A DNA stretch of 53,592 bases, filler included, from Jimgerdemannia flammicorona (Eukaryota): NCBI GenBank assembly GCA_003990765.1. It is 3 parts of 3 records of this genome, joined end to end, with 100 filler letters (N's around TTAATTAATTAA, not from the genome) between each part and the next. Parts side by side here need not be neighbours in the genome. Positions count along the whole stretch, not along the records: positions 1 to 17,798 come from RBNJ01002404.1; 2 more parts are not named here. The stretch is one strand, 5' to 3'. Under the pieces are notes generated by a model, which was not told the origin of the DNA, ran no database searches, and was given only the letters and a program-made list of their open reading frames with translations. The number at the start of each line of letters is the position of its first letter. Within the stretch, counting starts at the first letter, position 1. Below, in pieces: positions 1 to 53,592 of the stretch. A program made the position numbers and the translations under genes.

Positions 1-306
1 GTCGTTAGCAACATTGTATCCCGTAATCTGTGCTTGCGGCTTCCAGTAGTCCGCCAAGCCACATTCGATAAGGAGATTCTTCATATGATAGGCCCAGATT
101 GCGTAATCTTTCCCGTCGAAGACAGGGATGGACCTCTTGGACATTTGCACTGTCGTAATAGCCGCTGGGGCTGGAATTGACGTCATCGTGACGGTCGTAG
201 TAGTTGCCGCTGGGGCTGTTCCGGTACCCGTTCCGGTACCCATTCCGGCACCCATTCCGGTACCCATTCCAGCACCCGCCGAGGGACTCCCTGGCGTATT
301 CGACAT
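1..306 (-). CDS. Ty1/copia Gag N-terminus (runs off window start)
   Basis: ATG at 306, open to position 1: MSNTPGS...KRSIPVFDGKDYAIWAYHMKNLLIECGL. The FDGxxYxxWxxxMxxxL motif is typical of the copia Gag N-terminus, and the ORF lies downstream of an LTR and PBS. Confidence 0.85.
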   Translation of the reverse strand, partial: MSNTPGSPSAGAGMGTGMGAGMGTGTGTGTAPAATTTTVTMTSIPAPAAITTVQMSKRSIPVFDGKDYAIWAYHMKNLLIECGLADYWKPQAQITGYNVAND

Positions 307-368
307 CTCTTTTGCACGTAAAGTAGTGTAGCGTATATTAAAGAGGTGTTTTGGTTAGCCACTAACCG

Positions 369-380
369 GGGCTCATAACC
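369..380 (-). promoter_or_regulatory. Copia primer-binding site (internal/anticodon-arm tRNA-iMet type)
   Basis: Minus strand reads GGTTATGAGCCC directly after the LTR terminus ...CAACA. This is the Ty5/Drosophila copia style of PBS. Confidence 0.8.
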
Positions 381-546
381 TGTTGTGAAATACTGGAATT
401 TGAGGGATAAAGGAGCAACCTTTATTGATATGCGCGAAGCGCGTATTTACACGTTGATGACGTTTCCACTGATGACGTCCTCACACGTGAGCCGCGCCAC
501 CTTCACGTGAGCTACATACCGAGTTGATTAGCTAGAAATCTCAACA
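381..546 (-). mobile_element. Ty1/copia 5' LTR (166 bp), inserted into the gypsy 3' LTR
   Basis: Ends TGTTG...CAACA, adjoins the PBS, and is CpG-rich (young). Gypsy LTR sequence resumes at 547 (CACTG, probable 5-bp TSD). Confidence 0.85.
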
Positions 547-1257
547 CACTGGAAATAAATAACTTGGATGTTGTGGGAACTCAGATGGTATGAATCAGAT
601 TCTTCTGGAAATGTGGATAACTCGGAAATAATGGCTTCAACTGGGAATTAACTCAGATGGTACAGATTCTTTCTGAATTAGTGGCTTCAACTGGGAAACA
701 GCAGTGAAGTTCTTCCTTGAACTTGGGTGGCAAATCTTCAGGCTTATCTGGCAAGCGAATCAAAAATGGACTTTTCTTTATATTGGAAAGTGGACCAGAG
801 TGGAAGAGAAGAGAATCAAGCTCACAACTTCTTGGCAGTGGCTCATTGGCAGGTGTATCTCCTAAGTATTGCAATTTAATTCCTTTAGGATCAAGTGGCT
901 TTTGGCAGGCATTTCTCCTAAGTGTACGAGACAATTGACTTTTGCTTTGGTTTGTATTCAACTTTTGGACTGAGGTTTATTCACTCTTGTCTCTGGGGTA
1001 ATTTATACATTGTGATTGCTATCTAGTTGCTATCTGGCTAACTATAGATTTGCTATTTATAGTATATTTGAGTGAACAGCCACTGTTCAGTAGACAGCTA
1101 CTATCTAGGAGACAGTTACTGTTCACATTATTCCCTTCTTCAGCTATCTGATTATTTATACATTTTTCTGCAGTAATGGTTACTGATTACTATGCTATAC
1201 TAATATTCATATCACCTGGTTAGGTTTCAAGATTGCTACATTTTGTGGTTTGTTATA
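547..1257 (-). repeat. Gypsy 3' LTR (partial; interrupted by copia)
   Basis: Colinear with ~15759-16469. Boundary ...tttgttata here versus ...tttgtcaca at 16469. Confidence 0.88.
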
Positions 1258-1403
1258 TCAGCCCCAACTAAAGGATAGTTTGTCCCAGACTATCCTTTAG
1301 TTATCATTCCAATAAGCATAGGCATCTTCTGCATCTATACCTGTTCCATCATCATCTCTTTCTGTACCTGAGTCACTCCATTCTAGCTCTAGATCTTTTT
1401 CTT

Positions 1404-1491
<88 letters not shown>

Positions 1492-1929
1492 GTTTCTTCT
1501 TATTCTTCGGGAAACAGAATGTCTACTTATTGAAGAATACTCTGAAAGGTGGTCTCATTCATCTGATGAATATCATTGAGGTAAAAGTGAGACTGCACCA
1601 GGGCTCCAATATTTTATTTGTACAAGGTATAGATTCATTTGGCAGTTCTTGCTTCTTGGTGGATTATACCAGCTAGTCCTCTAATATATAGCTGTTCTTG
1701 AAGTAGTTGACCAATATTATAGAAGACCTGTAGATGGTGGATCTGTAACAATCTTTGGGCAATGAAAGGTTCTCTTGATACTTCTGGATCAATTGTATTG
1801 GGGTTCCTTCAAGTTGACAGAACTGGGGTAAGGGAACTAGTATGGCCTGGAAGGAGCTGAGGACCAATATCTGGAGGTGCTGATCAATCCTTTGACTCAT
1901 GATGTAGAGGGGGAATATAGTTTGGAGCA

Positions 1930-2900
1930 ATTGATATATAATGGTATTCTCAGGGTTCATCCATCCATACTTCTTAAATAGATGCTGGTTCCTCTGATAT
2001 TGTGTACAACATAAGATTCTTCCCATTTGGGTTCCAGTTTGGTAGCAAAATTCATTTCAATCATGCTTCTCCAAACTAGTACTTGATCTCCAATCTTGAT
2101 CTCCTGATCCTTCTGTTTTTGGTTATAGTACTTCTTTTGTCTTTCTTGGGCTTTGATAATCTGACCTCAGACTTGATTACATAACTGTTCTGCTGTCTTG
2201 AGGAGGTCTCCAAGATTCTCATGGTCAGTGATTCTGTTTTTCTTAGCAAACATCATTTTGAATGGCTTTTGTTTAGTAGAGGCAGCAGGGGTGTTCTGAA
2301 TTTCCCATAGGATTTCAGGTAAGCAGAGGTCCCAATTGGTAGGATTGACTTGGGCAAGTCCTTTCTTGATGGTCTGGTTCATTCTTTCTGTTATGAGGGT
2401 AGTATGATGTGGTCTGCTTGAGGTAGATCTTGTAAATTCGGGCATAACTTGTGATTATGTTATTGATGAATTCTGTGCCTCAGTCAGAGATAAGTTCTTC
2501 TGGAAGTCCATATCTGAGTGTGAGTCCATGGAGAAGACCTACAATAGTTAAGATATCTGTGATTTCTATTGGAAAAGCCTCAGGCCACTTGGTCAGATAT
2601 TCCACAAATACAAGAATGTATTTGGTTCTTCTTGATGTAACTGGTAGAGGTTCAATTACATCTATTCTCCATCTCTGAGGAATGTTGTCTGGTGGTGCAA
2701 TTGGTTGTAGTGGTGCTCAATAGTTCTTTCTTCCTTAGTACTTCTGGCAGGTATTACATTTCTTGAGTATATCCCAGATGTATTCTAAGGTGGGCCAATG
2801 TTGGTATGTTGTTCATAGCTTCTCTTCTACATTTACTTATCCTTGGTGGGCTTTCTGATATTCTTTTCAGATGAGATCTTCTGTGCCTTAATAGTCTGAG
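1930..2900 (-). pseudogene. Gypsy integrase (rve core plus C-terminal GPY/F-like region)
   Basis: WRIDVIEPLPVTSRRTKYILVFVEYLTKWPEAFP; LISD*GTEFIN; ERMNQTIKKGL...NWDLCLPEIL; GDQVLV...KLEPKW. Confidence 0.85.
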
Positions 2901-2939
2901 GAGCTTCCTTTAGTATAGTTCCTTGGAACACCCTTCTTC

Positions 2940-4260
2940 TGGTTCATTGGGGCTGGCAAGAAAGTACATCAACATTGTTGTGGGCTTTTCCTGCTTTGTG
3001 GATGATGGTGATCTTGTAATCCTGAAGGATAAGAATCCAGTAGGCTAGGATTCCAGTAGGTTCCTTATAGTTGAATAGCTATTTGAGAGCTATATGGTCT
3101 GTGATCAGGGTGAACCTTTTTCTGATAAGATAATGCTTGAACAGAGTGACCACCCATATGACTATAAGGTATTCTAGTTTGGTGCTACCATAGTTCATCT
3201 GTTGCTAATTGGTAGCTCTGCTTATATAAGCTATCACATAGTGCTGTTGATCAGGTCTTTCTTGGGCTAGAACTGCTCCTAGGCCATCTTCAGAGACATC
3301 TATATACAAGATGAATGGCTTCTGTAGATTGGGGCATATAAGGATTAGAGGGGTAGTTATGTGGTTCTTGAGTTCTTTAAAGGCTTTTTCTTATGATTCT
3401 GTCCATTTGAATGGTACTTCTTTCTTGAGAAGAATTTGGATTGGGGCAGCGATTTGGGCAAAGTTCTTGATAAGCCTTCTATAGTAGGATACTAGTATCA
3501 GAAATGATAGTGTTTCCTTCAGGATCTTGAGTACTGGCCAATTGTTGATCTTCTTGGTTTTCTTTGGGTCTGCATGGGTTTCTTCTTTCGAGACTATAAA
3601 TCTAAGAAATTCAAGTTTCTGTTTCCCAAAGTAGCATTTCTTTACATTCAATATTAAGTAGTTCTTGTGAGTAAGCTTGAAGAATTCTTCTAGGTAGTAC
3701 AGGTGTTCTTCAAAATTTGCTGAATAGATATTGGAATCATCCATATATACAATCAGACAGCAGTGGATCAAGAGGACATAGACTGAATTCATCATCCTCT
3801 GGAAAGTGGGGGGTATATTGCAAAGTCCAAAGGGCATTCAGAGGTACTCAAAGTTTTCCTAGAGCAAGAAAGTCTGTCTTTGGTTGTCCTTGGGGTCCAT
3901 GGAGATCTCATGGAATCCCATGAAGAGGTCCATACTGCTGAAGTATCTGGCATCTTGTAACTGATCCAAAAGGTCATCAATTCTGGGCAAAGGATAGGTA
4001 TCCTTTTTGGTGACTGAATTGAGTTTCCTGTAATCCACACAGAGTCTCCATCCTCCCATCTTTGATACAATAAGTATATAGTCTAGGGGCTGGTAGAGGG
4101 TCAGATAACCCCATTATCTAAGAGTTCTTAAATGTGCTCCTTTTCAAATATTTTCAAGTAATGGGATATTCTATAGAGTTTCTGTCAGATGGGTGTTGTA
4201 TTTTCTGTATTTATGCTGTAGTGATATGATGGATTGTATAGCAGGTTGCCATAATTAGTA
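2940..4260 (-). pseudogene. Gypsy reverse transcriptase and RNase H
   Basis: WRLCVDYRKLNSVTKKDTYPLPRIDDLLDQL; MPFGLCNIPPTFQRMMN; IVYMDD; downstream FILYIDVSEDGLGAVLAQ and FTLITDHIALK. Confidence 0.93.
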
Positions 4261-4749
4261 GTAAAGATATCTTGATATTTGTTGAGAAGTTTTACTAGTT
4301 GTTGCTATTGTTGGGGTATCAATTCTTCTCCAATGTTGGTGGAAGACTTCACTGTCTCCTGGGTTGCAGAGGGGCCTTTCCTTTCTTCTGGGATCTGTTG
4401 CCATTTCCTGATAGGTTTAGTTCATAAACTTCCCTATGAGTTCAGTTGAGAAAAGACACCAGATATCCTATGATAGTTCCTTTCAGCAAGATGATGGTCT
4501 CCCAACTTTGGTTGGTTGCTCAGGAGTGTACTGGATTCATCTTGTCAGAGAATGTGTATCCCTCTATATCCAGGTATATCTTCCTTGGGTTCGAAGAAAA
4601 GGTTTCTGGGGTCAGGTGGTGTGAAGATTTCGAATGTGGTTCTCCAGGTTCCAGGATGAGGTTCTTGTGCAGTCTGACTAGTTGGCAGTACACCTGCTGA
4701 GGAATATTCCTCTTGAGATGGTTGACTTGAAGGAGATGTACTTTCTTCT

Positions 4750-5150
4750 TGTCTGAGCTTCCAAATCCTTTGGCTTGTCTTGTTCCTTTAGTCAGTTTGG
4801 TCACTTCTTGTAATTGTGGAGTTCTGACCTTCATGAAGACTGCTTGGGTAATCTTCTGTCCTCTAATAATTCAGTGCTATTCTGCACTGCTATTGTATAG
4901 GATAATTTTTATTTTGCCTGTATATCCTGGATCAATAGTTCCTCCTTCTACAGTTATTCCTTGTCTGGCAAGTCCAGACCTTGGGGTCAGTTAGATGTAA
5001 GTTCCTTGAGATGGCTACATGGCTAGTCAGGTTCTGATCATGAATGTTTTTCTGGGCTTAATGGATTCATCCTCCAGACTATGAAGATCATACCCTATAT
5101 CCTCTAGGTGGGCTTTGGTTGGGGGTTTGGCCTTGGGGTATAGTAGGACA
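4750..5150 (-). pseudogene. dut: dUTPase domain within gypsy pol
   Basis: AKPPTKAHLEDIGYDL...TPRSGLARQGITVEGGTIDPGYTGKIKIIL...RQAKGFGSS, matching the trimeric dUTPase motifs. Confidence 0.9.
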
Positions 5151-6449
5151 TATTGGGCAGTATCCTTGCTAAGTTCAGCCTTTCCTTGGACTGAGGCTCT
5201 ACTAGCAGAGAGCCTCTAAGCTCTAAGGTTGAGGTGTGGCCATCTGGCTCCAGTAGAGGGGTCTTGGAGATAGTTGATTCCTCTTCTTCCTATAGGATCT
5301 AGGGCTTCCATGAAGTTGGGGGTATCTTTTACCCATCCTTGGCAGGTTGCATGTCTGATGAGAGCTAGGATGTCCTCTCCCAAATCATAGATCTTGAGGA
5401 TTCTTCTTCCCGGCTTCTTAGTCTGGCTTTTTCAGATCTGGCTTTTTCAGATCTGGCCTCTGTTGTCTCCTCTCTTCAAAGTATAGATTGCAACATTATG
5501 ACTAAGGTGAATCTTCTGATGTCTGCAGTCTTAGCAGTCAGGGTGTCTCCTATGATTGCAATATCCTATTGCTCAAAAATGATATTCCTGGCTGTTTATC
5601 TCTTGTTGCCTAGGGAATCGGTATCCATCTTGGTTATAAGTTGGAGGAAGAGTGGACAAGGGATATATTTCTATTCAGGTGAAGAAGCCTTGTCTTCTAA
5701 ATCAACTCTGTAGCTTAGTGGTAACTTCTTAGAAGGTGGTTGACTGTGCAAGTATATTTGGAGATTCTGGTCTCTGGGGTCTCTGTTTCTCCTGTTAGTC
5801 TAGTAGATAGCACTGATAACAGTAGTCTTGGGGAGAGTGGAAAACCATTTGATGTAGACATCTTCCTAGCTGAAAAGCCTTTTCTTAGTGAGTTTCTTTC
5901 TTGGGGATAATGGTGATTATATTGGGTCCTTCTTCTGTATTCTAAGGATCATTGTCTTCAGGTGGTGTCCAGTGAGGGTCATCCTAGGGGATGAGTTCAG
6001 GGATCTCTTCTTCTTCAGGTGCTTCCTGTTCAGGAACTTCTTGGTCAGAAGTTTCTTCTTCCTCAGAAGATTCTTGACCCCAAATTGCTTGTACTTCTGC
6101 AGCTTCAGTTGCAGATGTTTCTGGAATATGGCTGTATTTCATCTTCTTCTTTCTGCACTCTGGGCAGGCTGTGCTGGGTGATTTCCTTGTTCCCATGATC
6201 TTGGAGGAATGCTTGGGACACTTGTATCTCTTGAGGCAGATAGGGTATCCTTTTACTTCTCCTGCAATAGCTCCAATGGTAATGGGAATTGTGTTTCTTG
6301 CCCACACATTGTCTCCTGGTCTGTCATCTACCAGATTGATTCAGAGATTGAGTCTGAGATCATTTCCATCTTCAGATTCTTCCTCTTCTTCTGTAGTAGA
6401 TTCTTTACTACTGGTATATTCCTCCTGAATAGTGACCTTCTTCTTCATT

Positions 6450-6830
6450 TTTGATTGCTCATAACTGGTCACCTTAACTCTATACTTCTTGCCTTGGTAG
6501 TCAAACTTGAGTTGTTGACCAATATCAACAACTGCATTCATTTCCTTCATCTAGTTGGTACTAACAATCATATCATAGGTGACAGCTTCAGTGACAATAG
6601 CTTTCGGGATAGAGAACTGAATGTGTCCAAGAGAGATAGTGATATTTCATACTTCTCCAAGGGGTTGTGTTCAGGCTCCATCTGCCACTATGATACTCAG
6701 ATTGGATAGTCCATTGATGGATCTTTGGAGGGTGTCCAGGAACTATTTGGCAATAATATAGACAGCTACTCCTGTGTCTATAAGGATCTTCACTTTTTGT
6801 CCTCCAATATCTCTATGTAGGTAGGTACTG
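6450..6830 (-). pseudogene. Gypsy aspartic protease
   Basis: KVKILIDTGVAVYII (catalytic DTG at ~6770-6778). Confidence 0.75.
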
Positions 6831-7389
6831 ACATGTCTTTCAGCTGCTTGGACAGGGATGGGAGCTGGTTCTTGCTGTGGGATTGGGACCCAGCCAGTGC
6901 TAGACCTAGTTCTCAATAATTTGTTTCAAACTCCAGCTAGTGTCAGTTGCAGAAACTGCAGGAGAGGGACTTCTATCTTGGCCTCTTGAATCTTCTGCCA
7001 GGCTTCATTGTAGATGTCTCTAGGTATGGTCTTTAGGGTGTACTTCTTCTTGGGCTTTAGAGCAGCAGGTTCCTGTTCTTCTTGTTCCATTTCTTCATCT
7101 TCTGATAGCAACTCATTTGTCTTGGAGACAAAATGTGAGTGGGTTCAGAGAGGTGTTTCTACCTGCTCCTCTTCATGTTCTTCATCCTCCTCTTGGATAA
7201 TTCTTCTGCTGATATTCCTGGATGGCCTTCCTACAGGTCTCTTCCTCTTCTCTGCTGGGTAGACTGTTTTTTGGGTAGTAACCTTGGTAGGGTATAAGTC
7301 TAGGTCACTGTAATCTTCAACAGGATGGGCTTCAGTATTCTTGTACTGAGTGTCATTCCTTTGGTTTGGTGGTTCTGAGTCCCTTTGGT

Positions 7390-8790
7390 CACTTCTTTTA
7401 TTATCATATTCAGTAGCATAGTGTCTGAATTATCTACAGTAGAAGCATTGGACCTGTGCTCTGTCTTGGACAGAGTATCTTCTTTCTTCTTGTTGGTAGT
7501 TCCTGTTATCTCTCAGTGGATAACCTTGGCTCCTCTGTGGTAGGTATCCTCTGTTGTCTTGGTAGTTCTGATTTTTGTGTGTGGTGAGTTTTTCAATCTA
7601 TCCAATCAATCGGTCCAACTTGGAGCTGAGGTCTCAGATTTCACTTCTGTCCTTCTTTTCTTCCTTGGCTGGCCTTTTTTCTTTAGATCTTTCTTGTCCT
7701 TGAAGGAGTCCTTATAGGGCTTTGACCAGGATGTCTTTATCTTCTTTCTTGTCATGATCACTCCAGGTAGTTCCTTGTCTAATATCAAAGAATCCTTGAG
7801 CTGTATCTACTTGCTCTTCAGATCTTCTGATGTCTAGAGTGTGAACATACTGGGCAATTTTTGGGGGAATTCCATTCATGAAGGTCATTGGACCTATGAT
7901 GTCCTGGTTGGTGGCATTGAACCCAGCAGTATGCATTCTCTTCTGGATTCTTGTGAAGAAGGCTCTGAGTGATTCTCTAAGATTCATCTTCATTCCTATA
8001 ATGGATTCTTGAGCCTTGTGGCAGGTTTCATTTCCTGCATACTTTTCAATGAGCCAGTGGACCATAATCTCATATTCTAGCTCATAAGACATTACTGCTT
8101 ATATCTGTCTTGCCAGTTCTGAATCTGGGTTATTTGCTGTTTGATGGAAAATTCCACTGGCTGATTCTCTGAGCTGAGTCTTATAGATGGCAATTTTTCT
8201 TTCATCTGAGAGATTCCTCAAGGCTGTGATTCCTTCAATTCCATCAAGAAATTCTCTGGGGTCTTCCTCTGGGGATTCTACAAAGGTTGGCAATGAGGTG
8301 GTCATTTCATCATCACTTTTTTCTAATTCTGATTCAGGTTCAGATTCTGATTCTGATTCACTTTCTGAACTGTTACTGGAGATGGAAATGCTTTGGTATC
8401 CTGAAGATGGTGTTCTGGTCCTTGGACAAAGTAGAATGAGCCTTGATATTCTTAGAGGAGCTACTTCTAATTCTGCAAGGAGTTGTGGTAAAGGTTCTAT
8501 TAGTAAGATTGATGGGACTGGTATAGGGTGTCTGGCTGTAAGATCTTGGGCTTATGTAATAAGATCTTCTAGTTCTTGTACAAGTTCTTCAAAGTCTCCA
8601 ATAGGACCACCTGTGTTGTCTGGTTGATCTGGTTGGGGATTTCAGGCTATACTGCCTTCTAGTTCTGGTTGGGATCCTTCTGATACTGGATAGTTGGTAA
8701 GTCTTGATGTGATTACTTCTCTTTCTGTCCAAATGCTAGTAATAACTGGTTCTCCTGTGGTGGCAGAGATTGGTGTTGGGTTAAATGTAT
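7390..8790 (-). pseudogene. Gypsy Gag with degenerate zinc knuckle
   Basis: LPTFVESPEEDPREFLDGIE...; VQCFYCR*FRHYATEY (CX2CX4HX4C remnant, ~7406-7447). Confidence 0.8.
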
Positions 8791-8843
8791 CCAGTTTGAC
8801 TATAGGTTCTTATGAGCTGAAAAGTTATGTCGATTTTGAAATC

Positions 8844-8861
8844 TTCCCAGTTGAGCCCTCA
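8844..8861 (-). promoter_or_regulatory. Gypsy PBS, tRNA-Pro-like
   Basis: Minus strand TGAGGGCTCAACTGGGAA versus the tRNA-Pro PBS TGGGGGCTCGTCCGGGAT (13/18 identical; three of the mismatches are transitions). It sits 2 nt from the inferred LTR end at 8864. Confidence 0.6.
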
Positions 8862-8863
8862 AA

Positions 8864-9284
8864 TATAATATGCCCAGCTCAATGGAGACAGATTATAAGA
8901 TTAGAGGTTGATGTAGTTCAGCTTGAGCTCCCAGTTACTTTGTTAAAAGTAACAAAATGTTCTTGGTGTTTAGTGGTATTATAGTCAAGATCTGGATACT
9001 GTATAAGCAGTTTCCTTTTTGGGACAAGTTCTTGGATATAGTAGTAGTTTGTGTGAGTGGTTTCCTTCTTGGGTGGTGGTTAATTTGTGTGTAGCATGAG
9101 TGGGTTCCTTATTCGGGTCAACTGAGAATGCCACAATTTTGTATAGCATAATGATCTCTGTATGACTGTCTGACAATTTAATAGTTCTCTTTCTTGAGTG
9201 ACAGATGATCTCTGTGTAGTGTGATAATCTCCAAAAGTATGTGATTTCTGATAGATGGCTTGATTTGGTGTGGCTTCCCTGAAA
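8864..9284 (-). repeat. Gypsy 5' LTR, inner part (split by hAT)
   Basis: Lies between the PBS and the hAT TSD; joins 15707-16469 to give a ~1.18-kb LTR. Confidence 0.7.
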
Positions 9285-9294
9285 TAGTGCTCCG

Positions 9295-9720
9295 AACGAG
9301 TCAATTCGAATCAAATCCGGATTCGATTCGTCACATGATGGTTTGATTCGAATCTCAAATCCGAAGCCATCTGGATCAACTCGGATTTAATCTGAATCGC
9401 CCCATCCAAATTGCCCCATCCGAATCACCCATCCAAACCACCCCAATCTGAATCACTCAATCTGAATCACTCAATCCGAATCACCCCATCCGAATCATCC
9501 CATCCGAATCACCCATCTGAATCACCCATCCAAACCACTCCAATCTGAACCACTCAATCTGAATCACTCAATCTGAATCACTCAATCCGAATCACTCAAT
9601 CCGAATCACTCAATTTGAATCCTCCAATTCGAATCCTCCAATTCTAATTCTCCAATTCGAATCCTTCAATCCGAATCTTCATCCGAATCCTTCAACCAAA
9701 TCCTCTAATCCAAATCCTCC
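9295..9720 (+). repeat. Left subterminal repeats (CCGAATC / CTGAATC / CCAAATC array)
   Basis: Dozens of ~10-11-bp units next to the TIR; the variants are CpG-decay forms. Typical of hAT transposase binding arrays. Confidence 0.85.
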
Positions 9721-9813
9721 ACATGACTCATATGCCAGATGCGTCCACAACACAATACACACACATGCATACACACACATGCATACATATACCATGCAAA
9801 CACACAAACACAC

Positions 9814-12421
9814 ATGTCGACAGATCAGTCTTCAACAGTTCACAGTACCGATGATGCTTTAAGTCAAACATCCCTGATAGTTCCACATCTTCCATGCAAT
9901 CCTCACTCCGAAATCTGGCAATATTATACTATGTAAGATAGGAGATGTTGTTGTTTGTAATTATTGCAGGTAAAAAATTAAGACACACCTATTGACACTT
10001 TGTTTGACAAACACATGATATTGTTTTGACACACACATGATATTGTTTCATCCACCCTCATGAACTGCACCAGCCAGAAGTTCAAAATGCTTAGGGGTAT
10101 GACTTCGAACCTGAATTGACACATAAAAGACAAGAACTCTGACAAAATCAAAAAGAACACGGAGACAAATAAAATCGACATCCAAGCTGTGGTGGGTACA
10201 TTTATCCGATTGCCTGACCATTTCTGTACCAACAATGCCATTTAATCAAAAATTTTAGCTATACTCTTTAGTAGAATTTCGAAATCAGCTCATTCGCTGG
10301 ATTGTGTGCACAGACCAGCCATTCACAACCATCGAGAGTGATCAATTGCACAGCATCTTTGGCCTCCTCAAGCATGATTTATATTTGCCAAGTGCCGATA
10401 CTATTTGCAAAGATGTCCTGGAGGCCTATAGGAAGGAGCACGACAATCTCCACCAGACACTTCAGGTAAAATAAGGGCAGCACCATGACCTTTGCAAGCT
10501 GAATTATACAAAAGAGCTCACCAATTTAACCTCACATTCAATAAGCAGAATTCGGCAGGCAAAATTTCATTTATGATCAACACATGGACATCCCCCAATG
10601 CAATTTCATTTCTGGGCATTACCGGTCATTAGATTGACCTCGATTGGCAGCTTAGATCTCTCACTCTTGACTTCGTCAAACTTGCTGGCCCTCATTCTGG
10701 AGACAACATCGCAGATGCTTTTATTAGTTGTATCCAGGAGCTTGGGATCACCACCAAGGTAAAAAAGGGGGGCTTGCTGTCAGGTCGGCATTTTGAGGGA
10801 GGTCCTAAACCAAACCAGATTTTATTGGTTACTTATTTTCACATAAATTTGTCAACCAAATATTTTAAGTACAGATTTTGGCCATTACGATGGACAATGC
10901 CACAAACAACTCAACATTTTTCCAAGGTTTAGCGGCTAGCCTCAAACAGGAAAACATGGCCTTCAGTGCAGAAAGCTGCCGTGTGCAATGCCAGGCCCAC
11001 GTACTGAACCTTGCTGTTCAGGACTATCTTATGCACATAGACAAAACATCCGAGAGAGGAGGGGCCCTGAGTATAATTTCCAAGCTGCGCAAACTGGTTG
11101 TGTTGGTCCGATCGTCCCAACAATGACGAGACAAATTCACTGCACAGTGTAGGGCAATCAGTTTAGCCCCGAAAGAGCTTATAGTGGACGTCTGTACACA
11201 TTGTAACTCAACATTTGCAATGATCCAGCATGTGCTGGAGTTTGCTGTAGTATGCATCCTTTTTTTCTTCAGTTGGCTGAAGCAACTGTTTCGGATAATG
11301 GAAGATTTATTTAAAAAAAAAAAAAAAAAGCCAATAGATTCAACAATGGCTGCCAACAAGGAAATACGGGCCGAGGCTCTAGGTGAAAGTGAGTGGGACA
11401 TACTTAGGAATGTTGTCAGAGTTTTGGAAGTAAGTGGTGGTTGCCCTGGCTCCACACTCATTTTGTCTGTCTCTGCACAGTGCAACACCTCACCACATAT
11501 AACTGCCAGTGTTTCAACGATTGTACGAAGGATATAGTCAAACAAACGACCCTGACAATAAGCTCTGCGATACCGGTATACAACCTTCTGATTGACTGGC
11601 TAGAGGACAAGCTCGAGGACAGGCTGGAGGGTTGTGGTGATTTACAGTTATGCCCGGATCAGAGAGATGCCATGGTGGTTGCTCTAAGCAAGCTTAGAAA
11701 ATACTACACCCAAACAGATACTGCCATATACTCAATCAGTACAGGTATGTCAATGTCGGCGTGTGGCCATTGCCCCTTCCAAAACAGAGGAAACCCTGCA
11801 AAAACTCACTCTCCTTTTCTTCGAACAGTGCTGGACCCATGCTTAAAGCTACAATACCATAAAGATCAGGGCTGGGAGCAGCACTTCATTGAGAGAACCA
11901 AGCAGGCCATAATTGAAGTGTACTGGAAAAACTACGCACCACCGCAAGGTTCTGGCCAAAGTCCAGATGAATATGCCAAGGGATCCCTCCTGTCCCACAT
12001 TTACTTCGGCAGAAAGAGGAAGAGGGAGCCATCAGTGGAAGAGCTGCTGTCAATAGATGAACTTACCATTTACCTCGCCAGCGACCACGTGGTCCTACTG
12101 AAGGGCATGGAGGTGCTCAACTGGTGGAAGGTGGGTTGTCAGGTGGGCGTTGGGCCAATTTAACCCACCAATCTAACCCACCAATCTAACCCACCAATCT
12201 AACACTGCTCTACCCACTGGGGCGTGCAGCTGCGTCAAACGGACTTCCCCAGCCTGTGTGGTATGGCTCGGGACTACCTGGCGATTCCTGCCTCCAGCGC
12301 TCCCATCGAGCGGGTGTTCTCAGGTGGGGTGGACCTCATTGCCCCAAAGAGGTGTGTGCTGAATGCTGAGACAATCCGGGCATGTATGTGTCTGAAGTCT
12401 TGGTGGGGCTTGGGCCGCTAA
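9814..12421 (+). pseudogene. hAT transposase (BED finger, DDE core, C-terminal dimerisation domain), spliced, with stops
   Basis: SEIWQYY (BED-like); KISFMINTWTS...FLGITGH; AITMDNATNN; CQAHVLNLAVQ; LDPCLKL; FPSLCGMARDYLAIPASSAPIERVFS...IRACMCLKSW. Several GT-AG introns. Confidence 0.93.
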
Positions 12422-12534
12422 AATTTGGTGGGTCCGCAGATAAGTTGGTTGGCCTTGTGGAATATTTAATACCTTTCAAATTAATAAAAAGGAAAAAAAA
12501 CCTGAGGACTCGGCCTGGAGTTTGTGGCCAAAGT

Positions 12535-12890
12535 GGGGCGGGGTTGGCGGCAGCGGTGGCAGAGGGGGCGCGCAAGGGGCAGCCCAAGCTGCCAGTGTCT
12601 GGGTCGGTGGGCAGGTTGGTGGGCGGGTTGGCGGAGGGAGCGCGCAAAATTTGCGGCCCTCTGCCAGCAGCAAGGGGCAGCCCCAAGCCACAAGTGTCCA
12701 GGTCGGGGGGGAGGCGGAGGGAGTGTGCAAAATTTGCAGCCCTCCGCCAGCAGCGAGGGGCAGCTCCAAGCTGTCAGCATCTGGGTCAGTGGGCGGGGTC
12801 AGTTGGCGGGCAGGGCAGGTGGAGGGAGCATGTAAAATTTGCGGCCCTCTGCCAGTGGCATAGGGGCAGCCCCAAGCCGCCAAGGAGTCC
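12535..12890. repeat. GC-rich imperfect tandem repeats between the two hAT genes
   Basis: 3-4 copies of ggcggagggagcgcgcaaaatttgcggccctctgccag...ggggcagccccaagc. Confidence 0.75.
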
Positions 12891-13003
12891 AGAGTGGAGG
12901 GTGCTTCTGGCGGTCGGAGGGTGCTTCTGGTGGTCGAAGGGCGTTTCCAGCAGTCGAAGTTGCTGGTTCGGGTCCCACAGGCCGAGGGGCCAGTAGGGCC
13001 CTG

Positions 13004-13118
13004 CATAACGGCTAAGCTAGTGCTACATAACGGCTAAGCTAGTGCTACATAATGGCTAAGCTAGTGCTATATAATGGCTAAGCTAGTGCTACATAATGGC
13101 TAAGCTAGTGCTACATAA
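13004..13118. repeat. 22-bp tandem repeat x5 (CATAACGGCTAAGCTAGTGCTA)
   Basis: Five near-perfect head-to-tail units with no spacers. Confidence 0.95.
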
Positions 13119-13158
13119 GAGGCACCTGGCCCAACCCCCCTACATAAGACTGCCTCCC

Positions 13159-15325
13159 TCACAAAAACTGCTCCACCCACCAGTCCCAGGCCTTGATGAG
13201 TCTGTCATCCATTGTGAGTGCGACGACTATTGTGTCCGAGCTCTCCTTGAAGGCGACAGTGCTATGGTGGTCATGTGGTTGGAATAGGACGGCTGTGTTG
13301 GCCGCAAATGGGACCCCGAAACCATAGATGAGGTTGTACCAGACTCCGCCGCTATCCTCCCAGGTTGGGCCCTTCCTTTCCAGGATGTAAAACATTACTG
13401 GGGTGATGTTGTTGTCTGTGTGTGTGGGCAGAGAAAGGTTGCGCCTGACATATCCTGATATGATGCAAGCATACAGTTAGGTGAACCCTTGGCCCAGGAC
13501 CTCATACTACCAGGCTGTGCTGGTGGATGCCTGCCCTTGGTCCAGCCCTGGGAGCCCCAGCTTGGAAACCTGCCAAAACGGACGGCAACTGGTCAGTCCT
13601 TTTTGCGTTTGGGGGGCAGAAACCCCCCGGGCTGCAGAAACCCCCCGGGCTGTAGCACCCCAAAAAAGCAGAGCTCCTCACCTCATACGGTATGCTAAAT
13701 TGCACTAAGAATGTACATACAGCTGCGCCGAGATCACCACCAAGCTGGCCTGCCATATGCTCTACCAATCTGCTCAAAGAACCCCAGATCTTAGCCACCA
13801 TTGCCGCACAGGCCATGTCATGCTTGCACGCAGTTTGCTCTTCGACGGCACTTCTAAAGTTCCGGTAGGGGTACAGAATCTTGTGCATCCCTGGAATTGT
13901 ATCAAAAAGAGTATGTCGGTGAAAAGTGTGATTTATCTGAGGAGGGGTTAAAAAAAAAAGGAAGAGGGAGACGAGTGCAGGGGATTTCGGAACCCACCCT
14001 TTGCCAGTGTTGCAGTATACCCAATTCCCATCCAAACCCCCCCTCCTTGCTTTTTTCACCCCCTCTTCTCTGCTACCCAGTATTTGATGCAATCCTCGCA
14101 AATCTCGTTGATGTGGCAGCGAAGCTCATTGCCATAGATGTTCCTTACCACCATCACAACCACCTCTCCATGTTCATTAATAAAGATATGGTTCTCTTTG
14201 TCATTGGTTACTCCTGCTGGCCAATGGACCTCTTGGTCGAGTATGATTGGCTCTGATTCGAATGTAGACCCCCAAGCCTTGATGACGATGCTGGTACTGC
14301 TCATGCTGAACATCTTGCCCTTGAATTTCTCTATTTGATCAGACGCCGGACATGGTTGAACTTGGGTAACTTTGAACTCTCCTTTCCAATGGAACTGAGC
14401 CCTGATCTGAGGGACCGAGATAAGTATGTGGATGGGTTGCGTGCAGGCGGGTGGCATGCGGGCGGGTTGCGGGTGGGTTGCGGGCGGGTTGCATGTGGGC
14501 AGATTGCGTGCGGGCAGGCGGGTTGCATGCAGATGGGTTGCGTGCGGGCGGGCAGGTTGCGTGCGGACAGATTGCATGTGGGTTGCATGTGGGTGTGGGT
14601 GTTTTTTAGGGGGAGACAATGTAAAAATGAAATTAAATAAAACATAGAGATGGGTATTTCAGAAAAAGAGCATGAGTGAGTGAGCTGCATGCCAATGAGT
14701 TACATGCCGATGAGTTGCACGCTGACGAGTTGCATGAGTTGCACAAGAATTGCTCACAAAGGCTTGCTTCTGTTCCTTTTGAGACCTCCGCCATGCGATG
14801 CATTGACTCAACAGCTCAGCTACCAAAGGCATGCCCTGCAACATCCACCAGCCTTTCTTCATCTTGATCAGATGTTGCAAATAAAGTCGGCAGATCTCGC
14901 CGTAGAGCTGTGGACCCTAAGAAAAGCACAAGGTGAATTGGGTTGTGCTGGGGAAGTTTAAATAAATAAATACAAGTAAACAAGTGGCAGCCAAGTGAGC
15001 AACCTACATCTACTATCAGCTACTCCAAAAAGGCTGCTGCATACATAGCTGTGAGGTCTGTGAATTCTGAGGTCCAAAGGGCCGCCATGAGTTGTTGCCG
15101 GAATTCTCCCTCATCCCCACCATTGCCATTGCCACCACCACCACCATTACCCCTTTGGCTCTCGATGAGCAGCTTGTCTGCTGTCCATATGAGAAAGAAT
15201 CTAACATTGTCAGCAGAGAGTGCATTTCCACCTCGAATACTCCCTCTTTTGACAATCATTACAGGGTGAAAAATGAGTAGACTGGACCAATATACAAATT
15301 AAGGGCTGCTGTTTTGTTTGCTCAT
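13159..15325 (-). pseudogene. hAT cargo gene: ~5 exons, ~480 aa, C-terminal TET/JBP-like 2OG-Fe(II) dioxygenase domain; a few nonsense changes
   Basis: Exons joined by GT-AG: MIVKRG...FLE*LIVD / GPQLYGEICRL...KQAF / IRAQFHWKG...GGVWMGIGYTA / GMHKILYPY...PYE / VLGQGFT*LYACIISGYVRRNLSLPTHTDNNITPVMFYILERKGPTWEDSGGVWYNLIYGFGVPFAANTAVLFQPHDHHSTVAF...IVVALTMD. HxD at 13414-13422; distal H near 13265. Confidence 0.7.
14430..14745. repeat. Intronic short-unit repeats (GGGTTGCGTGCGGGC; GAGTTGCAT/C) in the cargo gene
   Basis: Direct reading; largely absent from the matching intron of the second copy near 27.8 kb. Confidence 0.8.
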
Positions 15326-15459
15326 GATGTGGCAGGAAAGAACAAAGAAAAAGAATAAAGAAAAGAGAGGGAACAAAGGAAAGGGTGATGTCACCAAAGT
15401 TCAGCAGAAAAAAAAAACAAAAGTGAAATGAACAAAAGAAAGGGTGATGTCACCAAAGA

Positions 15460-15690
15460 TTTCAATCCGAATGGATCAATCCGGATGGATCAATCCAGAT
15501 GGATCAATCCAGATGGATCAATCTGGATGGATCATCTGGATGGATCAATCCGGATGGATCAATCCGGATGGATCAAACTGGATCAATCCAGATCAATCTG
15601 GATCAGATCACGAGACCAATCCGAGTTGATTCGAATCCATCACATGACAAATATGAATTGAATCTCATCTGGATCAACTCCATTCATTCG
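15460..15690. repeat. Right subterminal repeats (GGATCAATCC(G/A)GAT array)
   Basis: ~13-bp units next to the right TIR. Confidence 0.85.
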
Positions 15691-15706
15691 GAGCACTACC
15701 CTGAAA

Positions 15707-16469
15707 TGGTGGCTTATTGGGAATTATACTAGTGGTGGATGACTCAATAACTCAGGCTCACTGAGAACAAATAACTCAGATATCATAGAAACTCAGATGG
15801 CACAAATCAGGTTATTCTGGGAATGCAGATAACTTGAAAATAATGGCTTCAACTGAGAATTAACTCAGATGGCATGGATTCTTCCTGAATTGGCAGCTTC
15901 AACTGGGAAACAGCAGCAAAGTTCTTTCTTGAACTTGGGCAGCAAATCTTCAGGCTTATCTGACAAGTAAATCAAAAATGGACTCTTCTTTATATCAGAA
16001 AGTGGACCAGAGTGGAAGAGAAGAGAACCAAGCTCACAACTTCTTGGCAATAGCTTATTGGCAGGCATATCTCCTAAGTATTGTAATTCAATTCCTTTAG
16101 GATCAAGTGGCTTTTGGCAGATGTTTCTCCTAAGTATACCAGATAATTGACTTTTGCTTTGGTTTGTATTCAACTTTTGGACTGAGGTTTATTCACTCTT
16201 ATCTCTGGGGTAATTTATACATTATGTTTGCTATCTAGTTACTATCTGGCTAACTATAGATTTGCTATTTATGGTGTGTTTGGGTGGACAGCCACTGTCT
16301 GGCAGACAGTCACTATCCAGGGGATAGCTACTGTTCACATTATTCCCTTCTTTGGCCATCTGGTTATTTATATATTTTTCCGCAGTATTGGTTGCTAATT
16401 ACTATACTATACTAATGTTTACATCAACTGGTTAGGTTTTGAGATTGCTACATTTTGTGGTTTGTCACA
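15707..16469 (-). repeat. Gypsy 5' LTR, outer part
   Basis: Begins TGTGACA on the minus strand at 16469; homologous to 547-1257. Confidence 0.88.
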
Positions 16470-16514
16470 CTATGTATTTTTGTCATCTGTATCATATATA
16501 GTTGTACATATACC

Positions 16515-16735
16515 ATTTCTCCTATTTGGGAGCAAGATAACATACAGTCTTGTTCAGGTATTTCTTCTACTTACCTGAGAGTGAGACAATAGTCTTATAT
16601 AGGTATTTGTGGTTTCTTCTATCTAGGAGTGAGATAATATAGTTTTATATAGATATTTGTAGTTTCTCCTATCTGGGAGTAAGACAACATAGGCTTATAT
16701 AGGCATTTCTCTTACTTATCTAGAAGAAAGACATC
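16515..16735. repeat. Degenerate ~50-bp tandem repeat in AT-rich relic sequence
   Basis: ~5 units of tttctcctatctgggagtgagacaatagtcttatataggtattt. Confidence 0.6.
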
Positions 16736-17798
16736 TTCTCTTAATACTCAAATACCACCTTTATATCAATGCTCCTAAGAAGCCTACAACCAAAAAAAAA
16801 ATCCAAAACATATACAAAATAGATGGTAAAGGTGAGGAAATATAATATTCAGACCTGAGGTATATATTTTATTTTTAAACCAAAGATAGAGAAAAAAAAA
16901 AAATAGAGAGATTAAAAGATATACTATATATACATTCCTACTAGCCATTATTTTGGAGTGAGATATAAACTCTATGTTATATATACATTTCTACCAGTTA
17001 TTATTTTAGGTTGAGATATAAATCCTATGCCAAAGAACTATGAAAGTATGTGACAAATTTAGCCCGATTCTAGCTACCAGTTAACTTTAGTTAATAAGGA
17101 GAGACAAATTGATGTGAAGACATTCAGACAGATGATAACTCTCTTATATATTTTCATAGTGAACCAGACAGTCAATGAGTATATTGTTATCAATAAGTTA
17201 CAACTATATTACAATTACTGCAATAGTAAGGAGTTCATGAGTTTCCAGTTTGGGCTATATAAGTAACAGAATAATCTACTAAAGCTATCCTGTAATCTCT
17301 ATTGCCCACATTACCAAATATAAGAAAAACTCACTTAGCAGCTCCTGGAGACTCTTGTATTATTCTTTGAATACCTATATGGACTGTTTTAGTACTATTT
17401 TTCAGATATCTTTCAGTGGTATTGTAATATTCAAATTAATCTATATCCAGGCAATGATGAGTTAGAGATACTGTAGTTCTAGACATGACTATTCTGGCTA
17501 TAGTATTGTATAATATTGACATCTTGCAAGCCTGAACAGGGGCAGCTAAAATTCTATCCAAATAAGAGTAAAGACCCAAAGGGCTTAGCAACTATTATTG
17601 TCTTTGGCTATTATACTGATAAAGGTGAGGTAGTACTAGCCAAATATTAGATAGTGATTAGCTGTCTAGTTGATACAGTATATATAATAAGAGAGATTGA
17701 GATATATACCGGTGTGTAGGAGGAAAGTAGTATTCTCTTATTCTGTTTACCAATAAACATATTTTGGAGCTTTGAATTGAAGTTTTTTTTTTTTTTTT

Positions 17799-17898
17799 NN
17801 NNNNNNNNNNNNNNNNNNNNNNNNNNNNNNNNNNNNNNNNNNTTAATTAATTAANNNNNNNNNNNNNNNNNNNNNNNNNNNNNNNNNNNNNNNNNNNN
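17799..17898. other. Artificial contig linker N44-TTAATTAATTAA-N44
   Basis: Exactly 100 bp; the core has stops in all six frames; identical to 35696-35795. Confidence 0.97.
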
Positions 17899-17919
17899 GG
17901 GGGGGGGGGGGGGGGGGGG

Positions 17920-18489
17920 GTGGACGAACTCTATGGGCGTGTTCTCGGTCACATGGGGAAGAGGGATCTCTTACGAGCCGTTGGGCTTGGTGGTTATGGG
18001 GGGAAAGGCTTTCGAAATTGGACATGTAGAAGCCCACATAGAGGAACGTCGCCGGGATTCCAAGCTTGCGGATGTACTGTTCCACCTGGTTCTTGCCATT
18101 GAAGTGCACCATGTGCTTCAGCAAGTCGTTACTGCCGGCGTCGGTGTCGGGGAGCGAGCTCCAGAAAAGCCACTCGAAGCCCGTCTCTTTGCAACATCGG
18201 CGATTAGCTTTCCCTGGCACTCCTCGAGCGTCAGGTAACACCGAAGATCTCGGGGTCCGAGAAGTTTGTGACGGCGAAGACAATATTGGCGCGCTTGATG
18301 TCGTCGCGGATGCTGAGGTTGGCCTTGACCATCTCCGCGCCTTGGGCGATGAGCGATTTTGAGGTCTCCGAGTGGACGTTGCGCGTCAGTTCGCGATGCG
18401 ATACTTGCCGGTAGCAAGCAGAACTTTGGCGATGGACAGGCCTTGGTACCGGTGGAACAAACAATGGCGATGAGGGGCTTGGAGAGCAT
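17920..18489 (-). pseudogene. NmrA-like NAD(P)-binding protein, frameshifted and cut by the gap
   Basis: MLSKPLIAIVCSTG; LTRNVHSETSKSLIAQGAEMVKANL; VFAVTNF; QGKLIADVAK; LFWSSLP; HFNGKNQVEQYIRKLGIPATFLYVGFYMSNF, spread over three frames. Confidence 0.85.
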
Positions 18490-19198
18490 TATGATAGGTT
18501 GTTTTTTTCTTGTAGATGAATAGGTTTAGCAGTTCTCAATCTTCACGTGATAGCCGAAGAAACTTGTGTTTCAAAATCGATATGTATGTAATTGTGAGTG
18601 TGTTCAAAGTGTCCTGGTCTGACCTCGCTAAATTCGGAAGGTTTTCGGTAATTATGACGGGCCAGGTCTAGATAACTCGCGGAGGTGCGGAGGCGCTCGT
18701 GTCTGCTAAATAGTCACATTTACCATCATTAGCTCAAAAGAAAACGTACTCATATATATATATATGTTAGGTCTGTCTTCTAATGCCGCGATAGGGGGGA
18801 AGAAAGTGTTAGTACCACGCGAGGTAACCACGGGACTCGGGTCTGGTTTGGAGTCTCTCATTACCCGATTCGATTCGCTGGTTGGTGCGTACGACTTGAC
18901 TCCACGCATAAGACATCTGACGGCTATGTCATTCATCCGTAAAGAAAGATATGAACGAGAATTTTATATGGGCCGTTTAACTGTGTGGAGTGAACTAATT
19001 TTATCTAGTGAAGCAGGAGAACAGAACATACAGAGTACATGACATTTGCGAATTCACCTTATTCTTAAACAAAAAGAGCAGAAACATCAATACCAACAGT
19101 TACTGAGCAATACGACGAAAGCAATGCCAAAAGTCCCCCGGAAACATGGTACATGTCGAAACCTCGAATTTGGAGCTGATGTCTCAAACCAGAATCCG

Positions 19199-20366
19199 CT
19201 ACAGAAGCATTTTCCAGCACCAGTCCTTCACTACGCGCTCTACGAACCCGGACCCAATCCAGCTCCGACCGCAGGTCAGATTCAATATCCGCAATGCCGG
19301 CCACAGCGTTCCAGAATCCCTCGCCCACAGGGACGTTGGTCCCGATGGCGGAATTCTTGAGCTAGCGACAGGACGGGGCATCTCGCGCAGGACACGTTCA
19401 TTTACGTATGGGACGGAGACGAGGCTCAGGGTTTGAAGGTCGTTGCAGCGGAAGGATCTCGAGCGCCAACGCGAATCGGTTAATGTCTTCCCCGCGCCAG
19501 TAACGATGAATACCGGATCTCGAAGCTAATCAGGTGGAGGCCAGTCCCGCAAGCAAGTTCTCTATTCCCGGGCCATCCGGGTATTGGAGAGAGACATGGT
19601 GGAGGATCAGGAGATCGCATAGTATGTTCGCGGCCGGCTCCGCGCTGCAGTAGCAGATGTTAGCGGTGTGAACATTAAGGCAGTTGGCGATAGCAACTTG
19701 GGTAGGTCTGGATTGTTGTTGATTTTGATGGATGTTAGGAAGGCTTGGGTGGATCGGACGAGAGAGGCCAGAGGTTCGCCGTTTGGCTGTGGCGTTGCCA
19801 TATGAATGGCGTGAGGAAAGAAGAGTTCGAGCTCGGAGACGTGCTCACAATATTTCATGAGCCGTTCGTGATTGTGGCCAATCTGTGGCATTTCTTGAGG
19901 CATTATACCGACAGCTATCTTGAGACATGTAAGTTTGATGAGTCCGAGAATGGTGAAAAGAGTATCACGCTCTTCCAGCGTATATGCCTTGAAGTCGGCG
20001 TCGACCTCAGCATCGCTGCCGTACTTATAGTCAATAAATTCGTCCACCATAACCCTAAAAGCGTTAATCTCATCGCAGTAGGGCAAAGTGAGGCCATTAG
20101 AAAATGGAGGTAAGCTCAGCAAGTGGGCAGAGCTTATTGTCATAGTGAGAAGAAGGGCAGTGATCGCGCAACCAGTACGTGAATGGTTCAGTCGGGTTGT
20201 AATTGGGTATTATGGCTCCGACGACTATATTACAGCTCTCGTTGACCATAGAAGCCGACATTAGGTCGAGGAGGGCGTCCACGTCTCTCAGTCTGCCATC
20301 GTTGCTAGGCTTAAACGCGACGAGGCTGAAGATGTGGCACAAGCTCTCCGGAAACAGGGTTGGCAA
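19199..20366 (-). pseudogene. F-box/LRR-like protein, frameshifted
   Basis: N-terminal MPTLFPESLCHIFSLV resembles an F-box start. Later CNDLQTLSLVSVPYVNERVL and WPALRILNL are LRR-like. Several frame changes. Confidence 0.45.
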
Positions 20367-21154
20367 TGGGCCATCAGGTAAGGTGAGAGATTACGAGGAT
20401 GGAGTGGGCTCAGGAGTAGAGGTATCGGTTTCTATATCCACATTTGCAGGTGTAATTGAATTTTCTGTTTTAATTTTCGATTTTGGCGTATGGAATTGAG
20501 GAGAATTTAAGATTTTCAAATTGTATGACATTATTAAAACTCAAATGCACTCTATGCATATAGCATGTGTCAACAGATGGTATCGTCTGCTGCTAGTACG
20601 ATTGTGTGCTTGATGATTATTTCGCTAATTCCGTCCTTGTGTTTTTTCTCTCTGATACAAACACCAGTATCCTTTGTGTATCAGGATGGGGTGCTCTTTA
20701 GCAAAATAAATAAATCCATTAATGTCTATTGCCAAGTGTTTTTAACTTTGGTTCGTTTTACTGATACTAAAAACTTTCATTCCGCGTCATGATGCATGGG
20801 GGAAAAATTATGTGGGTTCCGTAACTAATACATGAATATGCTTGGTATCGACGCAGAGGGTCAAGCCATTGGGTGATTGGACACCAGATAATTAGAATGC
20901 GCCATGCATTTCGGATCCGCCAGATTTTGTCTACGTCATCGCTGTTGACCAATGAAATGCAACCTTGCAACAAAAATTTCTATTTCAGTGGCCAATTCCA
21001 TAAGCGCTGGCAGAGGGGCCAAAACTAGTAGTTATAAGCTGGCGTCTTCCCCTTAGCATCATAGCGCTTAGGGCTGGGCAAAGTCGAGAGGCTGAGCTTG
21101 GATAGTGGCATGGCGAAGGGACTGGGCGCTCTAAATAATCAGCGGGCCATGGAC

Positions 21155-21420
21155 GTTTTTTTTTCTATATGTTTTGGGCGCTCTAAATAACCAGCGGGCC
21201 ATGGACGTTTTTTTTCTTATGTTTTTTTTATTATAAAGTACACATCAATTCTTACTATGACCGCCGCGAGCGAATGCACGCAACTTGGGTATTCACCCTG
21301 ACCGTTTCAGTATATATAGAGGCCGGCATGTGCGAATGAGGTAGGGCGGGGCGAATGAGGAGAGGACAAAAAGGGTAAAAAGGGTGAGGACGAGGAGGAT
21401 GGCAACCGAACTATTGCTTA
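21155..21420. repeat. Dispersed non-coding repeat, copy A
   Basis: Shares ctatg..cgcgag.gaatgc..caacttgggtattcac..cctgacc.tttcagtatat and GCGAATGAGG motifs with 28555-28860. Confidence 0.7.
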
Positions 21421-22157
21421 TCGGTCCGCTTACTGCGAGACACTTTTGCAACCCTCCTTCCACTTTGTGTGCGACTCTCGGAGGAGGGGGGGATAGCATG
21501 AAAATCATGAACCGGGTTCCTTTTCGTAAACGGATCCTGCATATGGCTGGCAAAACGTCCCCAGTCGACTCGTGTGTATCTCAGAATGCGAGTCGAAGGA
21601 GTGGCCGAGAACGAATGTAGGTTTGGGGAGCAACGGTGTCCGTGAAGCGGGCCGGGCAGCAACATGCTCCTTGAAATGTACAGTTTTTTTTTTAACATAG
21701 AATATGTATATACTTATTGGCGCGTTGTCTGAACTGTAGATAAGAGACCCCGCATTTGTCTCTGAACGACCGCTGCGATCTACTATTATTGGCGACTAAT
21801 ATATGTCGATGTGTAATAACCGCTCCGTTGACCCTCCTGTTCCATAAAGACGCAGCCGCGCGCCTTCTTATTGGTAGCTACCATCCAACCTTATTCGTGT
21901 TCGAAAGCAATGCTACATTTAAGAGAGTCCGGACACGTAAATCAAATATCGTAACCAAGCAATCGCAGTGAAAACATTTTATTCCATATGGATGCTTTGT
22001 CGCATGCCATGTAAATAAAGTAGACGACAACAATCCACCGACACTGTTCTAACAGCCGAGAAAAGAGGCCGCGTGCCATTTTAGTCTGTGATTTACAGAA
22101 CCCCAGTGGAATCGCAATCTACACCATGTCCCTTCATCCTATGCATCAATCCCACGG

Positions 22158-23990
22158 CTACCCTTTCAAACTTGACCACCACGACCCCACGGCCACCAAG
22201 CTTAACACCGCCCACGCGAAATGCACGCTTACGATCCACGGCAATCTCGTCTCCCCCAATGCCCAGCTGTACATGGTGCTGCATGCCGCATGTCCCACGG
22301 TGCGCATCGCGCTCGCCACGCACGTAGCGAACCCATTGACCGTTCCGAGGGTCCCGTGGCTGAGCGCCGAGCAGTTGATGATTAACAGGGAGCAGGTGAA
22401 GGCGAGCATATTGCAGAGCGTTTTGATCCCCAGGAAAAACATTTGCCCAGCCCAGAGGAGGGGCCGGTCGTCGACGAAGGCGCGGAGGAAGCTGACAAAA
22501 AATTAGGTGGGAACGGACAGGGCCAGGCCAAAGCGGTAGATGGCGAGCGTACCAAGTCGGCGCTGGAGGGGCCGCCAGAGGAGGAGCTGCATGATGCCGG
22601 TGGCGGAGAGGGAGAGGCCGATGTCCGTGATTGGGAAGCCGAGGCCGCCCGAAGTGGGGGGTGTGGCAACCCAAATGGAGTAGAGCTCTTTAAACATGAG
22701 AAATTGGAGGCAGACGCCGGCAAAAGTGGTGACGGAGATGAGGACTAGGCGCGTAAGAATTGAGCGGAAGGTAGGCTTCGGAGGTGGTGGATGGGGAGGG
22801 TGAGGGCGGAGATGATCGGTGTTGGGGCGGGAAGCGAGAGGAGGAAGCGACGGTGTGTATAGGATATACGACAGCTTGGGAGTTCGATTTCGGGAGAGCC
22901 GATCCTTGTGGTTGAGATGCTAGGAATGTGTGGTACTCTTCGGGCGATTCCACTATCGTCTTCCTGGACATCAATGGCTTCCTCTCTCCATCTACATGCC
23001 ACCTTCCAATGCTCGCATTCTTTTCCTTCCTCTTCGTCTCTAATGTTTCCTCAAGCTCCGACTCTCAACCCCAAGGCACAAATACATGCGCTCACAAAAC
23101 AAGGCAAGAAGTACGGAAACCGCGTCAGAAACGGTGTGATCCATGCCCTTCAAACACATCGGGGTAATTTTGCACGGGATGACTCAGGAAGCCCGCCGAG
23201 TGCAGGCCCGAGCACCGAACCAACCCCGTACATGAGCGGCATGACTCCAAAGGCGGCCGCGCACTGATCGTCGTGTAGGCCGACGGTCATCTCGCCGAGT
23301 ATTGTACTGATAACACGGGTGTTACCATTCAGGATGCCGCAGAACGAGCGGGAGAGGACCACCCAGATGTATGACCGAAGAGGAGAATAGAGATGATGGT
23401 ACCGATGAGGCGACGGGGCGACGGCCTAAGTGGAGGTGAGGGGGGAAATGAATAAATAGACTATGTTTGTCGATGTTGCAATGCATTAAATTTTAACCTG
23501 CCTATGTTGTCCGAAAGGATTCCCCATGGTATGCCTAATGGTATACATGTAATTATCATGAGTACAATCACAAGTTTAGTAAATTTGTCACCACCGTCGC
23601 GAATACCTACCGGTGAAAAACTGCGCCGCAGCGAAGCACGCCGCGATATAGCCGACATAGTAGCCAATCTTGTCGGGGTCATCGGTGACGTGGAAGTTCA
23701 TTACAATAGGCAATGTCGGTGGTGACGTTCGGAGACGGCAAACCCAAATAATAAATAATAATAAATAATAAGAATGGGTGGAGGGATAATCTAAGAGACT
23801 GTATACGTTCGAAATTATCGGTTCACACTCCAAAACACACACATAACCACCCAGACACCACCACATGCCAATCGCACAAAAAACAGTGATGACCACATAA
23901 AAAACAGAGATGAAATCCTAACCTTCCCCTCACATTCCTCCCTCAACCCTCCGACAAATTCCTCCTGCATGACCACAATCCTAGCCTCAT
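22158..23990 (-). pseudogene. MFS transporter (ZIF-like/Tet-type), spliced, with in-frame stops and frameshifts
   Basis: CEPI; DPDKIGYYVGYIAACFAAAQFFTG/IPWGILSDNIGR/RP; SRSFCGILNGNTRVISTILGEMT; YGVGSVLGPALGG; GGLGF; GTLGTVNGFATCVASAMRTVG; stop at 22503-22505. Confidence 0.85.
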
Positions 23991-25455
23991 TTGTGGTGCT
24001 CAAGCTCTCAACATGCACCGCGGTATGCAGGGTTCGGACAGCGTGATACATACAGCACACCGGGTGCGGTATATTCGAGGTACATTTTTACGACGTCGTC
24101 TAGAAGGGCCTCATAGGCTTTGAGCATGCGGAGGTCGAGGTAGACTTCGAGGTTCATGAACTGTGGGATGGTGACGATTTCAGCAATACTTGCTTGTCCG
24201 GAGTGCATTTGGTCAGGAAGAGCGGAAGCGTCTTCCCCATATGTCATAAGGCGCGAGATGGCTCGTTCTGCGTGTATCCCAGGAGGAGGAAGAGGAAGGA
24301 GCAGGAAGTGAGTATCGAATCCGTTATACTCTGTTCCGCGATGAGTCACAAATCCACAACCACGCGAGCCACAAGCCCAACCCACATTACGCCACCAATC
24401 CCCACCTCCTCCCGGTCCACAACCCACACAACCCGCAAACCAACGCACCTTCTTCAATAAGACTAGTGTTAATAGAGTACCTCTTGGGATAAACGTGGTT
24501 TTCAAACGCTGACTAGTCGAGGGTGATAGCAACTGGCAAGCGCACTCGAAAACATAACCGCTGCAGACAAATGCCACCCAATAACGACAGAGAATGACCG
24601 CCTGAGAGACGAAAGCCAGCAACGTCGCATTACGGAAACCGCCCGTATTGAAGAGGCTGAGCAGCGTACACCGAAGAGTCGTCTACGATGAGAATAGTAA
24701 GAACAGGAATGGCATTTTGACATTCAATCGGCTTGCGGCTTACGCGGTTTGCAGTTGTGGCTTGCGGCTCGTATTGCAAGGGCACGTGCTCCAAAATCGA
24801 CGCGTCCAAATTAAGACGTCACCATCGTGTCATTTTAGATGTCGTGGGAATATATCATGACTGTGAAGCGATTGGGTAATTGTCTTGTATCGAGTGCACG
24901 TGACCGTCGGATTTTTAGTGCAACACGTCCAACAATGAGCTTAATAATAAAAAATATAACTTTATAGACTAACAGAAAACTCTTTTTATTTTAATTCTAT
25001 AGAGAGATTTTTAAGAGTAATTAAAGATTAACTCACAGTGAGATATATAGTTTTAAGTCAATATTTTATGAGCTAAATATAGTAAATCAGAGGTCAATAA
25101 GCCAACCATAGTTAGCCAATCAGGTCAGGCAAGTAAATTTATCAGTGAGAAAAAATAGTTACTCTATATGGAAAACATATAAGAAAATATACATATAAAA
25201 AAATATACAATTAAAATAAAAATAAATAGATTTTATAAGTCTTGAAATACTAATAATAATAATAATAATAATAATAAAAACCACATTCAAGTAAACTTGA
25301 TATACCTCTATAAGAGTTATATAGAATTACTTTTTACTAAGATATATAACTGAAATATATTGAATTCTATTATTATTTTTATAATTAAAAATTTATAAAT
25401 AAAATAAAAATATTAAATATATTTTTATAATCTTAAAAAAAAATAGTTATATAAT

Positions 25456-26036
25456 TAGTGCTCTGAATGAGTCAATCTGAATGGGAATTGAATCTCATCC
25501 AGATGGATTCGAATCAACCATTGTTTTGATTTCCAAATTAGACAATTAAATGTTTATATCAATAACTTGATGAATAATCATCCAAATTTAATAATCTTAG
25601 TATTATTTGAAAGCCCTTAATAAGACCTTCTAATGATATCAAGAATATTAAAATCTAATTATACATTGCCGAGATATTAAGGAAACCATTCTATTTGACA
25701 AAATTTCCAAAATCAGCAAATTGAATAATTTTCAAAATTAGTAATTCAGACATTTTTCTTCATAAATCAGCAATATATGATCTGATTTCAATATTCTTGA
25801 TGTCATTATATAGACCTTATTAAAGGCTTTTAAATGATACTAAGATTATCAAATTTGGATGATTATTCACCAAATTATTAATATAAATATTTAATTATCT
25901 AATTTGGAAATCAAAACAAAAGTTGATTCCAATCTATCTAGATGGGATTTGAATCTCATTCAAGTTGATCTGAATGGAATTCAATCTGAATCAATCTGAA
26001 TCCAATTTGGATTAAATTGATATATTAGGAGCACTA
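25456..26036. mobile_element. hAT-family MITE (581 bp) with long internal foldback
   Basis: TAGTGCTC...GAGCACTA ends; perfect TSD TATATAAT at 25448-25455 and 26037-26044; ~25520-25655 is inverted at ~25783-25922. Confidence 0.9.
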
Positions 26037-26867
26037 TATATAATAGTTTGGTATAAATTTATAAAATATTATATTAATATAGTTTTTTTTTTTTATAAAA
26101 AATAAGAAATTTTAATAAAAATTAATAATAGATATATAGTAATTATAATATTTACTAATATAAAGAAATGTATATAAAACTCAGTTATATTTTTATTATA
26201 ATAATTGATCTAAATTAGTAATATGAATCAAGAGAATAGATAATTAATTGTGATATCTAAATCTAATTTTCAAATATAGTATAGTGTAAGAGAGTACTTT
26301 ATTAAGATACTATTATATAGTTCTGAAAGAGTTTTCTAGATATTCTAGATATTCTAGAAGACTATTTTCTTAAGATCAAGATCAATTTCATATGGAGTAT
26401 ATTCTTTATACTTATTGATTTCAAGATTTGATTGATGTCTCAACCAAAGTTCTTTCTTAGACTTATTTTAGATATTCAGGATTTTCTTTATTTTAAAAGA
26501 TTCAAAAAACTAAGACTAGCTTAGTTGAATTGGTATATTACTATAGATAATATCTAATTAGAAAATTTCTAGATCTAGTTAGTAGTGAGATTTAATATAA
26601 TATAGATTTACTTAAAAGTAGTTTATGGATTATTAAATAGTTTTATTTACTATTTATAATATTACTATTGACTAATACTAAGAGTAGTATATCAAGAGAT
26701 AATTATATAAGAAAATATTCATTTGATTCTTATTAATGTTCTTATTTATATTTCTGAGATCTAGAGGAGAGAATATTTATACTAATGAGAGGCTATCTAG
26801 ACTAGGCTAAATATAGATATAGTACTTTAGTATCTAATGAGTTAGAATATAGTCACATAGTACAAAG

Positions 26868-28535
26868 TAGTGCTCCAAATAGATATAATTTATCCAGATG
26901 GGATTCAATTCAGATTTATTATATATGTAATAGATTTGAATCAACTTAGATTAGTTTTATAATCTGATCTAGATTAATCTGGATTGATCTGGATCATTTG
27001 AAATCTTTAGTAATATCACCCTTTCTTTATCTTTAATAATATCACTCTTTTTTTATCTTTGGTGATATCATTCTTTTTTTATTCTCTCTTTTTTTGTTCT
27101 TTCTTTTTTTATTCATTTTGATACTCTTTTTTATTTCTTCTACCATATAACAAACAAATAAATAGCAGCCCTTAATTATACATTAGTCTACTTATTTTTT
27201 TACCTAATAATTGACAAAAGAGAGAATATTCAAAGTAGAAAAGCACTCTCTGTTGATAATGTTAAATTCTTTCTCATGTAAACAGTATATAAGCTACTTA
27301 TTGAGAGTCAAAGTAGTAATAATAATGGTGATGGTAATGGTGATGAAGATGAGAGAAAATTCCAGCAATAACCCACAGTAATTCTTCAGACCTTGGAATT
27401 CATAAACCTCATAGCTATATATATGTATCAGTCTTTTTAGAGCAGTCAATAGTAGATATAGATTGTCTTTTTGCTACTACATTTAAATTCCCACAATACA
27501 ACTAAGTTTATTTTATACTGTTTCTCTTTTTCTTAGAGTCTACAGCTCTATAGCAAGATCTGTCAACTTTATTTACAATATCTAGTCAAGATAAAGAAAG
27601 GCTAGAGAATATTGTAAGATATATCTTTGGTAACTGAGTTGTTAAGTTAATATATTATATAGTAGAGATCTCAAAAGAATTAGAAGCCTTTATGAGCAAT
27701 CTTATATAACTCATTTGTATGCAACTCATCTATATGCAACTCATTCTCACACTTTTTTTCTAAATACTTATCTATATTTTATTTAACTTCATTTTATATA
27801 TTTTCCTCTAAAAACTCCTATATAATACTTATATATAATCTGTCCACATACTTAACTCAGCTCACTACTCAGATTAAGGCTCAGTTCTACTACAGAGGAG
27901 AATTCAAAGTTACCTAAGTTTGATCACATCTAGCATCAAATCAAATAGAGAAATTCAAGAGTAAGTTATTTAGTATAAGTATTACCAGTATTACTATTAA
28001 AGCTTGGAGGTCTATATTCAAATCAGAGTTAATCATTCTTGATCAAGGAACCCATTGATCTGCTGGAGTATTCAATGATGAAAAGAACTATATTATTATT
28101 AACAAATATAGAGAGGTTGTTACAGTGATAGTAAGAAATCTCTATGATAATAAGCTTCATTACTATATTAATAAGGTTTACAAAAATTGCATCAAATACT
28201 AAGTGGTAGGAAAGAGAGAGTATAAAATACAGAGAAGGAGAGTTTGAACAGGAATTAGATATAATGCAACATTGGTACAAGGTGGATTTTCTGGAGTTTT
28301 TTTTCTGAAATCCTCTATATTTATCTCCTTATTTTTGAGATTTTCTTTACTAATCTATTCTTGTTAAATTTTCAGAGATGTACAGGATTCTGTACTGTTA
28401 TCAGAACTTTAGAAGTATTATTAAAGAATAAGCTACATATATGTGAGCATAACATGGCCTATATAGTAATAGTGGCCATAATCTGAAGTTCTTTAAGTAG
28501 ATTGCTGGACCAAATAGCAGACCAGCTTAGTGGTG
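26868..28535 (-). mobile_element. Truncated, hypermutated second copy of the hAT right end and cargo gene exons 1-4
   Basis: Starts TAGTGCTCC. Colinear with the reverse complement of 15698 to ~13737, with mostly C>T/G>A differences. Confidence 0.9.
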
Positions 28536-28554
28536 TTTTTTTTTTTTTTTTTTT

Positions 28555-28860
28555 TTTTTTTTCTATATGCTTTTATTTATTTATTATTATTTTTATAAAA
28601 TACACTCATACTATGTGCCCCGCGAGGGAATGCAACTTGGGTATTCACGTATTTAGGATACCTGACCATTTCAGTATATGTACCCCTCATTCACTCCCCT
28701 CATTCGCACACGCCGAAGCGAATGAGGGGGGCGAATAAAGGGGGCAAATGAGGTGGGGGGCCGAATGAGGTGGGCCGAATAAGGTGGGGAGAATGAGGAG
28801 GGCGAGGAGGGTAAGAGCGAATACGACCAAATGCGATCCGCCCTGAACTGTTGCTTGCCC
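28555..28860. repeat. Dispersed non-coding repeat, copy B
   Basis: Homologous to 21155-21420; contains the hairpin CCCCTCATTCGC-N10-GCGAATGAGGGG and a GAAT(G/A)AGG array. Confidence 0.7.
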
Positions 28861-29261
28861 GCCTAGTGTCACTTCACACGAAACGCAGGAGTGTGCAAGC
28901 TGGCATGATGCCTATTCTTATCCGGTCTAAACGACTCGGAGGCGGATGTATTGCCAGTACCCGTTTAAATATATCTATTCTCGTCGGCCTCAGTACCATT
29001 TTCTATTGCTATGCGTTATATATACCATTATTCCTTGACCTTGGTTCGGATTCCGGTTAACGAGTCCTTAATTTAGGAAGAAAAATGAGATTTGATCGGA
29101 AACGGGATGCCTGGTCTGTGTTTTCTGTTTGTTGAAAAGACATCCAGGGGGCGTTGATGAATATTCTGACGCCCTAATATTTTCGCATCTGGCTCTGTTC
29201 GTGGCTGGCGAAACAACAAACTGGGTGGCTTGCGGCCCTTAACACAAATCCGAAAACCTTC

Positions 29262-29907
29262 ATGATCCTCCTCCGCAACACCCAGCGTATCGTCAAGGTC
29301 TGCACCAAGACCTGCAAAAAGGACATCGCGCAGCTGCTCGCGCTCGCACAGTACCCTGACTGGGATCTTGGCGTGCACCTCTCTGGCGATCGGTTCGTGC
29401 GAAAACTCAACGCGGAGTTCCGGGGCCTGGATCGGCCGACTGACATCCTGTCGTTCCCCTTCCACCAGGTAAAAATAGAACGTCGCTCCTCCTGATTAAG
29501 TACCCAAATTCTCTTTACAATTGGCGCTAAACCAGCCGACAGGCCATCCGCCCGGGCGTCCTCCCCGCCCCCGTCACGGACGACGATCGGAACCTCGGCG
29601 ACATGTTCATCGCGATGCCGTTCGTGCAACGGTACTGTGGCTACGAAGGCGAGACGCTCGAGAAACGGTTGCCCGTTCTATTCTGCCATGGAATATTCCA
29701 TATGCTTGGATACGACCATCAGACGGACAGCGAGTACGAGAAGGTAAGGTTGGTAGCTCTGAGTCTGGTTGCTTGGGTTGTTTCGATACGTGACGCTAAT
29801 TTGAATTTTGCTTTCAGATGCGTGAGAAGGAGGAGGGTGTATTAGCGGAGTTCTGGAAGTGGAAGAAAGTGGAGGAAAATAATGGAAATGGGGATATAGA
29901 TGCTTAA
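29262..29907 (+). CDS. ybeY: YbeY metal-dependent endoribonuclease (UPF0054), 165 aa; exons 29262-29468, 29543-29743, 29818-29907
   Basis: RKLNAEFRGLDRPTDILSFP; NLGDMFI; HGIFHMLGYDH (H3xH5xH zinc motif). Both introns are phase 0 and the splice keeps frame to the TAA. Confidence 0.95.
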
Positions 29908-30698
29908 TAGTCTACGTTGAATATTCGGAAACATAATATAACCCGGTTCTCCCCCCTTTCCGTCATGTCGCGTATATACGGCAAATAATTACAATATGAA
30001 GTCACGGGAAACATCATCGTGCGGAAAGACTGTCCATTTCGCATGCATGAAAACGCTGTCCTTTCACCGATACAGTATGTCATTCACATTTACTTGTGCT
30101 TATGAGGGTTGGCTGCGCGAGAGGTGCGCAAGAGCTCGCGCCTTCACCAATCAAACGTGCGGAGATGAGCAGAACCGCTACAATGTCTGGTGGGTCTTTG
30201 TTGTGGGCCCGAGATATGCAACGGTGACATTCCCCAAGGACCACCGGGGTATCAGAAAATGGCATTGTTCCTGTGGCTATTTAGGGGATAAAGTAAACGA
30301 CGATCGCCATTGAGCCGAGAACGGACAAAGAAATCGTCCCGATACACACATGATACTAACGGTCTACTCGAAAGACATTACGGAAGCGCTGCGAGAGACG
30401 ATGCCAACCGCATTTACCAGATGGTGTTCTCACAGAGGTCTGACAAGAAATGCTTGTCAAACCGCCGACGGATATATTCTTCCGAAAAATATGTGGATTG
30501 TTTGGAGTTTAATCAACCACTTGATTTGATTTCAAAATCGGCTAGAAATTTGCTCGTATTTTCCGAACGTTCTGTACGCTAAATAGCATCCTTTCTTCAA
30601 AATTCATTGTAAATCAAAACTAAAAGCCTGATTGAAATAGCTATGTATACAGGGGATGTTATATTCAATAAATGGTTTGCTTTTCCCTATATGTGTTT

Positions 30699-31644
30699 CT
30701 ATTGACCAACTTCGAGAAACTCCTCCATATCATCGGCTACGAATCCATTCAGCGCAATCTCCTCATACGGCGGCGGCAACCTATGTTCATCTCCGACCTC
30801 ATCAGCTACCCCTTGCCTCGCCACACCCTGCGACGACATCGGCCCGCTATACAGCGGCAACGACGTGACCGACGCCGTGTCGACAAGACTTTGTCCGTAA
30901 AAGTTCATCCTCCTCTCCCTCAGTATCCCGCCCCTATTCCCAAGTACAGGTTCGGTGTAATACCTCTGCAACGATAGCGACCGTATGGGCGACGCCGGGA
31001 CACTACCATCTCCTGAACTCGTCCAATCCCGCGGCGCTCCGGGACTCCACGACATGTACCTCCGCACCCCGAGCCTATCGCGCGCCGGCCACAGCCTGAA
31101 ACTCCTCGGGAATAGTAGCAGCGCACGCTCCAACGCGGAGCCGACCTCGCCCAGCATGGCGCCATTTTGTATCACCAGTGTTCTGTAGCCGGTGTTCAGA
31201 CTCAAGCCCATGTGCCTCAAGGTATCCTTGCGGCGGTCGAAAGGCCGGATGACGACCATGACGGGCCCGAATGGCGTGCGGCTGAGCATCGCCTCCAGAA
31301 CGGAGCCGCCGGCGCCCTCGATGGTCTTGCAGGAGCGAACGGGCCGCACTTCGATGGTAATGCGGTCTTCGTCCGGAGGGATACGCCATAGCGTTGTGGC
31401 CGGACGGAGCTCGACAGGGATTGTTCGATAAGTGAGACAGAAATCGATGATGTGGCGGCGTCGGCCTAGGAGAGCGAAGTTGGTGTTATCGTTGAAGGAG
31501 AGGCCAATTTGAGAGAGCTCTGGGGGCTGGATGAGTTGGCCTAGACCTGTTGGGTTAGAAAGAATGACAATGATGAGTATGGATGGAGCCGTTTTAGTAG
31601 TCGAGTAATGGACTACACGCACCTGTTAGGTATCCGTATCGCAT
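30699..31644 (-). CDS. Hypothetical 289-aa protein with C-terminal PPPY motif; exons 31644-31623 and 31546-30699
   Basis: Long CpG-rich ORF. A GTGCGT...CTAAC...CAG intron joins MRYGYLT in frame to GLGQLIQ. Confidence 0.65.
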
Positions 31645-32120
31645 GGTTGTTTACGATTTATGTTTCAAAGTGTGTTCGACCATGTATCGAATGCGCAAGT
31701 ATACTCTAGGAGAACAAAGACCCCGATATTCAAAAGAACGTCGTACGTAAACAAATACAAATGATTCAATGATTCGATAAAAACCTGAACTTTGTGACAT
31801 ACAGACATGCAATGCATACACCTGCGCCACCTGTGATCCAAGGCAGTAAATCAGGGTGCTTTTGCAGCACCAAACGATCCCGTGATAGTGGGGATGATGA
31901 TGGCTGGGACTTTAAGACAGCAAGAATAGCGGCCAAAAAATGGGGACTCGCGACCGGGTGGGCGTAATGACCTATTGCCTTGCTAGCTTGGGTGGGTGAT
32001 CTTTCCTATTTGCGTCATGCAACATTCGACGGTACATAAAGGAGACGACGGAGCACGCAATTATCATACCAATTCTCCTACGAGCTGATGAATGATGTAT
32101 CTGATCAAACAGATGTTAAC

Positions 32121-32206
<86 letters not shown>

Positions 32207-32406
32207 AGAGAGAGAGAGAGACTTCTACTTTGACAATTCGGTTTAACATAAGCTATAAGCCATTCTGAAATCCGCCACATCGTTAAACATGCCACATTTG
32301 CATTTACTAAATGTTCCTCATTAATCAATCATTCAATTTTGATATCGACAAACGCCATATTTCATTCCTCATTTTCGACTCCCACCCATATAATTTAATT
32401 GAACAA

Positions 32407-34180
32407 TTATGGTTTTTTACCGTACGCGTAATAAAAGCTCGACCAACTCCTGGAATCGTCAAATTTACAAATTGCAAGTGCATCAGTACAGATTGTCGAT
32501 CCATTCTAAAACACTGGCCAACCTCTACTCACCTATGCCGCATGCACTCAAGCGGGATTTGCTCGGTGACGGCGTCGTACTCAGCGTCGTCGCACCCCAT
32601 CAGCGGTTTGAGGAACGACCGAAACCCATCAAATCCGAGCCGGAGGCTGTTTATGTGCAGCTCGCCCAGCCGCCCATGCCAGCCAATGGGAAAGGACGCC
32701 CAGTCGGCCGTCACGTCTTGGAGGTGCGGGGTCAGCAGTGCGCCTAGGTCTTCGACCAACCTAGTGTCTACACCGCGGGATTTGATGGCTGTTGCGACTG
32801 GAGTGGGATGGATTGGTAGGGAGGGTGAACGTATACGCGTGTCTGAGGTTAGGATAATCGGGTAATTGATACAGGATACTCGCGGGCATTTACGTATCGC
32901 TGAAAGTGTGGGCCTCCGTTGTGTAGAGTTAGCCCTGCCTCGACTGCGAAATGAAGAATTCAGCCTTTTATTGTCAGTTAAGACCAAACCATTGACAAAT
33001 ATTACAACATCACCCTCCACGAACCACTTACCCAATTCCACATAACCCCCAGGCTTCGTAACGCGCACAAGCTCCGCAATCGCCCGATCCCACTGCGCGG
33101 GCGTGAAGGCAGTGACCATAAACCTTTTCACGGTGGCGATTGGTTGGTAGCATCACATTTCAGGAACAAATACGCGTGCGGAGAAGGTTTCACTTTAACG
33201 ATCTTACAAAAGAGACCGCGTGTTACCTTTGAAAAACGTAATCGAAGGTGTTGTCGGCAAACGGAAGCCCTTCGAGCGTGTTCGCGCTCTCGAAGGAACA
33301 GTTGGATGGGACGTCGTCCTGGGGAAAGATATCCGCAATATCGGTGCCTGTGAAAAATGGGGTTGAATGGCCCGGGTTGAATGGCCCAGGTTGAAGACGT
33401 TTCCATACGACAAATTTCATTCATAACGTAACAGGAAAAATCACCTATAAACGTGGAATCTGGAAAGTCGTTGGACATTTCCTACCAGATAATTTTATAT
33501 TTAGCATTCGACGTACCGAAACTCGAAACGCATTGAACGTCCAAATGACCTGGATGAAAATCAATTCTTACTAATATCCACGCCCCCGGCCCGCATCTTT
33601 GAAAGCTTTCTCCAGCATCTCCGATTACGCCAACTTACCCAACGTCGAGAACCTTGATGCCTTCTTGCAGCTCATCTTCGACAGGCGCATTAAAGTTTCT
33701 GCGGGGCCAACATCAGATAAAATATCTTAGCCTGTGTTTTATTTGTACAGCGGACGCGCATGTATTTCCACATGCATACCCATGGAATAGATGCCTAGAG
33801 GTTGGCGTAAGAGTAAATCAAACGAACCGGGTTTAAGACATCAGAGCTCTCCCACACATGGATGATACGAAGAGCAAAGAGCACGCATACCTAACGCTCA
33901 CGTGTTGTACCTCCAACCTACGAATAAAACAACCAGATTAACCTTTTGTCATCCCTGCCATCCACAGCACCCATTCGCCCCGACCGGTCAAGACGGGCAC
34001 ATATATACATAATTACCTATCGCTCTCCTCCCCATCAATGGGCAACAAATATTTTGCTCGGTCCAAGAACCGGCGCCCGCCTAAGCCGCCCTTGTAGACG
34101 TTAAAGTCCGGAGGTAGTTCGGACGCGGCGAATTCCTCGCTACCTTTAGCACTGTTGTTGGTGTTCATCGAGTCTTCCAT
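32407..34180 (-). CDS. Class I SAM-dependent methyltransferase (fungal Methyltransf_25/LaeA-like family), multi-exon
   Basis: KYLLPIDGEESDRLEVQH; GNFNAPVEDELQEGIKVLDVGCGPGAWILEMSNDFPDSTFIGTDI; GLPFADNTFDYVFQRFM; ELVRVTKPGGYVEL; ends YYAYGKKP*. Confidence 0.92.
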
Positions 34181-35418
34181 CCTGGGATTCAATTTGAAAG
34201 AACCCCTTAAAAAGTGGCAATAGGGATGATCTCGATATCGGCTGGAACACAGATGGCCGAATTTAGGTGGCTGCAGAATATGTCATAATGAAATCCACAT
34301 TGTCGCATTGTTTTAAAGCGAACGAACCCCGCCGGCAAGGGGCAGCCTGTCATATGGCAAGGGGATACCTTTCCAAAGTAGTTTGGGCTAAGGTTGGGTG
34401 TGCTTTGGCTATCTTTACAATAACTCTTTGCCTGTGGTGGTAGTAAAACAAAAATGGTTTGCATAATACGCCAAACACCATCAGAATTAGAATTGCGTGA
34501 AGCGAAAGCTTCGATCTGCGACCGATAGGCTTCCGGTCGGCGTTGCACAATAGATACGTTCTGTTATAATAAATTAATTAAGCATGACCCGTCAAACACG
34601 TGGATTGCCGGATCGCCGCGCTTTTCAGCAGTTTGGATACACGGGTCCACCCATCCTTACCTCTCTGAGAAAGCGCGTGCTGGCGAGGCCCAGCATCGTC
34701 GGCATCCTCTGTTACCCAGCCGTCGCCGCCGATGTGCGCCATCACGTTTTCCTGCCTAGTTTTATGAGTCGGTCGGGGGACATGAAAATAACTGGTACAT
34801 GTGTTATGCTTCTGCTGCATAAATTCTAATCTCCACACATAGACGCTAAGGATTTATTGTTTTATTGCATGCATGTTTGGGACATAGAAAACAGCCTGCG
34901 ATGGATGGACACCAACCGCATCACCTCCCTCAACCTGGACGATCGCAGGACCCAATCAACCTCTATCACCTCATCAAAGAATTTACTGCCACCACGCCGT
35001 TATCTTCGCCCGCCACCGCCTCCCCAGACCCTCTGCATCCCCAGTTATCCTAGACACAAATCGGACTGTAGCATCTCTTTTCTTCAACGGCTCCCTTCAT
35101 CGTCACGACATTTTCTGGATCTTCCTGCATCTCGGGATTGACGGTGTCGCAGCGAGGACAGTGGAGGTCGTGAGGGTTGTGGATATGAGTGGGATGGAGG
35201 GGCACGGGAATGCGTTGGAGATATTTCTGAGGAAATTGCTTAGTAGATGTATAAAAAACCTCATTTCGATAGATCCAAAGAGATATTAACGCCAAAAAAA
35301 AAAAAAAAAAAAGCTGTATAAATTCGGAGTGCGAAGTAATCGTTTTTCTGCATTGCCGTTGTTCATACAGCATTTGAGCCACATTCACACAACCACCCTG
35401 TGGAACTCGACATGGACG

Positions 35419-35667
35419 CTAATTAGCGGCAGCCAAACCCGACCGGTCATTCTTTTTGCCCCTCCTTTGTCTCTGGCCGGCCTTCTTGACCATCTGCTCC
35501 TCCTTTCTTTTGTAAGCCGCGATAATTGCCTCGTACCACACCAGGAAGGCGTTGTTTTGGGCGAGCTCGCACCGGGGACAGGACCACTTCGATACGCCCT
35601 CGAACACGATGTACTCGGTGGCGCATTTCTCGCACTGGACGTTAACGTTGTCAGCTATCACCGACAT
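35419..35667 (-). CDS. Small zinc-ribbon-like ORF (CEKC...CPRC plus basic tail); possibly the last exon of a gene cut by the gap
   Basis: Two CxxC pairs; gene-like GC/CpG content; abuts the linker. Confidence 0.45.
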   Translation of the reverse strand: MSVIADNVNVQCEKCATEYIVFEGVSKWSCPRCELAQNNAFLVWYEAIIAAYKRKEEQMVKKAGQRQRRGKKNDRSGLAAAN

Positions 35668-35695
35668 GTCTAATCGTGTACAAAGTCATGTTGGG

Positions 35696-35795
35696 NNNNN
35701 NNNNNNNNNNNNNNNNNNNNNNNNNNNNNNNNNNNNNNNTTAATTAATTAANNNNNNNNNNNNNNNNNNNNNNNNNNNNNNNNNNNNNNNNNNNN
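35696..35795. other. Artificial contig linker N44-TTAATTAATTAA-N44
   Basis: Same 100-bp linker as 17799-17898. Confidence 0.97.
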
Positions 35796-38321
35796 GACCC
35801 CTTCCTCCAAGAAAATGCCCTCCTCCAGTAGCTCCTTGATCCATGCAATCCTCTCTCCCCTAGCTGCCGGGCAGTAGCAGGAGCCCACCCTCACTGATTC
35901 CCACCCGGGCCGGTGCCATTCGCCCCAGACCAGTCATTCTCCCCAGTTCTTGATCCCCTCCAACTCTCCCCTACCCTTCTTCAACAGAATCGCCACTTTG
36001 CCAAACCAAGCAGTAGCCCCACCCCATTCCCTAGTCCATTCCACTCGATCATCCTCATCCTCACACTGTACATCCTGCAGTAAAAAGAGATCGGCCTCCA
36101 ATCCCTTAAGCCAAGTAAAAATATTCTTACGCTGCCCAGATCCTCGAAGTCCATTCACATTGAGAGAGAAAATGTTAGTTGTACTGTTCATGATGAATAA
36201 TGTTAAAGATTGAGCTTCTCCTCTACAGATCTGCACCCAAGCCCTCCTGTGCCAAATCCAAGTCGCATCCTACAGCCAGTTCCTTCTTCTCAGCTCCCTG
36301 TGCCTCCAACCCTTCCAGAAGTTCAACCATTGCCCCATCCTCTTTCTCCTCAAAGTCCTCCCTATACTCCCTACAGGTCTCCTGCCAGAACTACAAACCA
36401 TGGCGTTCTGCCCAACAGTAGGCTGCCCGCTTGCCCGCAGCAACCACCAGCTCCACCTTCCTCACCTCATCCACCTCATAACCCTCTTCTTCTAATAGTA
36501 TCGTAAGAATCTCCATCTGCAGCGTCTCTGCCACTCCCTCACCACACAGAATCTGTGCCCAGTGCTCCTCTGGCATGACCCTCAGATCCACCTCAGCAGC
36601 AAGATTATCCATCACCTTGCTCATCCACAGCAGATTTCTGATCTCCTTCCCTCCAGGGGTCCCTGGCTGCCCTGCATCCAGCATCGTAGTATCGGCACCC
36701 ACACTAGCATTCTCATTCCACTCCTCCTCCGGGACATCCACCAGCTCATCCTCTCCGACAGCCACCACCTGGCCTCCTTTCACCACATCTGGGACCCCAA
36801 AGGTAACTCGCTGGGCCCCCTTCATCAGTACATCCTCCGCCACCCCTCGCCGCCCCACTGGGCCCCTCCTAATAAGTGGGGGGGGGGTACCATCCGACTC
36901 CTCCTCCCAGACCTCGAAAGTACCATCAGCATAAGGATCCCTGCCCAGTACCTTTGCAGCCCATTCTTCCAGTACCACCGCCTCCTTTCCACCTTCGCCA
37001 GCCCATACACTAGCCTTGACGCCTCCAGACCCTTCAGCCCCATCAACCTTCCTCTTCTCCCCTCCTGTCATACTTGCCAAGAGCTCCCTCTGCCTCAAGC
37101 GCCCCTGAGCCCTCTCTCACTGCCTCTTGTCAGTATGGACGCACTTCCCCTCTACAATCTCCAGATGCGTCGACTCCTCATAGAGCTTCCAGGCCTTTGC
37201 CCGCCACTCCACCGCACCACTCATCTCCTCCAACGCTTCCAGCAGATCCTCCTCCTCCTCCTCATTCCCCTTCACCCTCAACACTTTGCAAATAAATGTC
37301 CCCCACATCAATACCGAAGGCCAGTCACTCACCTTCCCTGTGGCCTCCTTGCCTGCCAGCCGAATTCTGACATCAATGTCGCCTGTCCTGATTGTCGTCC
37401 CCTCCCACACCTGAAAGCCGATGTCTACCACATCACCATACTCAATCATCACCTCCTCCACCCTCTTCCTCGTCTCTTCCTTAGTCACTGTGGGTACCCC
37501 CTTCACCAGAAGTTGCACCACCCTGGGGTCCCATCGCAGGCACCTCACCATAGGGACCACCACCTCCCCAACTACAACTCCAGCCTTCAGTGCCTCCTCC
37601 AGGGGGCCTGCCTCCTCAAAGCCCACCTCAACCCCCTCCAGCCCCTTCAAGAACTTCACCGAGGCTGCCCCAGCCACCTGCTTCGAGACAAGCCCCAGAA
37701 CCATCCTTGCCGTCACTGCTAGACCCCAGAAGCACAAGGTCACCGCGAACTCCGAGATCAACTTCTTGAGTAATGGAGTCACCGCCAGCCCCGTCACACC
37801 ATCGGCCAGGTCCCCCTTCCGCATCAGGAGCCCCTGCCCCACCTGGCCATCAGCCGTCACATCTCTTTTTTTTTCTTGATTCCCCGTCACACTCCCATCA
37901 GCAGTCACGCCCCCAGCCACTGCACCTCCAGTCCCTACGCTCGCACCCCCAGCCTGGGGACCTCCCTCCCTCCCAAGGCTCGCCTTGCCCTTCCCCACAG
38001 CAGCACCAGCCCTGTCTCCAGCTGGCCATCCACTCCCCTTCACCTTGTCAGCAAAGCTCGAGGGACCAGCCTTTCCGCCAACACCACCTGTCGCCAGTCC
38101 ACCTCGCGAGCCCTCACCACCGTTCGACCCTCCAAAGGCCCCCATCCCCAGGCCATAACCCCTCCCCACTTGCTGCCAGCCGAAAGCCCCAGCTCCCCCC
38201 GACCCAGTATGCCCGTTGGAACTCTTGCTTGAAGACATATTGCTAGTACCTTTACTCCTAGTTGTGTCGAGAACTGTTGCTTGAAGTTTTGTGTAACGTG
38301 AATTGTACAGGAGAAAGGTGT
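35796..38321 (-). mobile_element. L1/Tx1-like LINE copy 1 (5' part: ORF1 from 38238, ORF2 APE from 36191), cut by the gap
   Basis: ORF2 start MNSTTNIFSLNVNGLRG...LFLLQD (APE endonuclease). ORF1 is homologous to copy 2 (VWEGTxxRTGDIDxRxRLAG). Confidence 0.9.
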
Positions 38322-41300
38322 TGGAGCTTGTTGGCAAACATATTGTCAGTCATTGTTGACAAGGAGGGCGCTACTGATGCTAAGAAGAAGAGCGGTTGGG
38401 GCGTCAGGGCCGGCATTTCCATTGTGGGTACTGGTGTTAGCATCTTCTATTGGTGGTGGCATAACTAAAGTTGAAGATGAGGTCATTGGTGTGACTGACA
38501 AGGTTAACACAAGCATTCTTTCTTTGACCGGTAGGGTTCTTTTCTGATACAGGTTTCGTTCTTTCTTTTTTTTGACACTCTGTGTGGAAATTAATTGGTG
38601 ACCTGTATTCTGCTGTATCTTCCTTTTACGAATTCAGGGGATAGGGAAAAGATCATTGAAAAGAGACCCGAAACTTCTACCACCAACATGATCATTTCAG
38701 GTAGTGCTGCACTCACTGTCGGCGAAATAATTAGGGAAGCCATTACAGAGCATGACGATGCCTATGTTGGCTCTTTTGATGTTACCTGCTCCGCCGGAGC
38801 TACTTCCATCATCTGAAAGATGTTGAGAAGAATAAGGGGGTGGTTGAGGTTATCGACAGCATCAATCCTTCCAAGGGAGAAATCATAGTCACAGAGACGG
38901 ACGTCAAGACCACTGACATCAAGACAATTACCACAGATGAGGTCGAGATTGTGGAGAAAGAAAAAGGTGGATCTTCGATTACCACTCAGATCCTTGAGGG
39001 CGCCGTTGGTTTCACTGCTATTGGCATGGTCATTTCTGCTACAGGAAATGGGGAGATCAAGGAGGAGGTCATCACTAAGGAAACATTCCATTGCCTCTTC
39101 AACGGAACATTCCTGAGGGTATGCATGAAGATGGCTAGAGTTGACCGGTGTTTCGGCCAGAAGAAGTTTGCCATGATGGTCTAGGATATAGGTGAGTGGA
39201 GATATATGTTGGATTGTATTGGGTTTGTTGTTGGGAAGTGGCTTCATGAGGGGTTGGAGCGCATTAGCAGATATCAGCAATGTAGTTTCGTCAGTTTATG
39301 TATTGTTTTTCTTCTGTTTTTCATTATTGTTTTAATTCCACCCTTCCTTCTTCCCCCTATCAGGCCTAGTAAGTGCCACCCAATAGCAGTGGTAGCCTCC
39401 ATGCAGTCAGACGGCCGGGCTCTTATCTCAGCAGACACGGACCTCTTCTTCAGCATTCCCAACAACAATGGCATCGTTGTGCTAAGAGGCAAGGACCACG
39501 CACACCGTATGTTCGCCTGGCTTAAACAGCCCAAGAAGGCCAATGCCATGATTGTCCTGTTCCACGACCACATGGATGAATTGCGAAGGTATATAGAGTT
39601 GAGAATGGAACAATCTAGCATTCCTACCCCAAACTTCCCCACCTTTTTTTTTTTTATTTGTTTTTTTGGAATGAAGTTCTTTGATGACCTAATTGCTACA
39701 AGAATTATTATTATAGGGTGCATGATACGGGTGACTGCATACTGACCTACTTGTCAGAGGAGGAGTGCAATGGTGCAATAGTGTTAACATGGGAGATGCA
39801 GTAGCCAAGGGATAGTGAGATAAATGAGTTCATTAAAAAGTACATATGCAAGCAGTGGGGTTTATATCAGTAGCCCAGTGGGAGACAGAAAGCAAGGACA
39901 GACATCTTTCACCAGTAACATTCGGGTGATACAAGACTCAGACAACACTTTTTACTATGTTTTTCGTGTCTGATGACTATCGACATGGATGGCAACAATC
40001 GAACTGGTGAGCATACTGGCCAGGGGGGAGATGGTGCCTTTGGCTGGCAGCAGGTAGGGAGGAGGGGAGATGGTTTGGAGATGCCAGGGGCCTCGATGGC
40101 TAGCCAAGGTCCTGGTGGTAGAGGGAGGGGCAGTCTGAGGCAGAGAGGTTGACCTTTGCTGACAAGGTCAGAATGGGGAAGATGGCCTCAGGTCTAGATG
40201 GTTGGCTGGGCCTGGAGAAGATGTCGACAGCTGCTGCTGGGAGACTGGGAGGTGTACCCAGGGGTGTCACTGAGGGTAGGAGAGGAGCGGGAGTAAGGGC
40301 TGGAGATGTGACTGGTGATGGGGCTGTGACTAGGGATCTGGCAAAAAATCCAGATGTGATGGTGGTTGATAAGGCAGGACTGAGAGTAGGCATGAGGTCC
40401 AGGGATCTGGCAGATGGGGTTATGGGCATAGTGTCAGTCCATTACTCAAGAAGTCGAGGTCAGAATTTGCAGTCATGATGTATTTCTGGGGCTTGGCAGT
40501 GACAGCGAGGATAATTTTGGAGCTGGTGGCACAGGAGGCAAAGGGAGCAGCATCAGTGAAGTTTTTGAAGGAGAAGGAAGGGGTCGAGGTGGGGTTCGAG
40601 AAGGAAGATGCCTTGCTGGTGGCCTTGGAGAAGGGGGTGACAGTTGGTGGGGTTGTCATCCCTATGGCCGGGTGCATGCACTGGGACCCCTGAGTGGTGT
40701 AGTTGACAGTGTTGGATCTCCCTATGGTGTCAAAGGAGAGGACCAGGGAGTTGGTTGTGGAGGTGATCAGGGAGTATTGAGAGATTGTGGATATTGGGCT
40801 CAAGGTCTGGGAGGGTACAGAGCTTCGGACTGGTGATATCGATATCAGGGTGAGGCTGGCTGGGAGAGAGAGTATGGGGAAGTTGAGGGACTGGCCAGCA
40901 ATACTGAGGTGGGGACCAGTGGAGTGCAAGGTCATGAGGGTGAAGGGGACCCAGGAGGAGGAGGAAGACCTGTTGGAGGCTCTGGAGGATCTGGAAGGGG
41001 CAGTCATGAGGAGGAGATTGGTATGGAAGGAGTTTGAGGCCAGGACAGTGGTGGGAGAGGTGGATGAGAAGAGGGTTCAGATGGAGAAGGAGGCCTGGGA
41101 GAAGATGCAAGAGAGGAATATCCAGAAGGAGCTGCTGGCGAGGTTGGGTGGGGGTAGGGCCAGTGGAAGCTCAGAGAGGGGGTTGTGGGATTGTAGAAAA
41201 GTGCCTGGGCTGAGGGGGTTGAAAGGGCCCAGAGTGGGGCTCAGCTAGGAGTGGAGGAGGAGAGGGAAGGCAATATAGAGGCAGATGCAGATATGAGCGA

Positions 41301-44300
41301 AGGTGTATGCCCCCAGTATGGTATCCCAGGTGGAGCTGAGAGAGAGGAGGAGCTGCTGGATGTGCCAGATGAGGAGTGGGATGAATCAGTGTAGAGGAGC
41401 ATGCTGGTGGACCCTGAGGTGGATGGGGGACAAATTGCTCAGGGTGCAGTAGAGGTGGTGGATGAGGTGAAGTGGATGTAGAAGATCCTGGAAGGGGTAG
41501 CAGCTAAAGAGCTGGGGGGTGAGGATTTCAGGGTGATGGAAGAGAGACATTGGGAGGAGATCCTATGGGGAGAGGAGGTGCCAAGGAAGATGAGGAATGA
41601 GATCCTGGCTAAGTTGGTTGAATATCAAGTCGATGATCAGAGAGAGGAGGAACTTAGGAGAATTGCGAGTGACAGGGCACTATTCTTGTGGAACATGAGA
41701 AAAGGACTAGAGAAGTGGCATGCAGTCTGCTTAGACTATCAGTCAGAGATGGAGGTAGTGAACAGGGTGGAATGTCAGGAAATCTTAGAGGCACTGGATG
41801 CTCAGACTAATGCAGAGGATGACTTGAAAGCTGAACAGCACTTGGATTTGACTGGGGATGAGATGAGCATGGAATTCTAGGCTAGGGTCTCTATTGCAAC
41901 ATTCTTTCAATATGAACAGTATAACCAGGATATTCTCTTTGAACATTAATGGGTTATGGGGGACAGCTAGGAGGAAGTATATATTTGGATGGCTTAAGGG
42001 ACTGGATGCAGACCTCTTCTTATTACAGGATATTTATTATGAGGCCGATGTAGACTTACAGGATTGGACAAAGGAATGGGGGGGTGCAGCAGTATGGAGG
42101 GGGAAAGTGTGTATTCTTGTTTGGAAAGGGATGGGGGACATTGTGGACATTGGACATTGGGGGTCTCAGGTGGTGTGGGAAATGTGGAGGAGGCCTGGAT
42201 AGAGATCATTAATAGTTGGGTCTTGTTACTGCCCAGCTGAGAGAGGGGAGAGGGTGGATTGGATTTGTAGGTTGAGAGAGACTGGTGTATTGGGAGAGAT
42301 TGGGCTGGACTGTATGGGGGGTGACTTCAATATGATACAGGATAAGAAGATGGATAGAACAGATGGAGAGAAAGGCATGTGGGGTGAAAGTGGTGGATTG
42401 GGTGACTGGTTGGAGACAGAGAGGTTGAGTTCTTTGGTGGACTCAGGAAGGCATTTTTGGGCCGATTGGTGGGTATACACCCACTGGGTGGCAGGACTGG
42501 GCTCCAGGATTGACTGGGTTTTGACAGCAGAGTGTTGGGGAGCAGATGTCTGGTTGATACTGGAAGTAGTTTGGTGTCCATGGTCTGATCACTGGGGGCT
42601 GCTTGGATGGGGGAGGTTTGGGGGAAGTGAGGACAGGCCTGGACATTGGTGGCTAAATTCTTCCTTATGGGAGGATAGGGTGTTATGGGAGGGTTGGGAA
42701 ATGGAGGTGGTTGGGAATATTAGTAAGTGGCAAGAACAAGGCCTTGGGATTGGGGACTGCTGGAGAGGGGTATTGGAGGGAAGCAGGGAAAGGAAAGTGT
42801 ACCCAATAAAGGTGGAGGGTGCTGTGGGCCTCGCAGCATCTGGCAGCACTCATGGAGAGATGGGCAGGTATGCTGGAAGATGGGGAGGTGACTGATTGGT
42901 ATATTGTGAGAATCTGGCAGGAGGTGGAGGAGCTTAAAGGAGTGTTATGTATGAAGAGAGGAGGAGGTGAAGCTACAAAGTATGGTGGCCCGGCTGCAGT
43001 GGCAGGGGCTTGAGGAGGGGGAGAGGCCTACTAGGTTTTTGTCATAGTTGTTACAAGCATGACGAATGAAGCAGCAGTGGGAGGGGGTTCTGGATGTAAA
43101 TAGTGAGCTGGTGGTGGAGACTCTGGCAATTCTGGGCCTATTGAGAACCAGTTGGAAGAATCTATGGAGTGAGGAGGAAGGAGGAGTAGATGCTCTGGAC
43201 ATTGAAAGGCAGCTGGGGGATTGGCACCCAAGCCCTGCGATGGGCCTTGGGGCATTGGGAGACCTGGTGAGTGGCGAGGAAATTTGCAGGGTTGTGGCCT
43301 TGACAAGTAAGGGGATAGCTCTGGGAGAGGATGGACTTCCCTGGGATTTTTGGCAGAAGATGGCTGGGGTGGGTGATGTGCTAGAGGAAATGACTGCTAT
43401 GTGTGATGGAGTTCTTCAGTCTGGTGCTTGGATTGGGGGACAGCACTTAGGGCTAGTCTCCTTGCTCTACAAGAATAAGGGAAGGTGTGAAGACTGGAAG
43501 AACTGGTAGCCAATCATGCTTCTCGACATGGACCATAAACTGGTGACAAAGATCTTGGTGATGAGGCTGCAAGGAATCGCTCAGCAGGTGCTTGGTGTGG
43601 AGCAGCATGGGTTTGTTGGTGGCCAGTTGATTCGAGATGGGACAGCTTGGGTATATGGAGTGATTGAAGGTGCCTGGGTGACAGGGGTGGATAGCAGATT
43701 GGTGTTTCTGGATCAAGAGAAGGCTTATGATAGAGTGCAGAGGATATGGCTGGAGGGAGTGCTGAAATGGATTGGTATTCCTCCAGGGTTCCAAGGATCA
43801 TTGATCAGCCTCTTGGCAGACAGTCAGACAGTATTGGTCATCAATGGCCACAGGGGGGTGACTTTTCTCCTGGGCTATGGGGTACTGCAAGGGGACCCCT
43901 TATTGCCCATATTGTATGCCCTCTCCTTGGAGCCTCTACTGGATAGAATTCGGTGCTGGATTGGGATTTTGGACATTTTAGGGATTAATTGGAAGGTGGG
44001 GGCCTTTGCTGATGATATGGTGGTCGGGCTAGACTCCTTGGTGGATGTGGGGGAGTTACAGAGTTCTGTGGAATGGTATGAGAGAGGTTCTGGTGCTAAA
44101 CTAAACTGGCACAAATTTGAGACTCTGGTGCTGGGTGTGGGAATTGTTGGTAGTGATGTTATTGGGACAGTAGTACTGGCTGGTGAACCAGTACATTATT
44201 TGGAAATCTACTTCTTGGTGTTTGGATCTCTTCTTCCCCAGGCATGGTGGGACCACAAACTTATGGAGTGGGGAAATGTTCTGCTGTAATGGAGAGGTCA

Positions 44301-46340
44301 GCATATGTCCCTAGCTGGTAGGGTGATGGTGCTGAATGTATATTAGATGCTGAAGCTGTAGTATGTGGGATATCATTTGGATTTTCCAACCTGGGTGGTA
44401 AAGGAGCTGTTGAAGATGGCGAGGTCATGGATCTGGAGAGGACAGTGAAGTCAGGTGGGGTGAGAGGTGCTCACACTGCCCTTGGAAAGAGGTGGGCTGG
44501 GCTTAGTGGACTTTACTAATCGGCTTCAATGTTTGAGAGCTTGGTGGTTGCATAGGGTGAGTGAGCTTAGGGGTTGAGAGTGGGTGCCACTCATGCAGAG
44601 ATTGTGGGAGGTTCAGTACTCTCCACAGGGTGACTCAGGTGATCTGCTCGCAATGGTGGCCATGGATGGGAGCAGAAGGATGCAGTTTATGGGCTTCTAG
44701 TGGGGGGTGGTGGATGGCACTAAGAAAATTGGACTTTGGTGGTGAGGTGATGAAGCCAAGGAGGATTGGGGACCACAGATGTGGTGGTGGGACAGGCTTC
44801 TACTGGGTGGTGTTCCAGTGGAGAACTTTCAGCTTGGTGAAGGTCTGGAGTATCTGTAGGGCCTGGGTGGAGACCTGTGGCCTGAAGCCTGGCAGAGGGT
44901 TGGAATTGGTGAGGAGTGGGATTGGAATAGACTCTGGCTTTGGAGCAAAAGGGTGAGGCAGTGGCTGCCCCCCAGGTTCTGGGTGGTGTGGTGGCATGTC
45001 CTACAGTGGAAAGTGATGTTGAACTATTGGTCTGGGCACTTGGTGGATGGTGGAGTATTCGAGTGTGAGGAGTGTTTCAATGTTGGTCAGGAGGGAGGAG
45101 TGGTACAAATGCCTGAACATTGGCTTGGCAAGTGCGAGGTTTTGGAGGAGTTTTGGAGATATATTATGGACTAGGTAGGGCTGGGTGCCTTGGAGGGAGA
45201 GGAAGGGGGGAGATGGGAAGAGCTCTGCCAGTGACTGGTGGGTGGGGTTGGAGATGAATAGCTGACCCTTGATTGGGCCTTGGCCATGTAGGTTGGGTTG
45301 GCTGGACATTAGGTTCATGTCTTTGAGGAGGGGCAGTGAGTTGGGGTTGGGGACAAGGTGGCACATTGGGAATGGTTGCTATTGGACATTTTGAATAGCT
45401 GGTGGTGAGGTTGGGGGCTGGGTGCAGGGAACTACAGAGGTTTGGTGCAGTGTATCTCCCGAAAGAGTGGTGGGAGGATTCGGGTAGTGGGTAATAGGGT
45501 GGTGCTTGGGCAGAAGGAGGTCAAGGGGGGAGGGTTGGGTCTATAGGGCATTGGTTGAGGTTGGGGGTAACATTGTATTATTAGAATTATAAATGTCATA
45601 ATAAAGGGCAATCTAAGGGAAAAAAAAAAAAAAAAAAAACAGAAAGTGAGGATGGTTTGGGAGTTTAAAGAATTTCAGAATATGTGAGCATCTGTTATTT
45701 AATATTCCAATCTGCACACAGCCTCTCGCAGTTATAGAGAAGTGAATTATTATATTTTTAAAACAAAAACATTGCCTATTGTCATCTATATTTGGCCCTT
45801 TCCCTCTATGTGAGCAGTAATGTATGATACCATATTAATGAATTTAACAACATAGGTTGGAATGAACCAATCATCCCATGATGTTCCGGCCTGCAGAACT
45901 GCCATTCATAGACCCCACACAATGAGGTGATAGGCAATATTTCGAAGTCCAATAGAAAATCGGGATATTGAAGTCAGAACATGTAAGGTTGGAGAAGTGA
46001 AGGTATCGGGGTTTCAAGGTTGTAGACAAAGGCGGAGTTTTGAGCCTGGAAGAAGCCAAGGAGGACAATGCAGGTATCATTGAGGGCACAGACACTATTG
46101 CAGTTGATGTAGTCTGTTAGGAAATAGGTAAGGGTGAGGATCTTAGTGTTAAGAATTGGAAGGACAAGGTTGGAGTATATGATGAGGCAGTGGGAATGGC
46201 CAGGAAGAGAAGTAGTAGGGGTATTAAACTCTCACACCAGACAAGCAAATGTTTCTTCAACAAAATGTGGGAGGAGCAGGTGGGCAGTACCAGGGGCATC
46301 AGTGCAATACCCATTCCAGAATCCTGTATAGTTAAGTAAA
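38322..46340 (+). pseudogene. Unknown spliced gene, CpG-depleted, flanked by LINE 1 and split by LINE 2 (coding remnants 38322-39901 and 45640-46340)
   Basis: Exon-like reading frames with GT/AG borders. The frame reads through the LINE TSD (...GRQKARTVWEFKEFQN). No family recognised. Confidence 0.45.
39902..45639 (+). mobile_element. Full-length decayed L1/Tx1-like LINE copy 2 (ORF1 39985-41880; ORF2 APE-RT 41912 to ~45545; poly(A))
   Basis: IFSLNINGL; GGDFN; SRIDWV; SDH; LDQEKAYDRV; GVLQGDPLLPILY; AFADD; poly(A) 45620-45639; 16-bp TSD at 39886-39901 and 45640-45655. Confidence 0.95.
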
Positions 46341-46597
46341 ATAAAGAATTCAGTTGGAGAAAAACACTAGGAAAACAGTATTTCTTTAAGGAGTATATAT
46401 ATATATATGCTACCAAATTGATTTATCATTGCATTTTGGAATTCCACTATTGAACCTTTATTTATGTCAAATAAACTTATAGTCATTATAGCACAAACAC
46501 CACTCTTAGTAATTGATGTCTAATTGAATTGCTAACTATACTTTATCAATGCTGTCCTTTCTCTACTATCTTACTGGTCACAATGGTTTAGTAGGCT

Positions 46598-47580
46598 ACA
46601 GGCAACACAGGCAACACAGGCAACATGGGCAGGCAAGATAGGCAAGATAGGCAAGATGAACAAGACAGTAAGATAACAAGATGGGTGACATGGGCAAGAC
46701 AGGCAAGACAGGCAAGACAGGCAAGACAGGCAAGATGGGCAAGATGGGCAAGATGGGCAAGATGGGCAAGATGGGCAAGATAGGTAAGACAGGCAAGATG
46801 GGCAAGATGGGCAAGACAGGTAAGACAGGTAAGACAGGTAAGATGGGCAAGACAGCAAGTTGGGCAAAATGAGCAAGACAGGTAAGATGGGCAAGATGGG
46901 CAAGATGGGCAAGATGGGCAAGATGAGCAAAACAGGCAAGATGGGCAAGACAGCAAGATGGCAAGATGGGCAAGATGGGCAAGATGGGCAGATGGCAAGA
47001 CAGGTGATATGGGCAAGATGGGCAAAACAGGAAAAACAGGCAAAACAGGCAAAACGGGCAACACAGGCAACATAGGCAATACAGACAGGCAATACAGGCA
47101 ATATAGGCAATATGGGTGGGCAACACAGGCAACATGGGCAATACAGGCAACACAGGCAGGCAATATGGACAATATAGGCAATATGGGCAGGCAACACAGG
47201 TAACACAGATAATACAGGCAACATGGGCAATACAGGCAGGCAAGATGAGCAAGATGGGCAAGATGGCAAGATGGGCAATATGGGTAAGATGACCAGATGA
47301 CAAGACAGGTGACATGGGCAAGATGGACAAAACAGGCAAAACAGGCAAAAGGGGCAATATGGGCAACACAGGCAACATGGGTGGGCAAGATGGGCAATAC
47401 AGGCAACATAGGCAAGACAGGCAAGATGGGCAATATGGGCAATATAGGTAATATGGGTGGGCAACATGGGCAACATGGGCAACATGGGCGGGCAAGATGG
47501 GCAAGATGGGTAAGACAGGCAAGATAGGCAAGATGGGCAAGATAGCAAGATGGCAACATGGGCAATATGGGTGGGCAAGA
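46598..47580. repeat. ~1-kb 9-bp satellite (GGCAAGATG / GGCAAGACA / GGCAACACA variants)
   Basis: Direct reading; about 100 units. Confidence 0.95.
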
Positions 47581-49177
47581 CAGACTAGATAGGCAATTCA
47601 GGAGGTACTAATAGGGGTAGGTCAGGTGCACTAGATGCCAAATACTTGAGGTGGTTGGGGCTCACAACCCATACCCACTGAGTGTGGCAGGCTGGGTAGG
47701 AGGATCTAGTTACTCAGGCAATGAGGTAACAACTCACACTCTATAGGTATAAGACTAGGAGTGGGTTGAGATTGGGGTAGAATGGGACTACTGATATTGT
47801 ATGAGAATATGTAGCATATTATAGATAGTTAATAAATAAGGATAAAAAGGGAAAAAAAAAAAAAAAAAAAAATTATACTTTATCAAATGAACCAAAATAT
47901 AATATATATAAGAAATATACAGTAAAACCCACTCTTTTTCTTATATATAATTGTAGAAAAAAAGAGAGGTAGTGAAGATAAATATAGATATATAAAGATA
48001 TGATAAGAACATATGTCTCTTTCTCTACTATCTTACTGATTACAATAGTTTGGTAGGCAACCTTCTGAGTCCACTTTCCATAATTAATATTTCCTCTACC
48101 TCAGGTTGATTTGCTGTACCCATTGCAGAGTAGTGAGAGGGAGGCAATGGTGATGAGTTGCCCCTTTATCAGTGTCCAAAGTGTCTTCTCTACTTTTTTG
48201 CAGTTTCTAGTACCTTTGGCTGTATCTGGAGTGTAGTTATTTTGGTGCAGTGCCTTCTTTCTTTTACCATCACCAATAAGGTATTGTCTTGATGTATTAT
48301 GGGTTACCCATGGAATTGGCTGACCTTGGGTATCAAGTGCCCAGTATAGGTTACCTGTAGGTCCTCAGTACCTATGATGGAGCCCTCTAGCTTTGGTGAG
48401 CTTCCTGGCAAGTACAATTCTGGCATAAGTGACTGTTTTTCAGGTATTATCAGAATGGGAGAAGAGATAGTCATTACAGATAGGAGGAAGGGTGATAACA
48501 GTGAACCAGTAGAGTGCTAGGCTGGGGGCATTCATCAGGGCTGGGGCAGATGCTGCTTCAGTGTGGTCTTTTGATTGGTGCAAAATAGTTAGATAGTAGA
48601 TATCACTCTCAGCTTCTTTTGGCAATATGTGGGTTTGGGCCCTGGTCATTGGGGAAGGTCAGAGGGCCTGAGGCTACTCATTTCAGATATCTTAGCTGCA
48701 CTTAACTGGAATTGGGATCTGATATGACAATGTAATTGAGGCCTGCAGACTTGAGTAGTGGGGTCTCCTCCCACCCTATATATAAGTTCTTTACTCACCT
48801 CATCTGGGAGAACCAGGTCCTATCCACCATGATATACTTTGATGAGGGTTTTTCTTTTATCTGTTATTCTTCTTGGAGTGGCAGAAGCTATTCTATTCAG
48901 CTTAAGCATAGTCTTATATATATATTGGGGTTTCAGACATATACTTTTAGTCATTAGCATATGACTGAGTTCTCCCTAATAGTAGAGAGAGTATGGTGTG
49001 CAGAATGAAATATGGGCCACTATAGGTCCTGCTGTATCTGGTATGATCAAGCTGTTAGACAATAGCTAGTCTAGATTAATAAGAGAGCAATGCTTGATGG
49101 GTGGTGGGGGAGGGTTTTGGTCTATATAGTCTAGGTTCTCTTCCAATAAAAATCTGCAGAACTCTGAGTCCATAAAT

Positions 49178-49247
<70 letters not shown>

Positions 49248-50705
49248 TAATAAGAGTAAATGTATGAAATATATAATAATACAATAGAATAACATAAGAT
49301 GGCAAAGAGAAGAACTAAAACTATGCAACTATGCTAATATCCTAGAGAGCAAAGTAGTAGAGGAAACTTGGATCCTTATCTATGTCATTGACCTTAGTAA
49401 ATCACTAGACCTAACTATAAGTAAAATATGCTATTGTTAATTTTTACCAGATGACTAGTATTAATTATAATACTGTACAATCTATTCTGATAGGAATAAC
49501 AGTATACCAGATAATATCTGAATATTGGTAATATTTAAATTTATCAAATTCTTATTATTTTTTATGAAATAATAATTAAAAATGACAAAATATCCAAATG
49601 GTAACTGTGTCTTTTTGAAGTGAGTTTCAAGGTCAAGATTGCTTATTTCAGAAAGTTCATAATATGTACATATATTTGAAAAACAATCAAAAATTATAGT
49701 ATAATTATATTGCTCAATATTTCCTACAAGTAGTCTGCTATATATTTCAGATGAAACTAATAGCTCAGATAAAATATTGATATTAAATATTATCGACTCT
49801 CTTCTGAATAGCAGATACAAAGTATACTCAGTATAAAGAAATACTGTAGTTAATCACAGATGATGAAGATATATTGATGAGTCAGACAAATTGGAGCTTT
49901 AGATAGGTTGGAATGGGTTGGGTATTTGCCAAAGTTGATATAAATTTAGTATAAAGATATTGCTTAGTATTAATTTTAGATCAGTTGTTGTAGATATAAA
50001 TAGATATACTGAACAATCTAGTGATCTTTCTGAAAGATTGCAAACATATTCTACCTTCACTAGAATGCCTTTCTATCATCCTTTTCAATCATCACAGTAT
50101 AAAAATTATCATCTCTCTGATTTATAAATTACTCCTAGTAGTGGTGATAGTGGAAGTTTATGCAATCTCAGTCTTGTTTTAGTCCTGGTGATCTGGATGA
50201 TAGCATCAATATTAAAGTATTTATTATTGCCAGTAATGATCAGTATATCTCAGACATAGTCTTAAAGATCTCTTCAATATTAATAGGTATATACTTACTC
50301 AAGATAGGAGCCAGAAAGCCCCAGTATTAATTCTTATAATTACTGATCTTCTGGTTGAAGATATGAAGTTAGGCTCCTATGGTTCAGACAGTGACTTCAT
50401 TATCTACAGCCAATGCCAGATTTATGTCAACCTTATTGCAGATATAGCTATCATTATTTAAGCCCCAGTTCTAATTCTGAAACTTCTGATTTTTCAAATC
50501 TATTAGTCAATTAAGTAATGAGCCAGAGATTCTTATAATAGACTTGACAAAATAGCTCTAATATTTGATAGTAAATCTGGTCAGGTAGTAGCTATCATTT
50601 ATATGAAAATAAATAGAGGTTGAATATATAACCAACTATTATCTCTTTCCTGCAACTTTGTAGTATAAGCTTTATACCCTTCATTTTCTCTACCTAATGC
50701 CTTAG

Positions 50706-51039
50706 TAGTGCTCCCAACGAATCGAATCAAGGGTCCAATTCAATTCGATTCAAATCAAATCAAAGGTCCAATTCGATTCGAAGTTTGATTCAAACTATAA
50801 TTTTAAAAATGTAATAACTCGACGAATACCCATCCAAATTCAACATATTTTAGCCTGTTAGATTCACCGTATTAATGTGATTCTAACAAGCTAAAGTACG
50901 TTAGATTTGGATGAGTGTACGCTGAGTTATTGCATTTTGAAAATTAGGGTTTAAATTAGACCCTCAATTCGATTCAACTTTTGATAAAAATCCCCAATTC
51001 GATTCGATTCGAATTGATTCGACTCATTTGGGAGCACTA
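50706..51039. mobile_element. hAT-family MITE (334 bp)
   Basis: TAGTGCTCCCAA...TTGGGAGCACTA; TSD TGCCTTAG / TGCCTTGG (1 mismatch); GATTCGAATC-type subterminal motifs and an internal palindrome. Confidence 0.9.
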
Positions 51040-51746
51040 TGCCTTGGTATCAACTTATATTGTCTTGCCATCTTCTAATTTAATACATATCAATCATAGT
51101 GTATCTTCTCTCTCAATAATCTTAACAACTATTCTAATTATAATATTCTACAATCAGCTATATCTTTAATATAAGCCTAAGGCTGCTATAATATCAACTA
51201 TACTATTAATTCTAAAGCTTTTATCCATAATATCAATTACAATGAAGCAAGACATAAGTCTTCTTGTTTTTGTCACCAATACTAAGTACAGTCATGATGA
51301 GCTTAAGCTATTACAGCAATCTCAATATAGCTCTTGTGGACCATCTCTCTTGATATTACATGAAATATATAATAAGAAAATTTCAAAGCAATATCTCATT
51401 CTTATCTTTCTATGAACTTTGGAAAGAAATTTTTATGAAAATATCTTTTTTATTTGTTAAAAAATAGACTGGCTTTCATTCTATTCTTTTCATACAATCT
51501 TCTATCCTGAAGATAACAGAATCTCCAGACTTCTCAAATTTTGATATACTCTATTCAGTAAAATTTCCTACTATATCAGGAATCTCACATTATGAATTCT
51601 CCACTTAGTGCTATTATAAAGACATTTCAATTACCCATCCTCAAAGCTATGATATACTGCCTGAAGATGTGAGGCAGAGTTAATTTATTATTATTCTTGA
51701 CTTTGGCATCTAACCTTCAATATCTTCACAACCTCATAGTGTCCTC

Positions 51747-53592
51747 TTTTTTTTTTTTTTATAGTCACTGAGACTTCTACTTTTATTACTAATTACTATC
51801 CAATCTATATTACATTAATACAAAGATACTGATGTACCCTTCACCCAATTTCACACTCACCCTCTTTTCCTCCTCCAGGTCCCTACTTCTATCATTACCT
51901 ATTCAGGATGTCCAGCAATAATTACTCCCATTACACAACTCTTATCCTAACTACTAATCATTGATTATCCTCAAATACATAGAGCCAATATCTGGCAAGC
52001 CCAACCCAAATAGCTAGAGCTTACCTCAAAGTCAACTACTTATCTCCAATGCCTTCTACTAACCTATGCTAGAGATTACCCCACCTCCAACCCTCTCCTT
52101 CTCCCAAAGGTCCCAACTCCAGCTAGTCCTTGATAACTTGTCAGAAATCTCTTAGAATCTCATACTCTCCAAGCCAATGCTCAGGGGTCTGAACCATATC
52201 TCCCATCTGTTCAACATCTAGATACTTCTTATACTTCAAAACACCCCCTTCTACTAAGTATCCCAACTGATAGTTCAATATTATATTGTATCTCAGAATC
52301 TGTCACCATAATATCCAGAACTTGGGGGAGAGCCATCTTATCACCTGCTGGCATCAAGACCAGATACCATTCTAGTCTCACTTTTTGCTAATCTCTACTC
52401 CCTGCTATGCCTCCAGCCACAATTCTCTCCTATGCTCTCTTAGATATTTTATACTATCTTCTAGCTAAAAATCCTCCACCAGTTTATCTCCTAACAGTAG
52501 GTGGTCCCATCTCTACATCTGTGGTCCCCACTCCTCTTCTCCTTCATTACCCCTCTACCAAAGACCAATATAATGGGTGCCATCTACTACTCTCCACCAG
52601 AGAGAGTAGGTCACCAGTCATGTCTCAGGGAGAGCACTGAGCTTCCCATACTCTCTACATAAGTGGTACCCACTCTCAACCCTGTAATTCACTTGCTTGC
52701 TTCAGCCACTATGCTCTCAAGCAGTGCAGGTGCTTGGTGAAATCCACCAGGCCCAGCCAGCCTCTGTCAACTGGTAATGTCAATACCTCCCAGCTGACCT
52801 GGCTCTGCTGCTCCACCCAGATCTATAATCTTACTAACTTCAATAGTCTCTTAATCATGCACACTGAAAAGTCCAAGTGATATCCCAAATACTACAGCTA
52901 TGGCAGCTAGTATATATTCAGTACCATTACTCTCTCTACTAGAGAGATATAACAGCCTCTCCACCTCAAGAGAATATTCTCCTATACTAGTAGCCACTAC
53001 TCTCACTCAGTAGGGAACCATATACCAAGAAATAAATTCTCAAGTAGCAAACTGCTTCATTAGCTGGGATCACCTTTCTGATCACATCACCACCAACTAT
53101 TCCTCTACCTAGGGCCAGTGTCTTATACTTATGTCAATTGAGCCTAGCATCTGAACATCTCTTATACAATTCTCTTATACTCTTCAGTACTACCCCATCC
53201 TCCACAGAGCTCAGCCCAACTACTATATCATCCTCAAAGGCTGCAATCTTCAAGTTCACTTCTAAAATAAATCCCTAACTCTGTACCATATTCTGTCCAA
53301 CAAGGGTTCCAATAAGAGAGCATAGAGAATTAGTAACAATAGATCTCCTTGTAGCACCCCTCTACCTAGAAGGAAGGACTCTCCCCTATGTCTATTCACT
53401 ATAATAGCTGCCTAACTCTCCTCTAACAGACAAATTAACAATCTTCTAAACCCTGGGAGGACTCTTATTCACTTCCAGCCATATATGCTAAACTATGTCA
53501 TATACCTCTCTTAATTCAGAAAGACTAGTTGACCATTGACCCTGGTTGTACAGATACTCTCAATAATACCATATACCTATACCATCTCATCT
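51747..53592 (-). mobile_element. L1/Tx1-like LINE copy 3 (3' half, heavily mutated; runs off window end)
   Basis: Poly(T) 51747-51760. The reverse complement matches copy 2 RT and C-terminal region (e.g. GVLQGDLL, AAFEDD; 52740-52825 versus 44430-44515). Confidence 0.88.

Follow-up and report, generated by a model that had tools for sequence, protein, structure and literature searches.

An inactive hAT transposon of Jimgerdemannia flammicorona with a second gene resembling transposon-borne TET/JBP-like enzymes

Does a hAT transposon in the genome of Jimgerdemannia flammicorona carry, next to its transposase, an enzyme that could protect the element from silencing? A transposon equipped with its own demethylase-like enzyme would represent a direct counter to genome defence. 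The question arose from a reading of the DNA made from the sequence alone (the sequence-only reading), which proposed a TET/JBP-like 2-oxoglutarate (2OG) and Fe(II)-dependent dioxygenase as the cargo of such an element. We followed it up in the stretch of 53,592 nucleotides, consisting of three parts joined end to end, that is called the window here and to which all positions refer.

Boundaries, copies and transposase of the element

The hAT element lies at positions 9285-15698, and both the hAT transposase gene and a convergent, multi-exon cargo gene are found inside its terminal inverted repeats (TIRs). The left TIR (9285-9316, + strand) starts with a perfect 12-nt core, TAGTGCTCCGAA (9285-9296), the exact reverse complement of which is present at 15687-15698 in the right TIR (15667-15698, - strand). 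The inverted repeat can be extended from this core to 32 nt with 72% complementarity (9285-9316 / 15667-15698). The identical 8-mer CCCTGAAA is found on both flanks as the target-site duplication (TSD; 9277-9284 and 15699-15706), and the enclosure of both genes by TIRs and an 8-bp TSD, as described in the sequence-only reading, is thus borne out.

With up to two mismatches allowed, the TAGTGCTCCGAA 12-mer was found at seven sites in the window as against 2.99 expected, a number that was reached in 2 of 100 shuffles. Six of the seven sites form three inverted pairs with an 8-bp duplication around each pair, and the remaining site is the end of a truncated sister copy; the pattern is therefore not a matter of chance. 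Two non-autonomous derivatives (MITEs) share the same TIRs, one of 581 bp (25456-26036) with the 8-bp TSD TATATAAT, and the other of 334 bp (50706-51039) with the TSD TGCCTTAG / TGCCTTGG, which match at 7 of 8 positions. With the main copy included, an 8-bp TSD was seen in all three of the complete insertions within the window. The truncated sister copy (26868-28560, + strand) shows 70% identity to the main copy and contains, in this order, a TIR, subterminal repeats and the 5' two-thirds of the cargo gene, and is without the last cargo exon and the transposase. Across the 5' cargo region, positions 14603-15465 of the main copy align with 27814-26998 of the sister copy at 68%. Because TIR, subterminal repeats and the start of the cargo gene follow one another in the same way in both copies, the cargo belongs to the element.

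Inside the TIRs, the left subterminal array (9389-9721, +) comprises about 20 copies of a 14-nt, CCAATCCGAATCAC-like unit, and the right array (15462-15623, +) about 8 copies of the 14-nt unit TCAATCCGGATGGA. The two convergent genes are separated by a G+C-rich spacer with internal direct repeats (12440-13140), which includes a 22-nt tandem array of 5.2 copies (13004-13118).

The transposase pseudogene extends over 9814-12421 (+), with exon borders placed by eye, guided by GT..AG sites and by the reading frames. Its exons are found at 9814-10194 (BED-finger-like, with five stops), 10259-10465, 10549-10758 (one stop), 10875-11243 (one stop), 11331-11429, 11510-11746, 11828-12130 and 12230-12421, and it contains seven in-frame stops overall. 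Pfam detected the C-terminal dimerisation domain PF05699 (Dimer_Tnp_hAT) within the last exon (12230-12418, +) with an E-value of 1.4e-14 (54.1 bits; cut-off 21.4), and of 2.4e-14 in a second search, which bears out the assignment of a hAT transposase to the + strand. The remaining six transposase segments gave zero Pfam matches. Elsewhere in the window, Pfam searches of 18 other ORFs returned RVT_1 twice, YbeY twice, one weak HEAT match and nothing else. Strings reminiscent of hAT transposases (..NTWTSPNAISFLGITGH*ID.., ..CQAHVLNLAV.. and ..THCNST..) were recognised in the transposase by eye only. The 8-bp TSD, the short TIRs and the C-terminal dimerisation domain together place the element in the hAT superfamily.

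The cargo gene and its relatives

The cargo gene is encoded on the - strand in about 470 codons and begins approximately 400 bp inward of the right end of the element; that it is multi-exon, lies within the TIRs and runs towards the transposase agrees with the sequence-only reading. The 5' exons (14760-15298, -) are conserved in the sister copy and have uncertain borders; 14760-14916 is fairly clear, and a first exon may lie at 15023-15255, starting with MIVKRG. They are followed by an exon reading ..NHIFINEHGEVVVMVVRN..GIGYTATLAKG (13996-14409, -), with one TGA at 14058, and by an exon reading GMHKILYPYRNF...IPYE (13682-13891, -), which has no stop and lies between introns at 13892-13995 and 13570-13681. 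The last exon (13569-13162, -) holds the HxD...H motif and ends with a stop codon after ...WVEQFL, when read through a TAG (13509) and a TAA (13479). The peptide quoted in the sequence-only reading falls in the open ORF within this exon (13159-13476, -); its motif stands and its extent does not, since the real exon is longer and crosses two stops. The homology-supported cargo exons therefore carry three nonsense changes (TAG 13509, TAA 13479 and TGA 14058), and the transposase carries the seven given above, which bears out the nonsense changes noted earlier for this copy.

The proposed Fe(II) ligands are found in an H-T-D at 13414-13422 (-; H19 and D21 of the ORF), which aligns to H283 and D285 of a metagenomic relative, P0003. 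The distal His (13264-13266, -; H71), 50 residues past the Asp as had been predicted, aligns to the invariant H335 of P0003. The usual 2OG-binding Arg had been described as not evident. In the window copy, the Arg of DDRL (13201-13203, -; R92 of the ORF) is a candidate, in a column common to the relatives P0001, P0002 and P0003; in the lineage of L001 and P0004 the Arg is absent. In P0006 a candidate Arg is found one column earlier.

Relatives of the cargo were searched for by phmmer over 1.84 billion representatives (E<=0.001). Five matches were obtained, of which four are real (E 6.7e-51 to 1.6e-07) and come from metagenomes; the fifth, a repeat protein, was taken as spurious. One further relative, P0006, was found through a homologue search with P0003, and homologue searches with the last and with the middle exon of the cargo found nothing. 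Pattern matches in metagenome contigs (23) yielded two confirmed related loci, L001 and L002, and those in prokaryotic genome contigs (15) and viral contigs (42) yielded no confirmed cargo-related locus. P0003 (374 aa) maps collinearly on three window cargo exons in tblastn, and the window cargo and L001 have two intron positions and phases in common at roughly 30% protein identity. Sequencing-run matches were obtained in eight runs, with partial shares of 0.06-0.23; seven of these are soil metagenomes, the eighth is entered as a coded organism, and no RNA run was among them.

The conservation of HxD...H that had been anticipated for the family was seen in the alignment, where H283 and H335 are invariant in six of six rows and the D285 column is Asp in five of six, with Asn in P0004. 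An H-T-D or H-V-D is present in the window copy, P0001, P0002, P0003, P0006 and L001. The relative from a genome of 34% G+C is multi-copy, forming a cluster of 28 members, and an HVD is present in 11, and an HVN in two, of the 13 full-length members listed. The cargo thus represents a real, and very small, gene family.

Kinship of the cargo and its possible role

Searches with profiles and structures did not recover the TET/JBP assignment proposed from the sequence. Pfam gave no match up to E 10, PF12851 (Tet_JBP) and PF20515 (2OG-FeII_Oxy_6) included, for the window cargo exons, P0001-P0004, P0006 or the L001 exons. A PHROG search of the cargo gave no meaningful match, and a search of PDB sequences found nothing for the cargo profile or for P0003; a match of P0006 to an antibody (E 0.63) is due to chance. 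AlphaFold2 models of the cargo family, from alignments of 6 and 11 rows, were unusable (mean pLDDT 36.3 and 37.4), and Foldseek against the PDB with the first of these found nothing at E<=0.001, which leaves the predicted double-stranded beta-helix fold unconfirmed. CcTet (8jkk_D) appeared at rank 5 with an E-value of 2.7, and was discounted as evidence, having come from an unusable model. A literature search on the family 2OG-FeII_Oxy_6 found no paper.

Results of this kind are what one would expect if the cargo were a cupin, a 2OG-type oxygenase or another beta-rich protein unrelated to nucleic-acid modification, with a resemblance to the transposon-borne PE-type of enzyme that is coincidental or too distant. 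The PE-type itself reaches only an HHpred E-value of 1.4 (CMD1) against known TETs, and lies beyond ordinary sequence searches, according to its description (Kojima, 2025; PMC12730594). We nevertheless regard an unrelated protein as unlikely, given three lines of evidence. The first is that ESM Atlas matches with a named family were all Tet_JBP or Tet-like. For the last cargo exon (recognition 2926), these were a phage cluster (0.90), 11% of whose members carry PF12851 (Tet_JBP), and a cluster with PF20515, 'Tet-like 2OG-Fe(II) oxygenase' (0.86), besides unnamed Basidiomycota clusters at 0.92. The top match of P0003 (0.96; 209 of 256 features) was a cluster in which 15% of the members carry PF20515, and this 0.96 is weak because the recognition of P0003, 2142, is below the ESM Atlas mark of 2300. 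The second is that five collinear blocks are shared, by eye, with nine PE-type strings printed in Kojima (2025; PMC12730594): N.I..D....E.V..V; G.....GY/SAG; H.[DE]; GG.F[FY]...YG..V....N..V.[FW].....HGT[ST]; and GL[ST]..T..RL, the RL of which is matched, again by eye, by the Arg of the window DDRL. The third is that the cargo resembles the known kind in being carried by a transposon and in being multi-copy. The language-model leads, the by-eye alignment and the transposon context on which the assignment rests support the view that the predicted protein most resembles transposon-borne fungal TET/JBP-like proteins.

A TET/JBP-like enzyme could also hypermodify a base and thereby mark the element, on the model of CMD1 (5mC glycerylation, with vitamin C) or of JBP (thymine hydroxylation). 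CMD1 is among the nearest solved relatives of the PE and PU types, for which other activities are not excluded by the survey (PMC12730594), and the uneven conservation of the usual Arg in the cargo family would be compatible with another co-substrate. The TIRs enclose neither a glycosyltransferase gene nor any other modifying gene, and we consider hypermodification distinctly improbable. That the cargo is a passenger without a role, a host gene captured once by a hAT lineage and decaying neutrally since, would agree with the broken state of both in-window cargo copies and with the lack of any hAT signal within L001 or L002, and is nonetheless very doubtful indeed, since the arrangement is retained in two copies differing by 30%, relatives elsewhere are multi-copy with HxD and H mostly kept, the residues that stay invariant at 30-50% identity are concentrated around the putative active site, and repeated capture and retention of TET/JBP genes by transposons has published precedent (PMC12730594).

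Both genes are pseudogenes and the copy is inactive, and the nonsense changes in both are of the C-to-T / G-to-A kind. For the element the observed/expected ratio of CpG is 0.49, and for the sister copy 0.00, compared with 1.12 in neighbouring host-like genes, in keeping with the CpG-eroded repeats noted earlier; CpGs in the element's own subterminal motif have likewise been eroded, with CG kept in 12 of 26 core heptamers of the left array and TG or CA found in 14 of 26. The sister copy is AT-rich (28% G+C) and CpG-free. From main to sister copy, C>T and G>A changes number 162 and 160, against 24 for T>C and 36 for A>G. C-to-T changes by context were 0.44 at CpG, 0.42 at CpA, 0.30 at CpC and 0.22 at CpT, and the sister copy, which is AT-rich, has a (CpA+TpG)/(ApC+GpT) index of 1.19; these contexts and this index do not support decay by classical CpA-specific RIP alone.

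The reading that we favour, and hold to be probable, is that of an old, dead autonomous hAT element with a diverged gene for an Fe(II) dioxygenase of the TET/JBP kind, which most likely served against silencing. In the live element, hAT biology suggests that the BED-finger/DDE transposase would have bound the 14-nt subterminal repeats, cut at the TAGTGCTC ends and reinserted the element, making an 8-bp target duplication. The cargo product would be a divergent member of the TET/JBP kind of Fe(II)-dependent dioxygenases, closest to the PE-type but with HxD for HxE. By analogy, it may have oxidised 5-methylcytosine on element DNA, which would counter methylation-based silencing and the ensuing C-to-T decay; the anti-silencing function is one that we infer from such systems. 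In the present copy, more than half of the CpGs in the repeats to which the transposase presumably bound are eroded. This one locus would then show a failed counter-measure, in its C-to-T stops, its eroded repeat CpGs and a sister copy at 28% G+C.

Comparison with known transposon-borne systems

Canonical hAT elements (Ac, hobo, Tam3 and fungal hAT) share with the window element the 8-bp TSD, short TIRs, subterminal repeats, the dimerisation domain and MITEs. The TIRs of hAT elements begin with YARNG, and those of the window element with TAGTG. Canonical elements encode a transposase only, whereas the window element has a second, convergent gene.

The sequence-only reading knew of no hAT-borne TET/JBP gene, and was out of date in this respect, since TET+ hAT7 elements of Puccinia were published in December 2025. 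In that survey, 11 lineages of DNA transposons, among them hAT7 of rusts, are reported to carry TET/JBP genes; it catalogues three enzyme types in three fungal classes, and puts forward the same anti-silencing hypothesis (Kojima, 2025; PMC12730594). A literature search covering sources other than subscription journals found no description, besides Kojima (2025), of a hAT that combines 8-bp TSDs with a TET-like gene. The hAT7 elements are similar to the window element in having a TET/JBP-type gene as a second ORF of a hAT, with escape from methylation-based silencing as its proposed role (PMC12730594). They differ in having 7-bp TSDs, against 8 bp in three of three insertions here, and a printed consensus that starts with CAACGGTGGG or similar, against the TAGTGCTCCGAA ends here (PMC12730594). 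For the main copy by itself, a 7-bp TSD extended by a chance base is conceivable, but that this should occur in all three insertions is unlikely, and the carrier in the window is a hAT different from hAT7 by its TSD and its ends. The hAT7 enzyme is of the PU-type (..PPHKDHND..HGIVKM..RLG[LM]S), and its printed strings show no block-by-block resemblance to the window cargo.

Carriers of the PE-type are Helitron, IS3EU, Zisupton, EnSpm and Plavaka elements of Pezizomycetes and Agaricales, and the abstract of the survey reports no PE-type gene on a hAT element (PMC12730594). By eye, the order of blocks in the printed PE-type strings is that of the window cargo, including GG.F[FY]...YG.....N..V.[WF].....HGT[ST]L and the terminal GL[ST]..T..RL; the PE-type, like the window family, is described as so distant from the known TETs that ordinary searches by sequence miss the relation. 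The hallmark given there for the PE-type is HxE (PMC12730594), in contrast to HxD in five of six rows of the window family. CcTET, of the AG-type (Kyakuja, Coprinopsis cinerea), is likewise a fungal TET that is associated with a transposon and has an HxD...H triad, and its activity on 5mC (and 6mA), which the survey gives as biochemically shown (PMC12730594), makes it a functional model for the window cargo; it is of another sequence type, has a Kyakuja carrier and showed no detectable match to the cargo in PDB sequence searches.

We tentatively suggest that the cargo could be a fourth, unrecognised TET/JBP type, a Pfam-invisible sister of the PE-type that keeps HxD, carried by a non-hAT7 hAT with 8-bp TSDs, and multi-copy in at least one soil eukaryote of 34% G+C, maybe outside the three known fungal classes. 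If this were true, the capture of demethylase-like genes by transposons would have been more frequent, and would have involved a larger number of fungal lineages, than the 2025 survey indicates. Standard domain searches miss this cargo subtype, so that counts of such genes obtained with Pfam or BLAST will be too low. The concept and a hAT precedent are already in print (PMC12730594); the copy described here is dead, and its value is incremental. What it adds to the December 2025 catalogue is another hAT lineage and a subtype of putative enzyme that is PE-like and has HxD.

Anatomy of the hAT element and its copies

The left TIR core of the main copy (9285-15698) was read directly from the sequence as TAGTGCTCCGAA at 9285-9296, and its exact reverse complement forms the right core at 15687-15698; the inverted repeat could be extended to 32 nt with 72% complementarity. 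The target-site duplication (TSD) CCCTGAAA lies outside both ends, at 9277-9284 and 15699-15706. hAT elements start YARNG, and the ends of the main copy, which start TAGTG, are in keeping with this. Subterminal arrays were found at either side, with ~20 14-nt units of the CCAATCCGAATCAC type on the left (9389-9721) and ~8 units of the 14-nt TCAATCCGGATGGA on the right (15462-15623), a motif that is presumably the transposase-binding site. The transposase gene runs on the + strand from the ATG at 9814 to the stop at 12421 in ~8 exons, with borders placed by eye. Its last exon matched the hAT dimerisation domain PF05699 (E 1.4e-14, and 2.4e-14 in a second Pfam search), while a Pfam search of the other six segments, which resemble hAT transposase by eye, matched no family. 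The hAT element with TIRs and an 8-bp TSD proposed in the sequence-only reading was thus confirmed by the inverted 12-nt ends, their flanks and the PF05699 match, and the main copy is almost certainly a hAT element.

The TIR 12-mer occurred at 7 sites in the window against 2.99 expected, with up to two mismatches permitted. Two of these are the ends of the main copy, and four form two further inverted pairs, delimiting a 581-bp derivative (25456/26036, TSD TATATAAT) and a 334-bp derivative (50706/51039, TSD TGCCTTAG / TGCCTTGG). The pairing of sites with duplications indicates three complete insertions of a single family within the window, with 8-bp duplications throughout. The remaining site, 26868, marks the end of a truncated copy (26868-28560), in which a TIR and subterminal repeats are followed by the 5' two-thirds of the cargo gene. 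The main copy shows this order at its right end, at 68-70% identity, indicating that the arrangement was in place before the two copies diverged and did not arise by a single nested insertion. The cargo is therefore very probably a stable part of the element family.

Directly downstream, a YbeY-like endoribonuclease gene of two or three exons (29178-29845, +; PF02130, E 1.7e-07 and 1.5e-13) adjoins the truncated copy. Elsewhere in the window, inverted copies of the 5' ORF of a LINE-like element lie at 36391-38349 (-) and 40781-44289 (+), with peptides similar by eye (for example, ..RVKG..EEEEDLLEALE..), and the + strand copy runs on into a reverse transcriptase (RVT_1, E 1.4e-16, 43510-44289). 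G/C strand skew was strong over 36-37 kb and 40-47 kb. At 3391-3837 (-) lies a YMDD-containing fragment of an LTR-retrotransposon-type reverse transcriptase (RVT_1, E 3.4e-12). All three - frames are open over ~1 kb at 46571-47607 (-), with Leu/Pro/Cys-rich repeats (LPILP, SCPSC), and this is probably a degenerate short tandem repeat and not a gene. At ~17840-17900, N bases (part of the window's 176, read as an assembly gap) break an ORF beside a proline run.

Structure, relatives and decay of the cargo gene

A phmmer search with the last cargo exon against 1.84 billion representative proteins gave 5 matches at E<=0.001, four of them genuine: P0001 (136 aa, 80% identity, E 6.7e-51), P0002 (134 aa, 50% identity), P0003 (374 aa) and P0004 (128 aa). 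The fifth, a repeat protein, was taken as spurious. A further relative, P0006 (259 aa), emerged from a word-based search with P0003. None of the five relatives has an informative name, and all originate in metagenome or run assemblies.

By tblastn, the 374 residues of P0003 were collinear with 14220-13996, 13891-13682 and 13566-13210 on the - strand. Together with GT..AG borders, this placed cargo exons at 13996-14409, 13682-13891 and 13162-13569 (all -); one or two 5' exons (14760-14916 and about 15023-15255, -) were modelled with GT..AG borders, for ~470 codons overall. The ORF quoted earlier for the last exon is present (13159-13476, -), but the true exon is longer and runs through TAG 13509 and TAA 13479. 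Where the alignment reaches these positions, P0001 and P0002 carry Gln, and the two stops are therefore C-to-T changes in CAG/CAA codons. A TGA at 14058 in the middle exon brings the cargo stops to three, which bears out the few nonsense changes noted in the sequence-only reading. Seven in-frame stops lie across the transposase gene, five of them in its BED-finger-like first exon; the others are a TAG at 10630 within ..ITGH*ID.., at what we take to be the position where hAT transposases carry Trp, and a TGA at 11124. The in-frame stops make both genes of this copy pseudogenes, and the main copy is dead.

Two further loci emerged from the metagenome contigs scanned, L001 (733-1956) and L002 (888-2107), mutually 99% identical and 34% G+C, in which the gene has three exons. 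Together with proteins P0004 and P0007-P0020, they represent a cargo relative that is multi-copy in a 34% G+C genome known from metagenomes only. The window gene and the metagenome loci have two introns in common, the first in phase 1 at a Gly codon preceding M-H and the second in phase 0 following Y-[E/L]. Since codon and phase are retained in proteins of only ~30% identity, this argues for an old eukaryotic gene family and against a recent bacterial acquisition; no cargo relatives were found in the prokaryotic genome contigs or the viral contigs scanned. The P0003 ORF (1702-nt contig) is unbroken across both intron positions common to the window gene and L001, and P0003 may be a member that lacks introns, possibly through retro-copying, or one with a different structure.

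At >=90% identity, the P0004 cluster comprises 28 members. Among the 13 full-length members listed, HVD was present in 11 and HVN in two; HVHG was replaced by HIYD in one member of the cluster, and L002 has an in-frame stop, all variants of the G-to-A / C-to-T kind. Multiple copies and decay by transitions indicate that this cluster behaves as a transposon gene does. No transposase was recognised on the L001 and L002 contigs (2.9-3.7 kb).

CpG loss

Going from the main to the truncated copy, C>T (162) and G>A (160) changes outnumbered T>C (24) and A>G (36). C-to-T change reached all four contexts, hitting a fraction of 0.44 of CpG sites, 0.42 of CpA, 0.30 of CpC and 0.22 of CpT. The CpG erosion of repeats that had been suspected was borne out, with CpG o/e at 0.49 in the main copy and 0.00 in the truncated copy, compared to 1.12 in host-like genes (29000-36000). 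Values of 0.06-0.24 were obtained for other AT-rich blocks (20-32% G+C; 16001-17800, 25001-26867 and 49001-52000), and CpG depletion was confined to repeats among the window regions compared. In the subterminal arrays, TG or CA has replaced the CpG of 14 of the 26 units on the left and 7 of the 10 on the right. The pattern fits either cytosine methylation aimed at repeats, with subsequent deamination, or a RIP-like process extending beyond CpA.

Relation to TET/JBP enzymes and their transposons

In the six-row cargo alignment A2, H283 and H335 (P0003 numbering) are invariant, as are T289, V291, R298, G300, G307, Y311, Y315, G316, V319, N324 and F329, and an Asp lies two residues past the first His in five of six rows. 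In the window ORF these correspond to H19-T-D21 and H71, at a spacing of 50 residues, so that the HxD and distal His first seen by eye are upheld. The window copy shares an Arg column (R92 of the ORF, in DDRL) with P0001, P0002 and P0003; in P0006 the Arg is one column off, and L001/P0004 lack it.

The proposed comparison with Tet_JBP gave no match: cargo exons and five relatives matched no Pfam family to E 10, PF12851 and PF20515 included. Searches of PHROGs with the cargo and of PDB sequences with the family gave no meaningful match and no match, respectively. AlphaFold2 models from alignments of 6 and 11 rows had mean pLDDT of only 36.3 and 37.4, and Foldseek with the first, low-confidence model returned no row at E<=0.001. 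In the ESM Atlas, the last cargo exon (recognition 2926) was nearest to unnamed Basidiomycota clusters (0.92), followed by a phage cluster in which 11% of members carry Tet_JBP (0.90) and a 'Tet-like 2OG-Fe(II) oxygenase' cluster with PF20515 in 97% of members (0.86). The top match of P0003, whose recognition value of 2142 is under the tool's 2300 mark, scored 0.96 with 209/256 features common, in a cluster with PF20515 in 15%. We consider it likely that the cargo belongs to the TET/JBP superfamily.

The anatomy of the element, its hAT membership, the existence and conservation of the cargo family, its location inside the element and the mutational state are established here, and the interpretation in the sequence-only reading is largely reasonable. 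From hAT biology, the transposase would act on TIRs and subterminal repeats to give cut-and-paste transposition. By analogy with CcTET, and following the hypothesis in PMC12730594, the cargo product would be a dioxygenase dependent on Fe(II), probably with 2-oxoglutarate as co-substrate, that may oxidise 5mC on element DNA and so counter silencing and mutation. A specifically anti-silencing role through 5mC oxidation is a tentative suggestion, somewhat less probable than otherwise.

Both the hAT-borne TET/JBP gene, which had been thought novel, and the anti-silencing idea were already in print in December 2025 (Kojima 2025, PMC12730594). In that survey, complete DNA transposons of 11 lineages hold TET/JBP genes, and three enzyme types are defined: PU in rusts (seven lineages, hAT7 among them), AG in Kyakuja and Zisupton (including CcTET), and PE in Pezizomycetes and Agaricales (Helitron, IS3EU, Zisupton, EnSpm and Plavaka elements), with the hallmark HxE. 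PE proteins are described there as so distant from known TETs that HHpred reaches CMD1 at E 1.4; structure prediction gives matches below E 1e-5 to CMD1, NgTET and CcTET. Against the PE strings as printed there, we found by eye five collinear blocks in the cargo family: N.I..D....E.V..V.R; G.....G[YW]SAG versus ..SAGYT; the H.[DE] site; GG.F[FY]...[YH]G..[VI]....N..V.[WF].....HGT[ST]L; and GL[ST]..T..RL. In the fourth, ~13 of 34 positions, counted by eye, were alike between L001 and the PE string of a Morchella Helitron. Among the strings compared by eye, the PU-type ones of hAT7 gave no such block-wise line-up, and the hAT7 consensus sequences described there start CAACGGTGGG or similar and make 7-bp TSDs, the window element differing on both counts. 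What is new here is a hAT lineage distinct from hAT7, with an 8-bp TSD and TAGTGCTC ends, whose cargo has relatives known from metagenomes only. The enzyme looks to be a new, Pfam-escaping subtype, PE-like by eye, which, unlike the HxE of the PE type, keeps HxD.
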